Below, piece after piece: positions 1-64,000 of a stretch of 64,000 nucleotides of DNA. Origin of the DNA: Blasia pusilla. Its lineage: Eukaryota. The notes beneath the pieces were generated by a model. That model saw only the letters and a list, made by a program, of their open reading frames with translations, did no database searches and was not told the origin of the DNA. Position 1 is the first letter of the stretch. The number at the start of each line of letters is the position of its first letter. The stretch spans positions 47,864,001-47,928,000 of the forward strand of contig CM114271.1 in NCBI GenBank assembly GCA_050084515.1, given 5' to 3'. Position numbers and translations under genes: made by a program.

Positions 1-816
1 TCCGGCCGCATTTACCTCAGCGTCTTCGTCCACACTCGAGTCCGAAAACCTATCTTCCCTTTCCAACGGATCGGATGGCGAAGAGTTTAAGACATGGTTC
101 GAATCAGAACATTGCACAGAAATTGGAGGAGAATTCGATTCCAGGAATTTATCAGCATTGGGCTCAGCGCCCTGTGCCACGGGATTCATGGCACTTATAG
201 TCACGAATGGCAGGGGCACTTCCCCTACCTCTGTGAAGAAGTAATCCTCCACATTAACCTCTGCTTTCTCAGAATCAAGCTCAAAACTCTGCACCATCGA
301 CAGTGGAACTGTGGTGTTGCGAGACGTGAAGGCATCAGCTCTCGCGGCCGAATTGAAGTGGCAGTCCGGCTCCATAACCCACTCGAGATGATCCGAATGG
401 GCTGGAGAAATCTTCTGTTTAGTATTCACTGTTTCAGATGCATCCCCTGCCTCATGCTCAACTTGGGGATTCAAAGTGTCCGCCAGAAACTCCCAGTTCT
501 CCGATTCGGATCTCTCTGTCTTGACGCATACGTTTTCAACCATCTCTTCAGGTTTCACAGAACCCGTGTGTGTGACTGTCTCTGATTCAAGTGAATCCGG
601 TCTCGGCCCCTCTTGTTCATTCCGTGAGTCATCGTCTGCTACCTTCTGTTCCACACGAGGGGCTTCATCATCGTCGTTGCTCTTGCGGAGACTCCGAGCG
701 ATGAAGTATGCAGTTGCTGCCAAGGCACCCATGTATTGAATCTGCCTCCATGGACTTCCTTGCCCTTTAAGACCTCCCACCGCAGCAAGTGCGGCTGCTC
801 CGATCCATCCCACCAT
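1..816 (-). CDS. Uncharacterised protein, N-terminal part (runs off the left edge); hydrophobic N-terminus then acidic low-complexity region
   Basis: ATG at 816; frame stays open to position 1 by my translation: MVGWIGAAALAAVGGLKGQGSPWRQIQYMGALAATAYFIARSLRKSNDDDEAPRVEQ...SDSSVDEDAEVNAAG. Absent from the ORF track because there is no stop in the window. No family recognised. Confidence 0.6.
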   Translation of the reverse strand, partial: MVGWIGAAALAAVGGLKGQGSPWRQIQYMGALAATAYFIARSLRKSNDDDEAPRVEQKVADDDSRNEQEGPRPDSLESETVTHTGSVKPEEMVENVCVKTERSESENWEFLADTLNPQVEHEAGDASETVNTKQKISPAHSDHLEWVMEPDCHFNSAARADAFTSRNTTVPLSMVQSFELDSEKAEVNVEDYFFTEVGEVPLPFVTISAMNPVAQGAEPNADKFLESNSPPISVQCSDSNHVLNSSPSDPLEREDRFSDSSVDEDAEVNAAG

Positions 817-2027
817 CTCGCGTTCTCGTTTGTGTTCTTGTCTGCATAACTTTCAAGCCAAACCCACCCTCAAAGCATGATCTCCATTGCAGATCCAAGC
901 CGCCTGATCCATATCAGCTCCCCGGTATTTTTTATCTCTCTCTCTCTCTCCTTGATCAGAAATAATTGCGGGAGAAAGTTCAACTAAGAAAACCCTCTCT
1001 CACAAGGTTGCTCGATCCTTCGTTCATTCGATGTGTCACTAACTCGCGCCAAATTAGACCCTCAAGCGTCGGCCCGTTTGTCAAATGTTGTGATCAATTC
1101 CACATCTAATTGATCACTCCTCCACAGCTTCTTTCCACGGTCTGTACATTCTGCCCCTTGTTCTTCCGATGCGTACAATTAAGGCGCTCTATCTATATGT
1201 ACGATTCCCTGTCAAACCCGAATCCACTATCGATTTCCCTGTCCGATTCTGCGCGCTCTCTGTCCTCGCGAATTACTCGAGCCACTTGCAGAAAAGTGCA
1301 GCGCGTCACCCCATTCCCGCGCTGTAGATCTTGGTGACTCGCGATCGCATCCCTAAGAACCCTGTCGCCACCTCACGATCCCCTCTCCGCTCATTTCGTA
1401 TCCGATTCTAGTGCCGACCGCTCACCTCCGGCTTCCACCGAATTCATCTGTTTCTTGGACGCACCGTCCCCTCCACCTCTAAAATACGTGCGGGACCGAT
1501 CACACAGAGTAGCGCGGCGACGAAGAGACAGCCTGCACGGGGAACCCATCGAACGTACAAAAGAGGAGGACACCGGTCCGGTGAAAGAGAAAAAAAAGGG
1601 GCGATGAACCCGGTGCAGCCAATTTAGGCACCGCGGCCTTCTCTTCTCTCCGGTGCGCTTGGGGTTTGACCGGAGAGTCCGCTGACTGCGGAAGATTCGT
1701 TCACGGGTCGATTCCACGGGGAGTGCTGTTTTTCACGGGAGTAGACTACTTGTGAAACAAACATGACATTATTGTCAAAATAATTTCTTTTTACTAGATG
1801 TGTAACATCATTAATTTCTTTTCTAGTGTTTTTTTTTCTTATTTTTATTATTATGAGAGTTTTTTTTTATTTGCAAATCCGTATCAATTTTCACGTGATG
1901 ATTGGTTAACAAAAAAATGTTTCACATGCTACGGGCAGCAAGAATTTTTTTTTGAATTTATGTGCAATATTATTTATCTCTTCTCTTCACGGGCTATACA
2001 CTAGCTCTTCAAACATTTTTTTTATTT

Positions 2028-2055
2028 CCCGTGCATCGCACGGGTACCTTACTAG
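2028..2055 (+). mobile_element. Helitron 3' terminus (GC-rich hairpin plus CTAG)
   Basis: CCCGTGC-ATC-GCACGGG hairpin (2028-2044), 7 nt, then CTAG|T (2052-2056): canonical Helitron 3' end. AT-rich repetitive sequence upstream; 5' end not located. Confidence 0.7.
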
Positions 2056-3502
2056 TAGTAAGAATGCCCGTACGAATTTAACAACGAAAAAAATTTTGCA
2101 ATGACTCCATCTTCTTACGAATCGAGTGATCCACGACTTTCGTCCGCTCTATATCTCTCGAGGCTATTGGCGTACAGCAGTTGTTCGGAGGCGGTAATCC
2201 GAGGTTTATGTTCCCTTACAAATCTTTCAACATTGGAGGCCATGGACCCAATGCACTCACTCAACAATCACACGTCATCGCTAGCTCCGTAGTCTCACTC
2301 TGTAGCATAACCTAAGAATCCATCCCTAGCTCCATGTTGGACTCTGGTTCAATTGCGACGCTCAATCAGTCACAATTACTTCTCACGATCCATAATTTTC
2401 ACAATCTAACATTTCCAATTTTTAAATCCAAATCAACACTCCGCGGTCGTTCTACCGATGTTGGTCGAGAGCTAAAATCAATGTAGATTTTTTTTTTATG
2501 GAAGACGCATTCTTTTACCAGGAAACGTGGAATGGGGACACTCTACCATTGATTAATGACCTTAACCCGAGAGTAGTTTCAAGGGGTTAAGAAGCTCGAC
2601 ATATGACACACGACAAAATATCTGGTCAGAACCTAGAAATCCAATGGAGAGGTCCATGTCATCCCTCTCCTCAATCACGACGTTGCCGATAAACAATTGT
2701 GACCATGCAACATTGCAAACGTTCAAATCCAGACCAAACTCCGCAATCTGTCTACGATAGAAAGATAGAAAGTAGTGGACCATCACAAAAATCCCGACTG
2801 ACAGACTCCCAAATTTAAACCCCCATTATCAATGCTTTATTTTTTAAACGTCCATGATTGAGATGGTCGCGATCCTTTCGCCGGGCAATCAGAAGCCCAA
2901 TATTCAAAAGCCAAATCGTTCCAATCCAACTCGTTACATTTAGTACAATAGTAAATCCCCGCTCGACATGAATGTGGTAGCTATGAACACGGGAAACCTC
3001 CAGAAACCAATACCTAGGTTTGCACCGCTCAGGGATTGCCAATAGTAGGCACTCTCTTGGCTGCACCGGGGCACTGGATAGTGCTATATTAGAGCCAAAG
3101 TTGTGAACTCAAATGGCATGCAATGATCAATGCAAACGATACTGCCCCAGATCGAGGATGCCAATTCTCAATGGTCTATTGGAGTTAGTGATGATGCAGG
3201 ATGAGTTGCTAAACAAAAAGTTCACCTCACAGAGAGAGGGTGCCATACATTAGTTGTGAGATTCCATGATCAAACCAGAGAACCAAATGAGTAGAATCGC
3301 ACATAAGTGTTGAAGAGCTTGAAGATTACTTTTCAGATATTACTCTCGTGCAAAACCATGACATCCAAGCAAGCATATTCTTCTAGATGGATTCTATGTA
3401 ACCAATTAGAAGTGCTCTGTCACTTTGAAGACGGCCTAATCTTGCATGACCTAAATAGTGGTGCAAAGCTAAAATGATTACAGGGAAAAAGCAGGAGTCT
3501 AA

Positions 3503-3630
3503 TCTCGTGTGCATACACATCGCTACACAACAGACATTGCTGTCAATGATCATACATACAAACACGCACGATCCCATGCTAATTCATGGCATCCAAACAA
3601 CGAGACAAGAAGTACCAGAATATCTCCAAT
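3503..3630 (-). repeat. Terminal repeat segment A2 of copy 1 (~128 bp)
   Basis: Similar to 4152-4278, 47266-47393 and (inverted) 57604-57714, 58235-58362; core cacgatcccatgctaa.tcatggcatccaaa.aacgagaca...aatatctccaat. Confidence 0.9.
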
Positions 3631-4149
3631 AAAATAAGATCCAATCTCTCTCAACACCATAGCTCTCAAATGTGTGCGCTCTCACATGTCTCTCTCAATG
3701 TCAAACCAAACCAAACCCACTCTCCTAATTAGAGGCTTGGGTTACACTCACAAGGCAAGGGACCATAGCTCTGCTGCCTCGTGCCAAGAGGTTCAACAAA
3801 GAGAGAATGAGCTCTCAAGCTCTCTTTCTCTTGAAGGTATATTTGCTTCCCTCTCCCAAGCTCTCTCCTCGATAACCTATGCTTGTAGGTCATCTCCTTG
3901 TCTCTTGACTTGCTATAGCGGGTCAAGGGCCACTTCCTAAAGTGGAAAGTCAACTATACTCCAAATGTAAACTTACCCGAAATAATAATTTTCTCTATAT
4001 GGCTCCAAATGAGCCGAAACAAAGGGGAAACCTGCTCTCTCAAGTTACATGTGCCCTCAACAGGTCATCCTTGACCTCTTGAAGTTGTCCTCCAATATCT
4101 TCGAAGGCGCTCTACTAAATCTCGCTGATATATCCTAAAATCCGTGACA
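3631..4149 (-). repeat. Terminal repeat segment B2 of copy 1 (~520 bp, LTR body)
   Basis: Direct repeat of 14551-15063 (aaaataagatccaatctctctcaacacc...cctaaaatccgtgaca). Confidence 0.92.
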
Positions 4150-4151
4150 GT

Positions 4152-4278
4152 TGTCGTACACATACACATCGCTACATAACATACATCGTTGTCAACGATC
4201 ATACACACATCATCCACGATCCCATGCTAACTCATGGCATCCAAATAACGAGACAATAAATACCAAAATATCTCCAAT
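4152..4278 (-). repeat. Terminal repeat segment A1 of copy 1
   Basis: Direct repeat of 3503-3630; separated from B2 by a 2-bp spacer (GT, 4150-4151); directly follows the PPT on the minus strand. Confidence 0.9.
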
Positions 4279-4288
4279 CACCCCCCTA
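4279..4288 (-). promoter_or_regulatory. Polypurine tract (plus-strand primer) of copy 1
   Basis: Minus strand TAGGGGGGTG immediately before A1; copy 2 has TAGGGGGGCG at 57594-57603. Confidence 0.75.
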
Positions 4289-4462
4289 GTTGGTGGTTAG
4301 GTGCCTCTAACTCTAGATAGCCATCTATCCCTACCTACCATGACATACATCTCTCGGACGTTAAGAGCAAAAAGGCCGAGTGCTCATATGGCCCCATCAT
4401 TAGTCGCCTTCTTGTCATCCATGTCACAGACACAAGTCAGAATCTAGAACTACCTACTCTAT

Positions 4463-4612
4463 GTACATCTGGGATACATCCATCATCCTTGAGGAACCCT
4501 AGTGAGAGGTGGCCTCAGACATGCCATATGCCACCCTCTCAAACACCCATCACAGACTAGCATAGTGGGTGCACCACGAGCGGAACCACACAACATACAT
4601 CGCAAGCCTGCA
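4463..4612 (-). pseudogene. PHD finger at the C-terminus of integrase, copy 1
   Basis: Translation AGLRCMLCGSARGAPTMLVCDGCLRGWHMACLRPPLTRVPQG*WMYPRCT: C4-H-C3 PHD pattern with W before the last pair (one Cys mutated to Tyr). Confidence 0.85.
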
Positions 4613-4629
4613 AGAAACTAGTGCTAAGC

Positions 4630-5830
4630 TGGGATTAACTATACCGTCAATGTCAGGAAGGTGACATGGCATAGAATTACGTACATGGTCCTTCCAAACT
4701 ATACCATCGCGTCCCTCCAATAAGAGAACACCAAATGGAAAAATCTCATGCATTCTCAAGATGGTGTGCCCTACAGTCACATCCAACATCGTGGGTCTGC
4801 TGCAAGTAGACATAGTCTCCTTGATGAAACCTCCATATAGTCGGTCAATAACTACGTCCCCGAATAGTCGCATACCTCAACGTATCCCGATGCTATGCAA
4901 TTGCCAAGTTCTTAAATGCCATGGGCATCACTCTCTGAAACAACTCAGCCTTAGAGAACATGCTCGCATCCATACATTAGGGTCATCAAGGTTCAACACC
5001 TCACCAACAAAAATGGCCGCAAGTAAATCTGGCTCTCGGCCATAAAGCAGCAAGTAGGGTGAGAAAGACGCTAAGGATGCGTGCTTGTTGAATCTATATT
5101 CCATCGCCAACCACGGAAAATGGAGGTCCCAATCTCCTAGGTGACCTCTCTGCAAGCCATACTTGCGTAATCGTCTCTTCACCGTCTGCACAACCCTCTC
5201 CGCTAGTCCGTCCGCCTCAAGATGATCTCGCAAAGTGATGCGGTGGTCGATCAACGCCTGATCACACAAGGCCTGAAAATCCCCGCGAAAATCCGTACCC
5301 TGGTTTGTCAACACCTCAACTAATGCGCCTTAATGACTCAGCACTTGATCTAGGAAGGCATACGCTACTCCCTCACTCGCTTTGTCAAGAAATGCAAGCA
5401 ACTCTATCCACTTCGAGAAGTGCTCGACCATCACCAACACATAACGACTATGGCGCTCTGTCAAAGGCAAAGGTCCTGCAAAATCCAAACTCCATCTATA
5501 ACCTGAACCCATGATCGGAAGTGGATGAAACTCTGGAGTTGGAGCATTGAACGATGCTTTGACTTGATCACACACCATGCACCTGGCAACAAACTGTTGA
5601 ACGTCAGTCTACATGCCTCGCCACCAATACTGTATCTAGAGCAAGCTGTACGTCTGCTTCAGTCCAAAATGACCCAACTCCTCGTGGGCATGATGCACCA
5701 AACGCGCTCTCTATGAAGGATAAGGCACTACACGTACTCTACTATCCTCCCAAATTCGCAACACATGTGCCTCCTCCCACCATAACCATTTGGCTCGCTG
5801 TAGGATCCAATCCCGCTCTCTAGCACCCAC
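4630..5830 (-). pseudogene. DDE integrase, frameshifted, copy 1
   Basis: ORF pieces ...CDQVKAS...LPIMG...WSLDFAGPLP...YVLVMVEHFSKWIEL..., LTNQGTDFRGDF...H.EADGLAERVVQTVKR...FSPYLLLYGREP: typical Gypsy integrase core. Confidence 0.9.
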
Positions 5831-5898
5831 TGTGCTTGCGACGTTGCCAGTACGCAGGTACTCAAAGACCACTCCATCGTCGTGAATGTCTCGGCCCC

Positions 5899-6700
5899 CT
5901 ATCGCCCCTCACCGGCCTCTAGATTGAAAGACTCTCCGTGAGACCTCGCCATCGAAGTTTCAATAATCTGGCTTTCCATAGCCAACAAGCCCAAATAGGC
6001 TGACGCGTGCCATCTTCGCACCAAATCCTCATCACTCTCACCAAGCCAACGAGTTCCAATCGCATCTCGCTCACTCAGGCATGGGTTACGGCTCAAACCA
6101 TCTTCATCTTGGTTGAGCATCCTAGGTCTATGCACCACTTGGAAGTCATACTCCTGCAACAAAAGAGCCCACCTCGCAAGCTTCCGTGTAAGCTTGTCGG
6201 ACTCCATCAACCACTTAAGTGGCTGATGATCACTAACGATGGTAAAGGGATTGCCGAATAAATAACACCTGAAATGTGCAATAGCCCACACCGTAGCCAA
6301 GCACTCACCCTCATACAAGCTATACTTTGCCTTTGCAGCGTTGTTCGAGCGACTAGCGTAAGCCACCACGAACTCTCTACCATCATTATCATGCTGGGTG
6401 AGCACCGCTCCAAGCCCCAGCACGCTCCAATCGGTATGAAACTGGAAAGGACACCCCTTGGTCGGTCTCCTCAATATGGGCGCGGATGTCAATCTATCCT
6501 TGAGTAGCTGAAATGCTCTCTCATGCTCATCCCCCGAGTGCCACTCCTAATCCACCTTGGTCAGCAAGGTTAGCGGCTTCACAATCGAACTGAAATCCTT
6601 GACGTACCGTCAATAGTAGTTCGCCAATCCCATGAATGCACAAACTCAACTCACATCTATAGGGCGTGGAAATATCTCCTCTAGATGTCACTCCTGCTCC
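5899..6700 (-). pseudogene. RT C-terminal remnant plus RNase H, copy 1
   Basis: TSAPIL...FQFHTDWSVLGLGAVLTQ...VVAYASR...YEGECLATVWAIAHFRCYLFGNPFTIVSDHQPLKWL...KLARWALLLQEYDFQVVHRP: Ty3-type RNase H. Confidence 0.92.
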
Positions 6701-7049
6701 TTGTCACTTGTGAGTAGCCGATAGGCTGAGATCTATCGTGGATAGGGCATAGGAGCCACTGGACTATCTTGAGTGTAACTTTGTCCCGCGGCGTTGGATG
6801 AGGTTGAGGATAGGTCCGTTGTGTCAGGAACGTTGTTTCTAACAACCTTCCTGTTGTGGTCTTTCATAGCCGGATGACTTGTTGAGCAAGTCACCCGTCC
6901 CTGGTAACATGTGCGCGCAGGTGGTGTGTCGATCTCCTCGGGTCTTGCCCCAAGCCACTGCCTCAACCCTCTCGGTAGGCATGGGACTCACCAATGCAAC
7001 AATTGTGATCTGTCGCATCCTCAAACGACGTTGTTGAGCTACTCCTAAG

Positions 7050-7995
7050 CTAAAAATCCATGTCAAGCAGTTCAGGTCCATCGCCTAACCCAAGATATGA
7101 TGTCGTGAATGCCTATGATAGTGATGGTATTGCCGTCACTCCTATGGGAAATCCATTGCTTGCTCTTGCTCATCAGCGTTGGGCTCCACCAGCCGTTGTA
7201 CTTGGTCATCCCAAACCAAGCCACGCCCGGCCTCCTTGAATGCATAGGAAGCCGGAAAGCTCATAAATGTGGGAAAGGCTGCCTATGGCATGCCAATCCT
7301 ATTGACCACAGTCAATGGCGATCGATCATTGTGCCTCACTGCTTGTGATCGATGGCGCGGATCCAACATGGAATCCACCAACAACTAGAAGGGGCACTCC
7401 ACTCGTGCATATGGCCTCCGCAACACCTCGTGTGGCATCAAGTTGGTCCACCAAAGACGCGGGCGGTGTGCTCTACAACCGACACTCTCCGCATCCAAAA
7501 ACACTACTGAGCCAAGCCAATCCATGCACGCACCTAATGTGCACTCGTGACCACCCGTGACCTCGAATCTCCCAAGATCGGTACATCCTACAGAATGTAT
7601 GATGTAGAACGGGAGTGATGCTCCTGCAAGTATTGCAAAATCCACATCCTCTCCCAAAATAACCTAGATCAAGTATTAGCTAACCCACTTCCTTGTCCAA
7701 CACTCGATTGGCCCTGACACGGCCAACCAGAAATGACCAAGTTGATGGTCCCTACCCGCTCCAAGTCCTGCGCCCCCAACAATGAAATATCCCTTGGTAG
7801 GGAACTCTGGTATCCCTCGATATTGGATGCAGACAACAAGTCAAGAAATGGAGGCGTAATTGCGCCACATGGTGAAGTGAAGCGCGCCGCGCAACATCAT
7901 CAACCTCCACATACAAGTATTGCTGCACGCGTACTCTTGCCTGCAAAACAACACCTAACCCAGTGTTGATCCCTCCAAAGAGATCCAATGCGCCA
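7050..7995 (-). pseudogene. DNMT3-type DNA cytosine-5 methyltransferase domain within pol, copy 1
   Basis: Motif I LDLFGGINTG, II YLYVEVD, IV INLVISGWPCQGQS, VI degraded YIL*DV, VIII GCRAHRPRLWWTNL, IX EPNADEQEQAM, X HILG*AMDLNCLTWIF, in canonical order. Confidence 0.88.
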
Positions 7996-8310
7996 CACAA
8001 TGGGTGTGGTATCCAAGGGCATCATCATAGCATTCTCAGCTACCTCGGGTTCCTCTGACCCATCACGCTCTGGTGCAAACGTCTCGCTCCATACCGTCTA
8101 CACATACACAACGCCTAAGCGTTGAAGCTCCTCAATCGAGCCCCAAAGCGGAACCTCTCCTCCAAGGACTAATGCGGCTACCATGACACTCCTCTCCATA
8201 GAAATGTCAGAAATGGAAGTGTCCTCTGCATGGACATGTTCCTCAATCAAATGACTAGGCCAATTGATGGCGCTGCTAAATGCTACTAAGGTCACCTTCT
8301 CTCTTGGCCA

Positions 8311-8770
8311 TCACTCGATCACTGCATCTGTAAATTGAACGGGTAATGAGCTAAGGCGTCCATCACTTGAATGCCATCTTGGTCTGTAGGATGCTGACTC
8401 CTCCAAGTAATCCAAGGAAAACCCCATCGGATACAACATTGCTCCACCAACCAAGATGTCGTAGGACTTTGGATCGATCACTATCGCCTTGGTTTGCACC
8501 ACGAACTCATCTGTAGGATGTCCTAGGCAAATCCTCACCATGACCTCCTGTCGGGTGATATACTGTGTGGTACTTGCTCCACCCAAGGATGTCTGTATCC
8601 AGAATGGACAACGCTCCACATCAGCTCTGGTAAAGCTCAGACCTCTAGATGCCGCTTTCCCCAACATTAGGGATTGCGCTCTTGAATCCAACAAGACGCG
8701 ATGCGGACTAAAAGCTCTACCTCCTAGACTCACCAACTAGAAGACCTCGCCCCGGTAATCCAGCAATACA
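8311..8770 (-). pseudogene. Retropepsin aspartic protease, copy 1
   Basis: RVLLDSRAQSLMLG (LDSGA in copy 3) ... SYDILVGGAML. Confidence 0.82.
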
Positions 8771-8899
8771 ATACTAGGAGAAGCCATGGCACGCTCTATC
8801 GCAGGTCTAGCGGGTATCTCCGCCATCCTAGCAGCCGTAGCTTGCCATGAATTTGACGTGGACAGCACGAGTATTGGCTCCAAGGGCAGGTCCATCACC

Positions 8900-10913
8900 T
8901 CCTATGCAATCACCTCTAAACGTGATGCAGGAACTCCATATCCATGCTCACATAACATAGCGGCCAGCCAAAAAACCTCGGCGGGCATACCTCCCAATGT
9001 CATAACATCGCAAATAGAAAATAAAGGAGCGCAGTACACAACGGTGGCCGCCCCCAACAACATCCTCGACACATGCTCCTCCTGAGCATCAGCAAAAGGA
9101 GTCATTGCACTTGCTTCTCCCATCGCCCTATGTGCCTGCACACCAACAACATCACCAACTCTCCGAGAACTCGGATCAAGACCCATCAATGGGGTCCTCA
9201 TTGCCTCAGATAACGTGAAAGACTGAGGAAGCCTCGTCTGTTTCCTGGCTTCCCCTCCCTGTGGATCCAACTCTACGGCTGCTCCACGCGTAACAACTGC
9301 AGCGGCCTCCATCTAGGCACCCCGCATATCCAACCAGGATCCTCCATATCTCTCGCTGCTCCATAAGACGTTGATGCCACCAATCTGGCATCGAGTAACC
9401 TCAATGCCATAGCGGCAATCTGATGTTGTATCTGAGCAGCCATCCCAGCCTCACACCCGGCATCTCAATCAACGCGTCTAGGTGGTGGGACTCTACCTTC
9501 TCCACGGGAAACTTTACCACCCCCGCGGGCAAATCCAACTCCTCGTCCCCCAACATGACCAACTGATGCACAACCTCAAGGCCCACCTGGACCGGCAACT
9601 TGCTCTGGTGCCCTCTCTGGCCCTCGGTCCAGACATAACTCAGGGTGCAAGCTGAAACACCTGGCACGTGTGTGATCATACCTCTGATAATAGTCACATT
9701 GAAAACCTCTTGGTGTAGCACCATCTCCTCCTCCATGCTGCGGCACGCATCCATGACCCTAACAAGTGCAATCGCATTGGTGATGGGCTCCACCATATGA
9801 CCAATAAGTAATCGTAGGCGGCTTCAACTGAGCCGCATATGAAGGCGCATGTCTCTGTGGCACGGCCTCCCGATATCCTCCTTGAGCTCGTGGTGCCACA
9901 GACCTATCTCGGAATCCACGTTGGTGCACTGATGGTGCAGACAATCATGACTGCTCTCGCCCAAAACCCATGGTGGCTATGGTCTCCTCCGCCATGTTGC
10001 GCTCAATGTTCTCGGCGGTCCTAAAAACATCTCTCAACAAAGGGAAGGTGTTCATAAGAAGCACCCCCTTTCGCACACGTGTCCGTAGGGTTTGGTCTAG
10101 CATCGTGTATCATGACTGGATAGCCTAAGCCTTAGTCGCCCCTTGAGTGATGTTAATCAACCGATGCAAGCGGGTGTAGGCCTCACGCAAACTCTCATCC
10201 AGGCGCCTCTAGAAGTTGTGGATGCTCCGCAACTTCTCAGTCTATCCCCCCTGATAGCTTGTCCTCAACTCCGTAAAGAACTCAACCATGGAGTTGAACC
10301 TAGGGTGAACTCGATTGGACGGTGCAACTGCTCCAGTTTGAGTTACCCCTCTTAAAACATCACTTGCGGAAGAGGAAGAGGCCTCTCTTGACTCCTCCTC
10401 CTCGTCGGGAAACGGCTCAGCCCATGACACATAGTAGGGTTGCCATGCCTCAATCTCCTCGGCATATATGTGGGAAAAATCATGGTAATCGTCCATGGGC
10501 ACCCCCTCCAAGTGTTGGAACATGCTATTCCATGTTGTAAACGGGTTGAACTCTCTAGAGTTCCTAACCTGTTGTGAGTCGCACCAACTACTAAACTCCG
10601 CAATGAAGTCATGTAACTCTATAGTGCCTACAACACCCAAAAACCTACGCGGTCCTCTACCCCAATCTTCCATCTTGTACGCCCAACTGGTACGACCACT
10701 CAATATGTGCGGTGGATCACTAACATCCTCCTCTACACTCTCCCCCTTATCTGAAGACAACACAAAAGGAGATCGAGGTGGTCTCTCACGTGGAGGCCCT
10801 CGAAACCTTGTACCACTCCGGGTAAACCCTGTAGAGCTACTCTCAGGTCTATCACCTCGCCTCTCAAAGTCCCAAAAGGACGTTGTGATGACCCTCGTGC
10901 CCCTCTCATGCAA
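8900..10913 (-). pseudogene. Gag with two zinc-knuckle-like motifs, copy 1
   Basis: PRRFLGVVGTIELHDFIAEFSSWCD...FQHLEG; degraded knuckle TYWSYGGAHHQCDC (TCWSCGGAHHQRDC in copy 2); lies 5' of the protease. Confidence 0.75.
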
Positions 10914-13900
10914 TCACTCTCAACTTTGCGAGTAATCATGCAACCACTCAATCTATCATGCGGCACTCAAGCTACACTCTCTCACTGAGACGTGTGCCAT
11001 GCGACAACAAGCGGAGTGGTGCGGCAAATTGTTTACTATCCTATCATCTCATCGACAGGACACATCCTCAACTCTGGACATCTCGCACAGGTCTATCTCC
11101 CCTACATCCATACATCATTGATGCTCTCAGCATCAGCACAAAACCCAATATCCCCAAATAACTTCCCAATACCCGGAAATCCCTAACACATGTAGGGCAA
11201 AAGACCAGAATGGGTAACCTGAATAAATGTTTGTGTCGCTCCTCAACAACTACAAAACCTACACCCCAACTCGGTTGTGGAGACAACTCCTCCAAATAGT
11301 ACGTCGTACTCCCGTGGTACTAACGGTGCTCCAAAACCTCTTCGATGTGCATTGCGGATCTAGCGATACGGTACGGCATTGGGTGGCACGGAACGGCTAC
11401 AAATGGCACAACACTAGGGAATGGGGTGCGGCACTCAGCGGCATATCCTCCTCAATAACAACATACACGCTCTGCTTCCACTGATGGTGCGGCTCAACAA
11501 TCGAGACAATGCGGTGAGGCGAGGAGCGGCATGACGCGACAATTCGTGGCGCGTTGCAGCAACGGGCGTCATGGCACGATACTCGATTGTCGTTGAGCGG
11601 TTGCCTCTACGGACATGGCAAAGCGGAAATGAAACTAGGACCCCATCAATTGACAAAAATCACCTACTATGCCGACGGCGTCCAGAATGAAATATGTCGT
11701 GGCGGTGTAAATCTCATAAATCACCCCATCAACGACCATCAATCCTAGCCGTCCAATTTGCGACAGCAAGAAACATTAGCCTGATAAGCGATGGCAGAGG
11801 TTTGGACGGATAGCGGTCACGTACCCAGACGGATGGTGCAGGTTGAACCGACGGCGTAGGCGCAAGCGAATGGCCGGCGGTCCATTGGCGGTTGCAAGAC
11901 TTTTAGGTCCGTAGCAAGCCCTAGTCGTTGCTCGAGCACGGGGCAGGCACGTCTATGACAGGGCGGAAGTGGTCGGGCTCGTCCGTGAGGGCCGAACTAG
12001 CCAGACCATATATAGCCATTGCAGCAAGCCACGTACGTATGTGGGGCATGGACAATAAAAGTGGCGATGCAGTGGGAGAGTAGTAGGCTAAGCCAGCTGA
12101 CCGCAGCGAAAGGATACTGAGTTGCTGCGAAGTCGGCGATAGCGTTTGGCTTCGTTAATCTGACTGGAGCGGGGCTGGTTGGGCGGTTGGGCCCAGTTGA
12201 ACACATAACATAAGTGGTAGTCGGGCTAGCTACGGATCGGGAAAGGGCCTGGCGACTGGTGGCGGCCGCACACGACGCGCGAGCGGGAAAATGGCGGGAC
12301 CACGTCAGGGCGGTCAGTATGGCAAAACATGGTCGGACACTACGGATGATTGGCTGCATCCGGATTGCACGGGGCAGTGGCATTCACGGCAACGTACGGA
12401 GCGGAAAGTAGCACGCCGGCGAGGCAGCATAGGGGTGACGTTGTCGTATAGTAAAATCAGCCAGTATAAACTCCGTCCTCATTAAGTGTTAGAAAAAATT
12501 TTATTAGTATTAAATAAATAAGCTTAAAAAAGAAAAATTCCCATATTTACACCTCTTTATGGTGTATTTTTTATACGGGTCCAACTTTAGGAAAAGAAGT
12601 AATAAATAAAAGATAACTTTATAAAAGTAAAGTAGTGACGTTAGTGATTTAATAAAAAGAAAAAGTAGTTCTGGTTGGTGGCTAGGGTAGTTGGGGTAAT
12701 TTGGAAAATATCAAGGGGATAAAAAAGGATATTTTGGAAGAGATAAAAGGAAATCTAGTTGTGTCAAAATGTGATTGGCTACGCCTTGAGAGGAAGTCAT
12801 GTGGCACAGGATAAGATTAGCTCTATTTCGTACTCTTGTGGATCCCTTGTGAGTATATAAAGAGGAGGGACCTTTAAGGGTTCATCACCTTCTATTTCAC
12901 ATCTTGAGTCTCTTGTGTTACTCTTGAGTGTATGGCTTTGGGATTCCTTGTTCTTCCAATGAGAGTGGATCATCCCTTTTGGGAGAGTAATTTGATCATG
13001 ATCTATTTTTTGAGAGGTTTCTAGAGTGTGGTGTGTGTGGAGATGAGAGGCTTGTCATCTTAGAGGAGTTTAGTCATACTAAAATAGTGAATGTTTTGGT
13101 TTGTTATTTTCCCAATGAAAGTGGATTAACCCTCTTGGGAGACTAACTCTACCAAAGCCCATTCTTGAAGAAAGTAGAGAATGTCTGTTAAGCATTGATA
13201 GGGATGGAGCACGAGTTGTGCCCGACTTTCCTTTCCTCAATCCTTATCATATCAAGGTACTCTTTGTAGATAGGCACTGGTTCACTCGCTATTTAGTTTA
13301 TCATTTTGGGGAGGCGTTCATGAACCAGGTCATGCAATCTCCAACTCCGGTGATTCTTCCTATCGTCACATATGGAAGGACATGGGATTGTACTTTGCAT
13401 GTCCTTGTATAGCAATCCATGGACGTCAATAGGCTCGCTCAAGTAGGGTTTAAGACTAGTTGCGCTATCTTCCTCGTGTACAAGCGTAAAAAAGTTTATG
13501 AGGATTTTATAGTTAGGAATTTTGGGGTCCGATGTTACGAAGAAATGATTGCCTCGGCACTTCCATTTGTGATACGTGTCGTGAGAGAATGGAGAGTATA
13601 CATAATAATTTTGTATTGAAAAAGGAGAACTTCTAAGAGAGTTTACCTTGCATCAACCACGTCTGCCGCGACTAGAAAGCCTGCCCTTACTCAAAGAAAG
13701 GCTCTCAACACGCCAACGTGGCGGGATTGGCGTGGCTAGTTCGAGTCGGCCCACTACAAATTTGGGAGGCTCCCAATCTCCTCCCCAATTTTATCTTCTT
13801 ACTAAATTACACCCTGAAAATACGGGTTTCTCTATTTTTTCCTTACTTGACTATCCCCCTTCTAACAGATTGCAATCTGAGGGCTTCTCCACAACTTTCA

Positions 13901-14534
13901 CCTAGACTTAAGGGTCAACAACCCCAAAAAAATTTTCAATCATTTTCAACACCCCACCAGCTCTTTCACTTGTCCTATCCACCAATAAACTAGTTTTTAT
14001 TTGTCTACCTATCACAAAGGATTTTTACTCAAGAATTTCGGAAATTTCACTCACACCATGGAACGGTGGCTATGGCAGACCTACGAAAATGATCGTAACT
14101 TCACGATAAATTGATCAAATTGCGCACCATTTCTTCCACATCCTGCATCGCTTCCAGATCTACATCAGCGTCAAATTAGGGACTGCCGTGCAGTCCAACG
14201 TCCCTTTCTCCTACACAAAATTTGGCAGCGCTTCGTGATGATTTCTTCCCAATAAAAATGTAAAACCTGTGAAAACACAAATCAGCAAGCTACATGGTGC
14301 TTTGGAGAGCACCGGTATGGGGCAACCCGCCCCCATACTCAATTCCTATCAGAAATTGGGCAGCGCTTCCACGTGCCACTCTCTTGTACAAAAATCAGCA
14401 AAAAAGAATAATAAACTCGCGCGGCTCTTGCTTCGGTGAGCACTCCCATGAGCCATGAAACGGGGAACACGGTCCCCCAACGTGCAACACACATCGAGCA
14501 ACCAGCGAGCTCCCCCATGAAGCTCTCTCATTCA

Positions 14535-14550
14535 CTCATTCTCTCTTTGT
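14535..14550 (-). promoter_or_regulatory. Self-priming-type primer-binding site, copy 1
   Basis: + strand ctcattctctctttgt is the reverse complement of acaaagatagaatgag (14711-14726, 1 mismatch) in B1 and of acaaagagagaatgag (3796-3811, perfect) in B2. Confidence 0.7.
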
Positions 14551-15063
14551 AAAATAAGATCCAATCTCTCTCAACACCATAGCTCTCAAATGTGTGCACT
14601 CTCACATGTCTCTCTCAATGTCAAACCAAACCCACTCTCCTAATGAGAGGCTTGGATTACACTCACAAGGCAAGGGATCATAGCTCCGCTGCCTCATGCC
14701 AGGAGGTTCAACAAAGATAGAATGAGCTCTCAAGCTCTCTTTCTCTTGGAGGTATATTTGCTTCTCTCTCCCAAGATCTCTCCTCGATAACCTATGCTTG
14801 CAAGTCACCTCCTTGGCTCTTGACTTGCTATAGCGGGTCAAGGGCCACTTCCCAAAGTGGAAATTCAACTATACTTCAAATAGAAACTTATCGGAAATAG
14901 TAAGTTTCTCTATATGGCCCAAATGAGCTGAAACAAAGGGGAAACATGCTCTCTTAGGTTACCCGTGGCCTCAGTAGGTCATCCTCGACCTCCTGAGGCT
15001 GTCCTCTAGTATTTTCAAAGGAGCTCTACTAGATCTCGCCAATATATCCTAAAATCCGTGACA
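14548..15063 (-). repeat. 5' terminal repeat B1 of copy 1
   Basis: Minus strand TGTCACGG...TATTTTACA; direct repeat of 3631-4149. Confidence 0.92.
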
Positions 15064-17989
15064 CTTAGAACACGTATCTATCTCCCACTTGTTGTATTAG
15101 AAAGTGTAGAAGTACGGTGTGCAAGGTGGGAATCAAAAAAGTAGTTTGGTAGTAGGAAAACACATCAAATGGCAGAATTGTCCACATTCTAAATTACACT
15201 ACATGAAATGTCAACATGAAAAATTAAGACAAAATGAAATGTGTCACTGCAAACACGAGATAAATATTGTATGTATTGAAGGCTACTCGGGGAAAAACAC
15301 AAAACATAGGCTGCAATTACTTAGGAAGTATTGAGTCCTAATAGGATATAGGCAAACACTATCCTATCACAAAGTAGAATACCAAATGGCTTGCAAAATG
15401 CCATTCTTTGCAAAAGCTTTACAAAGTTTCATGTGCATGACATATTGCATGCCATACCACTATGCAGTGTGCCCTACTTGGACTCACTATATTTCACATG
15501 TCTTAACATGATTGTAATAGCTTTCACAAACTTCTCAAATGCACAAAAGCCTTCTAGGGATGGGCCACATGCTTTGACAACATGATGAACTTCTGCTTTG
15601 CCGCAGCCAAAGTCTATGTCAAGCTGGTAATATCCTCCTCTAGAGAAGCTGCAACATCACTAAGAAAATCAACTTGACCATCAGACTTGTCAAATTTTGC
15701 ACTTAGAGCCTCGATGTTGGCAACTGCCGCATTGTAGACATGCATTGGTATTGAATTATTTCTGAATCTGACGTTGCCTAATGTAGGCACGGGCACTTCG
15801 CGAAAATGGGATGTCCCTACGGAACGCCTCCTCCTATGCTTGCAAAGTGGAGCAATGGTACTGCAAGTTTCCTGGACTCCATGCAATGACACATCTAGAA
15901 AATCAACAAGTACAATGGAGGAATTTGTAACCTGCATATACAACCCACAACACATGAACATAGAAAGTGGTATGGTAGATGACATAGTAGATCAACCATA
16001 ATTTCAAATCTGGTGGGGCAAATGCATCTGCATCCTACTTGCAACTTAAAAAAGAAACGGAAAATTATGGCAAAGCAATCATAGGACTAGTCAGGTGGAA
16101 TCTCCAACTACTCGGCCAAAATATTCAAAATTATGCAAATCCCATACACTAGAAATCATAGGCTGTTACAAAATCTATTAAAAACATGTGAAACCCCCAA
16201 AACATAATATCCATCTATGTGACAGTAGTATGGCCAGAGATAGTAAAAACTAGCCCAAAGCTTAAGTCACATTCCAACTATAAACAATTTTGGAGAACTT
16301 TTTGCTAGAAAAATTACTTTAAGTAAAAGAGTAAATCCGATATAACCGTATGTAGAAAATAACAGGTCAAGAGAATGCTTAGCATTTCCTACAAGTACGT
16401 AGTGCCCAAAATTTACACTCCTACGTGATATCAAGGCCCAAAACCACCGCTGCAACAGTCAATAGCATTGTCCAATAATGTTGGTGCTAACTGCGCAACT
16501 GTAAAGTAGCAATGACTTAAACATTGAAATAAGTCGAAAATGGGTTCATGATGTAAAGTATCGGCAGAAAATAATTTTGAAATAGGGATCAACATGATGT
16601 GTGCATGGGTAATAAGAGAGGAATTTGGCAGATCATCGATGCATGCTATCAAGACAACATTGTACCAGATTTGCATTATTGACAACATGAGCCAAATTTA
16701 GATTTGATACTCAAGACATGGATATTAGTGACGGAAACGATAGAAAACGGACTCAAGTACTGCAAAGAACTCGTAGACACATTACGTTAGGGATGGGCGG
16801 AAACTGAGACACCTTAATAATTGAGATAATCACACACACTTCCTCTTGTTTGGGGATTTTGGAAGGTGTGCATTCTCATATGCAAGATTATCAGATGAAT
16901 TGGAGAGGAGACTGAAGAACCTTGTCTATCCCGTGTCTGGTCGACTCCCCCCCTGATTGTAGATGCTATGACCCATGCTCTTGTGAACCGCAATCCCTAG
17001 GGAAGGAGTCATGTCACCACTCTTCCTGGTAGATTTCATGCGTGAAAGCAGGTGAATAGCCTTAGTAGAGGAGAGCTTGACCATCATAGTACACGGCAGG
17101 CGCATTATGACTCTAAGCTTACAAAAATTTTCAAGTCGTATGCCCCCATTGAGTATAGAGTACTGCTTGCTAGCTTTTTCATGTGTCAACTCCTCATCCT
17201 TGTAGTCAATCCCATTGTGGATCAACACTTCCTTCTTGACACCTACAATGTGCATGACAATATCACATATGACATAGGTAAGTTACATGACGTCAAGACG
17301 AAACCTGCATTTAAATCTACCGACAAGAAATGAGTGTGTACAAACCAAGGAAAATTATGCATGGTTTGAACTTACCGGATGCAAGTGCTGCCTTTTTCCT
17401 CTCCCAAGGCCTGGGCCCATGCCTTCCTCTCATCAATAAGACGGCTCATTGCCGGCCAATTATACCATTCTCCTAGTGCCATTAATCCACACCCAAACTG
17501 TCCGCATACCTTAATTGTGGATCACTGGGTGTGATGAATTAGGCCGCGTCATCATGAGGTAACTCAAGCATGTCACTTAGGATCATGTTTGCAAAGTTGA
17601 GATAAGTTTTTGGTAAAGGGATATGTCTATGTTGGATACAATTGAGGGTACTAAAACCTACTTAGAAAATGCTGATGTGTATACCTATTGTATTTCATGC
17701 TAATGTAACAAAGCTGCACCTTGAGTTTCAACAATACTTGTAGCTATTGATGGAGCAGGTGGAATGTGGCCGCCAAATACATGTTGTTGCCTAGTCTCCA
17801 ATGTAGGTCGGAGTATGGGCTGCGGCATTGATGGTACAACAAGTGTTGTTTTCCTTCCACGTGACCACCATGTTTTTTTCTAGGATGCCATTGCCTAAAA
17901 CTACATACCGCATTAGGAAAAAAAAAAAAAAAACGAAAATTGGTCCTGCTAGTACTGCCCAAAAATGCAAAAGTCATTTGGACTTAGCT

Positions 17990-18830
17990 CACCCAAAATT
18001 CGCAATTGTGAACTGGTTTTGACTCTAGAAAGCATAACATAGATAAGTCCAAGAGCAAATGCAGATTTAACAACCACAAGGCATTTTCCATCTATCGTTA
18101 ATACTTGGCTTTTATGGCCACTCATAGCATAGCCAAGGCTCTATGGAAAATTTCTTTTGTAGCACTTTCCATGCTCCCCATGTCTCAAAGAGGAGTAGTT
18201 TGTCTAGGTAATCCTCAAATCTTGTTGGCTAGCAATAGTCTTCACTACAATCTTTGACATTATATCATTCTTGTATGCAATACTCTGGAAAATTGTTAGG
18301 GAACCATTTGCAGCTCGAACTTTCAAGTCAATATTTGCAGTCAAAAGGACTCTACAACCAATTGCAAGTAGAGATAACTGATGGAACTTGGAATCAACAA
18401 GCCAAGTAGGAAAGCATGGATCTAATGGACAGTCTTATTGAAGTTGCACAAGAATAATAGTAGCCTCTTCGAAAAAATGGCTCAATGGAATTAGATTGAA
18501 AATGTCCACATCTGAACGATGTGAACAAATTATTTGCGTATCATAAGTAGTAAAGTCAACTGCTGATCCTCATGAATGAAGCATTGCCCAAGGGCGGTAT
18601 AAATTTCATGTTGAATTGGGATGCGCTGCCTAATTGTCATAAGAAAATCAAGAAATTGTGTATCTGTTGCGTGACGGCAAACAATGATGAGTGAATATGT
18701 TGTTGCATTCTGAAATAGACAAATATGTTGTATCCTCTCAACACATTATTTTATCTTCTTACAACTAGGATCTCATACTTGGGTCCCATATAAAACCATC
18801 TGTAGAACTACGCTCCTAAATGGGAATTTC
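17990..18830 (-). pseudogene. Degenerate PIF1-family helicase, probably Helitron RepHel remnant
   Basis: Minus-strand translations ...IVCRHATDTQFLDFLMTIRQR... (~18620-18700) and P*SLGYAMSGHKSQVLTI...SAFALGLIYVMLSRVKTSSQL (~18000-18145) match PIF1 motifs IV, V and VI; intronless, with stops. Confidence 0.72.
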
Positions 18831-21800
18831 CTAAGATAGCAAGATACTTAAATGAGCATGTCCATATCAATTCAAAATTGAACAAAGAGCTTTATAACTA
18901 CCATGTACTCTCTTTTGAAAACAAGTTATCCAACTAGAATTATAAGAGAAATCAATGTGTGTATATTCATAACTCCTCACTTGTTCTACTTGTTATCCTT
19001 TGTAAAAGAATGAGAATTTTGATTTAGTACCCATTACAATCATTTTAGACTTTTCAATGTTCACCTTCATCTAATTATGGTTGTAGAAACTTTCCAAAGG
19101 TGTTTATGTAAACTACATGTATCACATGCAAGTTAAGGATTAAACATCCAAAGATGAAATGATGCCCAAAATCCATTTTAGATTTTGCAAATGGAATTGT
19201 TTATCTATTAGTAATGGTATCACTTCCATTTCTATTGTGTAATATTTCCTTTCTATTGAAACGTATATTTTATTCATCTACAAGTTTTTCATTTTTACAA
19301 AAAATATAACTAACTCTTAAAAGGTTATGAGATATTTTCTACTATTTCATTAAAAATATACATTCCTTAAACATTCTTAAAATGCTAGAAGGCTTTCACT
19401 TTCAAATTCCAGAGTTGAAAACCTCTTTATCTTTCTATGTTATTATTTACTTCAAAAATAGAGAATTTTGAATTTGGTGTTTTTTATTCCTATTACCAAA
19501 ATTAGCAATAGAAGAAAGTCATTTTCTTTCAAATTTCTTGTCAAGTTCCTTCATCACGGTTTGGAAGGGCAGGGTTTCACCTCTGCTAGCTTTCAACATG
19601 TTGGTAATAGGATTAAAACAACCAAGTCTTTAGAAAAAAAATTACTAAAAAATTTCAAATTTATTCCTGTTACCAAGAAATTTGAAATTACTAAAAATAT
19701 TCTTTTTTCTATTGAAAGAAAGTCATTTTCTTTCAAATTTCAAATCAAGTAGTGTAGCATTTCGTCATAATAACTTCCAAAGAGTAGAATGGGAATTTTG
19801 AATACGTGAGAGGAAGGGACGAGAAGGTAAATTTTTAAGGAGGGGCAATAGGGTTTTCTTTTTTTCTTATATTTAGTGACATATGGAGGGTTGTCTCTCT
19901 AGAAGTGATGAAAAACCCATCAAGAATACTCAAAGAATCGAGTACATGAAAGCCACAATCTGCCCAAAAAAATAAAAGAAGGCACCCCCTTCACTAGCGG
20001 GTTTGGGGTTGTCTATGTATGTTAAGGTATACATACATAGAGGACCCATTAATATGCACCTATTCGGCATGAGAAAAAAGAATGAGATAGATAAGAGGAG
20101 GAAGGGGCCTATGAATAGCTTGGCTCCCCCAAATAATATTATAATAACGCTTAGGATTTGATTGATCGACATGAAAAAAAAAGGCTAACCCTTTTGACAA
20201 AAAAAGTGCTCACGCACATTCGAGCTTATCCCGAGCCCTCTAGGCCTCGACCAGAACCCTATGGCCCACCTTTAGACGCAGCTTCCCATGGGGTTAATGT
20301 CATGAATCAACCTAGGTTTTGAGTACAACTAGTCACGATATCCTGTAGTTGTTGAGCATCCTCCACACTTCAAGCGTACGAAACAGCGGCCATCACATGG
20401 CTCTCCAACTCAAGTTTCCCTCAAGTTATGAACAATCTTATGCCTCTAACGGTTTCCCTCCCTATGGGAGTCTTAACACAAATTTTTTTTCTATGCCCAA
20501 GATGCATTTTTATTAGCTTTTTTATGCATGTGCGGTGGGTAGGATATACATTTCCATTCCTTGAAAGAGTATAGGTATGCAAATGGTAGAGATTGAAAGC
20601 GAAAATAGTTTGTAGAAAATGGAATGACCTTTTGTTGTGTCAAGAAGTACGGAATCAAAGGGAAATCTTCGATCTCTCTTGAAGGATGAAAACGAAGGGG
20701 GGTCTCTAAAGATCTCCATGGCCTACTGTATCCGACGAAAGCACTAGTATGACTTCAAAAGGAATAGTTTGAATTTAGGTTGAGTAATTATTCAAATTTT
20801 TCTTCATTTGTGGTTTCTCGAACAATCATCTTTAGTCCTTTCTACAAATCTATATAGATAGTTTTTATATATTTTTCTTATTAGAGTAAAAGATTTAATG
20901 ATTCTACTCATCCACTATCAATCATGGGCCATAACAAGCACTTTGTAAGCGTTCACGACTAATTTTCCACAAATGAAAATTCAGTCTCCGTTGTATAAGA
21001 GATTTCTATTACTAAATTCCTGTTCCACAAAGACTTTCGATCTCCTCAACCTTGTGAGCTGGGATCAGATTCTAGGAGACACCATAGGTCGAGACCCCTC
21101 TCGGGAACAACGTCTCTTGATACCATTCTCAATATCGGTGAAACTACGTTCAAGGCGTTGCACTTTTCTCCTCCCTGTAGCCATGGCTATGTATCCCCAC
21201 CCTTGTCTGCGGTTTTGGTGAAAGTGGGTCTTTCTCCCCGACGTTGGAAGTCATTGGCCAACGGCCAGTCCTCACTTGGGCGAGCGTTTCGCTTCCGAGA
21301 TACAGTATGTCCTGCTTGCGTGATGAACGAGGCTAGTAACAGCTCACTTTCATTAATCATTTGCACTCGACAACTTGTAAAAATTAACTTTGTAATGGAA
21401 TTTGCGATTTTGAAAGCAAATCTTCTTTTGTTTAGTTCAAAATGGTCTGGTTGGCTGGAAGTGGTCACACATTTATGGTTTAAAACACACTGCGAGATTT
21501 GCAGAGTCAGTAGAGATGCGAGTAGACATGGTGGCGGAACTGCCCGGACCTCCAAACCAATCCAACCCGGAGACCACCTGGGTCAAGTTCCGTATCCAAA
21601 CCTCGGTGTCGAAGTGAGGGTCCATTGGTTGTTCGCTTCCGGAGTTTCCACCCTTCCAGTACTCCGCAGTAGGCGCTATCTCTAGTATAACTTATCCATG
21701 ATTAAATGGTAAGAATTTCAGATTTCCTCCTGCAGCCCCACGAGCCTCACCGTCTGCTCAATCCGAGTTCCGACAAAAGGTAAATTGCAAGTCAGCCAGT

Positions 21801-22430
21801 CATCGGGATCCAAACTAAATTTCTGTTGCCAGTACTAATTACTTGTCCAAGACCCTTGAAGTGTGAGAGTAACGAGGAGAATCATTGTAACACTGAGAAC
21901 CGCAGCTTGACAAACAAGACATGAACTTTACAGAATGTACGGATTTGATTACAATGTACCCAGGCTAGGCTACTGATGTTTTATATACAAACCCTGACAC
22001 CGGATGTGCATATATAACTCAAACGACGAATCTATCTCAAACAGTGAAGACCTCCTGCAACAACCATTCCGACTCCGGCAACACTGCATCTGGAAGGGCA
22101 GTGTCATCAATATACTGGCAACAGAATTTTTGACAAGGCTACCTAACCACAAGTGGGCATTCCATGCTCGCAGAAGAGAGTAACCTCTTATAGATGAAAA
22201 ATTTACAAGCCTTTTGAATGGAGAATTCTCTGACCTACAAATACATCCCACTCAATAAGCTCCCAGCCCACATCCAAATCCGTGGATGCCGTTTCAAATG
22301 TAACTTTGAGCGAAGGGTACTAATTACTTTGCTTTAAAAGCCCAATATCACATTGGAACGGAAAGAATTGTGAAGTCGTCTGCACTTCCTTCCTGCAGTC
22401 AGGGGTCCATGATCCCAAGGAGATTCACCA

Positions 22431-25400
22431 TCATATGTAAACTGTCCTTACATCGTTTTGTCCAAATGGTACTCCACAACCAGGACATTTGCGGTGCCTA
22501 ATCTCCAAATTTCGTTGAATGCATGGACCACAAAACAAATGATAGCACTTCGTGATAACAACCTGAGGAAGGAACAAGCATCCACAAGTAAGAATGATGA
22601 CGAATTTGCGAGTTACAAAACAAGATGCTCTATGTTTGCTCAAGTTTCTAATCCTAGACTCACATAGGGGTAATTCGAGTGAAGTGTCACAGTACTGGGA
22701 ATCTCCAGGGGGGGGATTATTTTTGGACAAAGGTCTGCTCAGTAAGAACTCAATTATTCCCACTGTGCAAATGGGCAGTTTACTTATTTTCAGAGGGTGG
22801 ACTTCAGAAACCATCACCGTACTCGACGACATAATTCTTTTGCTTGAGTTGCTTAAGGTCTACACTCCCTTAAGAAGGTGTCCTGACACGACCACCATTG
22901 ACAATAGTATATTGAGTACAGTAGCAAAAAATATTGATGACTAGAAACTTGTGATTCTTTACAGGTTACCTCCTTGGCTCGATCATGACACACACTACAC
23001 TTGAGGATGGCCCTGTACTCCTTGATTTCTTCTTGTAATCTTTCAATCATTGGGCTCCCATCATGATGAGAACCAAGGCGTGCAACTTTTGTGTTGAGGG
23101 TATCAAGCTCTTCTTGCATTCTCCTCTTCTCAAATCTGATGACAAGTTTTGCATCATCAGTGGTCACCATCAGGATACTATCCAGACACAACTCACACAA
23201 GCTAACAAGCCACATGGCAAAGATCTATGTGATTTGCAGTGAATAACCATCTAATGCAGTGAGACTCTTGGATGACTTCAAAACATACTGAATAGCTTGC
23301 ATACCTCTCCTTCTCCAGTTCTCCTTGAACCTCCACAATTTTGAGTCCCCGTTCTTCTACACTCTTCTGTGTGGCTTCGAGAGCTGACTTGGTGGATGCC
23401 ATCTCTCTCTCCACCTCCAACTTTTGTCGTTTAGCATTCTCCAATGCTGACAGATATTGCCTACTTTCATCTGTGGCTTTACCCAGCTGGTCCAGGTACG
23501 ACCTTGCCTGCAAGGTAAAATAGTTTGGCTGAGTCTTGGCTGAGTGAGCTTTAACTCTCAAACACTGAAAGCTTAGAGGCATGAAACCACGTGTAATACA
23601 CACTCTCTAATTCTAACTTAAAAAGGGATTTAGCCTCAATACACCAGTTCTAGAAAAGAATTGTGACACATAATCAAACCTGTTCATCCAGCCGGGCAAG
23701 CCGCTGCTTGTGCCCATCGGCTGTGGAGGTTGCTTGTTGCATTCGACTGACTAGCAATTGCTTTTCTGCTTGTAGATTTGCCAGGGCCTGCTTTGCCTTC
23801 AGGCTCTCGGCAACCAGCTGATGATAAGGAGACAGTATACAAAGAAAGTTAATATACTCAGAGTGTCTAGTCACTATTGACCAAGAAAATCATTTTACAA
23901 TCTTATTTGGATACACTACTGGAAAGTTGCTTTCTATTGTCAACCAAGCCAACTAAATGGTTGGAGCAAAAGATTATGCACATCCACAGATTGATATTTC
24001 TCTTCCTCGTGCAACAAGGAATCTTGATGGCATCTTCCAACTTCCTGTCCAGATCTTCACCTGAGTGTTATAATCGTCCCTCTCTGTTAGCTGTTGGAGA
24101 AGTCTTTGATTCTGTGTTTGCATATCTTCATATGCTTGGCCAATTGTCTGCAAAAAAATTCAGCCCAACCACACCACATTAGCATGACATTTGACCAAGA
24201 AAACTGCATCCAAGTCAGGTCAGAATGGCAGGAAAAACTTAACCCACTTTCAGCTTTGAAAGCACAAAACAGGAGTGTAAGCTTCCAACCCAAAACACCA
24301 GTACAAAAAAGAAAAATAAAGAAGTCAACAAGAAAGTTAGTAGCTAACCTCAATTTCCGATATATATGCATCCCCTTCTTCATTTTTTGCCTTCAGGGAC
24401 TCTCTCAGTTCCATTGCCACTCTAAAACACCCCGACAAATCACCAATTGCTTTTAAGATGCCTTGATCATGAGGCGAGTGATAGACTCCAATAAATCCAT
24501 ATCAATGCGGAGAGAAATGCATCTGATTAAACTTGCTCATATCATAAAATTACCCTAAATGCTATATTGTCACTGAGTAAGAGTGCAGTATTTGCAGAGA
24601 ATTGATTGCATCACAAACCTTTCCGAAGAATCTAACTGCTGCCGTAGCTCAGCGATTTCCGCCTCTGCAGCTGTCAGCCTCTGCTGACAAGCTGCCTCAG
24701 CTTCATTAGCGGCCTTCACACGAAGTTCTAAGCTATGCTCATCCAAAGCGGTCTTCAAACGCTCTACTTGAGCCCATGCTTTGCATTCAGCTTGCTGCAG
24801 CTCCATGACATCCCTGTGCAAAGTCCTCATGAGAATAATGTCACTACATACGTAGGACACTTGGTGCCAAAGATGTACAGAGAAAATTACAACAGAGTGA
24901 ATCAAACCACATGACTCGAGATGAAATGAATAGGGCAACTACTTGAGATCTCCTTCTGATATGGTGACAGTACAGGGACTTCAACTCCCATCCCTTTTCC
25001 ACTTTGTTGCTCAGCCATGAGTATTCTTGAAACAAAAAAGTGGCTCAACAAACTTTCCTTTGAAAATTATACCATTAGAAGAAACTTCCTTTTCTTCACC
25101 CAAAAGAGCTACAGTTCTAGCAAGTAAAAAAAAAGCTTAGTCAATTTCAACAAACAACATTCACTGGTCAACTTCCAGGGCCAGCCTTAAAGTTGCAATG
25201 GGAATGAGCTCAACTGCCCAAACCAAGCTTTGAATGTGCCAACTTTCTTTCAAAAGCTTTTCAAACAGCCGGAAAAATTGCACCACAGTTCATTCACAAT
25301 TCAGCCAACTCTGTCCTATCTGCACTCAAAATAAAAACCTTTTAGGGCTACCATATATAGAAAGGCGATGTTTACTCCCTGAACTGTGTACAAGCCAACT

Positions 25401-25789
25401 GGAGAGACAAGTTGAATGTACACAGAATGAAAAAAGTAGGGAGAGGAGAATACATGGCCGCATCATAAGCAGAGTAGAAGACAGAAACTTCACGGATGGA
25501 ATCTTACGTTGTGGCAAACTAATTCCCATCACCATGCTAAAATCGCAGACAATACAGGGCCTGGTCAAAGAGTTGATCAATGAAGGAGCTCAAGGTACCA
25601 CCATTCAGGAGACCGTGAGCAAGACTATACCAGAAGATCCATGCCTGAACTACCATAAAGCTCCTTAGGAAGAGCAGAAGTTTGCAGATATGTACGTAGG
25701 CCTAGAAATGAGTCAGACGCAAATCGTGCCTCATCACTTTGACTTCCACCAAGTTCAGTACAGAGGATAGAAAGGAGTAGGCTGCCCAT

Positions 25790-25835
<46 letters not shown>

Positions 25836-28800
25836 GGTTAAGTATACGAGAGGCATGATGAACAGCTTGTTAAAATAAAAATCAGACAAGCTGTTCCACT
25901 GAAATGGTCAGGAAAAAAAAACCCAAAAGCTCGTTGAAACAAAACAAGTGCAAAGATAATAATGTCATAAATGTGCTCAAGGATGAAGATTTGACAGTGA
26001 TGTATCATAGAAACCGGACCCATGAATGGGAGCACTGTGTTGATATGCCATGAGTGAAAATATTCAGAAAATATCTGACTTTCCTTCAAGTAAACTACTG
26101 TCCAAACAGAACTAATATTAATCAAGTAGTGGCGTGAACTTACAACTTTAGAACCCACACTCTGGTTGGAAGTTCTACAGACTAGGATGAGTGCAGAGGA
26201 GCAAGAGGTAGGTACTGCGTAAAGGATTCAAGAGAGTGACAGGGAGACAAAGATGTATCTATAAATTAAAGCAGTCTGACAACACACGACAATACGCTTT
26301 ATTGAAAAACAACTTGAACAGGAAACAGCTGCCAAAAATGGAAAGGTTCATCTGAAGAAATCCATAGTAACACCTCCCTACCTTGGATCACTCGACTCCC
26401 TTCCATACATGTCCAGTATCAGCTTAAGTTCTTGTTCACTGTCTTGTAAATTTCGAACCTGCGCAATGAAGTTAAGCATTTCCAGGTGAGTTGACCAAAG
26501 AGCTCCACTAAAACCAGTCCAGGTATATAGCTGCACTTGACTTAAAGGACAAACTAACCTTGCCTCCATCCTGGAGCAAGACATTGAAACACTCTTTATG
26601 GTAACTCCTAGTACCATAATTTTCAAAAAATTTACAAAATGACACATCTAGAATAATAGGTGAATATTCCAAATGACTGTCTGGACACAAGAAAAAAGGA
26701 AACAGGCTCACCTCATCCTTCAAAGCAGTTAATTCTGAAATCTGACCGGCATACTGCTCCGCAAGATTTTTGTACTCACTTGTCTGCAGCAATGGATCTA
26801 TTTCGTTAGTATGGACACAATCCGTGGCAGCTTCTTTTCTTAGTGTCCTCATTATAAAGATACTAGTACTAGTTAGCATGCCCTTGCTTCAAATATGAAA
26901 ATTGATCATTTTATTCTATTAAATTTGAAAGGAATAGTAACATTCCACCCTTCTAAATAACTTCACTCTTTAATTCAAATTAAAATAATCTCCAACTCCC
27001 CTAAGTAATTCCACCTTTCCATAAAAGTCTAGACAATACCTACTCCCCCCTCCACTCCTCCCACCAAAATAACGCACATTCATAAAACTATAAGTTAATT
27101 TTAATGAATGAAATCATTTCCCTCTTCCTTTCATCTGCCCTTCCCAAAATATCAGGTGTGAATTAAGAGACAAAATTGCAAGCTTGTTGCAATTTTGTCT
27201 TCGTATCTACTATTGTCTTATTATGCATAGGGTCGCCAATTGTGATATACATACAGAGAATGCCAGTTACCTTTCTTTCAAGGATGGATGCAAAAGAATG
27301 AATCTCGGCACGAAGTGAATGTACTTCAAGGGCAGCCTCCTTGTACTTGTTCAGCTGGACTTGCATCATGCTCATCTCTTTATGGAGGGTTGTGACCATT
27401 ACTTTGAGCTCAGAAACAGAATCTTTCCTCCCTGGCATATTGACAGTCCCAGTCTTCTATTAGATACGTTATAACACCAAAACAGAAATAAAATTAGGGA
27501 TGACTACAGAACTCTTCAGCCAAAAAACTTGGCCAACTGCTATGCCATCTATTGAGAATCTGTGGACAACAAAGTTGTCAAAGCACAATTCACCAAATCT
27601 AGATGTTCCAATAATAAAATGGTGTGGATAATTGGACCTTGAGCTTGAGCTGCATCCTCTAATCTCAACTGCAAGCAATCTCTCTCAGCCATACATTGCT
27701 GGAGCTTTATTTCCAAATCTGCTATTCGAGCATCTGCCATTGCACTGGTCCGCCGAGCAGCTTCCACAGGCTCTACTTTAAGAAATAGCTCCTTCTCTCG
27801 CTTCACTGCTGTATCACGCTCAATCTGTGCATGTGGACCATTAGGATATGATTTGAGTACACTAGATGTACAAGACGCAAATGAATGTTTCAGGTTTTGC
27901 ATCCACCCTTGACAGTAATCTCACCTGTAGTTGATCAATAATATTACGGTACTTATCCACCTCAGTCTTGGCATACTGTAATTGATCATTGAGGAGGAGA
28001 TATGGTTGAGAAGAGATAATTCGCTGCTCCTCTCCCAACAAGTCCTGTGAATTCCATTTGAACAACCCAAGAAACTGCAGGTCAAATATAATACCAGCAA
28101 AAAGTTTTCTACCACAGAACAAATATCCCTCCTCTCCAGGTCGCTAGTATTGGGAATGTGATATCACATGGACATGAGTAGCATATCCCCTTCCTGCCTT
28201 CTCACCTACTTCAACTGAAGTCTTAGAAAGTCACATTTATTAGTAATACCTGCATATGCTGAAGCTTTTGGGAAAGATTCAACTGCGTTTGATGTGCTTC
28301 TTGGAGTTCAGTGAGCCTCCTGGCTGCCAATGTCTGTTCATTAATCGTTGAGGATGAAAAACAAACATCTCAATGTTAGTAGGACAGAGATGAGCACGAC
28401 TCCAAGACTGCCAAGCCATGTGGGAACAGTCCTTAGTTTATGCCCATAGCTTTGTGGCATGACCAAGTTGAGAGGACTAACCTCAAATATGATTTGCGAA
28501 GTAACAGACATATAGAGTCTCCAAACCATTCACAATCCTTCTCAATAGATAGAGAAACAGATAGTAAATGCCACTTGCCTTGGCCTCCTCTAATCCAGCC
28601 TCTAACTCCCTGGCCTCCTTCGACATCTTTTCACCTCCTCCTCTTTCTCCGTGCTCACTTTTGGATGCAGTCAGCGGGCTGGGAGTTAATGGGGCAGCTA
28701 AGGCATCTTTCTGGTTTCGTAGAGTTGTAATTTTTCGCCTACTTGTCTCAAGTTCAGCAGCTGTCTCTTCCAGCTCACCTGCCCAGAAATGTCAACAAAT

Positions 28801-31174
28801 TCCCACACGTAATTTTTGATTCAGCTTGATCCAGATTGCACCAATCATTTACTTCAGTTGCTGTAATTTACTTGTGTGTACACGTAGAGGTACACACAAG
28901 CATCCATGCAAACAAAAGCATAACCTGTTAAATAAATCCAAGAACAGAACCACCACATTGCTCTCATACCAGTATCAGATCTATTCAATGGAGAGTTTCC
29001 TGTAATAAAATACACAAATTTCTGAAATTCTAGGGAGAACAGTTCCTGCCACCCACTAAATCTACACCTTATTGGTGTGAAATTTTTACCCGTCAATCTG
29101 GCTACTTCTGCCTGGTCTTTAGCATGATTGTCCCGGTATGCTCCAATTTCTGCTGCAATTGCTTTATGTTTTAAGTGAAGTAGATCCATGTTAGCATATA
29201 GGGCAGCAATTTCAGACCGTAGTTCATCATCAACTTTCCTCAAAAGTCGCCCAGCTTCTGCAATACAGTAGACAGTCAAGAAAAGGAGATTAAAGAGCCC
29301 TGATTTGTTTATAATAATATCATAAGTAACATATTATCGACAAGTTTGCTCCACTTCCATCCCAAATTTCCCAATTCTGTATCTTCATACACCATTTACT
29401 GATATTGTGTGTCCCATAAAGGACTAGACTCCATATGAATGTCCAAAAGAAGGTAAGAGGAAAGGAACTCTCATACAAACTCCATAGAATATGATCTAAC
29501 TGCTATTGTTGACGTAGATGTGTGAAAACTGATGAAATTCAGGTGTGCAAAACAAATTCCCTCCAGAAGAACGCTAAAATAATTCTAACTATCTAATTTG
29601 AGAAAGGTAAAATTATTTCCCATCCACTGCCCATGGATAGAAGGTTGACCCCTTACTTTCCAGTAACCAAAAAAAGAGCACTTTGATATCCAATACTGAC
29701 CATCACTAGGTAGCCTCTCTTTGAGTGAGCTGGCAAGCTCCTCATTCCTGGTGCGCTGGACATCAATAGCGTGAACTAAGCACTTGAGAGTCTTCACAGT
29801 TGACATCTTCCGTGCAGCTAGTGCAGCCTCCACATAGCTGTTGTTGTCAGCAGAAGTACTGCTCTCTGTTGCACCTGTTTCCAGCAATCGATGCAGAAAG
29901 GTCTGCTCCGGAGGTTGAATTGGCACTCGCTCTGCAGGAATCATTTTAATAAAATGCTCAGGGATATGGGGTAAGACTTCGCATGCTAATTACGAGAAGC
30001 AATGTAAGGAGGGATTCCATCTGTCAACAACTTGAAGACACTCCGGCTTTAGGCCAATTAGATGAGCAACTAATTTTATTCACAAACTCGCGTACTCAAA
30101 ATACAAACGTATGAACTGGTGAACAGATATAGCACATACCCTTCGTTGAGCTCGTGGGTTCCAGCACTCGAATTCCATTAGTGGTCGCATTAGCACGAAC
30201 CGCAAGCAGCTCCAAATCGTCCACCAACTGTACGAAATAACACCTTAGTTGTTCTGAGCTCATGAAGTGGTGTGTGCGAAGTAGTTCCTTCCGTAGCACG
30301 TCTTGACTGCCTTTTCCTTCCACCGTGCATGAACGCACTAGGGTGTAACACCCCAATTTAAAAACACGTAGAAATCAGACAACGCAAAAGGATAACAAAT
30401 TGTGCCTCGAGTGACAGGAACAGTACCTCATTCCAGACCCGATTCACCGCTATCAGGGTTTCATCATAAGAGGTCTGCTTTGTCTTGAGCTGACTAAACT
30501 TGCCCTCGAGAGCGTGGATTTCGCTCCGTTGCACATCCAGCTGCTGTGCCAATTTATGGTTCTGGTACTGCAATACTGCAGCGTCAACCTGCTCACAACC
30601 GAACAGTGACACCTTAGGAGCTCCCCCACCCGCCGTTCACTCCTAACACCTAGAACCTTTCGTTTCAGTGAGGACCCCCGAAAGACCATCCTCCAGCCAA
30701 AGAACAGAAATTTCATTGGGGGCAGGGACTTCAAGCTCGAAGACTGAGCTTCGCCATCGGGAGTGACAGGAGGAGCGCGAAGATGAACAGTGGCACTGTC
30801 AACCAAGGTGCACGAAATTAAGGAAAAGAAACCCTCTGTAAACGGCACGCTGAACACACTGCAGTAAACGTCTTGCGCTACTCAGAACGTCCAAGAATAT
30901 GGAAGAGGCGGCCGTTGAAACCACATACGCCAAGTGTTTAATACCATGCGGTGACAAAACTGCATACCAGCTAACATTTCCACAAATAAAAACTGTGCAG
31001 GTCTCTGAGTGAACCCCATTTTGCATTTGAAGCTCGAAATTAAAGGGTCCTGGACAGACACCTCACCTTCTTGTCCTCTGAAGAAGGAGCCATGGGTTGT
31101 TTCTTGAGAGGGGGAGAAACGGTATGATCATTAAGATGGCGCCTCTTCCTCTCAGGTTCTTCAGTGCTTCCCAT
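22431..31174 (-). CDS. HUB1: E3 ubiquitin-protein ligase BRE1-like (histone H2B monoubiquitination), multi-exon (~18 coding exons)
   Basis: Exon 1 31174-31067 MGSTEEPERKRRHLNDHTVSPPLKKQPMAPSSEDKK; exon 2 30588-30427 VDAAVLQYQNHKLAQQLDVQRSEI...; long coiled-coil exons (EQELKLILDMYGRESSDPR, LKTALDEHSLELRVKAANEAEAACQQRL); C3HC4 RING LKCSVCHDRAKE|VVITKCYHLFCGPCIQRNLEIRHRKCPGC; stop at 22431. HUB1 versus HUB2 not resolvable by eye. Confidence 0.93.
25792..25833. repeat. (TG)21 microsatellite in a HUB1 intron
   Basis: Directly visible. Confidence 0.97.
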
Positions 31175-33302
31175 GCTACTCCGGCCCTGAAGCGGCGCAT
31201 TATCAGGCCTTGTCTTCGTTAAAGCAGCTGCCCGTGTGACCTCCAGTTCGACGAACAGAAGCGAAACTCGGCAATAGTGACCTAAAATTGCAAAAATACG
31301 GTCGCCAAAGAACCGTCAACATCCGCGCTGTGCCTTGCCACGCGCCTTTTTTCCAGAAACCAAACCCTTCCCGCCTAATGGCCGCCTCGCCCTGGCAGTT
31401 CCTGAGTTTTCGACTTGTTGAGAACGACACCACACATATTTACGGAACAAAGGCTCTCCCTTCCAATTGAAACACAGGGAAAACACCGGCATATAACAAA
31501 GGGGGGGGGGGGAGAAACCACGACTTCAAAGAACGGCCCCGGCCTCTCTGACACACGGGTAAGCTCTCGACGTCAACAACCACACTAAAATACTCCGCTC
31601 TAAAATTTGGTCACAAAGCTCGTGCCAGTGCAAATGCTGATCGTAGTCCCTTGCGTAAAAAAAGAACACAAACACCAGGCTCCGCAGAGCAGACACATGG
31701 CGAGGAGGACGAGCAGCGGGGACGACGACACGGGTGGTGAGGCCGAGGAGGACGACGAATTTCCACGCGCCCGGGCTCCCACAGGTGAGGTGTGTGCGGG
31801 CGTGGAGAGAATAAAGATGGAAAGCAAGTCCAGTGAAGAGAAGGGGGAGGGGGGAAACCTCCCCTCCTTTCGCAAACAGCAAAGCTGCAATTCTTCTTCC
31901 TCCTTGCTGTGCGGGGGTTGCAGCTCCATTCCCATGACTCTCTCCTTCTCCACTCTCCCCTTTCTCCGTTTTGTGTCGCTGCTCTTCCGCTCACTTTCCT
32001 CTAACCCCTCCCTCCCTCACTCCGTCCTGTTCCATCCACACGCGGGCAGTCGAACGTGTACTTTCCATCTCACCGGGTAAATCCGTTCCAAGTTCTACCA
32101 AACTGAACCTGCCTTGCTACAGAAGACCTTCCTTTGCACCCAGCTCGTGATATAAACCGTTGGATTTAAGCTCGACGGTCGATGTCCCTCACGTCTCCCG
32201 ATGTACGCCGTAGGTTTCCCCGGTATTCTGACGTAGTTCGTAATCGCGGTTGTTCTACGTGGTATTTGGATTGGGAACCCTAGCCGTGGATGTGGTGTCG
32301 GATTACTACGACCATCCAAACAAATCCTGACATCGTGGTTTGAATGCCTACGCTATGAGTTGGCGAGTCGCTAGTCTGGCCTGTCTCCAGATCCTCCCGC
32401 CGGACGGGAGTGGGACGGCAGCTTTGGTCCCGTCTCCGCTCGCCCATTGGCCTAGCGCGCCGTTAATTCCCGGCTGCGTGGCATCAGACCGGGCCGGGTT
32501 GTGCCGGGCAGGATTAGATCGGGTCGGGCCGATAAGGTGTGGTTCACAACCCAGATCCGCCCGCGCGTCGTGCCGGCAGACTTTGAGGTTCTCGATCAAA
32601 TTCAAGTGCAGACGGGACATTGCCGGGACTCCTTCAGGATTACATGTCTACGTATACAGCGAGGCTTACCTGTTGGGAACTCCGAATTCGCGCATCAGTA
32701 CGTCGTTCAGTCACTACTGCGACCACATACCCACCGGTACTGCTATAATTGTCAGGCGACGCCTCTGACGGCGAATGACTCCTGGATCGGTATAGAGAGA
32801 TGCGCTTATGTTCCGTTCTTTTGCATTAAAGAAAATGGGAGACTCGGAGGGTGGAAGAATAGTGCGCGATTCAAATTTCAGGGCAGTGTAAGCCGCGAGG
32901 AGTTGAGAGAAGCGGAGTGAATTACGGAACACATTTTGTGGCTGGGAATCGGGGTGTAGTGGTTGGGTCTAGAGGTTTCGCCCTTCATTTTACTATGCCA
33001 TTGCAAAATTCTTCGGAGGGGTTTATTGTGCGCTGCAGCGCTGTCATGAGGGATTATAGGATCCGAAAATTCGTGTGCACAGATGGGATGAGTGATTCCT
33101 TCAACTAGACAAATGTCCCCTTTGGTTTTCCTTTTCGGTTCGAGTTGTTGTGATTTTCAACGCGATAAAGTCTTTGAATCACATGGTCACATTATGGGGT
33201 TTCTCTCGGCTGGCGTAATTTCATACTGATGTCGGTTGATCTCCCGGCATATGGTGACGGCATAGTGCTGTCTCTCTCCTGGTATCGGAGAAGTTATTGA
33301 AT

Positions 33303-33306
<4 letters not shown>

Positions 33307-33385
<79 letters not shown>
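33307..33385. repeat. (CT)~39 microsatellite upstream of the AAR3-like start
   Basis: Directly visible. Confidence 0.97.
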
Positions 33386-33389
<4 letters not shown>

Positions 33390-33504
33390 GTCCATTCATC
33401 CGTTGGCGGTGTATAAATGCGTGACCAAATAGTTGGCCAGGAGTTAGCGAATTTCAAATATGAAAGGTCAGGCGCAGGTTTTCCCGGGTAATTCCCCAGG
33501 ATCG

Positions 33505-36500
33505 ATGCCCTTCTCACGATTCATAGGGCGGAGTGGAGGGGATACGCGAATGTGGGATATGTATATAGAGTATGCAGGTAACATGACGAGGATCCTTACT
33601 TGTCTAGGTTTGGAAAATCTAAGTCCAGAATTGAGTCTGCCCTGTTTGAATGGCCTTGGAGTTTTATTGTAGCTTTATTAACTCGTTTCATTTGAATGGC
33701 ATTCACTTTACTCTTGTCCTAGGCTCTTTACTCTCTTTCTCGGTTGGCTTTCACCCGGATGATGTATATGTTATGCATTGTCAGCTCAACTTAATCCAGC
33801 GTGACAATCCTAGTAGCTTGCCCGCCGTACTGAGTATTAGAAGTGTCCGCATTTTTGGTCTTTGGATGCGCTAGTTCACATTGTTGAAACGATCGAGTAG
33901 ACTTCCACCTCCCTCTTTTGTCTAGGGTAAGTACTTTTAGGTTTCGGTTGAGAATCTCTCTCGCTCGTTTCTGAAGTCCACATTTATATTTAATGCAAAA
34001 CAGATGAAACTGATGGGATCAAGCCATGCAGGAACCTAACTGAATCTATTAACTAATTTTTTTGATTTGGTCGCCTATGTTGTCCTTTAATGAACAACAG
34101 ATATTGCTGCAGCCGATGAACCTCTTGGACGAATTAAAGCACGACTTTCTGCTCTTTCAGCTTTTGCCGAATCCCAAGGTTTAACCGGGTAATTGGCGCA
34201 TAGACATGAGGGATTTTATCCATGTGCTTTCACTTTCAGCCACACCTGATCTTATTGCTTATTTTAAAGCCCATTACCCTTCAAGTGTCCATTTCCTTAG
34301 CTTGCTGCAAGCACTATGGCAGAGAGCTAAAGTTACAAAGGGCCTTTCTAGGTGCATTTCTGTCATGAATAACTTATTCATACTATCTTTGCTATCTCAC
34401 AATGTATCTTGTGGCACACTGAAGGAAAAAAGTTTTACTTAGGTTGCTTACCTTCATTGCTGCTGGAAGTATTGCAACTTACAACATTGCAATCTGAGGT
34501 CTAAGTTGCTGGAGTCTGAAATGCGCTTTTTTTCACCTCACCATGTTCAGGCAGGCAGCATTCGATGGGCTTCATCATCTTACTGCAGATTTGCATGGAG
34601 AGGTACCTAGCTTTAACCTCCTAGAATGTATTGTCTCTTTTAGCTTCAGATTATCTATATTATTACGACTGTATCACTGCTGCTTCCCTGACATCATGAT
34701 GAGATGCAGCACCACATGACGACCTGTGAATCTTTTGCTTGCAGCTTATGGATACTTGTCGATTCTCACTCTTCTATCGCTTCGTCTTCTTCATGTGCCG
34801 AGAGAGGGGTCAGAAGAGCATTTGTAAGTATACTTTTCATTGGGTAGTGAGATGAATGTGCAGCCTGCTATCTACCATATGGTTTCCCTAGTGTAATTGT
34901 GATTCTCTGGAGAAAGGATACTTCGTTTCTGATCATCCTCATCATGTCATGGTGTGGGCATGTTTTGTACGGTTTGGTTGTAGTAAATAATACTGTTCCG
35001 TTGGTTGTCGTTGGGTTGATTTTAACTCCTTTGCAGCTGTCAACACCGCTGTTGCTGCATGGAGACTGTCGCTAACTGGGCGCTTCAGATTACTTGATCA
35101 GTGGTGTGCCTTTGTACTGGTACTACATCATACTGCTATACGTATTTCTTTTTTGGGACTGTATGCATTTCAATTATCCTTCTTTCTTCCATTCAGTCAG
35201 TTCCTGCTTGAAATAGAGATTTGATTTGTGAGGAAGGTGTTCACGACTTCCTACAATCCATCTCTAAGCCCAGGTTTGACGTACCTGGTGGTGTAATGTT
35301 GAGGTAGTGACCCTTGCAGATCTCTGATCCATAGTTTGCAATCAACGTGGCTCAGCCGGACACTCACCTTCACACACAACTCTGATCTACCAACAGAATT
35401 GAAGGAATGCCTGATAGAAGATGATAAATGAATAACTGATTTAATGTCCATGGGATTCTAAGAGGATTATGAGACTCAAAACATCAAGACTTCTAGCACT
35501 TCGGCTCATAAAGGATGGTAAGTGACATCCGAAAACAAAAACAAAAAAACAAAGAATTGGAAATAGAGGTTTCTAGGAGAGGGTGGCATTTAACAGCCCG
35601 ATGTCAAGCTGATCAACATTTCCAGGTGGTCAGCCCTGGGAGAAGCCATGATTGGTGGTTAGAACCCCAAAAAGATGTTGGGAATTGGAAACAAAATATG
35701 AAAAGAGAGAACTAAACTAAGTTTTTACTTCCACCTATTAAAGTTTGATGGCAGTGGTGTTGTGGCTGGCTGAAGATTCATCAGAAGCATTCTGTATCGG
35801 AGGACACTTGGAGACAAGTTCTGGAGTTCAGCCGCAGTGTACATGAAGATTTGAGCAACTACGACCCTGAAGGTAAACAAGTCGACAAAGCTGAACTGTT
35901 CCCTCTCATTCCAGCACCACCATACTTATGTATACTTTGTAAATCTTTGAAATTGGGGTTCCTTGATAGCTGGGTAAAGACACTTTGATGTCAGTTGTTC
36001 TAAAGCTGTGAGAAATGGTCTATTTCTTTTGTGTGTGTCAGGTGCCTGGCCGGTTCTTGTTGATGAATTTGTTGATAATATGTACAGGTTGGCCATTTTC
36101 TCCTCTCCACCACTTCTTTTTCTAAGATTTTTCTGTCGTATCGAATTAAGGAAAATCAAGTCCTCAATGCCAACAGTATGGATCCGGATTTCTTTTTTCC
36201 ACTCAAATCAGTTCCTCCTGTACAGGCTTAGATTACTGTTGCATCTGAAGGTGGTTGAAGCTCTGTTCACTTATTATTGCTCTAGAAACAGCAGACTGAT
36301 TAGGTGAACTGATCTAATTTATGTCTACAGGAAAGCGTCCTGCCCTTCCTGTGCATCAGACTCCACAGTTTTATGTGAATGTGGTTTGGATGTTGTCAAG
36401 CCATCAACTGAAGAAGAACCTACATCATCTGTTTCCTTGAGCAGAGCAACAACCCTACCAGGTGAGTGAAAGCGTTCGATTTCTCCCTGCACAAATGTGT

Positions 36501-37240
36501 GGTTTAATGATAGTTTTCAGTGTAGAAGCGAGTTCTAATGAAAAGTTCCTGCTCTAGGAAACTTTTATGCAACTACAACCAGATTCCATGACAGCTTCCA
36601 GGATGACAGGGAAAATGGTTTTAGAACTAGAGTTTAAGATCGATAATTTTATCCAATTCCACCTATTGACAACTAGGAAGAGAACGGATTGAAACTTCTG
36701 ACACTCCCTAGCAGTGCAAGAAGTGGCACATCAACTGATCAAGGTTTTATTTGCTCTTCAGGAATGGCAGCGTCAGCTGGAAGCAAGCGGAGACGGAAGG
36801 ACCCCAAGGATGAAGCTGCCCAAGTAGAGTCTGTTAATAGTATCGCTCAACTCCTTGCAGATATGCCTAGTCCACTCTCTTGTAAGAGAGCACGTTCAAA
36901 TAGGAGCTTAGTGGAAGTACATGACCCTATGGAAGAAGTTCTTGATATGGAACACGCACAACAAGGAACTTGGGAGCGGCAGGACCAGTCAAATTTTATT
37001 GATCATGAGATGTCATCTGGAAGCATACAAGGATCTCCTGTCATTAGCAATCGAGTAGGTAATTGTGAAGTGTATTCAGCCCTTCAATGGCAATCATGGT
37101 CCAAGTACGAGGCCAGGGGATCACCAGGGGCAATGAGTGCAAATCAACCCCTTTGTGCCAGTCCTCATGCACAGGAGGCCCTCAACTGTGTCATAAAGCA
37201 TCCATCACTCACAGTGGTTTCGCATATGCCCTATTTTTGA
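33505..37240 (+). CDS. AAR3: DCN1-like (defective in cullin neddylation) protein, AAR3 type, multi-exon
   Basis: Spliced exons: ...MWDMYIEYA|DIAAADEPLGRIKARL...|QAAFDGLHHLTADLHGE|LMDTCRFSLFYRFVFFMCRERGQKSI|VNTAVAAWRLSLTGRFRLLDQWCAFVL|IHQKHSVSEDTWRQVLEFSRSVHEDLSNYDPE|GAWPVLVDEFVDNMY, then a C-terminal extension with NLS-like GSKRRRK. Start (33460/33505/33550) and last exon end are uncertain. Confidence 0.88.
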
Positions 37241-38422
37241 TAAAAATCTTATTCTCCCCAAGATTCATTAAAATTAGCCACAAATTTTTAGATTTCCCAC
37301 AGTCCACAGTAGAGGTGCATGTAATGCACATCATTGGTACATCTTAATGTATCATGAGCACAAATTATGAAAGCAAAGCTGTCATAAGAAATCTCTCAGG
37401 GTGTAGCACTCTTGAATTCTGGCACATTCACGTGCCTAAGGCAGCACTTTTTCACAATTTTGTAACTCTTGTATCATTGAGTATGTGTAAGGGGAATTCC
37501 TGCTCGGGCATTGCCAGTTCAATGCAAGTTTGGAGAGGCCATATTTTTCGCTGCATACAACACAATTCCCTCCTGATGGGTCTCCTACTGTGCCACTCTG
37601 GATAGAGCTGATGAATCCGAGTTCACACGGATCCGTCCATATTTAAGTTTTCAAAAGATTTTCTGGTTGAGGGTCATGTTGCCGCTACAATAGACACATA
37701 TACATTGGCAGAATTATTGAAGTGGAGTCGGCACATTTGGCAATTGTAGGAACTAATTGCCAGGATCAGGCTGCCAAGGTCAGCTATGTAATGAGGTATG
37801 ATTGTGTCTCGAGTGTTTCTACTTATCTTTAGGGTATCCTGTCCACGACGTACTGAGTTGGATCATGAATTCCTGTACCAGGCACGGTTCATGTCCTAAT
37901 CCCTCTGTGTACAATCCCTTTTCCTTTCCTGCTCTGTCTTCCATCGCCCTTCAATGCCGAGAACATAACTTCCAACGTGGCATCTCCTCCAATTCTGTTT
38001 TGGCGTCTTCAGGGATACCTTAGTTCACAAGAAATCCCGTCCTTCCTGGGAGTCGCAGTCCGCAATGAGAGGGCACGATGTAGCCAAACAGCCAGCTGTC
38101 CCTGATGTCGGCTGAAGGATGTACTAGTTAGAGTGCTCGTGCCATGCACAGGCATAGATTGAGTGTGATAATTTTTCACGTTATGGGGACTCTCGGCAGA
38201 GGCCCCGAATGTTGTCACTCACCGTAGAGTTGAGGGGGAAAACCGGAGTTTAAAATTGCGATGGAGATGTGGATTTGCAACTTCCCTTTACAGCAATGGT
38301 CTCTCGATTTATGCCAAGAGTTGGATGATACCCAACTGTGGCTTGATGGCTGCCAAGTTTAGTCCGTTCGGCGACCACAAGAGCAACGTGCCAAATTTGA
38401 TGCAAGAGTTGTGGAATGGGTA

Positions 38423-39967
38423 ATTATTGTACTCATTAAGTAGTGCCTGTCGTAGCCTTGCGACCATAGACCCCGCGCCCTGGTTGGACGGTGCTTGAGA
38501 CTGGGATGGGTGTAGAGAGAGAAGCAAGTGAAGAAGGTACCATATGAGAGGAGGGAGACACTCTCATATAGTGTGAGTGCTGACCAAACAACGTGTTTGT
38601 GCGGAGCTTCCAAGTGTCAACCAAGAAACTCTTCACCACACCATCTACTTTACCTGATTGGGATCCCCAATAGACATTACTTACGGTCAGCAGCTTTGGG
38701 CAATGAATCAAGCCCTCATGAATGTGTTGAACAATTCTGGTGCTACCGACTTAGCAATATCAAAGATAAGCTCTTGCTCTGTGAGTTGTGAATTTTTGCG
38801 CAGAGACCAAGTAATGACTAGAGGTTTCATCCCCATCGTCACACAAGGCGCAAGAGTTTAGTTGTGTTCCCATCCTGCTTTTCTTATGGGTCAAGGGGAT
38901 TGCTCCCGTTCTGAACTTGAACTTGAGCCGGGTTCCCAAGCAAGGGGTTCCCCATAAATAGTTCTTGATTCGCCTTCTCGGGATATACCGTCAAAAGAGA
39001 GGTCGAGACATTTTCATGGCTTCCTCCATCTTTGTTCTCGCTGTGAGCGTTTGTCCACCGCTTTGGTTATGGTATCCACGAATGCTTTCTCATCTTGCTC
39101 CCACGATTCAGGCCCTGTTGGGAGCTTCAAGCTTGCACAATCTCTTGAACCTTTTTCGCCCAAGATTTGGCACGCTTTTACGGGTTTTTTGGGTCAGGTT
39201 TTCCCCATCACCTCTTTAGGATAGGGATGGGAGTCCATTGTCTCGATTGCCTCCGCCATTTCAACTTGGCAATGTCACGTCTATCCTCCAAGGGTTCCAC
39301 ACCTAGTTCTCGATCTCACACCAACTGGGCTGTTTCGTGATGAGGTTGACATCATACCCAAACGCCTTCAGGTTATGCGACTTCAAGCCTATCCCTTTGT
39401 TTGGTGTTGGCATCCCACACTGCTGCCCCGTATTCCAGCGAGGGACGAATGGTATGCAAAATGACAGAGCGCTTTACTTCTAATGAGATATCCCGGCAGT
39501 GTAGGAATATGGACAGACCGTTCACCTTCTTGTGGCCTTTCTCAGTAGTCTTCTTAATGTGTGCATCCCACATGCAATCTTCCAAGAATTCTATGCCTAG
39601 ATAGGTGTATGTAGCCACACAAGGGATCTCTTGTTCGCCCCAGTACCACTGTTGGTCTTGGTCCTCCTCCTTGCCATTGAAAATCATCACACTGCACTTC
39701 AGTACATTTGCCTCCATGCCCCACATATCACACCAAATTTTGGTTAGGGAGATCATCTCTTGGAGTTTCTCTCCTGTTTCCTCGAGGCCACCAAAGTCAT
39801 CAGCAAACATTAGGGCAACAACAGAGATGTTGCCCACCCGTATGCCTAGTCCACTATCCTCCATTTCTTCCAATAGGGAATTCACGAAAATGTTGAAGAG
39901 AGTGGGGGAGAGCGGGCATCCTTGAGCCACTCCTTGCTTGATGTCGAATGTCCCACTCTTTTGGCCA
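38423..39967 (-). mobile_element. 5'-truncated non-LTR retrotransposon (LINE), copy 1
   Basis: RT motifs AQGCPLSPTLFNIF, LMFADD, YTYLGI (ORF 39373-39930); downstream Cys/His motif; exact 11-bp TSD TGGAATGGGTA at 38412-38422 and 39968-39978. Confidence 0.92.
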
Positions 39968-39977
39968 TGGAATGGGT

Positions 39978-39999
39978 AGAGAGAGAGAGAGAGAGAGAG
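39978..39999. repeat. (AG)11 microsatellite between the two LINE copies
   Basis: Directly visible. Confidence 0.95.
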
Positions 40000-40000
40000 T

Positions 40001-40993
40001 ACTCATTAAGTAGTGCATGTCATAGCCTTGCGACCATAGACCCCGCGTTTAGGACCATAGACCCTGATTGGACGGTGCGTGAGATTGGGATGGGTGTAGA
40101 GAGAGGAAGAGGTGAAGAAGGTATCATATGAGAGGAGGGAGACACTCTCATATAGTGTGAGTTCTGACCAAACAACGTGTTCGTGCGGAGCTTCAAAGCG
40201 TCAACCAAGAAACTCTTCACCACACCATCTACTTTATCTGATTGGGATCCCCAACAGACATTATTTACCAGTACAGCAGCTTTGGGCAATGAATCAAGGC
40301 TACTGAATGTGTTGAACAATTCTGGTGTTACCAGCTTAGCAATATCAACATATGCTCTTGCTCTGTGTTTTGTGAATTTTGCAGAGGAGACCAAGTAGTG
40401 ACTAGAGGTTTCATCCCCATCGTCACATAAGGCGCAAGATTTTAGTTGTGTTCCCATCTTGCTTTTCTTATGGCTCAAGGGGATTGCCCTCGTCTTGAAC
40501 TTGAACTTGAGCCAGATTCCCAAGCAAGGAGTTCCCCGCAAATAGTTCTTCAATTCTGCCTTCTCAAGATATACCATCAAGAGAGAGAGGTCAGACATTT
40601 TCATGGCTTCCTCCGTGTTGTTCTGTTGTGAGCGTTTACCTAATGCTTTAGTTATGGTATCCACAAATACTTTTTCATCTTGCTCCCGTAGTTCAGGCCC
40701 TACTGGGAGCTTGGATGCTTGCACAACCTCTTGAACCTTTTTTGTCCAAGATTTGGCCTACTTTACGTGTCTTCTTCGGGTCCAAGTTTTCCCCATCACC
40801 TCTTTTACAATCCAGCCATTTCAATGGGAATCCTCCAGGGTTTCCTAGTTTTGATCTCATACCAACTCAGGCTATTTGTGAGGAAGCTGACATCATACCC
40901 CGGAACACCTTCACCTCCACAGCTTCAAACCTGTCCCTTTGTTTGGTGCTCGCATCCTACAATACTACCCCATATTCCAGTGAGGGAGTGGTA
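40001..40993 (-). mobile_element. LINE copy 2, 3' part (interrupted by Gypsy copy 2)
   Basis: Similar to 38431-39454; encodes KSCALCDDGDETSSHYLV zinc motif; breaks at ...gagtGGTA|TGTTATC and resumes at 58363. Confidence 0.9.
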
Positions 40994-41473
40994 TGTTATC
41001 TCTTTTGGAGATCGGGAGATCTAGACTTAGGAGGTTGAGGTTGATGATGACTTCTTTGAGGCCCCGGGAAACCTGAGAGAGCAAGTTTCCCCTTCATTTC
41101 GGTTCATTTGGAGCCATACTGAAAAACTTACTTTTAGGTAAATATTATTTTGAGTATATGGTCAACTTTCTATTTTTGGTACGTGGCCCTTGACCTCCTA
41201 CATGAGGTCAAGAGCCAAGGAGATGACTTGGGAGCATAGGTTACCATGGAGAGAGTTTGGGAGAGGGGAGGGGTATCAGAGGGATATATCTGAGAGAGCT
41301 TGAGAGCTCATTCTCTCTTTGTTGAACCTCTTGGCATGAGGCGGCGGAGCTATGGTCTTGGTTGCCTTATGTGTATAACTCAAGCCTCTCATTAGGAGAG
41401 AGGGTTTGGTTTGACTTTGAGAGAGATATGTGAGAACTATGGTGTTGTGAGAGAGATTGGATCATATTTTACA
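40994..41473 (+). repeat. 5' terminal repeat B1 of copy 2
   Basis: Direct repeat of 57717-58234; TGTTATCTCTTTT...ATATTTTACA. Confidence 0.9.
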
Positions 41474-41486
41474 AAGAGAGAATGAG
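41471..41486 (+). promoter_or_regulatory. Self-priming-type primer-binding site, copy 2
   Basis: ACAAAGAGAGAATGAG is the perfect reverse complement of CTCATTCTCTCTTTGT at 41307-41322 inside B1; no TGG/tRNA-type PBS present. Confidence 0.72.
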
Positions 41487-42899
41487 TGAGTGAGAAAGCT
41501 TCATGGGGGAGCTCTCTGGTCACTCACTGGTTTTGCAGGTTGCGGATCCGATTCCCCATTCAGCGGTTGATGGGAGAGCTCACTTGTAAGAGCCGCTTAC
41601 TTGTGATGTTTCATTTGCCAATTTTTCGTGTGGAAGAGTGGCACGCGGAAGCGCTGCCCAATTTTTTATAGGGATTGAGTATGGTGGCGGGTTGCCCCAT
41701 GCCGATGCTCTCAAGAGTACCATGTATCTTGCTGATTTGCATTTTTACAATTTTTACATTTTCATTGGGAGAAATTAGCACGGAAGTGCTTCCGAATTTT
41801 GTGTAGGAGAAAGAGACGTTGGGCTTTACAAAAGTCCCCATCAGTTTTTACTGGAATATTCAATTTCAAATATTTTTTAATATTGTTGTACATCTTGAAG
41901 CTATGCATATTGTGCAACAAATGGTGCACAATTTGGAGTTGTGAGCAAAAATTTATGGTCAATCTTGCAAAACTGCCATTGCTAGGCGATTTTTAGGGTT
42001 AAATTGTTCAAACCCTAAACCAGCCGCCATGCCGGCGGCAACCGTCGCCATCATAGTCACCGTCAACGGTCCGCCATCAATGGTAAACTATCACCGTCAC
42101 CATCAATGGTCAACCATCACCGTCCATCGTCATCATAGTTTCATTATCAACCAGTGATGGCGGATGATCTTGGGTTATGGCGTTTGAGTTTTCATTTCAT
42201 GCTGCTATGTTGTGATTGGTAGCGGCTCGACGACGATCGAGTATCGTGGCGTGATGCCTATAGCGACAATGCACCGCCGATTGCCGCCCCGTGCTGCTCA
42301 TGGCCGCACCACATTGTCTCGATCACGGAGCCGCTCCTTCACTAAGGAGCAAAGCGTGTGAATTTCTGATTAAGGAGGGTATGTCGCCAAGTGCCGCACC
42401 CCATTCCCGAGTGTCGTGCCGTTTGTAGCCGTTCCATGCCGCCAGTCCCGCACCGGATTGTTGGACCTGCACCGCACATTGAGGAGGTTTGAGTAGCCTT
42501 AGTATGAGAGGAGTACGACTTGCCGATCGGAGGAGTTGTCTTCACGACAGAGTTGGGGTCAAGATTTGCAGTTGCCGAGCAACGACATCGATATTATTGT
42601 CAGGTTACCGATTCTAGTCTCTCACCTTGCACGAGTGAGGGATTTCTAGGTATTGGGAAGTTATTTGGGATATTGGATTTTTTGCTGATGCTAGGAGCAT
42701 CGATGATGTATGGGTTTAGGGGACATAGACGTGTGTGATATGTCCAAAGTTGAGGATGGTTTGTCGATGAGACGATAGATCAATGATTTGCCGCACCACG
42801 CTGCTTATTGCCACACAACACACGTCTCAATGAGAGAGTGTAGATTGAGTGCCGCATGTTTAGTTTGAGTGATTGAGGGATTATTCGTGAGATTTAGAG

Positions 42900-45030
42900 T
42901 GATCATGTGAGAGGGGCACGAGGGCCATCACGGCATCCTTTCGGGATTTTAAGAGGCGAGGTAGTGGACCTGAGAGTAGCTCCGGAGGGTTTACGCAGAG
43001 TGGTGCGAGGTTTCAAGGGTCTCCACGTGAGAGATCACCTCAATCTCCTTCTGTGTCATCTTCAGACGAGGGAGAGCGTGTAGAGGAGTGTGTTAGTGAT
43101 CCACCGTACACATTGAGTGGTCCTACCAGTTGGGCGTACGAGATGGACGACTGCGGTAGAGGTCTGCGTAGGTTTTCGGGTGTTGTAGGCACTATAGAGC
43201 TACATGACTTCATTGCGGAGTTTAGGAGTTGGTGTGACTCACAGCGGGCTAGGAGCTCTAGAGATTTTAACCCGTTTATAGCATGGAATGGTATGTTCCA
43301 TCATTTAGAGGGAGCGCCCATGGATGATAACCATGAGTTCTCTTATAGATATGCATAGGAGATTCAAGCATGGAAACTCTAGTATGACCCACACAATGTG
43401 TCATGGACGGAGCGGTTCTCAGATGAGGAGGAGGAGTCAGGAGAGGCTACTTCCTCTTCCATTAGTGATGTTTTAGGAGTGGTCACTCACACTGGAGCAG
43501 TTGCACTATCTAGTCGGGTTCGTCCCAGGTTCAACCCTGTGGTTAAGTTCTTCACTCAGTTGAGGGCGAGCTACCAAGGGGTATGGACAGAGAGGTTGCG
43601 GAGCATCCACGACTTTCTGAGGCGCCCGGGTTAGATTTTGCATGAGGCTTACACTCGCTTGCGCCGGTTGATCAACGTCACTCAGGGGATGACAGAGGCT
43701 CAGGCTATCCAATCATGAAACGCGATGCTGGACCGGACCCTGCGGATACAGGTGCAGGAAGGGATGCTTCTTATGAACACCTCCCCTACGATGAGAGATT
43801 TTTTAAGGACGGCCAAGAACATTGAGCGCAACATGGCAGATGAGAGTGTAGCCACTATGGGTTCTGGGTGAGAGCACTCACGATTGTCTGCACCACCAGT
43901 GCAGCAAAGTGGACTCCGAGATAGGTCGACTATGGCACCACGAGCTCACAGAGGATACCAAGAGACCGTGCCACTGAGATCTGTGCCTTCATATGTGGCT
44001 CAGCAGTAGCTGCCTACGATTACTTGTTGGTCATGTGGTGGAGCCCATCATCAGCGTGATTGCACTCGTCAAGGACATGGACGTGTGCCTCAGAATGGCC
44101 GAGGAGATGGTGTTGCACCAAGAGGTTATCAGTATGACTATTGTCAGAGGTATGATCACACACGCTCTAGGTGTTTCAGTTTACATCCGGACCGAGGGCC
44201 AGAGAGGACACCAAAGCGAGTAGCCGGTCTGGGTGGGCTAGAGATCGTGCATCAAGTGGTCCCGTTGGGGGACGAGGAGCTGGAGTTGCCCGACAGGGTG
44301 GTGGAGCTGCTCATGGAGGAGGTAGAGTCCCACCACCTAGATGCATTGAGAAAGGCGCCGGGCGTGAGGTTGGGATGGTTGCTCAGATACAAGTTATGGC
44401 ATTGAGGTTACCCGATGCCCGATCCGTGGCATCGATATCATTGGTTGGATGTGCGGTGTTGCCTAGATGGAGGCCGCCGCAATTATGACGTATGGAGCAA
44501 CCACAGACTTGGATGCACATTGAGGGGAAGCCAGGAAATAGATGAGGCTTCCTCAATCTTTCACGTTTTCCGAGGCGATGAGGACCCCATCGATGGGTCC
44601 TGATCAAAGTTCCTAGAGAGTTGGTGATGTTGTTTGTGTAGGCACGTAGGGCAATGGGAGAAGCAAGTGCGACGACTCCTATTGCTGATGCTAAGGAGGG
44701 GCATATATTGAGCACGTTGTTGGGGGCGGCCATCGTTGTGTACCGCGCTCCTTTATTTTCTGCTTCCGATGTTATGACGTCGGGAGGTACGCCCGCCGAG
44801 GTTTTTCGACTAGCCGCTACGCTATGTGAGCGTGGAGTTGGAGTTTATGCATCATGTTCAGAGGTGATTGCAGAGGAGATGATGGACCTGCCCTTGGAGC
44901 TGATGCTCGGGCCGTCCCTTTCAGATTCAAGGCAGACTGCAGCTGCTAGGATGGCCGAGATGCCCGCTAGATCCGCGATAGAGCCTTCCATGGCTTCTCC
45001 TGGTGTTGTTTTGTTGGATAACCAGGGAGA
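42900..45030 (+). pseudogene. Gag, copy 2
   Basis: RRFSGVVGTIELHDFIAEFRSWCD; knuckles TCWSCGGAHHQRDC and YDYCQRYDHTRSRC; many stops and frameshifts. Confidence 0.78.
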
Positions 45031-45039
45031 GATCTTCTA

Positions 45040-45470
45040 GTTGGTGAGTCTAGGAGGTAGATCTTTTAGTCCGTAGCGCGTCTTGTTGGATTCATGAAGG
45101 CAATCTCTAATGTTGGGGAAAGCGTCATTTAGAGGATTGGGCTTGACGAGAGCGGATATGGAGCATTGCCCATTCTGGATACAGACATCCTTGGGTGGAG
45201 TGAGTACCACACAGTATATCACCCGACAAGAGGTCGTGGTGGGGATTCACCCGGGACATCCTACAGATGAGTCCCTGGTGCGAGCCAAGGCGATAGTGAT
45301 TGATGCAAAGTCCTACGACGTCTTGGTTGGTGGAGCAGTGTTATACCCGATGGAATTTTCCCTGGATTACTGGGAGGAGGCAGTGTCCTATACACCAAGA
45401 TGGCAGTCAGGTGATGGGCGCCTCAGCTCATTACCCGTTCGATTCACAAGTGCACTAATCGAGCCAAAAG
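45040..45470 (+). pseudogene. Aspartic protease, copy 2
   Basis: VLLDS*RQSLMLGK...SYDVLVGGAVL. Confidence 0.8.
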
Positions 45471-45789
45471 AGATGGCGACCTTAGCACCATTTAGCAGTG
45501 CCATCACTTGGCCTAGTGATTTGATTGAGGGACATGTCCATACAGAGGATACTCTTGTTCTTGACATGTCTAGGGATAGGAGTGTTATGGTAACCGCATC
45601 ATTCCGTGGAGGAGAGGTGCCGTTGTGGGGCTTGAGTGAGGAGCTTCGACGTTTATCTGATGAACATGTGCAAACCGCGTGGAATAAGGCGTTTGCACCA
45701 GAGCATGACGGGTCAGAGGAACCAGAGGTAGCCAAGAGTGCTGCTATGACCCCTTTGTACACCACCTCGATTGTATGGTGCATCCCAAC

Positions 45790-46720
45790 AGAAGGGTATT
45801 CGTGTGCTGGATCTCTTTGGAGGGATCAATACTCGTTTAGCTGATGTTTTGCAGGCAGGAGTACCTATATGTTGAGATTGATAATGTTTTGAGGCGCGCT
45901 TCACTTCACCATGTGGCGTAGTGACTAGTTGTCTACGTTTGCCATTCAGGGTTACCAGAGTTCCCTATCAAAATACATTTCATTATTGGGGGCGCAGGAC
46001 TTGGAGCAGGTGGGATCCCATAGACGTGGTCATTGCTGGTTGGCCAGGTCAGGGCCAGTCAAGTGTTGGATGAGGTAGCGGGTTTTCTGACACTCATTCC
46101 AGGTTGTTTTGGGAGATGATGCGGATCTTATGACATTTTAAGGAGCATTAGCCCCTATCTCCAGCATATATTTTGGAGAATGTGCCAATTTTGGGTGATT
46201 CGAGGCCCGTGTGGTGACGAGTGCACATCAGGTACTCGCATGGATTGGCCCGGAAGTGTTGTCAGATGCGGCGAGTGTAAGTTCTAGAGCACCATGCCCG
46301 CGTCTTTGGTGGACCAACTTGGTACCACATGAGGTATTGTGGAGGGCATATGCGAGAGTGGGGTGCCCCTCTGATTTGTTGGTGGATTCTATATTGGATC
46401 TGGGCCGTCGATCACAGGCAATGAGACACAATGATCAAACGCCGTTGACTGTTGTCAACGGGATTGGCATGCCACGAGCAGCCTTTCCCACATTAGTGAG
46501 TTTTCCCGCTTCCTATGCATTCAAGGAGGCTAGACCTGGCTTGGTTTGGGATGACCAGGTACAGAGGTTGGTGGAGCCCAACGCCGATGAGCAAGAGCGA
46601 GTGATGGGACTCCCCATAGGAGTGACGGCAGTATCGTCACTATCGGAGGCATTACAAGGTCATGTCTTGGGTCAGGCGATAGACTTGAACTACTTGACAT
46701 GGATTTTTAGCTTAGGAGTA
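45790..46720 (+). pseudogene. DNMT3-type cytosine-5 methyltransferase domain, copy 2
   Basis: EGIRVLDLFGGINT; IDVVIAGWPGQGQS (Cys to Gly); AYILENVP; SSRAPCPRLWWTNL; EPNADEQERVMGLPIGVT; HVLGQAIDLNYLTWIF. Confidence 0.88.
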
Positions 46721-47265
46721 GCTAAGCAACATCATTTGAGGATGCAACAGAGCACAAAAGTTGCGTTGATGAGCCCCATGCCTACCGAGACGGTTGAGGC
46801 ACTGACTGGGGGCGAGACCCTAGGAGATTGACACACGAGGGGTGATCGATAGAGACACCCTTGGACTTCTAGGGATATTTTGCAGGTACGCCAAGAGATG
46901 ATAGCCACAGCATCGAGCATGGTTCCGGGTACTGCAGGTGAAGATGAGAGTTCTAATTTCCGAGACGGGGTTGCACCATAGCAACCACTGACATCCGCGC
47001 CAGAGAGTCCTACCGTAGTCACGATGGAGACTTGGGAGCCAGATATGGGCCCTAAGTTGACAGGAGGAGAGCGGCGTCGCAAACACCAGTTCCTTAGGAG
47101 TTATAGGAGTTGTTTTGCATTTAGTATGCATGATTTGGGTACGCTGAAGGGTTGAGGGATCCGCATTGAGTTTTCAAGTGACACGCCGATCTTTCGACGA
47201 TCCTATAGGTACAGTGACATGGAGAGGGCTTTGATTCAGAGTTGGAGCTAGGACTTGGTTGGAGT

Positions 47266-47393
47266 TGTTGTGCGCATACACATCACTACACAACATACAT
47301 CGCTGTCACCGAACACACACACAAACACGCACGATCCCATGCTAACTCATGGCATCCGAACAATGAGACAAGAAGTACTAAAATATCTCCAAT
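47266..47393 (-). repeat. Terminal repeat segment A of copy 3
   Basis: Similar to 3503-3630 and 4152-4278. Confidence 0.9.
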
Positions 47394-47687
47394 TTACTAA
47401 TATGAAGGTACTCCAAGACTACTCCATCATCATAAATATCTCGGCCACTTTTCATCTCCTCATTGGCATCGGGATCCAAGGACTCTCCACTAGACTTCGC
47501 CATCAAAGTCTCCACTCTGGCTCTCCATAGCCAACATGCCTAAATAGGCTGATGCGTGCCATCCTGGCACTGACTCCTCATCACTCTCTCCATGCCATCG
47601 AGCTCCCGTCGCATCTCGCTGACTTAGGCATGGGTTACGACTCAACCCATCTGCATCTTGGTTGAGCGTCCCAGGTCTATGTACCAT

Positions 47688-48958
47688 CTAAAAATCATAC
47701 TCCTGCAACAATAGAGCCCATCTTGCAAGCTTCCTTGTAAGCTTGTCGGACTCCATCAACCACTGAAGTGGTTGATGCTTAGTGATGATGGTAAAGGGGT
47801 TTCCGAATAAGTAACAATTGAAATGCGCGATAGCCCATACGACAGCCAAGCACTCACACTCATACGAGCTGTACTTCGCCTCTGCAGTGTTGTTTGAGCG
47901 GCTAGTGTAAGCCACCACAAACTCTCTACCCTCATCATCATGTTGGGTGAGCACCGCTCCAAACCCCAACATGCTCCAATCTGTGTGCAACTGGAAAGGA
48001 CACCCCCTAATCGATCTCCTCAAGATGGGCGCAGACGTCAACATGTCCTTGAGCAATTGAAATGCTCGCTCCTGCTCATCCCCCAACGCCACTCATGATC
48101 CACCTTGGTCAGCAAGGTCAGCGGCTTCACAATCGAACTGAATCCCTTGACGTACCACCGATAGAAGTTCGCCAATCCCATGAATGCGCAAACATGGCTC
48201 ACGTCTGTAGGGCATGGAATGCGTGAGATAGCCTCTACCTTCGTCTGATGAACACCAAGGCCCCTTGGGTATATCGTATGACCCAAGTACTCAATCTGGT
48301 CATAAAAGAACTTGCACTTTCCTGGATGTAGCTTCAGCCCATGTAATTGCAATCGTCAAAACACCTCCTCTAGATGTCGCTCATGCTCCTCAACCGTGGC
48401 GCTAAAGACTACAATGTCATCAATACAATACCTAGCAAAATCCACACCAGCCAAGATCCTATCCATGATCCTCTGGAACTCAGTCGGGGCGTTCTTTAAC
48501 CCAAATGGTAAGAACCGCCACTGATACAAACAATCCTTCCCGTGAGGGTCGATGCCCCAAAATTCCGTCTTCTGCTTGTCCTCCAATCTGATAGGCAGCT
48601 GATGGTATCCGGCTCGTAAATCCAATGAATTGAAGACCTTTGTGTGACCAATCGCATCAAAGATCTCCTCAAGGGTGGGCATGGCATACCTAACGGACTT
48701 CATCTGCCGATTGATAGGTCGGTAATCCCCACACATCCGCCTATCCATCCAGTTTCCATGCACATCCTTCTTGGCAGGCATGATAGTGGCAAATGCATAC
48801 TCCCCATGCGACATCTCTACTAGTCTTGCTCCAACCAAGTCTTGGCTCCTACTCTGAATCAGAAGCCTCTCCATATCACTATACCTGTAGGATCGTTGGA
48901 AGATCGGCGTATCACTTGAAAACTCAATGCGGATCCCCGGTCCCTTCAGCGTACCCAA
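47688..48958 (-). pseudogene. Reverse transcriptase plus RNase H, copy 3
   Basis: RRMCGDYRPIN...SLDLRAGYHQL...LPFGLKNAPTEFQR...YCIDDIVVFS...KCKF...YLGH...FMGLANFY; RNase H FQLHTDWS...ECECLAVVWAI. Confidence 0.93.
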
Positions 48959-49224
48959 TCCTCCATGCTAAATGCAAAGCAGCTCCTATAACTCCTGAGG
49001 AACTGCATGTGGAGAAGATCAGAGTTTGCACTTGGCTGCAGGAGAGTGGTCGAGTGTCGTTGTTCGAGATGGGGTTGCACCATAGCAACCACCAATATGT
49101 GCGTCGGAGAGTCCTACCATAGTCACGATGGAGACTTGGGAGCCAAATATGGGCCCTAAGTTGATAGGAGGAGAGCGGGGCCGAATACATCACTTCCTTA
49201 GGAGTTATAGGAGCTGCGTCCTCC

Positions 49225-49800
49225 GTAACACCGCATGAGGCACTAAGTTGGTCCACCATAGACGCGGGCGATGGGCTCTAGAACCTACACTCACCGCATC
49301 CAAGAATAATGCTCGGCCAATCCAGGCACGCACTTGATGAGCACTCGTCACCACCCGTGACCTAGAGTCTCCTAAGATCGGCACATTCTCTAGAATGTAG
49401 GCTGGAGAACGAGACTGGTGCTCCTGCAAGTGCCGTAAGACCCTCAACATCTCCCAAAACAACCTGGAATGAGTGTCATCCAACCCGTTGCCTCGTCCAG
49501 CGCTCGATTGGCCTTGACATGGCCAATCGGAAATGACCAAATCAATGGTCCCTACCCGCTCTAAATCATGCGCCCCCAGCAACGAAATATCCCTTGGTAG
49601 GGAACTTTGGTACCCTGTATCGCGGACGCAAACAATAAGTCGGGAAAACGTAGGCGTAATAGCGCCACATAGCGTAGTGAGACGCGCCTCGCAATATCAT
49701 CACTCTCCACATACAGTTACTATTGCACTTGCACTCCTACCTACAAAACAGCAGCTAACCCGGTGCTAATCCCTCCAAAAAGATCAAACACTCAAATACC
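49225..49800 (-). pseudogene. DNMT3-type cytosine-5 methyltransferase, motifs I-VIII, copy 3 (C-terminal part deleted)
   Basis: EGI*VFDLFGGISTG...LYVESD; ORF 49205-49582: IDLVISDWPCQGQSSAG..GLDDTHSRLFWEMLRVL...YILENVP...DAVSVGSRAHRPRLWWTNL. Confidence 0.9.
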
Positions 49801-50139
49801 CTCCTCCGGGATACACCACACAATGGGTGTGGTATCCAAGGGTGTCATCCTAGCACTCCCAGCTACCTTGAGTTCCTTAGACCCGTCACGCTCCGATGCA
49901 AACGCCTCGCTCCACGCGGTTTGCACGTGCTCATCTGCCAATCATCGAAGCTCCTCACTTGAGCCCCACATCGGCACCTCTCCTCCATGGAATGATGCGG
50001 CTACCATAACACTCCTCTCCATAGAAATGTCAAGAATGGGAGTATCCTCTATATGGATATGTCCCTCAATCAAATCACTAGGCCAAGTGATGGCACTTCT
50101 AAATGCTGCTAAGGTTGCCACCTCTCCTGGCCGTCGCTC

Positions 50140-52570
50140 AATCACTGCACATGTGAATCCAACGGGTAATGAGCTAAAGCACCCATCACCTTACTGCCAT
50201 CCCAGTAATCCAGGGAAAACCCCATTGGTTATAACACTGCTCCACCAACCAAAATGTTGTAGGACTCTGCATCAGTCACTATCGCCTTGGCTCGCACCAC
50301 GGACTCATCTGTAGGATGTCTTGGGCGAATCCTCACCATGACCTCCTGTCGGGTGATATACTGTGTGGTACTTGCTCCACCCAAGGATGGCTGAATCCGA
50401 AATGGACAACGCTCCACATCGGCTCTTGTCAATCCCAATCCTCTGAATGACGCTTTCCCCAACATCAAGGGTTGTGCTCCTGAATCCAACAAGACGCGTT
50501 ACAGACTAAAAGCTCTACCTCCGAGACTCACCAACTGGAAGACCGCTTCTTGGTTATCCAGCAACATAACACCAGGAGAAGCCATGGCACGCTCTATCGC
50601 GGGTCTAGCGGGCATCTCCGCCATCCTAGAAGCCGGAGCCTGCCATGAATCTGACGTGGACGGCCCGAGCATCCACTCCAAGGGCAAGTCCATCACCTCC
50701 TCTGCAATCACCTCTGAACGTGATGCAGGAACTCCAACTCCGCGCTCACATAGTGAAGCGGCCAGCCAAAAAGCCTCGGTGGGCGTACGCCCCAACGTCA
50801 TAACATCGGTAGTAAAAATTAAAGGAGTGCGGTACACAACGGTGGCCGCCCCCAACAACGTGCTCGACACATATCCCTCTTGAGCATTAACAATAGGAGT
50901 TGTCATACTCGCTTCTCCCATCGCCCTCCATGCTTGCACACCAACAACATCACCAACTCTCCAAGAACTCTCATCAGGACCCATCGATGGGGTCCTCATC
51001 GCCTCGGACAACTTGAAAGACTGAGGAAGCCTTCCCCTCGCTGTGGATCCAACTCTGCGGCTGCTCCATGCATCACAAATGCGGCTTCCTCCATTGGGGC
51101 AACCCCGCACATCCAACCAGGATCCTCCAGATCTGTGGCTGCTCCATATGATGTCGATGCCACCGATCCGGCATCAGGTAACCTCAATGCCATAATGGCA
51201 ATCTGCTCTTGTAGCTGTTGTATCTGAGCAGCCATCCCAGCCTCTTGTCTGGTGTCTCCCTCGGCGCGTCTAGGTGGTGGTACTCTACCTCCTCCATGGA
51301 CAACTCCACCACCGTGTCGGGCAACTCGAGCTCCTCATCCTCCTTTGACCACCAAGTGCACAATCTCTAGGCCCACCCGGACCGGCTACTCGCTCTGGTG
51401 CCCTCTCTGGCCCTGGTCCGGACATAACTCAAGATGTAAACTAAAACACCTGGCACGTGTATGACCATACCTCTGAAAATAGTCACACTGATAACCTCCT
51501 TGTGTAGCACCATCTCCGACTTCCTGTATCCTCCTTGAGCTCGTGGTGCCACAGTCGACCTATCTCGGAGTCCACGTTGCTGCACATGTAGTGCAGGCGA
51601 TCGTGACTGCTCTCGCCCACAACCCATGGTGGCTACGCTCTCCTCCACCATGTTGCGCTTAGTGTTCTCGGCGGTCCTTAAAACATCTCTCAACGTAGGG
51701 GAGTTGTTCATAAGAAGCATCCCCTCCCGCACCCGTGTCCGCAGGGTCTGGTCCAACATCGCGTGCCATGACTGGATAGCCCGAGCCTCTGTCATCCCTT
51801 GGGTGACGTTGATCAACTAGCGCAAGCAAGTGTAAGCCTTATGCAAACTCTCACCCGGGCGCCTCTAGAAGTCGTGGATGCTCTGCAACTTCTCCGTCCG
51901 TACCCCTTGGTAGCTCGCCCTTAACTCAGCAAAGAACTCAACCACGGGGTTGAATCTGGGACAAACCCGACTAAACGGTGCACTTGCTCCAATGCGAGTG
52001 ACCCCTCCTAAAACATCACTTGTGGAAGAGGAAGTAGCCTCTCTTGACTCCTCCTCCTCATCTGGGAACGGCTCCGTCCATGACACATCGTGTGGATCAT
52101 AGTAGAGCCTCCACGTCTCGATCTCACGTGCATATCTCTGAGAGAACTCATGGTAATTGTCCATTGGCGCCCCCTCTAAATGCTGGAACATAACCCGTTC
52201 CATGTTGTAAACGGATTGAACTCTCTAGAGTTCCTAGCCCGTTGGGAGTCGCACCAACTCCTAAACTCTGCTATGAAATCGTGCAACTCAATCATGCCTA
52301 CTGCACCTAAAAACCTACGCGGTCCTCTACCCCAATCGTCCATCTCGTATGCCCAACTGGTAGGACCACTCACAATGTGTGGCGATGTGCTCACAAACTC
52401 CTCTACACGCTCCCCCTCGTTTGAAGAGAACACAGAAGGGGGTCGAGATGGTCCCTCACGTGGAGACCCTCGAAACCTTGCGCCACTCTGCATAAAACCT
52501 CTAGAGCTACTCTTTGGTTCACCACCTTGCCTCTCAAAGTCCCGAACCGACGTCGTGATGACCCTTGTGC
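50140..52570 (-). pseudogene. Gag and protease, copy 3
   Basis: PRRFLGAVGMIELHDFIAEFRSWCD...; LLDSGAQPLMLGK...YNILVGG. Confidence 0.82.
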
Positions 52571-54199
52571 CCCTCTCACTCGATCACTCTCAACCTCGCG
52601 AGTAATCCCTCAATCACTCATCCCAAACATGCGGCACTCGATCTACACTCCCATTCCCTGAGACGTGTAACGTGCGGCAACAAGCGGCGTGGTGTGGTAA
52701 ATTGACCAGGCTATCATCTCATCGACAACCTACCCTCAACTCCGAACATCCCACACAGGTCTATATCCCCTAAACCACATACATAAATGATGCTCTCAAC
52801 ATCCACAGAATCCAATATCCCCAAATAAACTACCCAAATCCCAGAATCCCTCACGAGTGCAGGGTAAAGGACCAGAATGGGTAACCTCAACACATGTCGA
52901 TGTCGCTCCTCAGCAATTGCAAATCTTAACCCCAACTCAGTCGTGGAGGAAACTCCTCCAATCAGCAAGTCATACTCCTCCCACACTGACGCTGCTCAAA
53001 ACTCCTCGATAGACAATGCGGTTCCAGCGAAACGGTGCGGCGTTGCAGGCTGCACGGAACGGCTACGAACGGCACAATCCTTGATGGTGGGATGCGGCAC
53101 TCGGCGGCATATCCTCCTCAATCAAAAATAAACCCACACTCTGCTCCACAATAACGGTGGGACTCCGCGATCAAGACAGTGCGGTGCGGCCATGAGTGGC
53201 ACAGCGCGGCAATAGGCGGCGCATTGCGGCTACGGGCATCATGGCACGGTACTCGATCGTCGTTGATCGGCTACCAATCATTACATAGCATCATGAAATC
53301 AAAACTCAAACATCCTAATCAGAGGTCATCTGCCATCCCTGGTTGACGACAAAACTTCAATGACGTGGCGGCCAAAATAAAGTACGTGGTGGCGACGCAA
53401 GTCAGAGACTCAATGAACGTCGTGGAAGACCCTCCACTCCCTAATGGCGGCAATGGCAACCAAAGGGTGGACAACGGTCGAATATGGCTCTAAGCAACGT
53501 TGGGCAATAGCAACGGCCGACGGTGGCCGGTGGACGGTGGACGGTGGACCATTGACGGTGATGGTTGACCGGTGATGGTGATGACGGACCGTTGATGGTG
53601 ATTTTTGACCGTTGACCATGACCGCCGCCGGCGTGGCGGCTGGTTAAGGGTTTGAACAATTTAACCCTAAAAATCACCTAGCAATGGCAGTTTTGCAAGA
53701 TTAACCATAACTATTTACTCACAACTCCAAATTGCACACTATTTGTTGCACAACCTGCACAGCTTCACGATCTATGACGGCGTCAAAAAATATTTGGAAT
53801 TGGACATTCCAGTAAAAACAGACAGGGATTTTTGTGAAGCCCAATGTCTCTTTCTCCTACACAAAATTTGGCAGCGCTTCCGTGCTGATTTCTCCCAACC
53901 AAAATGTAAAGCCTGTAAAAATAGAAATCAGCAAGCTACATGGTGCTCCCGAGAGCACCAGTATGGAGTAACCTGCCCCCATAATCAATCCCTATCAGAA
54001 ATTGGATAGCGCTTCCGCGCGCCACTCTACCACACAAAAAATCGGAAAATGCAAAGAACAATCAAAGCAACCCTTGCTCCGGTGAGCACTCCCATGAGCC
54101 GTTGAACAGGGAACACGGTCCCCAACCTGAAAAAATAGCAAGTGACCAGTGAGCTTCCCCATGAAGCTCTTTCACTCTCTCATTCTCTCATTCTCTCTT

Positions 54200-54717
54200 T
54201 GTAAAGTAAGATCCAATCTCTCTCTACACCATCTCACACCATAGCTCTCAAAGGTGTGCACTCTCTCTCTCATGTCAAACCAAACCCACTCTCCTAATGA
54301 GAGGCTTCCGTATCACTCACAAGGCAAGGGACCATAGCTCCGCCGCCTCATGCCAAGAGGTTCAACGAATAGGGAATGAGCTCTCCAGCTCTCTCTCCTT
54401 GAGGTATATCCCTCCCCTCTCCCAAGCTCTCTCCGTGGTAACCTATTCTCCCAAGTCACCTCCTTGGCTCTTGATCTGATGTAGAAGGTCAAAGGCCACT
54501 TACCAAAAATAGAAAGTTGATCATAAACTCAAAATGGTACTTACCTAAAATAGTAAGTTTCTCAATATGGCTCCAAATGAACCGAAACGAAGTGGAAACT
54601 TGCTCTCTCAGGTTTCTCGGGGCCTCAGTAGGTCATCCTCGACCTATTGAGCTTGTCCTCCACTACTCACAAAGGTGCTCAACTAGATCTCACCGATCTA
54701 TCCTAAAAGACATGACA
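54200..54717 (-). repeat. 5' terminal repeat B1 of copy 3
   Basis: Similar to 14548-15063; inverted relative to 40994-41473 and 57717-58234. Confidence 0.9.
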
Positions 54718-54721
54718 GAGC

Positions 54722-55930
54722 AGGACTAGTGGAGATGTCGCATGGAGAGTATGGAGCTGCCACTATCATGCCCGCCAAGAAGGATGTACATGGCAACTGG
54801 ACAGATAGGCGGATGTGTGGAGATTACCGACCTATTAATCGGCACACAAAGTTCGATAGGTATGCCATGCCCATTCTTGAGGAGATCTTTGATGCTATTG
54901 GGCATGCAAAGATCTTCAGTTTGTTAGATCTTCGAGCCGGCTACAATCAGTTGCCTATCAGATTGGAGGATACGCAGAAGATGGCATTTTGGGGCATCAA
55001 TCCTCACAAGAAGGATTACTTATACCAGTGGTGGTTCTTAACATTTGGGTTAAAGAATGCCCCGGTTGAGTTTGAGAGGGTCATGGATAGGATCTTGGTA
55101 GGTCTGGATTTTGCTAGATGTTATGTTGATGACATCGTGGTCTTTAGCGCCACGATTGAGGAGCATGAGCGACATCTAGAGGAGGTGTTTTGACGATTGC
55201 AGTTACATGGGCTGAAGCTACATCCAGGCAAGTGCAAATTCTTCTACGACCAGATTGAGTACCTGGGTCATACGATATACCTAGAGGGCCTTGGTGTGCA
55301 GCAAACGAAGATAGAGGCTATTTCACGCATTCCACGCCTTACAGATGTGAGTCGAGTTCGTGCATTCATGAGATTGGCGAACTTCTATTGACGATACGTC
55401 AAGGATTTTAGCTTGATTGCAAAGCCGTTGACCTTGCTGACCAAGGTGGTTCAGAGTGGCACTAGGAGGATAAGCAAGAGAGAGCATTTCAGATGCTCAA
55501 GGACAGATTAACGTCTGCACCCATATTGAGGAGACCGAGCAGGGGGCGTCCTTTCCAATTGCATACCGACTGGAGCATGTTGGGGCTTGGAGTTGTGCTC
55601 ACCCAGCATAACAATGATGGTAGAGAGTTCGTGGTGGCTTAAGCTTGTCGCTCAAACAACGCTGCAAAGGCAAACTATAGCTTATATGAGAGTGAGTGCT
55701 TCGCTACAATATGGGCTATCGCACATTTCAGATGTTATCTATTTGGCAATCCCTCTACCAGCATTACTGATCATCAGCCACTTAAGTGGTTGATGAAGTC
55801 CAACAAGCTTATAGGGAAGCTTGCGAGGTGGGCTCTTTTGTTGTAGGAGTATGACTTCCAAGTGGTGCATAGACTTGGGATGCTCAACCATGATGGAGAT
55901 GGTTTGAGCCATAACCCATGCCCAAGTCAG
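54722..55930 (+). pseudogene. Reverse transcriptase (continued from 47130-47265) plus RNase H, copy 2
   Basis: RRMCGDYRPIN...LLDLRAGYNQL...FGLKNAP...CYVDDIVVFS; RNase H region with stops. Confidence 0.93.
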
Positions 55931-56149
55931 CGAGATTCGACTGGATGCATGGTGAGAGTGATGAGGAGTTGGTGCCAGGATGGCATGCGTCAGCCTATTT
56001 GGGCTTGTTGGCTATGGAGAGCCAGATTGCAGAGACTTTGATGGCGAGGTCTGATGGAGAGTCCTTAGATCCTGAGTCCAGTGAAGAGACGACACATGGC
56101 GAGACTTTCTAACGATGGAGTGGTCTTGGAGTACCTACGTATTGGCAAC

Positions 56150-57270
56150 GTCATAAGCACAGTGGGTGCTAGAGAGCGGGATCAGTTTTGATGGGAGGGC
56201 ATACATGTGTTGCAAGTATGAAAGGATGGTAGAGTGCGTGTAGTGCCTCATCCTTTTCCGAGAGCACGTTTGGTGCATCATGCCCACGAGGATTTGGGTC
56301 ATTTTGGAGTGAAATGGACGTACAGCTTGCTCCAGATTCAGTATTGGTGGCGGGGCATGCAGACTGACGTTTAGAAGTTTGTTGCCAGATGCATGGTGTG
56401 TGATCGAGTCAGAGCATCGTTCAATGCTCTCACTCCACATTTGCATCCACTTCCGATCATGGGTTTAGGTTATAGATGGAGTTTGGATTTTGTAGGACCT
56501 TTGCCTTTGACGGAGCACCATAGTTGTTATGTGTTGGTGATGGTCGAGCACTTCTCCGAGTGGATAGAGTTGGTTGCATTTCCTGACAAAGCAAGTGAGG
56601 GAGTAGCGTATGCCTTCCTAGATCAAGTGCTGAGTCATTACGGCGCACCAACTGAGGTGTTGACAGACCAAGGTAAAGTTTGGCGGGGAGTTTCAGGCCT
56701 TCTTTGATTAGGCACTCATCGACCATCGCACTACTTTGCGAGATTATCCTGAGGCAGATGGACTAGCGGAGCAGGTTGTCCAGACAGTGAAGAGAGGACT
56801 ACGCAAGTATGGCTTGCAGAGAGGTCACCCAGGAGATTGGGACCTTCAGTTGCCGTATTTGGCGATGGGACTCAGATTCAACAGGCAAGCATCCTTAGCG
56901 TCTTTCTCACCGTACTTGTTGCTTTATGGATGAGAGCCAGATTTACCTACGTCCATTCATCGAGATGTTGGTGAGTTGTTGAACCTTGATGACCCTGATG
57001 TACGGATGCGAGCATGTTCTCAGAGGGTTGAGTTGTTTTGGAGAGTGATGCCCATGGCGTTTGAGAACTTGGCAATTGCGCAACATTGGGATATGTTGAG
57101 GTATCTGACTATTCGGGGAGGTGGTTATCGACCTACTATCCGGAGGTTTCATTAGCAAGACTATGTCTACTTGCAATGGTATGGTTTGGAAGGACCATGT
57201 GCGTAAGTGTGCACCATGTCATCTTCCAAATATTCACGATACAATTGATCCAAGCTTAGCAGTAGTTCTT
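56150..57270 (+). pseudogene. DDE integrase, copy 2
   Basis: HHAHEDLGHFG...WW..M...RCMVCDRVRAS (HHCC zinc finger); WSLDFVGPLP; EVLTDQG; PEADGLAEQVVQTVK; FSPYLLLYG. Confidence 0.9.
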
Positions 57271-57279
57271 GCAGGCTTG

Positions 57280-57420
57280 CGATGTATGTTGTATGGTTAT
57301 GCCCGTGGTGCAACCACTATGCTAGTCTGTGATGGATGTTCGGGAGAATGGCATATGGCATGCTTGACGCCACCTCTCACTAGGGTTCCTTAGGGACAAT
57401 GGATGTGTCCTAGATATACA
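57280..57420 (+). pseudogene. PHD finger at integrase C-terminus, copy 2
   Basis: RCMLYGYARGATTMLVCDGCSGEWHMACLTPPLTRVP*GQWMCPRY. Confidence 0.85.
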
Positions 57421-57593
57421 TAGAGTAGGTAGTTCTATATTTTGACTTGTATCTATGATATGGATGACAAGAAGGCAACTAACGATGGGGCCACATGAGC
57501 ATCCAACCTTCTTACTCTTAGCGTCTGAAAGATGTATGTCATGGTAGGTAGGGATAGATGGCTATCTGGAGTTAGAGGGACCTAACCACGAGC

Positions 57594-57603
57594 TAGGGGG
57601 GCG
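57594..57603 (+). promoter_or_regulatory. Polypurine tract of copy 2
   Basis: TAGGGGGGCG immediately before A1. Confidence 0.75.
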
Positions 57604-58362
57604 ATTGGAGATATTTTGGTACTTCTTCTCTCGTTGTTTGGATGCCATGAGTTAGCATGGGATCGTGCGTGTTTGTGTATGTGTTCGATGACAGCGATGT
57701 GTATGCGCACGACAGCTATCACGTCTTTTAGGATAGATCGGTGAGATCTAATAGAGCGCCTTTGGGAGTAGTGGAGGACAGACTCAAGAGGTTAAGGATG
57801 ATGTGCTGAGGCCCCGGAAAACTTGAGAGAGCAAGTGTCCCCTTCGTTTCAACTCATTTGGAGCCATATTGAAAAACTTACTTTTTTAGGTAAATATCAT
57901 TTTGAGTATATGGTCAACTTTCTATTTTTGGTAAGTGGCCCTTGACCTCCTACATGAGGTCAAGAGCCAAGGAGGTGACTTGGGAGCATGGGTTATCATG
58001 GAGAGAGCTTGGGAGATGGGAGGGGTATACCTCAAGGAGAGAGAGCTTGAGAGCTCATTCTCTCTTTGTTGAACCTCTTGGCATGAGGCGGCGGAGCTAT
58101 GGTCTTGCTTGCCTTGTGTGTGTAACCCAAGCCTCTCAATAGGAGAGTGGGTTTGGTTTGACATTGACAGAGACATGTGAGAGTGCACACATGTGAGAAC
58201 TATGGTGTTGTGAGAGAGATTGGATCATATTTTAATTGAAGATATTTTGGTACTTCTTGTCTCGTTGTTTGGATGCCATGAGTTAGCATGGGATCGTGTG
58301 TGTTTGTATGTGTGTTTGGTGACAATGATGTATGTTGTGTAGCGATGTGTATGCGCACGACA
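57604..58362 (+). repeat. 3' terminal repeat block A1(57604-57714)-GC-B2(57717-58234)-A2(58235-58362) of copy 2
   Basis: A repeated on both sides of B; same arrangement as 3503-4278 in copy 1. Confidence 0.92.
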
Positions 58363-58582
58363 AATATGCAAAATGACAAAGTACTTTACTCTCGATGTGA
58401 TGTCCCGACAGTGTAGGAATCTTGACAAACCGTTCACCTTCTTGTGGCCTTCCTCAGTAGTCTTCTTAATGTATGCATCCCACATGCAATCTTTTGAGAA
58501 TTCTATGCCCAGATAGGTGTATGTGGGTACACAGGGGATCTTTTTTTTGCCCGAGAACCACTGTTGGTCTTGGTCCTCCTCC
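58363..58582 (-). mobile_element. LINE copy 2, 5' (RT-proximal) part
   Basis: EEDQDQQWFSGKKKIPCVPTYTYLGIEFSKDCMWDAYIKK matches LINE copy 1; followed by AGAGAGAGT (58584-58592), matching 39992-40000 (possible TSD). Confidence 0.88.
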
Positions 58583-60459
58583 AAGAGAGAGTGTGACCCC
58601 ATCTAAATAGTTGGGGCACACTGGCTATGCTCCCAGCTTCTGCTCCCGCCTTGTGAATCACTTTCGACTTTCAATTTCTATTTTGAAATTCCCTAAAGCA
58701 CCAGCACGGTTGAGAGATCATGTACATGGATCCCCGAAGACTTATGAGTTTGAGTGGTCACGTTTGAGGTCAGAATCGGACGCTGCTGCAATGCATTTCG
58801 AGGTTTTTCTGTAGATGCCGAGGATACCTCCGCGCCGGCGCCATTTTTTATTTCCTCTAATTTTGGATCACGGCTGCACCTTGAGAATATCTGTAAAAAA
58901 TATTGGATAGATGCACTTGTTTAGCCAACACACGGAAAGTGCAAGGCGACTAAACATATTGGTTTTGGGATCTATGAAGAACATGCGTGGATGGGTATAC
59001 ATTGCTTGAGAGCTATGAGAGATCGCGAAGACAATCTTTGATTGTTTCGGCGAGCTGGTTGCAATTTTTCAGGGTTCTCTTGCATACATATAGGAATCTA
59101 TGGATAAAGCGCTAGTTCACAATTGCTTAGAGGTCCTACAAGCCACCGTAGAGCATTGTTTACCACCAAGAGAAGCAAGGGAAAGTAGATTGGAAGCTTA
59201 AGTTAGATGGACACTTTGGTGTTCTCAGGATTTGTATAATCATTGGTGAGTGCCTTGTATATGTACTAAATTATTCCAAGGATCCGACATGTCCATCTCT
59301 AATCATAACGACTCTTTGAACTTGTTCTTAGCTCATCCAAAGGACATGGGCGTATGTTATTTTGCATGTGTGTGCCTTGGCATTGAATCAATCGAATATG
59401 CCACCAAGTTTTAAGCTTGTGAGCTTTGGCCTCTCCATTAGGTAGATTTCTCTCAATCCTCACCCTATGGAGAAAATTCCAAGAGAGAGATGGAATCGTC
59501 ATTTTTTTATGTAACATAAGGCTCTGACATAGGCATGGTGTCTCCAGATTCTCAATTACTCGCTCCGGAAGTTGTATGTTGTGAGTGTAATAAGTAGATT
59601 AAGAGAAAATGAGCGCCGCACATGAGACAACCTCATAATGCACTTTGTGTTATCATAAGGTAGCCATGCTATGGTCTAGGTTGCGTTCCCCTCTATATGA
59701 TGATTCAGATCTCGTAGGTGCTAGTGTGGGGTGTAGATCCGACACGTTTCTTTTGATGTTGAATGTACGAGTCGGAGTTGGGTTTCATCCAACAAATGGC
59801 ATGCAATACTCAATGCAAACGGTGTTGTCATTGACTGATCCCACTTCTCAACAATTTCTGGATGTAGTGCCGGATGAATCGTTATATTAGCAAGATTAAA
59901 AGTTCACCTCATCATCATCATAGAGAGAAGGAGAGCTTACTACTTATCCGATACAAAAAATAGATATGCAAAAATCTCTACCCATTCATTTCTCCAACCC
60001 TTGAGGGGTGGAGATGAACTAAGAGTCGTAAGAAGTTGGAGGTGTGGTTTGAGCGGACATTGGAGCCGTGGCAACAACGCTGCTCAAGGTGATTTCTTTA
60101 ACCTGGTAGGATTGAAATGTGCTTTCTTGGATCACATGGTGTTGTTGGATCTCTTTGATTGCAAACCCTTCAAGATCTTTGATTGGGGGCTGGTATTCTG
60201 GCAGGAGAGAGTAAGAGAGGAGAGTCTCTCTTAAAAAAAAGGGGCCAAATCTTTAAACTGTCTTCAAAACTTTCTTCAATTTTTGAGATTTCTCCCCTAC
60301 TTAAAATGCAAGAAAATTTTATAAGTGGGCAAAATTTTAAAAATTTTCCCTCTCGATTTTCGGAACTGCAGGAAGTGACTATAGTGTCACTACCAATGGA
60401 GGCTCTGGAGCTAGAGATGTTTGCTTTGGAGGCGAGTTGTATAGTCCCACCAACCTCTC

Positions 60460-60650
60460 GTAATCCGCCTTTGCCTCTTTGCAAAGGTTGAAAATTTCAG
60501 GCCTTCCCTCAAGGTAGAGAAAGTTCCATCCACTGTGCTAGGCGCCTCTCTTACTTGCCCCCTTGATAAGCCCACCAAGTCAAAGACCAAATCACCCGGC
60601 ATCCAGCAGAGCTCCATGAGTGTTCGCATCAAGGCAGGTGACTTCTCCCT
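60460..60650 (-). pseudogene. Possible remnant of a beta-class N4-cytosine/N6-adenine DNA methyltransferase (SAM-binding C-terminal part)
   Basis: GREKSPALMRTLMELCWMPGDLVFDL then, after a frameshift, GA*HSGWNFLYLEGRPEIFNLCKE; resembles the KP..L...LI...S.PGDLVLDPF.G.G...AA...GR.FIG.E....Y pattern. Catalytic DPPY/SPPY not found. Confidence 0.4.
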
Positions 60651-60887
60651 TCCTCCAAGTAAGGGGGTCCCTTCTTGAATGAAAATTCGGGGGGAATTGT
60701 AAAGACTATCTAAGGTGTATCCATCGGAGCATGGATCCACTGGATCTGGGATCAAGCTGATATCATTTTGCACCTGCTTGTTCCGAGATGGACCACTCAT
60801 TTGTCTACTGCTTTTTGAGGCCCGAGCACAACTTCCCAAAAAAATGGTAGTAGACCAATGGTTTGCTCTCCAGATAGTGACACAATC

Positions 60888-61322
60888 TGCAACCCGTAGG
60901 AACCCAACGAGTTGCTTATTTGGCTAGACAGAAGAGCAAACTTTTGGAGTCCGACATGTTGCTTTACAACTCAACAAGGAACCTTTTCTAATTAGCAATC
61001 TGTCAAAACCGATGGGTTGCTCTCCAGATAGTGGCAAAATCTGCAACCCGACGGGTTGCTCATTTGGCTAGACAGAAGAGCAACATGTCAGAGTCCGACG
61101 GGTTGCTAATCAACAAAGGAACAATTGTACTTGCAACCCATTGGGTTGCAATCACTGGAGTCATAAAATTCTAATTACAACTCGTCGCGTTCCAACGGGT
61201 TGCAATCATTGGAGAGAGATAAATGGATTTGAAACCTGTCAGATTCTGACGGGTTGCAAATCCACTTATCTATCAATCTATATCCCTAGACATCCAACCC
61301 GTTTGATTCTGACGGGTTGTAT
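60888..61322. repeat. Cluster of degenerate ~29-bp palindromes (TGCAACCCGTCGGA-N-TCCGACGGGTTGCA), left cluster
   Basis: Full or partial copies at ~60888, 60949, 61005, 61042, 61088, 61132, 61176, 61232, 61295; partly inside a local duplication of ~120 bp. Confidence 0.8.
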
Positions 61323-61817
61323 GTCTGAACCATCTCAATTCATTCTTCAAGTCAAGTTGGAAGCTTATCCGCACTTGATTTGTAGCGGATCTGAGTGGGT
61401 ACTCATTTTTTATGACCCGCGATTGCGCCGTCCTCCACTTGAGCAACCTCTTCAAGCATTGAAGGTTGAAAAATCATCTTTGATCCCTCCAGTCAGCACC
61501 AAGAAACACCCTCTGTCACTAAGATAAGCGTCCGCAAAAGAAAACAAAAGAGCGATCTATTCGTTGGAAACTGGAACATGCCGATCTTAGACAGTGTCAG
61601 ACGGATTGTTGTCCCACAAACGAAATCCAGTGGGAAAATCTGAATGAGGAGGTCCACTGCCACCTCTCAGCAACCCCATGGACCGTCCATGGGATATGCC
61701 CGTTTCGGAGAAGTTTACGCCCTAGCATGGTCAACTTCTCGATGGCAGATAATGACTCTTGAGTACTAAAACTTTGCAATTCATCGATAAGATGACTCTG
61801 GTGTAGAAGGATAGTTA

Positions 61818-63376
61818 TCATGTCGTGGTTTCCCTATGCTTGCCCAAAGATGATGGATTGTATTCCACATCCTTATCTCCTCCCTTGGACGATCCTAGCG
61901 CCTTCCGCTTTTGCTTCTCCCGAGTTTGCTGTCGGCTTGTTGGAGTCTCGGTTACCTCAGATTCCACATGCATTTTCTTTGACGAGGACCTCGTCCGGCC
62001 CTCTCGCCTCTCTCGCCTTGAAGACTCAGCCTCTTTTCTTGAAGACTCAACCTCGGAATTCCTAGACCCTTTTGCCTTTGCTTTCAAACTCTCTGTGGAT
62101 TTGTCCTTGGCGGTGACTACCTTGGACATCAACTCAGCTATCTCCATGGCTTGTTCTTCCGCATCTCCTTCCAAAAAAATTTCAGTCTTCATGAAGTTTG
62201 GAATGTTGTCCTTGCCAACGACGACGGCGTCATACACCATGCTTAGGTTCTTGTTTGTCATCTCCTCCAGCTTGTTGAAGTCCAACCAGATTAGACAATT
62301 CAATACCTTCCACTCGGACATGTTTTGTCCCATCTCCATGTCGTACATGGAGAATCCCTCTCCATCAAGAGGAGAAGCCCATAATTTGTAGGTTGCCGGT
62401 AATTTTCGCAAGTTACTTGCATTCACAGAATAGATGAGGTACCTGTACACCATTCGCTAGGCAGCTCTTTGTCGAGATGACTCAGCCGCGTGGTTCTGAC
62501 GATCCCACTTCTTCTTTGCGAAATATTATTTTCGCACGTCTATTTCCTCGTCCAGATCTGCCTGAGGAAGGATGTGATTCTTGAACATCGTCCTGAAGCC
62601 AGGGTTTTTCGTCGGCTTATCCCTAATATCATCAGGCCACAGTTCAAAATCTTTTGCAGCCTCTAGGTTGGCCTCCTTTGGAACTAGCTCAATATTTTTG
62701 AGCTCCACTTCTAGACCCACCATCATCAACTTCCCAAGAAGTTATAGCGCATCCTAGAAGGACCATTCCGTAGCCAATATGAGATCACTGGGTCTGATAC
62801 GCCCAAAGGGTGGTGTGCCGCCCGCTTCTTCGCCTTGGTGCCTTCAAGATTGATTTTCATGAGTCGAATCCGCCTAAACTCTGATATCCTGTGCACGCAA
62901 TCCAAAGAGACCTTCTCTCCAATTCGACCCTGTGGGTCTTTGTCCCTCTTCTGCTAGCGCTCGATTATTGCCTTCAACTCCTTGTAGAACTCCGGGCCAA
63001 GTTCGGGGTTGAGGATTTCAATGTACCGCTCTATCTTTCTTGCAGTGTACTTTGTAGCTACAGACACGGCAGCCTGAATGAATTTGGCCCGTTCCAAGGA
63101 CGAGACATTTTCCCTTCGTTCCAGTTCCAATGTGGCGCTCTTCTTGGCTGCATGGATCTTGGACCATCATAGAATCGTGACCGCTGCATCTTGGGAGATG
63201 AAAGTAATTTCCCAAGTCTTCTTCTTTATTTCAGCGCCCTTCGCCAGCATCTCATCGACCAGGTCCTCACCGAGGAATCCCTTGTACTCTGATGGGGATA
63301 GCGTAAGCACCTTCTTGACTCTGTTGAATTCCAAGATCCAGTGGTGGGTGACGTTCCCCTTGGATACAATCCTCAA
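61818..63376 (-). pseudogene. Fragmented, apparently intronless ORF of an unclassified transposon-like element
   Basis: Consecutive coding-like minus-strand ORF pieces (63376-63167, 62729-62526, 62453-61818, K/E/S-rich tail) between the two palindrome clusters; no family recognised. Confidence 0.45.
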
Positions 63377-63460
63377 AATGCAGAGACAAGGTTAGAATAA
63401 TGATCCCTTGCAACCCTTCAATTTCCGTCTGGTTGCACCGGAGTTTTCATTGCATAGTGA

Positions 63461-63962
63461 GTGCAACCTGTTAGACTCCGATGGGTTGCACCACTCTCGA
63501 CAGATTGCAAGGAAGTGCAATCCGTTGGACTCCAAGTGGTTGCAAAAATTTCTTCGAGTTGCAATCTCTTGGAGGCCCAATGTAGTTTCTGCAACAAGTC
63601 GGACTCTCGGTCGGACTCTGACGGGTTGCATCACTGTCCGCAGATGGAAACGGTTTGCAACCCGTCAGGGCCCGATGGGTAGCACATTAATGTCCATCGG
63701 CATGAGGTGACACAACCCGTCAGAGTCCAACGGATTGCAGGAAGTCCCCAGAAGCATAGTTCAATCCAAATTTTGACCCAAAAGAAATTTGGTTGCAACC
63801 CGTTGAACTCCAATGGTTTGCAAAATGACTTCCATTCAAAGTGAAGTTTCTAGATGAAACGTGTGTTCAGCAACCCGTCGGAGTCCGACGGGTTGCAAAA
63901 TGGTCTTGTATAGATGTCATCGAAGGCCTAAAATCAACCCATCCGGCTCGGACGAGTTGCAA
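63461..63962. repeat. Cluster of degenerate ~29-bp palindromes, right cluster
   Basis: Copies at ~63461, 63516, 63590, 63656, 63713, 63794, 63870 (perfect GCAACCCGTCGGA-G-TCCGACGGGTTGC), 63934, separated by non-repeating spacers. Confidence 0.85.
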
Positions 63963-64000
63963 AAGGCCAAATAATCAACAAGTAGGAGGAACTTTTGGGG

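Follow-up and report, generated by a model that had tools for sequence, protein, structure and literature searches.

PAT, Ngaro and TOC1 belong to the DIRS order of retroelements, whose members code for a tyrosine recombinase and are not known to duplicate their target. Their repeats follow a split order, with one repeat at the 5′ end and the other, the first and the other again at the 3′ end (figure legend in PMC5890265), and this layout implies a joined or circular intermediate that is opened at the internal repeat border. An element with Gypsy domains has been likened to them: the legend to Fig. 4c of de Mendoza et al. (2018; PMC5890265) attributes DIRS-like repeats to KnitGypsy-Dnmt3 of Klebsormidium nitens, whose Gypsy-type Pol includes a C5 DNA methyltransferase. 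The main text of that paper describes neither target duplications nor a PBS, PPT or palindrome for the element, and gives no mechanism. The legend weakens the novelty that the preliminary description of the present locus had seen in the layout; as to a published mechanism for it, none was found in the literature searched, where the remark in this legend was all that bore on the matter.

The window, by which we mean the whole 64-kb stretch of DNA analysed, contains three copies of an element of this layout. Copy 1 occupies 15063-3503 on the minus strand, and self-BLAST of the window, junction read-outs and exact coordinates set its borders and confirmed the split, permuted order B ... PPT-A-B-A that had been proposed. 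Its parts can be read off directly as repeat B1, PBS, gag-pol, PPT, repeat A1, a 2-bp spacer, B2 and A2, between a 5′ target-site duplication TAAG (15067-15064) and a 3′ one TTAG (3502-3499), all on the minus strand. B1 (14551..15063), the 5′ end of the element, begins TGTCACGG and has a TATA-like AAATATAC about 30 nt upstream of the self-primer sequence, near 14726. It is followed by a self-priming PBS, ACAAAGAGAGAATGAG (14535..14550), complementary to CTCATTCTCTCTTTGT within B; this pairing is perfect in B2 (3811-3796) and has one mismatch in B1. Broken segments in the body (4290..14534) represent gag, a protease-like and a C5 DNA methyltransferase-like part (the latter at 7896-7672), RNase H (6546-5902) and integrase (5608-4931). 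There is no RT core, 6672-6923 having been replaced, and a foreign repeat lies at about 11600-14188. Segment 6702-6923 was tried as a nested fragment of B and aligned poorly with it (scores 35-44). At the other end of the body, the PPT CTAGGGGGG (4289-4281) and a TG (4280-4279) stand immediately upstream of A1 (4152..4278), which begins ATTGGAGAT and whose last letters are ACGACA. The spacer AC (4151-4150) separates A1 from B2 (3631..4149), and this border forms an internal att site, GACA-AC-TGTC (4146..4155). A2 (3503..3630), the 3′ end of the element with last letters ACGAGA, follows at 3631/3630, where the end of B meets the start of A exactly. Identity by self-BLAST within copy 1 is 90.2% between B1 and B2 and 87.4% between A1 and A2.

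Copy 2 (40994-58362, plus strand) has the same part order and is interrupted by copy 3. Its 5′ part (40994..47264) runs from B1 (40994-41470) and the PBS (41471-41486) through gag, protease and the methyltransferase region to the insertion point of copy 3, and its 3′ part (54722..58362) comprises RT, RNase H, integrase (56375-56704), a PHD finger (57109-57390), PPT (57593-57601), A1 (57604-57714), the spacer GC (57715-57716), B2 (57717-58233), an extra A (58234) and A2 (58235-58362). Copy 3, nested on the minus strand (47266..54717), starts with B1 (54717 to about 54203) and the PBS (54202 downward), carries gag, protease (DSGA), methyltransferase (49696-49208), RT (48967-48359) and RNase H, and ends in a single A (47393-47266). 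A one-LTR product was considered for this copy and ruled out, as the integrase is gone and 10 nt of the end of B2 precede the A; copy 3 is thus a deleted A-B-A copy, whose deletion took the integrase, A1 and most of B2. All three copies start with TGT and end in ACA (AGA in copy 1). Old and broken, they contain numerous stop codons, and the preliminary description is corrected on this point.

Degenerate 4-bp duplications had been reported around these copies, and this was correct: copy 2 lies between GGTA (40990-40993) and AATA (58363-58366), and copy 3 between GCTC and ACTC. Paralogous empty sites in the window prove both. In repeat X (39420..39500, plus strand), GGTA is followed by TGCAAAATG, and copy 2 has turned this site into GGTA-element-AATA-TGCAAAATG; the insertion of copy 3 turned TTGGAGC/AAGAC into GAGT-element-GAGC. 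The borders bear on a rival reading, that of a canonical Gypsy element with B alone as its LTR, A1 as 3′ untranslated sequence and A2 as a later local duplication or a short element in its own right. In favour of this reading, the longest direct repeats are B1 and B2, which standard LTR finders will call as LTRs, missing A2 and the true target duplication. Yet the duplications and empty sites put the 3′ border after A2 and not after B2, the PPT adjoins A1 and not B2, A-B-A is seen repeatedly, in independent copies from two families, and, with the exception of one lone inverted A (L015, which is the same as L029), no A was found alone with duplications of its own in the 64-kb window or at 80 loci of relatives. 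We regard an element with B alone as its LTR as highly improbable.

The family is frequent in bryophyte-associated metagenome contigs (142 confirmed stretches), and five relatives there have complete 3′ ends with the A-B-A layout (L062, L064, L072, L020 and L034), which is partial in two more (L002 and L080). It had been suggested that the duplications should flank B1 and A2 rather than B1 and B2. Among the nine relatives with both ends, five have perfect 4-bp duplications at the start of B1 and the end of A2 (CATA in L062, TCTC in L064, TACA in L019, TGTT in L037 and TGTG in L057); two of the other four have one mismatch, one has two, and L072 is ambiguous. Recurrence in independent metagenome copies with perfect duplications puts the layout beyond chance. 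The copies examined are all old, with B1/B2 identities of 86-94% and broken reading frames.

Domain searches matched DNA_methylase, RVT_1, RNase H, Integrase_H2C2, rve and PHD, with RVT_1, RT_RNaseH, Integrase_H2C2 and rve in that order for window copies 2 and 3 and L062. This Pol order with an H2C2/DDE integrase and a short target-site duplication (4-5 bp in the group, 4 bp here) are features of Ty3/Gypsy elements (Metaviridae). Identical TG..CA-bounded LTRs at both ends, another feature of that group, were not found: the integrated copy has B only at its 5′ end and A-GC-B-A at its 3′ end, and TG..CA bound the element, not each repeat. The methyltransferase domain was matched by PF00145 at 49696-49208 in the window (E 5.7e-10) and lies upstream of RVT_1 in L002 and in Marchantia proteins; PCQ and ENV motifs are present in the window translation. 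The C-terminus of the integrase carries the PHD finger, and the domain scan gave no match to a chromodomain. The best protein matches of the window element are in liverworts and Sphagnum, and no Klebsormidium protein was among the matches of the word-based protein searches. With a methyltransferase inside Pol, and one repeat, the coding region and then other-first-other, the window copies are by domains and repeat layout a bryophyte relative of the KnitGypsy-Dnmt3 kind, in another host and likened to it by those two characters.

Split direct repeats are also what a DIRS/Ngaro/PAT-type element would show if it inserted its circle by a tyrosine recombinase, and the repeats of the Klebsormidium relative were called DIRS-like in the legend mentioned above (PMC5890265). 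A scan of 38 ORF pieces and proteins (ORFs only, not six frames across stops), however, gave no match to Phage_integrase (PF00589), while H2C2 and rve are present, in line with the DDE integrase first assigned to the element. The 4-bp duplications and TG..CA ends are likewise signatures of a DDE integrase. Neither a tyrosine recombinase nor insertion without target-site duplication was found here, and we consider insertion of this element by a tyrosine recombinase scarcely credible.

The signals for reverse transcription define what the repeats are. In the window family, the 16 nt following B are perfectly complementary to a site in B, which lies 165 nt before the end of B in B1 of copy 2 and about 180 nt before it in both B2 copies. 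In the metagenome family another 12-mer occupies the PBS position, and its complement in B, 170 nt from the end of the repeat, has changed with it; this covariation of the PBS and its partner between two families identifies a Tf1-like self-priming site. The preliminary description is corrected in that the PBS is of this type and not a tRNA site; a TGGGGGAGCTC motif considered as a tRNA-type PBS lies about 37 nt past B, not adjoining it, and the self-priming complement is preferred. TATAAA stands about 30 nt upstream of the self-primer in the majority B sequence. An exact complement of at least 8 nt between PBS and B was absent in 6 of the 12 elements tested, which we attribute to decay. On the 3′ side, CTAGGGGGG(T/C)G adjoins A in both families. 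With A starting at the PPT and B extending to the PBS, the LTR of reverse transcription is A+GC+B, as the preliminary description had it apart from the spacer.

A PBS beside the LTR, complementary to the predicted 5′ end of the element's own transcript, is a feature shared with Tf1/sushi-type elements and the Tcn1 clade, where the PBS is complementary to the transcript start (PMC6317226); Neumann et al. (2019) predicted self-primed reverse transcription for the Tcn1 elements found in mosses and club-mosses. Members of these groups carry the ordinary pair of identical LTRs and, as a rule, a chromodomain, whereas the window element has a PHD finger and permuted repeats, and the likeness is one of PBS type.

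DNA and RNA reads of the same species label were mapped to copy 1. Read depth shows the family to be very abundant in its source species, at roughly 90 to 2770 per bin over the family parts of copy 1 (both mate orientations summed, about 1% of one run), and 1195 DNA reads leave the end of A2 into differing flanks. RNA of the sense strand extends over the body, A1 and B2, and is about 3-5 times lower in the A2 bin after scaling. Several apparent read joints between B1 and B2 coordinates were rejected as cross-mapping between B copies over diverged stretches.

The claim that the TG/CA pair used for insertion sits inside the cDNA LTR, at GACA-NN-TGTC, is supported. The family consensus at the A1/B2 border is a 10-bp palindrome, GACA-GC-TGTC; in eight copies the spacer is GC in four, AC in three and AT in one, the non-GC variants all being transitions from GC. 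The B/A joint, described earlier as the junction of the cDNA termini, indeed has the character of an end-to-end joint, with an exact fit in 5/9 independent copies (L062, L072, L020, L034 and copy 1), and the heterogeneity sought at this position takes the form of one additional A in copies 2 and 3, 17 nt of filler and then CG, the last 2 nt before A, in L064, and a 12-nt copy of the PBS (11/12 nt) followed by GCT in L017. The presence of primer-derived or filler bases in some joints indicates that every insertion forms its own joint. The 3′ region of L017 is rearranged, with inverted segments, and its joint is not a clean case.

The best explanation, which we hold to be probable though well short of certain, is that the ends of a Gypsy cDNA are joined and that the DDE integrase cuts the internal palindrome, giving B-body-A-GC-B-A. 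The signals for replication are of the conventional kind. The element, which has a C5 DNA methyltransferase domain within Pol and, at the end of Pol, a DDE integrase that carries a PHD finger, would be transcribed from a TATA-driven start in B, about 170 nt before the end of B. The first 12-16 nt of the RNA would fold back onto the site adjoining B, in Tf1-like self-priming, and reverse transcription would yield a linear cDNA with the LTR A+GC+B. The integrase would leave the outer ends of this cDNA unused and act on the TGTC...GACA ends inside the LTR palindrome. For a replication-competent copy, the cDNA ends would first be joined head to tail (end of B to start of A), either through ligation, which closes a two-LTR circle, or through end-to-end template switching. 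The integrase would then cut one palindrome GACAGCTGTC, with the GC dropped, and insert the product B-PBS-body-PPT-A-GC-B-A with a 4-bp target duplication. A cut without the joint, in linear cDNA or a one-LTR circle, would produce B-body-A, which has no terminal redundancy and would be dead on arrival.

Both the joined intermediate and its cleavage by the integrase are what we infer from the copies. The circle model of the preliminary description stands as regards the head-to-tail joint; a closed circle does not follow, as tandem extension by RT gives the same joint. It counts against our explanation that no circle or concatemer was observed and that the copies are all old. Moreover, random choice of palindrome in a two-LTR circle predicts B-A-B-body-A to be as frequent as B-body-A-B-A, and at least eight copies have the latter order and none the former. 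The alternative permutation expected earlier did not appear, A-GC upstream of B1 being found at 0/21 independent metagenome 5′ ends and in 0/3 window copies.

This asymmetry (0/24 5′ ends with B-A-B) is explained if the same internal att site is used without a closed circle. The integrase would cut the palindromes of linear cDNA, yielding B-body-A by default, and the master form would be made by an end-to-end switch, in which RT at the right end moves over to the left end and extends across a further A (115-128 nt) or more before the cut. B-A-B would be rare because an extension on the left must cross the whole of B (340-520 nt) and one on the right only A. Numerous B-body-A copies would also be accounted for, and exact and primer-copy joints are as compatible with template switching as with ligation. 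The internal deletions of L058 and L032 stop exactly at the start of A, as if this were a landing point; L041 was considered as a further such deletion and excluded, part of its PPT being retained. On the other hand, the 17-nt filler of L064 and the GCT of L017 resemble end joining more than template switching, and the integrase would need to remove tails of 117 nt and 342 nt, a putative activity. Cutting of linear cDNA with an end-to-end RT switch therefore seems to us unlikely, though worth keeping in mind.

Joined cDNA ends, with or without a circle, leave the copies with a single A to be placed. The B-body-PPT-A products predicted earlier are common, 12/18 independent 3′ ends of relatives being of this form, but later A1 x A2 deletions would account for them just as well. 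Divergence of B is 4.1-10.4% in single-A copies versus 4.2-8.6% for B1 of A-B-A copies, ranges that overlap and come from small samples, in which the B repeats of single-A copies are on average slightly more diverged. If the single-A copies are primary products, most insertions are dead ends. B-body-A copies, having no terminal repeat, will all be missed by LTR finders. Separate lineages of A1 and A2, with A2 inherited through RNA, were not seen; A1 and A2 share one consensus and the A copies form a star around it.

Overall, the interpretation given in the preliminary description is partly supported. A stronger form of it would be that this lineage integrates obligatorily from head-to-tail joined cDNA, the two-LTR circle being productive and the LTR palindrome being cut by the DDE integrase. 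We advance this only tentatively, and would sooner doubt than assert it. If true, the split-direct-repeat layout, until now associated with tyrosine recombinases, would be the general footprint of circle-junction integration, and each copy in the genome would preserve, like a fossil, the in vivo action of an integrase at an LTR-LTR junction.

Compared with the DIRS order, the window element shares the layout and differs in its H2C2 and DDE integrase, TG..CA ends and 4-bp duplications. A split-direct-repeat architecture thus needs no tyrosine recombinase, which changes the reading of DIRS, Ngaro and PAT. In the copy-out-paste-in transposition of IS3, IS911 and IS30, a DDE enzyme acts on abutted ends with a 2-3 bp spacer; these are bacterial DNA elements without reverse transcription, and the likeness is functional only. 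Productive use of LTR-LTR junctions by retroviral-type integrases in vivo has been argued over for decades, and the structure of the present copies, which would record both the joined ends and the cut palindrome, brings the question within reach of a test that needs a single enzyme and a single 10-bp site. Cleavage of the palindromic LTR-LTR junction is known for the integrases of PFV and HIV-1 (Delelis et al., 2005; Delelis et al., 2007; PMC1180852, PMC1905944); there, as proposed here, a retroviral-type integrase cuts both strands of an internal CA..TG palindrome to give processed ends. In those viruses, however, the palindrome exists only after end joining and the pathway is accessory or disputed, whereas in the window element every LTR contains the palindrome from the outset, and its use would be recorded in the genomic copies.

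Three copies of one retroelement family, a methyltransferase-carrying Ty3/Gypsy family, were delimited in the 64-kb window by self-comparison, junction read-outs and exact coordinates. Copy 1 (15063-3503) comprises, all on the minus strand, a first repeat B (B1, 15063-14551), a 16-nt site ACAAAGAGAGAATGAG (14550-14535), a broken coding body, a polypurine tract (PPT) CTAGGGGGG (4289-4281) followed by TG, a first repeat A (A1, 4278-4152), a 2-bp spacer (4151-4150), and second copies of both repeats (B2, 4149-3631; A2, 3630-3503). Copy 2 (40994-58362, plus strand) has the same part order and is split by copy 3 (54717-47266, minus strand), which has B1 and a single A. This A is preceded by 10 nt of the B2 end, and the integrase region is absent; copy 3 is thus a deletion derivative of the B-body-A-B-A layout. 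All window copies are old; stop codons are frequent, and in copy 1 self-comparison gave 90.2% identity for B1/B2 and 87.4% for A1/A2.

Two stretches of copy 1 depart from the other copies. The reverse transcriptase core (6672-6923) is swapped for ~250 nt unalignable to copies 2 and 3; this foreign piece starts with TGTCAC directly after host ...CCTGCTCC, near the position of copy 3 in copy 2, and DNA reads (131 + 69) link an A end to 6701/6702 on the opposite strand. It may have come, as a nested fragment, from a subfamily whose B differs, although it aligns poorly to B. The stretch at approximately 11600-14188, which self-comparison found not to be common to copies 2 and 3, probably reflects the reverse-oriented insertion of another repeat; RNA reads at 12122-13725 lie on the strand opposite to the rest of the element.

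Each window copy starts with TGT (start of B) and ends with ACA (end of A), or AGA in copy 1. The preliminary description bounded the element by the start of B1 and the end of A2, and paralogous empty sites show these borders to be correct. For copy 2, an uninterrupted paralogue at 39420-39500 reads GGTA/TGCAAAATG against the filled site GGTA-element-AATA-TGCAAAATG; for copy 3, copy 2's own paralogous sequence reads TTGGAGC/AAGAC against GAGT-element-GAGC. Both are consistent with a 4-bp duplication that has since acquired substitutions. Copy 1 is flanked by TAAG/TTAG. The empty site of copy 2 was supplied by repeat X, a direct repeat of ~1 kb (38429-39670, 39999-40993 and 58367-58582; 86.8% identity by self-comparison), whose second copy was the insertion target.

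A profile of the methyltransferase region searched against metagenome contigs yielded 142 confirmed stretches, from which 80 loci (L-numbers) were kept. When these were compared with themselves and searched by BLAST using A and B, a related family emerged, in which B measures ~340 bp and A ~115 bp. The complete B...A-GC-B-A layout is found in L062, L064 and L072, the 3' A-B-A in L020 and L034, and a partial layout in L002 (contig end) and L080 (28-nt deletion spanning the A-B border palindrome described below). Once duplicate loci were removed, 21 of the 5' ends and 18 of the 3' ends counted as independent. Target duplications again flank B1 and A2: among the nine loci with both ends, the 4-bp duplication is perfect in five (L062, CATA; L064, TCTC; L019, TACA; L037, TGTT; L057, TGTG, the last only if a mutated element start is accepted), has one mismatch each in L073 and L058 and two in L048, and is ambiguous in L072, where B's first nine bases are unrecognisable.

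In both families CTAGGGGGG(T/C)G adjoins the start of A and a primer binding site (PBS) the end of B, so the cDNA LTR must span A, spacer and B, as had been proposed. In the window family, the 16 nt adjoining the B end are the exact complement of CTCATTCTCTCTTTGT within B, located 165 nt from the B end in copy 2 B1 and ~180 nt in both B2 copies. The complementarity is perfect in copy 2 and between the copy 1 site and its B2, with one mismatch against copy 1 B1. In the metagenome family a different 12 nt, ACTCAAAGAACT, adjoin B and pair exactly with AGTTCTTTGAGT, which lies 170 nt before the B end; L037/L036 show the full match and L073 one of 10 nt. Two differing sequences, each complementary at the same two places, constitute covariation, and on sequence grounds the site is a self-priming arrangement as in Tf1/sushi elements. 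It is not of the tRNA type. No exact match of at least 8 nt is left in 6 of 12 elements tested, a loss attributable to decay; the self-primer complement persists, ~30 nt downstream of TATAAA, in the majority sequence derived from 24 B copies. This metagenome majority B also holds a PBS-like sequence, CTCAAAGAAC (~155-180), just upstream of the self-primer sequence; the two make up a short inverted repeat where the transcript is predicted to start. According to PMC6317226, Tf1/sushi elements are self-primed and moss elements of the Tcn1 clade are predicted to be; like the present element, they have a PBS complementary to their own sequence.

The chromosomal ends of the element fall inside the cDNA LTR, at the A-B border, which reads ...CACGACA-nn-TGTCATGACC in the metagenome family and ...ACGACA-nn-TGTCACGG in the window; the TG/CA pair had rightly been placed here. 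The spacer nn is GC in four of eight copies, AC in three and AT in one. Since the variants are all transitions from GC, the consensus is a 10-bp palindrome, GACAGCTGTC, whose two central bases are missing from the ends of integrated copies. A-GC upstream of B1 occurs at none of the 21 independent metagenome 5' ends and in none of the three window copies; the outer cDNA ends are never used.

If the PBS edge marks where the minus-strand primer is taken off, and the base after GGGGGG(T/C)G where the plus-strand primer is, the cDNA would end in ...CATTTTC and AGTTGTGG... in the metagenome family, and ...TATTTT and ATTGGAG... in the window family. Nine independent joints between B2 and A2 were read, and they are heterogeneous, a point flagged for checking in the preliminary description. 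Five are exact end-to-end joints (L062, L072, L020, L034 and window copy 1) and two have one extra A (window copies 2 and 3). L064 has a 17-nt filler partly repeating the B end, plus CG, the two bases preceding A at the PPT, and L017 (= L038) has the 12-nt PBS sequence (11/12 nt) plus GCT. Such primer-drawn bases are what unprocessed cDNA ends would carry. Because they derive from both primers, the joint is built from cDNA ends, anew at each insertion, and not copied through RNA; the single consensus shared by A1 and A2, with no separate lineages, is consistent with this.

The 3' region of L017 (12383-13279) is itself rearranged: behind a truncated reverse transcriptase lie, in turn, inverted pieces of B (142-246) and of the body (458-468 nt), B 180-339 with the 12-nt PBS and GCT, and then A. 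It is an aberrant product, and looks like one of reverse transcription; its joint calls for caution. Independent internal deletions in L058 (7302/7303) and L032 (4605/4607) have their right breakpoint exactly at A's first base, as though the A start had been free or had served as a landing point.

Reads carrying the same species label (~1% of one genomic run, and three RNA runs) were aligned to copy 1 at 85% likeness. Depth per 400-nt bin over the family parts, mate orientations summed, ranged from ~90 to ~2770, mostly ~400 to 2770; the family is very abundant. Beyond the A2 end, 1195 DNA reads run into poorly agreeing flanks (agreement 0.39), as expected for a true terminus. RNA, almost wholly sense if the usual library orientation is assumed, covers the body, PPT, A1 (~98-171 per bin) and B2 (48-80) and drops to ~17-24 on A2, scaled for flank in that bin. 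A few molecules (7 and 8, one run) end 15-76 nt short of the B2 end. Together these RNA data tentatively fit transcripts that stop inside B2, without the joint.

This anatomy requires joining of the B end to the A start, followed by opening of one palindrome. We propose that the two cDNA ends would be joined, that one of the two LTR copies would then be opened at its palindrome, losing GC, and that the element would be inserted with a 4-bp staggered target cut. Joining and opening are deduced from copy structure. The chemistry has precedent in PFV and HIV-1, whose integrases cleave the palindromic LTR-LTR junction at internal positions (PMC1180852 and PMC1905944). The joined intermediate may be a ligated two-LTR circle, as originally suggested, or a tandem extension by end-to-end template switching; the joint would be identical either way. 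With the two palindromes of a circle being equivalent, B-A-B-body-A would be expected as often as the observed form; this permutation was found at 0 of 24 5' ends, against at least eight copies of the observed form. Its absence may reflect faster collapse of close-lying 340-520-bp repeats, or asymmetric right-hand extension. The original interpretation is partly supported: the LTR, the internal site and the joining of cDNA ends stand; the predicted alternative permutation was not found.

The single-A form B-body-PPT-A, also predicted, accounts for 12 of 18 independent metagenome-family 3' ends, with 4-bp duplications. Such copies may have arisen directly, if both palindromes of a linear cDNA, or the only palindrome of a one-LTR circle, were cut, or secondarily, by deletion between A1 and A2; how far their B repeats have diverged does not separate the two origins. 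A lone A in reverse orientation lies in L015 (6011-6126; = L029, 6021-6136), ~4 kb upstream of the methyltransferase match, at the expected B1 position. Among the 24 metagenome B copies, changes from the majority are mostly transitions (e.g., 26/26 in L057 B1 and 31/33 in L073 B1), a bias repeated in the read differences, which is as expected if cytosine methylation drives the decay of an element itself encoding a cytosine methyltransferase.

A Pfam scan of ORF pieces identified a C5 DNA methyltransferase domain (49696-49208, E 5.7e-10), RVT_1, RT_RNaseH, Integrase_H2C2, rve and, at the C-terminus, a PHD finger; within the ORFs scanned, nothing matched a tyrosine recombinase. The PHD finger takes the place of a chromodomain at the integrase C-terminus (window 57109-57390; L062 13022-14143, PF00628 E 2.7e-08) and may guide target choice. 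The best protein matches of the methyltransferase piece are from Marchantia polymorpha and Calypogeia fissa (66-73% identity), with weaker ones in Sphagnum and Closterium, and several combine PF00145 with RVT and RNase H domains. On these matches the window comes from a genome of bryophyte type. Two protein matches, P0039 (2015 aa) and P0040 (2021 aa), share 33-35% identity with the Marchantia methyltransferase region and carry RVT_1, RNase H, H2C2, rve and PHD. As these are long, uninterrupted polyproteins, intact elements may exist among more distant relatives.

The bare layout is already in print for a methyltransferase-bearing Gypsy element, whose repeats de Mendoza et al. (2018; PMC5890265) liken, in the legend of Fig. 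4c, to those of a DIRS element alongside Gypsy-type domains; literature searches found no other published description. The window element belongs to the same kind as that element, KnitGypsy-Dnmt3 of Klebsormidium nitens, in a different host group. Borders, target duplications, primer sites and a mechanism are absent from the main text of that paper. New here are the 4-bp duplications proven where B begins and A ends, the self-priming site, the palindrome built into the LTR, the primer-derived variation of the joint and the many copies without any terminal repeat. Compared with KnitGypsy-Dnmt3 as published, the proposed integration mechanism is undescribed, and it is testable.

Follow-up and report, generated by a model that had tools for sequence, protein, structure and literature searches.

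Retrotransposons that carry a DNMT3-like domain have already been described in Klebsormidium and Symbiodinium (de Mendoza et al., 2018, Nat Commun, PMC5890265); an initial annotation of the DNA analysed here had mentioned cytosine-MTase-bearing retrotransposons of dinoflagellates and Klebsormidium. According to the available text of that paper, KnitGypsy-Dnmt3 of Klebsormidium nitens is a Gypsy-type LTR element whose Pol ORF contains the DNMT3-like domain, whose repeats follow the pattern A-coding-B-A-B, "like a DIRS element" (Fig. 4 legend), and whose DNMT is under purifying selection (Ka/Ks < 0.2). The same text places the DNMT acquisition "in the K. nitens lineage" and reports that no methylation by this domain was seen in yeast, which the authors call inconclusive, and that two copies of SymbioDIRS-Dnmt3 of Symbiodinium methylate CG de novo in yeast (PMC5890265). 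A further group, the EpiLTRs of Cymbomonas and Euglena, is described in the available part of a preprint as bearing a DNMT sister to DNMT4 at the pol 3' end, accompanied by an adenine methylase and a chromodomain (bioRxiv 10.64898/2026.05.21.726589).

The DNA analysed here, a stretch of 64 kb to which all coordinates refer (the window), holds three separately inserted, decayed Ty3/Gypsy-type copies of one element. We are highly confident that they represent three dead copies of a liverwort Ty3/Gypsy-type LTR family whose Gag-Pol carries a DNMT3-like domain between protease (PR) and RT.

3505-15063, minus strand: copy A
41023-47264 and 54718-58363, plus strand: copy B/D
47265-54717, minus strand: copy C, nested in B/D

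What appear to be four pieces are thus three insertions, with B and D being the halves of a single element split by the nested copy C, as follows from the reading of the junction and from a single RT alignment that spans the join once C is removed. Segmental duplication of one locus was also considered and is excluded by the differing flanks and by the nesting of C in B/D.

Alignments and Pfam give the Pol order gag-PR-[DNMT]-RT-RNaseH-INT with a DDE integrase last, in agreement with the Ty3/Gypsy identity proposed initially. The window copies align to Marchantia polyproteins across PR-DNMT-RT, and this order is colinear in B/D and C (tblastn). The gag and PR regions were assigned by alignment to Marchantia proteins and to the related polyprotein P0054; Pfam gave no match on the broken window ORFs of these two regions.

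9405-10658, minus strand: copy A gag-like region, aligning to P0006 residues 9-413
8311-8736, minus strand: copy A aspartic protease region, active-site motif LLDSRAQ at 8674-8694 (LLDSGAQ in copy C)
6926-8030, minus strand: copy A DNMT3-like C5-methyltransferase domain, motifs I-X in canonical order (tblastn to P0006/P0012)
6025-6672, minus strand: copy A RNase H (PF17917, E 1.5e-34; tblastn)
4901-5947, minus strand: copy A integrase, DDE type, decayed (tblastn to P0054 residues 1817-2167)
45750-46885, plus strand: copy B/D DNMT domain, complete, motifs I-X
47033-47264, plus strand: copy B/D RT start, in frame +2 as for the PR-DNMT alignment, interrupted by the insertion of C
54718-57104, plus strand: copy B/D remaining RT, RNase H and integrase, resuming exactly at the break of the left half
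50229-50498, minus strand: copy C protease region, LLDSGAQ at 50472-50492
49223-49848, minus strand: copy C DNMT motifs I-VIII, PCQ and ENV intact, containing an open 163-aa ORF (49208-49696)
47574-48958, minus strand: copy C RT (48101-48958) and RNase H (47574-48080)

In copy A the RT part between DNMT and RNase H is deleted (P0012 residues about 696-937), and the integrase gives a partial rve match of 21 bits, under the Pfam cut-off. The RT of copy B/D is recognised by PF00078 (E 3.6e-17 on 54687-55190), and copy C has lost its integrase together with the B1-A2 part.

The motifs of the methylase domain and their damage are as follows.

7962-7985, minus strand: copy A motif I, DLFGGINT
7899-7916, minus strand: copy A motif II, LYVEVD
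7711-7725, minus strand: copy A motif IV, WPCQG, PCQ intact
7582-7596, minus strand: copy A motif VI, IL*DV, the Glu codon of ENV being a stop
7439-7474, minus strand: copy A motif VIII, RAHRPRLWWTNL
7163-7186, minus strand: copy A motif IX, EPNADEQE
7070-7093, minus strand: copy A motif X, LG*AMDLN
45810-46690, plus strand: copy B/D motifs I-X, ENV kept, motif IV WPGQG with the catalytic Cys changed to Gly
49244-49785, minus strand: copy C motifs I-VIII only, with motif I, PCQ and ENV all present

The initial annotation had reported motifs I, II, IV, VI, VIII, IX and X in three copies, in an order not permuted as in plant DRM. The latter holds, as in A and B/D these motifs follow one another on the coding strand from I to X without circular permutation. 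Of the former, motifs I-VIII were recovered in all three copies and IX-X in A and B/D; in copy C the stretch 3' of motif VIII is lost and a 152-bp inverted piece lies there instead. That the motif set occurs at a common Pol position in three copies is far beyond chance. The further statement that the element encodes its own methylase is right insofar as the domain is present in all three copies, but these no longer encode anything, since none of the three is open: in A the frame of the DNMT domain shifts twice and meets at least 8 stops, in B/D it shifts at least 3 times and also meets stops, and in C one frameshift and 4 stops precede motif IV. A continuous PR-DNMT-RT frame is likewise broken in every window copy, and is found in the single ORFs of P0054 and P0208. 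The expected profile match to C5-MTases was obtained on the open 163-aa piece of copy C (PF00145, E 5.7e-10, with 39.6 bits where the cut-off is 22), while the interrupted ORFs of A and B/D, tested piece by piece, gave no PF00145 match. The catalytic Cys, finally, is present as PCQ in A and C and is replaced by Gly in B/D; in an alignment of 54 family sequences this Cys, the ENV Glu and the motif VIII Arg residues are at least 90% conserved. From this conservation and from the open relatives, in which the catalytic motifs are intact, we conclude that the full set of motifs I, IV and VI is intact for the family and no longer complete in two of the three window copies.

A non-permuted motif order separates DNMT3 from plant DRM, and both sequence and fold point the same way. 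Among solved structures the best sequence matches are DNMT3A, 3B and 3C (2.5e-11 to 1e-9; phmmer against PDB), followed by weaker ones to DRM (5.9e-5), M.HaeIII (1.9e-4) and DNMT2 (3.2e-4). With an AF2 model of the methylase domain (pLDDT 91.8), the chains that Foldseek lists down to rank 49 are all DNMT3A, 3B or 3C, with E down to 8e-19, and VIA-align over 48,161 chains gives Z 28.8 for DNMT3B and 27.5 for DNMT3A, with lower values for M.MpeI (25.3), HhaI (22.7), DNMT1 (19.1), ZMET2 (18.5) and DRM2 (9.4). The DNMT3-like assignment made initially is therefore upheld by both approaches. In P0006, P0012, P0054 and P0208, scanned with Pfam, neither a PWWP nor an ADD reader domain was recognised. 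Since DNMT3s may be without companion domains according to the available text of PMC12344493, this would be no strict bar to DNMT3 membership.

One could nevertheless imagine that the domain has been retained for a role apart from DNA methylation, namely (i) as a catalytically silent module that binds DNA or chromatin and so steers integration or (ii) as an RNA methyltransferase acting on genomic RNA or the primer. We regard this as rather improbable. DNMT2-type RNA enzymes do have the same fold (Z 20.6-22.5) and the KnitGypsy-Dnmt3 domain gave the negative yeast result mentioned above, which its authors hold to be inconclusive (PMC5890265, available text); however, the PCQ Cys, the ENV Glu and the motif VIII Arg are conserved in at least 90% of the 54 members and kept in the open relatives, and the nearest enzymes by sequence and fold are the DNA methylases DNMT3A/3B, not DNMT2.

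Selection on the domain can be read from the window copies themselves. In frame-checked segments, dN/dS between copies is 0.19 and 0.15 for DNMT motifs I-VIII (191 and 188 codons) and 0.33 for motifs VIII-X, and elsewhere amounts to 0.24 for RT, 0.17-0.22 for RNase H, 0.36-0.54 for gag and 0.50-0.65 for PR. These segments replace a calculation with a single assumed frame across the frameshifted parts of A and B/D, which was noisy (0.37-0.52). While the family was active, the methylase was hence under purifying selection equal in strength to that on RT and RNase H. With dN/dS of 0.15-0.33 and a common position in all three window copies and in P0054 and P0208, the domain is, as had been claimed, an integral part of the family. 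That a host DNMT3 retrocopy or fragment merely landed in one element, or that host genes lie amid transposon debris, is extremely improbable: the annotation of Marchantia models with the domain as ordinary proteins could be taken to favour such a chance event, but position and frame context are identical in 3/3 independent window insertions, the same context recurs in polyproteins of other sources that consist of a single ORF, matches at E<=1e-30 comprise 351 cluster representatives, and the methylase domain is under selection as strong as RT. On the evidence of position, relatives and selection, both chance capture and a host pseudogene were accordingly rejected.

Pairwise dN/dS among 12 of the 15 related metagenome loci with a gap-free DNMT match has a median of 0.6 (range 0.32-0.99), a pattern of pseudogene decay overlying older selection. 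Most related loci are decayed too; among 79 metagenome loci only L035 is near full frame, and a gap-free 1104-nt DNMT match exists in 15 loci but is stop-free only in L004. In three RNA runs the DNMT part of copy A is nearly read-free (depth 0-0.45 versus 20-67 on host exons), and the sparse reads at its integrase end carry fixed differences and thus stem from a paralogue. CpG depletion was considered as a footprint of methylation and dropped, since it is not element-specific (o/e 0.57-0.72 in the elements versus 0.40 in the adjacent host gene).

The ends of the element have an unusual structure, with split repeats of the form A1...B1-A2-B2 in copy A, copy B/D and the metagenome loci L053 and L073.

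14550-15063, minus strand: copy A 5' terminal repeat A1, 90% identical to A2, beginning TGTCACGG
4279-4288, minus strand: copy A purine run TAGGGGGGTG, directly upstream of B1 (read by eye)
4161-4278, minus strand: copy A short repeat B1
3630-4152, minus strand: copy A repeat A2, 90.1% identity to A1 over 523 bp
3512-3630, minus strand: copy A repeat B2, 87% identity to B1, element end near 3505-3512
41023-41471, plus strand: copy B/D 5' repeat A1
57604-58363, plus strand: copy B/D 3' repeats B1 (57604-57700), A2 (57716-58234) and B2 (58235-58331/58363)
54202-54717, minus strand: copy C 5' repeat A1, adjoining the right half of B/D
47265-47393, minus strand: copy C terminal B repeat

Repeat A lies at both element ends (90% identical in copy A, 86% in B/D), and the 120-bp repeat B stands on either side of the 3' A repeat. 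The purine run of copy A is polypurine-tract-like, is conserved in B/D, L053 and L073, and precedes B1, not A2; inspection by eye revealed no TGG-type primer site after A1. With ends read by eye in four elements, target-site duplications are exact in L073 (AATC) and in C (CTC), and match in 2/3 bases in A and in B/D.

Because A...B-A-B split repeats occur in both, we take the liverwort element to be a land-plant member of the KnitGypsy-Dnmt3 kind as the available text describes it (PMC5890265). This kinship is drawn from common architecture and not from a sequence comparison, as no Klebsormidium-named protein is among the 37 and 51 matches listed in two protein searches. Ten further name look-ups yielded a single Closterium protein, and the Atlas a generic "Streptophyta" PF00145 cluster and phage clusters. 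The host itself can be judged from a RING-ligase gene at 22.4-31 kb, which is spliced and expressed according to RNA reads and of which an exon is 84-85% identical to BRE1-like proteins of Marchantia paleacea, Riccia and Calypogeia and 73-76% to those of mosses; by this measure of exon identity the host is a liverwort, in line with the land-plant lineage suggested at the outset.

The nearest intact relatives among the matches listed are polyproteins of Marchantia, Calypogeia and Sphagnum. P0054 (2188 aa) and P0208 (2318 aa) are single ORFs with the order CCHC-PR-DNMT-RT-RH-INT, and L035 shows the same order in a single 2163-codon frame with only 2 stops; in all three the Pol domains are recognised by PF00078, PF17917/17919, PF17921 and PF00665, and the PF00145 scores of P0006, P0012, P0054, P0208 and L035 are 35-54 bits. 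In DNMT trees of element-borne domains only, the window copy groups with Marchantia and Calypogeia sequences (support 100). The module is placed as PR-DNMT-RT in 50 and as RT-RH-DNMT-INT(-PHD) in 92 of the 224 proteins with a DNMT match, and in the same kind of tree the two architectures fall on opposite sides of one branch (support 99). Named carriers are liverworts, mosses, Closterium, Mesostigma and the chlorophyte Haematococcus. The 351 representatives (50% identity clusters, E<=1e-30), with their two domain arrangements, suggest from sequence matches a group far larger than has been reported.

In Marchantia, gene models containing the domain bear annotations of ordinary proteins, one of them under the name "DNA (cytosine-5-)-methyltransferase". 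Several bryophyte "DNA (cytosine-5)-methyltransferase" gene models are transposon Pol fragments and not host methylation genes, of which annotators should beware.

An unlikely alternative to the shared kind is independent capture, in which the bryophyte family would be a different Gypsy lineage from KnitGypsy-Dnmt3 that took up a DNMT3 module of its own. It would fit the lack of a Klebsormidium name among the matches listed, the placing of the acquisition in the K. nitens lineage in the available text of PMC5890265, and the two Pol positions (50 versus 92 proteins), which imply that the module moved or was captured more than once. On the other hand, the unusual A...B-A-B arrangement is common to the liverwort element and the published one as described there, the charophyte Closterium (P0040) is already inside the PR-DNMT-RT clade, and the absence of Klebsormidium is weak evidence, resting on word-based searches, in one of which 8000 candidates were scored.

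From our point of view, membership of the KnitGypsy-Dnmt3 kind, together with the identity given above, is quite likely the best explanation overall. In active copies the methylase would be made within Gag-Pol and so reach the inside of the reverse-transcription particle, free or fused to a neighbouring domain, where it could methylate cytosines in newly made double-stranded cDNA or in the copy just inserted. As a probable consequence, the new copy would resemble host-marked DNA, or the element's own expression would be damped. For such self-methylation of cDNA by the element's methylase we see a real chance, if somewhat short of an even one. More tentatively still, one could speculate that DNMT3-module Gypsy elements form an old and diverse green-plant lineage with two Pol positions and end-regenerating replication, some members of which are active and self-methylating. 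Under this broader and doubtful proposal, the internal joined ends (B1|A2, just 3' of the polypurine run) would regenerate the termini, and still-active members, possibly in Marchantia polymorpha, would methylate their own cDNA.

Cytosine methylation is the main means by which plants silence transposons, and a transposon with its own de novo methylase is therefore a paradox worth testing. Genetic tools are scarce for Klebsormidium nitens, a freshwater green alga. Marchantia polymorpha, in which relatives of the liverwort element occur, is a land plant amenable to genetics, with known methylation mutants, and would make cDNA self-methylation, whether as help or as taming, directly testable. Among the literature searched, the published plant-lineage case is one alga, and the present study extends the DNMT3-bearing Gypsy kind to land plants. 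Since the kind is already published for Klebsormidium (PMC5890265, available text), the novelty is the new host range and not a new kind. In a search of the main text of open-access papers we found none that names such elements in Marchantia, liverworts or bryophytes; bryophyte copies may be listed in the supplements to PMC12344493 and PMC5890265.

Compared with cellular DNMT3A/3B/3C, the fold of the element's domain is alike (rmsd 2.6 A over 270-279 residues, 23-25% identity, Z 27.5-28.8), and motif VIII, RAHRPRLWWTNL in the element, resembles AHRARYFWGNL of DNMT3A. Unlike the cellular enzymes, the domain is embedded in a retrotransposon polyprotein, and its motif IV reads PCQ where DNMT3A has PC-N. 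The RT-RH-DNMT-INT-PHD elements (P0075; Haematococcus P0227) have the DNMT clade and a Gypsy-type Pol in common with it, but place the DNMT between RNase H and integrase and carry a PHD finger 3' of the integrase. As described in the available text, EpiLTRs are alike in that an LTR retrotransposon carries a cytosine DNMT and differ from the liverwort element in that their DNMT is sister to DNMT4, lies at the pol 3' end and is joined by the adenine methylase and the chromodomain (bioRxiv 10.64898/2026.05.21.726589). SymbioDIRS-Dnmt3, again as far as the available text goes, shares a DNMT3-like domain in a retroelement Pol polyprotein and cDNA made before insertion, whereas it is a DIRS element with a tyrosine recombinase, where the liverwort element has a DDE integrase and probable short target-site duplications, and its hosts and RT lineage are unrelated to the liverwort element (PMC5890265). 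KnitGypsy-Dnmt3, finally, agrees in the non-permuted DNMT3-like domain within a Gypsy Pol, in the A...B-A-B repeats and in purifying selection on the DNMT (Ka/Ks < 0.2 there versus 0.15-0.33 here), and according to the same text differs in its host, a charophyte alga in contrast to the liverwort that harbours the dead copies of the window (PMC5890265).

The C5-methyltransferase domain that the initial annotation placed at 7050-7995 is real, and we take the element that carries it to be a liverwort, thus land-plant, representative of the Gypsy-DNMT3 retrotransposons, a known kind, which survives in the window as three fossils only. Self-comparison and tblastn with Marchantia polyproteins located three insertions of one element family, all three with the domain between protease and reverse transcriptase (RT), as had been claimed:

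3505-15063, minus strand: copy A; methyltransferase motifs I, II, IV, VI, VIII, IX and X from 7985 to 7070, inside the annotated range
41023-47264 and 54718-58363, plus strand: copy B/D, in two halves; the same seven motifs at 45810-46690
47265-54717, minus strand: copy C, nested within the RT of B/D; motifs I to VIII at 49785-49244

The nesting of copy C is exact: the left flank of B/D ends and its right flank restarts at adjacent bases of an uninterrupted RT, and after in silico removal of C a single tblastn alignment, to residues 696-975 of the related database protein P0012, crosses the join in one frame. In self-comparison the copies share about 80% identity with each other, and since their terminal A repeats are only 90% (copy A) and 86% (B/D) identical, all of them must be old. 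None of the three is intact. Copy A has lost most of its RT, and its methyltransferase domain is interrupted by two frameshifts and no fewer than eight stops, including one at the Glu codon of ENV; in B/D the domain carries three or more frameshifts, and Gly stands in place of the catalytic Cys; in copy C all sequence past motif VIII is gone and a small inverted piece stands in its place. The seven motifs attributed to all three copies are thus found in A and B/D, but in C only as far as motif VIII, and the initial annotation was wrong to imply that the gene is alive, all copies being broken by frameshifts, stops and losses. An open 163-aa piece of copy C matches the Pfam methylase profile PF00145 (E 5.7e-10), as the assignment predicted, and is followed immediately downstream by RT and RNase H matches.

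The proposed likeness to DNMT3 holds by sequence as well as by fold. All solved structures were searched by sequence with the domain of P0006, a Marchantia relative in which it is intact; DNMT3A came out on top (E 2.5e-11), followed by 3B and 3C, with plant DRM (5.9e-5), M.HaeIII (1.9e-4) and Dnmt2 (3.2e-4) at lower ranks. An AlphaFold2 model of the domain of a close relative, P0002, built from an alignment of 54 sequences, was confident (pLDDT 91.8, pTM 0.90), and every chain among the best 49 listed by Foldseek was DNMT3A, 3B or 3C. An independent structural search of all against representatives gave DNMT3B (Z 28.8) and DNMT3A (27.5), next the bacterial CpG methylase M.MpeI (25.3), M.HhaI (22.7) and Dnmt2 (20.6-22.5), and lower down DNMT1 (19.1), the chromomethylase ZMET2 (18.5) and DRM2 (9.4). 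The motif order is non-permuted, unlike that of plant DRM, as the initial annotation had stated.

The domain is an integral part of the element and not a chance capture, because it occupies the identical position in three independent insertions, because uninterrupted relatives exist and because it has been under selection. The database proteins P0054 (2188 aa) and P0208 (2318 aa) each consist of one open reading frame with, in order, zinc knuckle, protease, methyltransferase, RT, RNase H and integrase, and the metagenome locus L035 has the same domain order in one 2163-codon frame with two stops only. As such, the continuous frame from protease to RT that was expected of the family is present in P0054 and P0208, whereas it is broken in all window copies. 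In frame-checked codon alignments between window copies (custom Nei-Gojobori script, stop codons skipped), dN/dS was 0.19 for motifs I-VIII of C versus A (191 codons; bootstrap 0.11-0.31), 0.15 for the same motifs of C versus B/D (188 codons) and 0.33 for motifs VIII-X of A versus B/D (144 codons), compared with 0.24 for RT, 0.17-0.22 for RNase H, 0.36-0.54 for gag, 0.50-0.65 for the protease region and 0.66 for integrase. The differences in the domain are mostly at third positions (58 of 104 and 73 of 124). Decay after insertion can move the ratio only towards 1, so constraint on the domain equalled that on the replication enzymes for as long as the lineages behind the window copies were active. 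The decayed state of related loci counts against this reading: among 15 metagenome loci with a gap-free 1104-nt match to the domain, L004 alone is stop-free, and with the near-duplicates L009, L016 and L052 left out, the 66 pairwise ratios among the remaining 12 loci have a median of 0.6 (range 0.32-0.99). The highest ratios belong to the closest pairs, a pattern expected because copies decay after insertion.

Between the same pairs of window copies, dS differs by region (0.6-0.9 in the methyltransferase, 0.37-0.53 in RT and RNase H, 0.18-0.41 in gag, protease and integrase), which may reflect uneven mutation or recombination among lineages of the family.

Among the matches listed, the named proteins nearest to the element come from numerous gene models of Marchantia polymorpha, which are 66-73% identical to the decayed copy C. 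Calypogeia and Sphagnum follow, then the more distant Closterium, and a profile search brought in Mesostigma as well as the chlorophyte Haematococcus. A HMMER search of 1.84 billion representatives returned 5526 proteins with E<=1e-3, of which 351 reach E<=1e-30. The domain was found in 224 of the 228 proteins retrieved at that stage; it adjoins the protease or precedes RT in 50 of them and lies past RNase H or ahead of integrase in 92, where a PHD finger frequently closes the protein, while the other 82 are too short to show the arrangement. In unrooted trees of element-borne domains only, the two arrangements fall on either side of one branch (FastTree, 170 rows, one change, support 99; same split in a quick IQ-TREE run, 61 rows, support 99), and the window copy groups with Marchantia and Calypogeia (support 100).

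The sister group (P0075, P0048, P0060, P0068, P0213, P0214, P0227 and others) carries the same methyltransferase clade between RNase H and integrase, with a PHD finger after integrase. It is the commoner form among database matches (92 versus 50), and P0227, from Haematococcus, is the one member with a name here.

The land-plant host is confirmed by an expressed gene between the insertions:

about 22400-31000, minus strand: multi-exon gene for a BRE1/HUB-like RING E3 ligase

In RNA runs under the same species label as the DNA run described below, its last exons reach a depth of 20-67, and two GT-AG introns (22561-22967 and 23136-23304) are seen in the reads. At one exon, identity is 84-85% with proteins from Marchantia paleacea, Riccia fluitans, R. 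sorocarpa and Calypogeia fissa, compared with 73-76% for those from Sphagnum, Ceratodon and Physcomitrium; judged by this exon, which is nearer to liverwort than to moss proteins, the host is a liverwort. In each of the three RNA runs a short stretch at 19409-20075 has a depth of about 11, with zero DNA reads; read ends are sharp at 19541 and 19606, and some 90-106 reads per run extend into unrelated sequence on both sides. This stretch probably represents a small spliced exon. Non-LTR-type reverse transcriptase reading frames at 38429-40987 are flanked by a pair of 1-kb direct repeats (81% identical), with a PF00078 match at 39376-40002 (minus strand, E 1.9e-14) and a weak zf-RVT match at 40023-40757.

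In one DNA run, sampled at about 1 in 100, unique sequence had a depth of around 0-0.6 and copy A a depth of 2-17; most reads on copy A are 95-99% alike, so that closer paralogues lie elsewhere in that genome. Across the three RNA runs the methyltransferase part of copy A showed no sign of expression (depth 0-0.45); its integrase end reached 1-3, with fixed differences that mark a paralogue. About 2.5 kb in the 5' untranslated part of copy A (11700-14179) are missing from B/D and C and look like another highly repeated, transcribed element nested there: the bin 12739-13405 has a DNA depth of about 94 versus 2-17 over the remaining copy A, and opposite-strand RNA reads at depth 7-13. Two of its open reading frames had no Pfam match.

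The element ends share one layout, with repeat A (330-520 bp) at the 5' end and B, A, B at the 3' end (repeat B about 120 bp):

3512-4288 and 14550-15063: split terminal repeats A...B-A-B, copy A
41023-41471 and 57604-58363: the same, copy B/D
6117-15082: the same, metagenome locus L053
1328-12353: the same, metagenome locus L073

A conserved purine run, TAGGGGGGTG, lies directly upstream of B1. The element starts with TGTCA and ends with ...ACA(A), and the internal B1-A2 boundary reads like the right end, two bases and the left end, as if two element ends had been joined with two bases between them. Short target duplications, judged by eye in four elements (AATC at L073, CTC at copy C; imperfect at A and B/D), fit a DDE integrase. 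Inspection by eye revealed no tRNA-type primer site after A1. DNA reads in small numbers (3-8 per joint) link B2 straight to sequence upstream of B1 (3630-4282) or A2 to A1 (3653-14572), which suggests that other copies in the sequenced genome lost the A2-B unit or persist as recombined solo forms.

The methyltransferase would be translated inside Gag-Pol and so be expected to be co-packaged with RT; given its position between protease and RT, it may be cut out as a separate protein or remain joined to an adjacent domain. Once packaged, it would encounter the freshly made double-stranded cDNA. De Mendoza et al. (PMC5890265), in their Discussion, propose cDNA methylation upon reverse transcription for DIRS-type elements and name camouflage as self-DNA, protection from editing, influence on insertion-site chromatin and self-limitation as possible pay-offs. 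We tentatively lean towards self-limitation or camouflage as the pay-off of the predicted activity, because plants with maintenance methylation would pass on a pre-methylated insertion in the silent state.

Our searches of freely accessible main texts found no literature that names Gypsy-DNMT3 elements in Marchantia, liverworts or mosses, or that cites five of the Marchantia gene identifiers. The initial annotation read the feature correctly. This kind of element was already published for Klebsormidium in 2018 (PMC5890265); a later preprint from the same field (bioRxiv 10.64898/2026.05.21.726589) speaks of "streptophytes (Gypsy-DNMT3)", and a passage of PMC12344493 of retrotransposon-embedded DNMT3s "in streptophytes and dinoflagellates". 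The interest lies in the host range, a model plant included, in the unexpected breadth of the group and in its two architectures, and in no new principle. We file the element with the family of KnitGypsy-Dnmt3 from Klebsormidium nitens mainly because the repeat arrangement of the latter, A-coding-B-A-B according to the Fig. 4 legend of PMC5890265, is like that of the window family.

Follow-up and report, generated by a model that had tools for sequence, protein, structure and literature searches.

A Ty3/gypsy-type family of Blasia pusilla with an att palindrome inside its predicted LTR and a variable, putative join of cDNA ends

The element and its surroundings

The window, the whole stretch of 64,000 nucleotides from Blasia pusilla analysed here, holds at positions 57594-58366 the 3' end of a Ty3/gypsy element of about 10 kb, an identification that is confirmed. 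The polypurine tract (PPT)-A-B-A order that the first-pass annotation had described there, the same as in another copy of the family (copy 1), is present. Self-BLAST of the window places the left end of the element with this 3' end at a TG at 40994, inside a LINE. The insertion is flanked by the target-site duplications (TSDs) GGTA (40990-40993) and AATA (58363-58366), which together show two transitions against the intact LINE copy, TGGTATGCAAAATG. The right boundary, previously set at 58362 after the second A, holds as well: the LINE picks up again past this position, and its copies at 39453-39670 and 58365-58582 match at 87% (self-BLAST, window).

All parts of the element lie on the + strand. 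The decayed 5' terminal repeat, B1 (40994-41471), starts with TG, has no A ahead of it and contains a self-primer predicted from complementarity, CTCATTCTCTCTTTG (41307-41321), at which the RNA would have its 5' end. B1 is adjoined by the PBS CAAAGAGAGAATGAG (41472-41486), complementary to the motif within B. The 5' UTR, gag-like, protease-like and C5 DNA methylase regions and the start of the RT follow at 41487-47265, with stops and frameshifts; the DNA_methylase Pfam match for the element comes from sister copies of the family. The coding region is interrupted at 47266-54717 by a nested copy of the same family on the - strand (E3), which shows TG-B1-internal and the target duplication GAGT/GAGC, and whose internal region is truncated before the integrase (IN) and joined to the start of an A, with a CA end. 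This nested copy interrupts the RT of another family member, in head-to-head orientation. The decayed RT, RNase H, integrase (H2C2 and rve) and PHD finger resume at 54718-57390, with Pfam scores of 3.6e-17 for RVT_1, 1.1e-10 for rve, 3.7e-10 for Integrase_H2C2 and 4.5e-5 for PHD, the RNase H score being taken from copy 1.

The 3' end opens with the PPT TAGGGGGGCG (57594-57603), which would fix the left end of the predicted cDNA. It is followed by A1 (57604-57714), which ends in CGACA and measures 111 bp instead of the usual 128 bp, lacking 17 bp between two 8-bp direct repeats. A GC spacer (57715-57716) separates A1 from B2 (57717-58234), a repeat of 518 bp that starts with TATCAC, ends in TTTA and bears a TATA-like box at 58026-58029 and the self-primer motif at 58054-58068. 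The border between A1 and B2 forms an internal att palindrome, CGACA-GC-T(A/G)TCAC (57710-57722), whose motifs are those of both integrated termini. The B|A junction (58230-58240), in a form with an additional A (+A) and a probable join of two cDNA ends, leads into A2 (58235-58362), of 128 bp, whose CGACA end closes the element on the right.

Copy 1 of the family occupies 3503-15063 on the - strand, with B1 at 15063, the A-B-A end at 4278-3503 and the TSD TAAG/TTAG. It is apparently interrupted at about 11600-14180 by an unrelated stretch of 2.6 kb, GC-rich at one end. The borders listed for both copies read back from the sequence: CGACA-GC-TATCAC and TATTTTA|ATTG here, CGACA-AC-TGTCAC (4144-4156) and TATTTT|ATTG (3624-3638, - strand) in copy 1. 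The LINE encodes an RT of LINE type (RVT_1, 1.9e-14) on the - strand (38429-40989 and 58363-58600) and is tandemly duplicated with a spacing of 1584 bp, the second unit being the target of the studied element. On the - strand at 22400-30900, the window also holds an intron-rich gene whose exons resemble a RING E3 ligase of the BRE1/HUB1 type, with coiled coils and a C-terminal RING.

Layout of the family and its relatives

In the 390-Mb assembly searched, the family counts more than 1000 copies, whose integrated form reads TG-B1-PBS-internal-PPT-A1-CA-GC-TG-B2-A2-CA. The domain order over about 10.2 kb is B1-UTR-gag-methylase-RT-RH-IN-PHD-PPT-A1-B2-A2. Pfam recognises the C5 DNA methylase (PF00145), placed between the protease-like region and the RT, the RT, RNase H, the integrase H2C2 and rve domains and the PHD finger, which stands in place of a chromodomain, for which no Pfam match was found after IN. 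The protease is read at motif level, with no Pfam match in the window copies. The D-D(35)E triad is intact, D189, D249 and E284 each being kept in 28 of 30 aligned integrases.

Flanks were fetched for 20 left and 20 right ends, and both ends were placed in 32 of these 40 elements, the other eight being left out as tandem or for having no second end in range. All 32 begin with a TGTCAC-like and end with a CGACA-like motif. The 4-bp TSD is exact in 23 and has at most one mismatch in 28 (permuted flanks gave a mean of 1.05 exact 4-bp matches), and no exact duplication of 3, 5 or 6 bp occurs among the 32. An early 3-bp reading of the TSD in two window copies had suggested Troyka, which was discarded on account of these 4-bp duplications; the accessible part of PMC12440569 describes Troyka from animals, with 3-bp TSDs and CG...CG ends. 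A PBS after the 5' repeat and a PPT before the 3' repeat are both present, the PBS adjoining B and the PPT adjoining A in every copy read, and none of 30 left ends has an A ahead of B1. The family is thus of the Ty3/gypsy type by its RT-RH-IN order, H2C2 domain, TG...CA ends and TSD, but its internal region is not flanked by two complete identical LTRs, the 3' end being A-B-A.

Among 30 ends picked by the sequence upstream of the PPT, 23 run on through A-B and seven stop after A. Thirty consecutive B|A joins of contig 1 comprise 19 PPT-A-B-A ends, eight solo B-A units, which resemble ordinary solo LTRs with TG...CA and a TSD, and three rearranged cases; none of the 30 runs on into B. B-int-A copies that end after A1 were seen at L063, L069, L077, L082, L088, L100, L106 and L110, most of them full-length and with an exact or near-exact TSD; they could be products of 1-LTR circles or of double cutting, or of later A-A recombination. 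A tandem dimer (L053/L107), B-int-PPT-A-att-B-PBS-int, shares one whole A+B LTR and thus presents the unpermuted LTR in the genome.

The two B repeats are clearly coupled, B1 and B2 diverging by 3.3% within and 6.3% between elements, with the own partner nearest in 16 of 22. The coupling of A1 and A2 is weak (4.6% within against 5.3% between elements; the nearest repeat is the element's own partner in 1 of 22), which counts against the main reading given below. Twenty-five copies, chosen because they carry the 17-bp deletion, have it in A1 only; L071 has it only in A2, and L023 apparently has it in both repeats. The deletion had suggested that A1 and A2 are inherited separately, an idea rejected in favour of recurrent deletion between the direct repeats, because the carriers fall in several subfamilies and because of the cases of L071 and L023.

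The layout is a real, family-wide and conserved feature. The nearest named homologs of the element proteins come from liverworts, and integrase-PHD homologs extend to Sphagnum, Klebsormidium and chlorophytes, those of Klebsormidium nitens at 50-53%; no K. nitens protein appeared among the 41 matches of a search with the methylase region. In a metagenome scan, 80 loci were kept, 61 of which were examined for repeats and 72 for motifs. A family at about 70% shows A-B-A (L189, L190, L193 and L194). Five loci with 46-50% integrase identity, one of which (L233) encodes the methylase, display the B...A-B-A layout in full, have an identical CACGACA-GC-TGTCA att and differ in their B|A joins; four have a 4-bp TSD with at most one mismatch, and L221 has no match. 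Three GC-rich loci at 42-45% show a G-run (PPT)-spacer-GACAGCTGTC arrangement, no A2 being seen in their contigs; many other loci among the 80 end early, stop after A1 or show no att, and a scan of viral contigs found no relative. The GC-rich relatives L230, L236 and L259 hold long extra coding-like sequence between PHD and PPT.

A constant and a variable junction

The two junctions of the A-B-A end behave differently. Allowing 0-12 bases between A and B, the A|B pattern has 319 matches in the genome, and the spacer is 2 bp in 100 of the 100 matches listed, as the first-pass annotation had expected of many copies. The GC, AC, GT and AT variants of the spacer are methylation-type decay (deamination) of the palindrome CAGCTG and not variation in spacing. 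The B|A pattern has 1095 exact matches, and neither pattern arises by chance, since the reversed-pattern controls for both junctions gave no match in the genome. Small indels at B|A, also expected, are found: among the first 100 of the 1095 matches, 77 read TTT-ATTGG, 20 have one additional base and three have two to four more, as counted from match coordinates with a pattern that itself favours clean joins. The junction is accordingly variable in length, as claimed, but "sloppy", the word that had been used for it, does not suit a mostly precise join with one form at 77%. The B1|PBS border shows no length change in 30 copies.

The junction forms do not appear to be inherited. A tree of 62 ends was computed with the junction left out and is poorly resolved (7 of 59 branches starred, five changes forced, five rows ungrouped). 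The +A form needs 15 changes on it, against 14.3 with shuffled labels, and is present in each subfamily; inherited junction alleles were therefore rejected. Longer joins with a pyrimidine start gave 43 matches with a pattern that by design favours the PBS type; 32 open with CA, the first PBS bases, and 11 hold at least 10 PBS bases. A second pattern found PPT remnants in 10 joins, one of them composed of 12 PBS bases and the whole PPT. When 20 remnant joins were fetched, seven lay in full PPT-A-B-A ends, where no template places PBS or PPT, 12 in solo B-A units and one in a truncated B. Part of this class may be deletions, given the 12 of 20 in solo B-A units and some inserts of 16-24 nt, above the 15-nt primer complement. 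Three internal regions are truncated and abut the exact start of A, one of them with an exact TSD; another join (L006) contains a 58-bp filler, and that of L173 (C3:28026010) a 13-bp inverted repeat resembling a primer copy folded back on itself.

The parent element has its PBS only behind B1 and its PPT only in front of A1; the remnants thus point to B|A as a join of cDNA ends, by the rules of standard LTR reverse transcription as outlined in part in PMC7175516. That the join is made anew is argued by the unclustered +A form and by the rare joins with PBS or PPT remnants. The end-ligation of the cDNA that had been proposed stands in so far as a fixed spacer and a variable, uninherited join with PBS and PPT remnants speak for a joining of cDNA ends; a ligation that precedes integration goes beyond the data, and the strict polarity described below rules out a freely opened circle.

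The 15-nt stretch that adjoins B1 can pair with a motif inside B, located about 28 nt past the TATA-like box, and the complement of the PBS was found with 0-2 mismatches in the own B1 of 21 of 21 copies (one of 22 having been left out for a misplaced boundary), as against at least three mismatches in 500 of 500 shuffles, all made from one B1. Two other families hold unrelated primer/PBS pairs in the equivalent place, each about 27-30 nt past a TATA box; the pairs measure 15 nt in L203 and L221, 16 nt in L184 and less in three more decayed copies. The arrangement resembles, and would represent, the Tf1-type self-priming PBS as portrayed in parts of PMC7175516 and PMC6317226. Since the PPT and a self-priming PBS would set the boundaries, the RT-made LTR should extend from the start of A to the end of B. 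The att palindrome GACAGCTGTC would then lie inside the reverse-transcribed LTR (A+B), its TG/CA being located 128 bp inside.

Three stranded RNA runs of one study (X22-X24) were aligned at 88% on the tandem copy, which has one PPT-A-B-PBS. Depth (L107:2081-3900) was 94-308x over IN-PHD-PPT-A-B, about 40-45 in the bin at the end of B and 1-42 on the PBS/UTR side, with reads that come from many decayed copies and edge effects that cut depth near the end of B. The transcripts are likely element-sense, and no peak of starts was seen at the predicted TSS in the three runs. The B|A join occurs in 12, 9 and 9 reads; together with the fall in depth past B, these few reads hint that most transcripts stop within B and that a smaller share continues past it. 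An invariant, transcript-encoded B|A junction, named beforehand as the outcome against end-ligation, is contradicted by the variation in length, yet this minority of RNA reads does hold the join. An RNA joint that skips PPT-A-att (L107 2223-2718) is not a splice, since it has a 4-bp GGTA microhomology.

A proposed route and its alternatives

An internal att combined with a newly made join of cDNA ends is very probably what the family displays, and a route that would lead to it can be outlined, all readings of the mechanism being drawn from decayed genomic copies. The RNA would start in B1, about 28 nt past the TATA box, and end in B2, and its 5' end would pair with the PBS behind B1 and prime itself as in Tf1. 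Established LTR chemistry on the PBS and PPT boundaries should then yield a linear cDNA, A-B-int-A-B, with ends (ATTGG... and ...TTT(A)) devoid of an att; the genomic copies, B...A-B-A, would be a circular permutation of it. The two ends would be joined anew in each cycle by a chemistry that is conjectural, and whose product is the observed junction, usually flush, with some joins keeping leftover primer/PBS or PPT bases; a 2-LTR circle is judged the most likely intermediate. On each strand of the palindrome with its 2-bp spacing, integrase would cut behind CA, leaving recessed CA-3'OH ends with 2-nt 5' overhangs, like ordinary 3'-processed ends, which would be inserted with a 4-bp stagger. 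To the reading that integrase cuts the palindrome (CA-GC-TG) within the A+B LTR, and that a join forms between the true cDNA ends, we would assign a probability of about 0.7. That the ends are joined before integration, in a circle, is slightly favoured over the other orders; circle formation first, joining after integration and an end-jump by RT would all give one and the same fossil product.

The att that was opened is the one beside the cDNA left end: PPT-A-att-B occurs 585 times in the genome and (B|A)-A-att-B twice, only one of these two (L162) continuing into B. Random opening of a 2-LTR circle was rejected on these numbers. Because a circle opened at either att gives both permutations, the simplest form of the end-ligation model put forward by the first-pass annotation is excluded, and the near absence of B-A-B-int-A obliges any circle model to make an extra assumption on timing. 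Timing is the preferred and likely reason for the polarity: the second strand transfer would at once make the left att double-stranded, and the PPT-side att would be completed last. The truncated copies joined to the start of A suggest that the left att can be used before the plus strand is complete. Strand-specific methylation by the element's own methylase is a possible alternative cause.

The same fossils could be produced without a circle if the linear cDNA were cut at its left att, both resulting ends were inserted, with integrase holding the 128-bp A piece through insertion, and host repair joined B2 to A after strand transfer. The product, the ladder of remnants and the joins of truncated internal regions to A would be equally expected, linear DNA is the proven precursor for retroviruses according to the part of PMC11054761 that treats it, and the B-int-A forms (7 of 30) would be accounted for by cutting at both atts. 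This scheme is nevertheless unlikely, since it demands a double-strand break in every insertion, yet 97 of 100 listed joins fall within 1 nt, and the polarity would still need a reason. RT itself might alternatively make the B|A join, the plus-strand 3' end jumping via one A:T pair to the minus-strand 3' end and A being copied a second time in a third strand transfer, before integrase cuts the att. End-clamping by RT is a known behaviour, one A is common to both ends in the majority join, almost every PBS-type insert finishes with an A, and in L173 sequence from the primer side is folded back in the join. The blunt +A form (20%), the retention of PPT and the 58-bp filler of L006 fit end joining equally or better, and an RT jump is considered somewhat less likely still than repair after insertion.

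Two further schemes were considered. In a cycle of the DIRS/PAT/Ngaro type, the RNA would carry A1-B2-A2 with template-encoded junctions, and a tyrosine recombinase would integrate a circle. Its split-repeat layout, as given in parts of PMC5890265 and PMC7192593, is identical, and some RNA reads hold the B|A join, but the intact DDE triad, TG...CA ends, 4-bp TSDs, PPT and PBS, as well as the B|A type that is uninherited on the tree, make such a cycle very improbable here. A search of 50 ORFs of at least 75 aa in one decayed copy gave no match to a tyrosine recombinase, in a scan that also missed RNase H and the methylase. Even less credible is an ordinary LTR consisting of B-A (TG...CA), with a 5' LTR that lost A and a PPT side that gained one by recombination or assembly error: it would account for the solo B-A units with TG...CA and TSD (8 of 30), but PBS adjoins B and PPT adjoins A in every copy read, and hundreds of copies have this fixed layout, as do other families from different samples.

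The layout appears to have been noted once before, its mechanism being undescribed. The legend of Fig. 4c in de Mendoza et al. 2018 (PMC5890265) assigns DIRS-like repeats, A-coding-B-A-B, and Gypsy domains to KnitGypsy-Dnmt3 of Klebsormidium; the accessible sections of that paper give no PBS, PPT, att, TSD, junction variation or mechanism for it. The studied element is probably kin to KnitGypsy-Dnmt3. Streptophyte Gypsy-DNMT3 elements likewise combine a Gypsy Pol with a C5 methyltransferase and DIRS-like split repeats (PMC5890265, same sections), and a bioRxiv preprint (10.64898/2026.05.21.726589) brings them up, in its accessible part, solely for the methylase. No att inside a Ty3/gypsy LTR was found described in the literature searched, a set outside which most subscription papers and Repbase Reports fall.

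As far as the available portions of PMC7175516 and PMC6317226 describe them, Tf1/sushi and Tcn1 share with the element a PBS complementary to an LTR motif just past the TATA box, the absence of a tRNA PBS and a DDE integrase; the studied element differs in lacking two full LTRs at its integrated ends, in bearing a PHD finger and not a chromodomain, and in its methylase. PAT and Ngaro DIRS elements, in the part of PMC7192593 concerned, share the repeat order and an internal copy of the end-to-start junction, but use a tyrosine recombinase, in contrast to the DDE integrase, TG...CA ends, 4-bp TSD, PPT and second variable junction found here. Cleavage of 2-LTR junctions by integrase has been reported for foamy virus (PMC1180852) and HIV-1 (PMC4372172), in the passages available, and likewise concerns a palindromic CA...TG junction embedded in continuous DNA. 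In those circles integrase cuts the very join of the two ends, a side route at best, whereas in the studied element the cut site would be template-encoded within the LTR, apart from the end join, and its use seems obligatory. As recounted in part in PMC11054761, a 1984 claim of an internal circle junction (the Panganiban-Temin model) was later replaced by the linear-precursor model.

In retroviruses and LTR retrotransposons, integrase acts on the ends that RT has produced, and circles are deemed dead ends or a reserve. Over 1000 fossil products here would place RT ends and integration ends at different sites, and if integration also proceeds from a circle, the circle-junction route once proposed for retroviruses and long dismissed would be a natural life cycle. 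It would also supply a mechanism for the layout remarked on in a single figure legend. A DDE enzyme that opens abutted TG...CA ends with a short spacer is found in the transposon circles of IS3/IS911, which are DNA transposons and take their spacer from the donor flank in each cycle; that of the studied element is a fixed GC. Whether a retroviral-type integrase can live off internal-junction cutting is testable with the 10-bp site conserved across distant families. It is an even bet that a widespread green-lineage Ty3/gypsy clade has uncoupled its RT ends from its integration ends, with obligate integration from an end-joined circle that the DDE integrase opens at a conserved, template-encoded palindrome within one particular LTR. 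In such a clade, LTR finders are predicted to mis-call the elements, with a partial 5' repeat and apparent solo LTRs that are B-A, and PBS and PPT should not touch TG/CA. The TG and CA beside the RT ends (ATTGG at the start of A, TTTA-CA at the end of B) may, speculatively, be vestiges of an ancestral att.

Like the copy nested in the studied element, family members are also nested in one another at L118, L123, L124 and L129, perhaps through targeting guided by the PHD finger.
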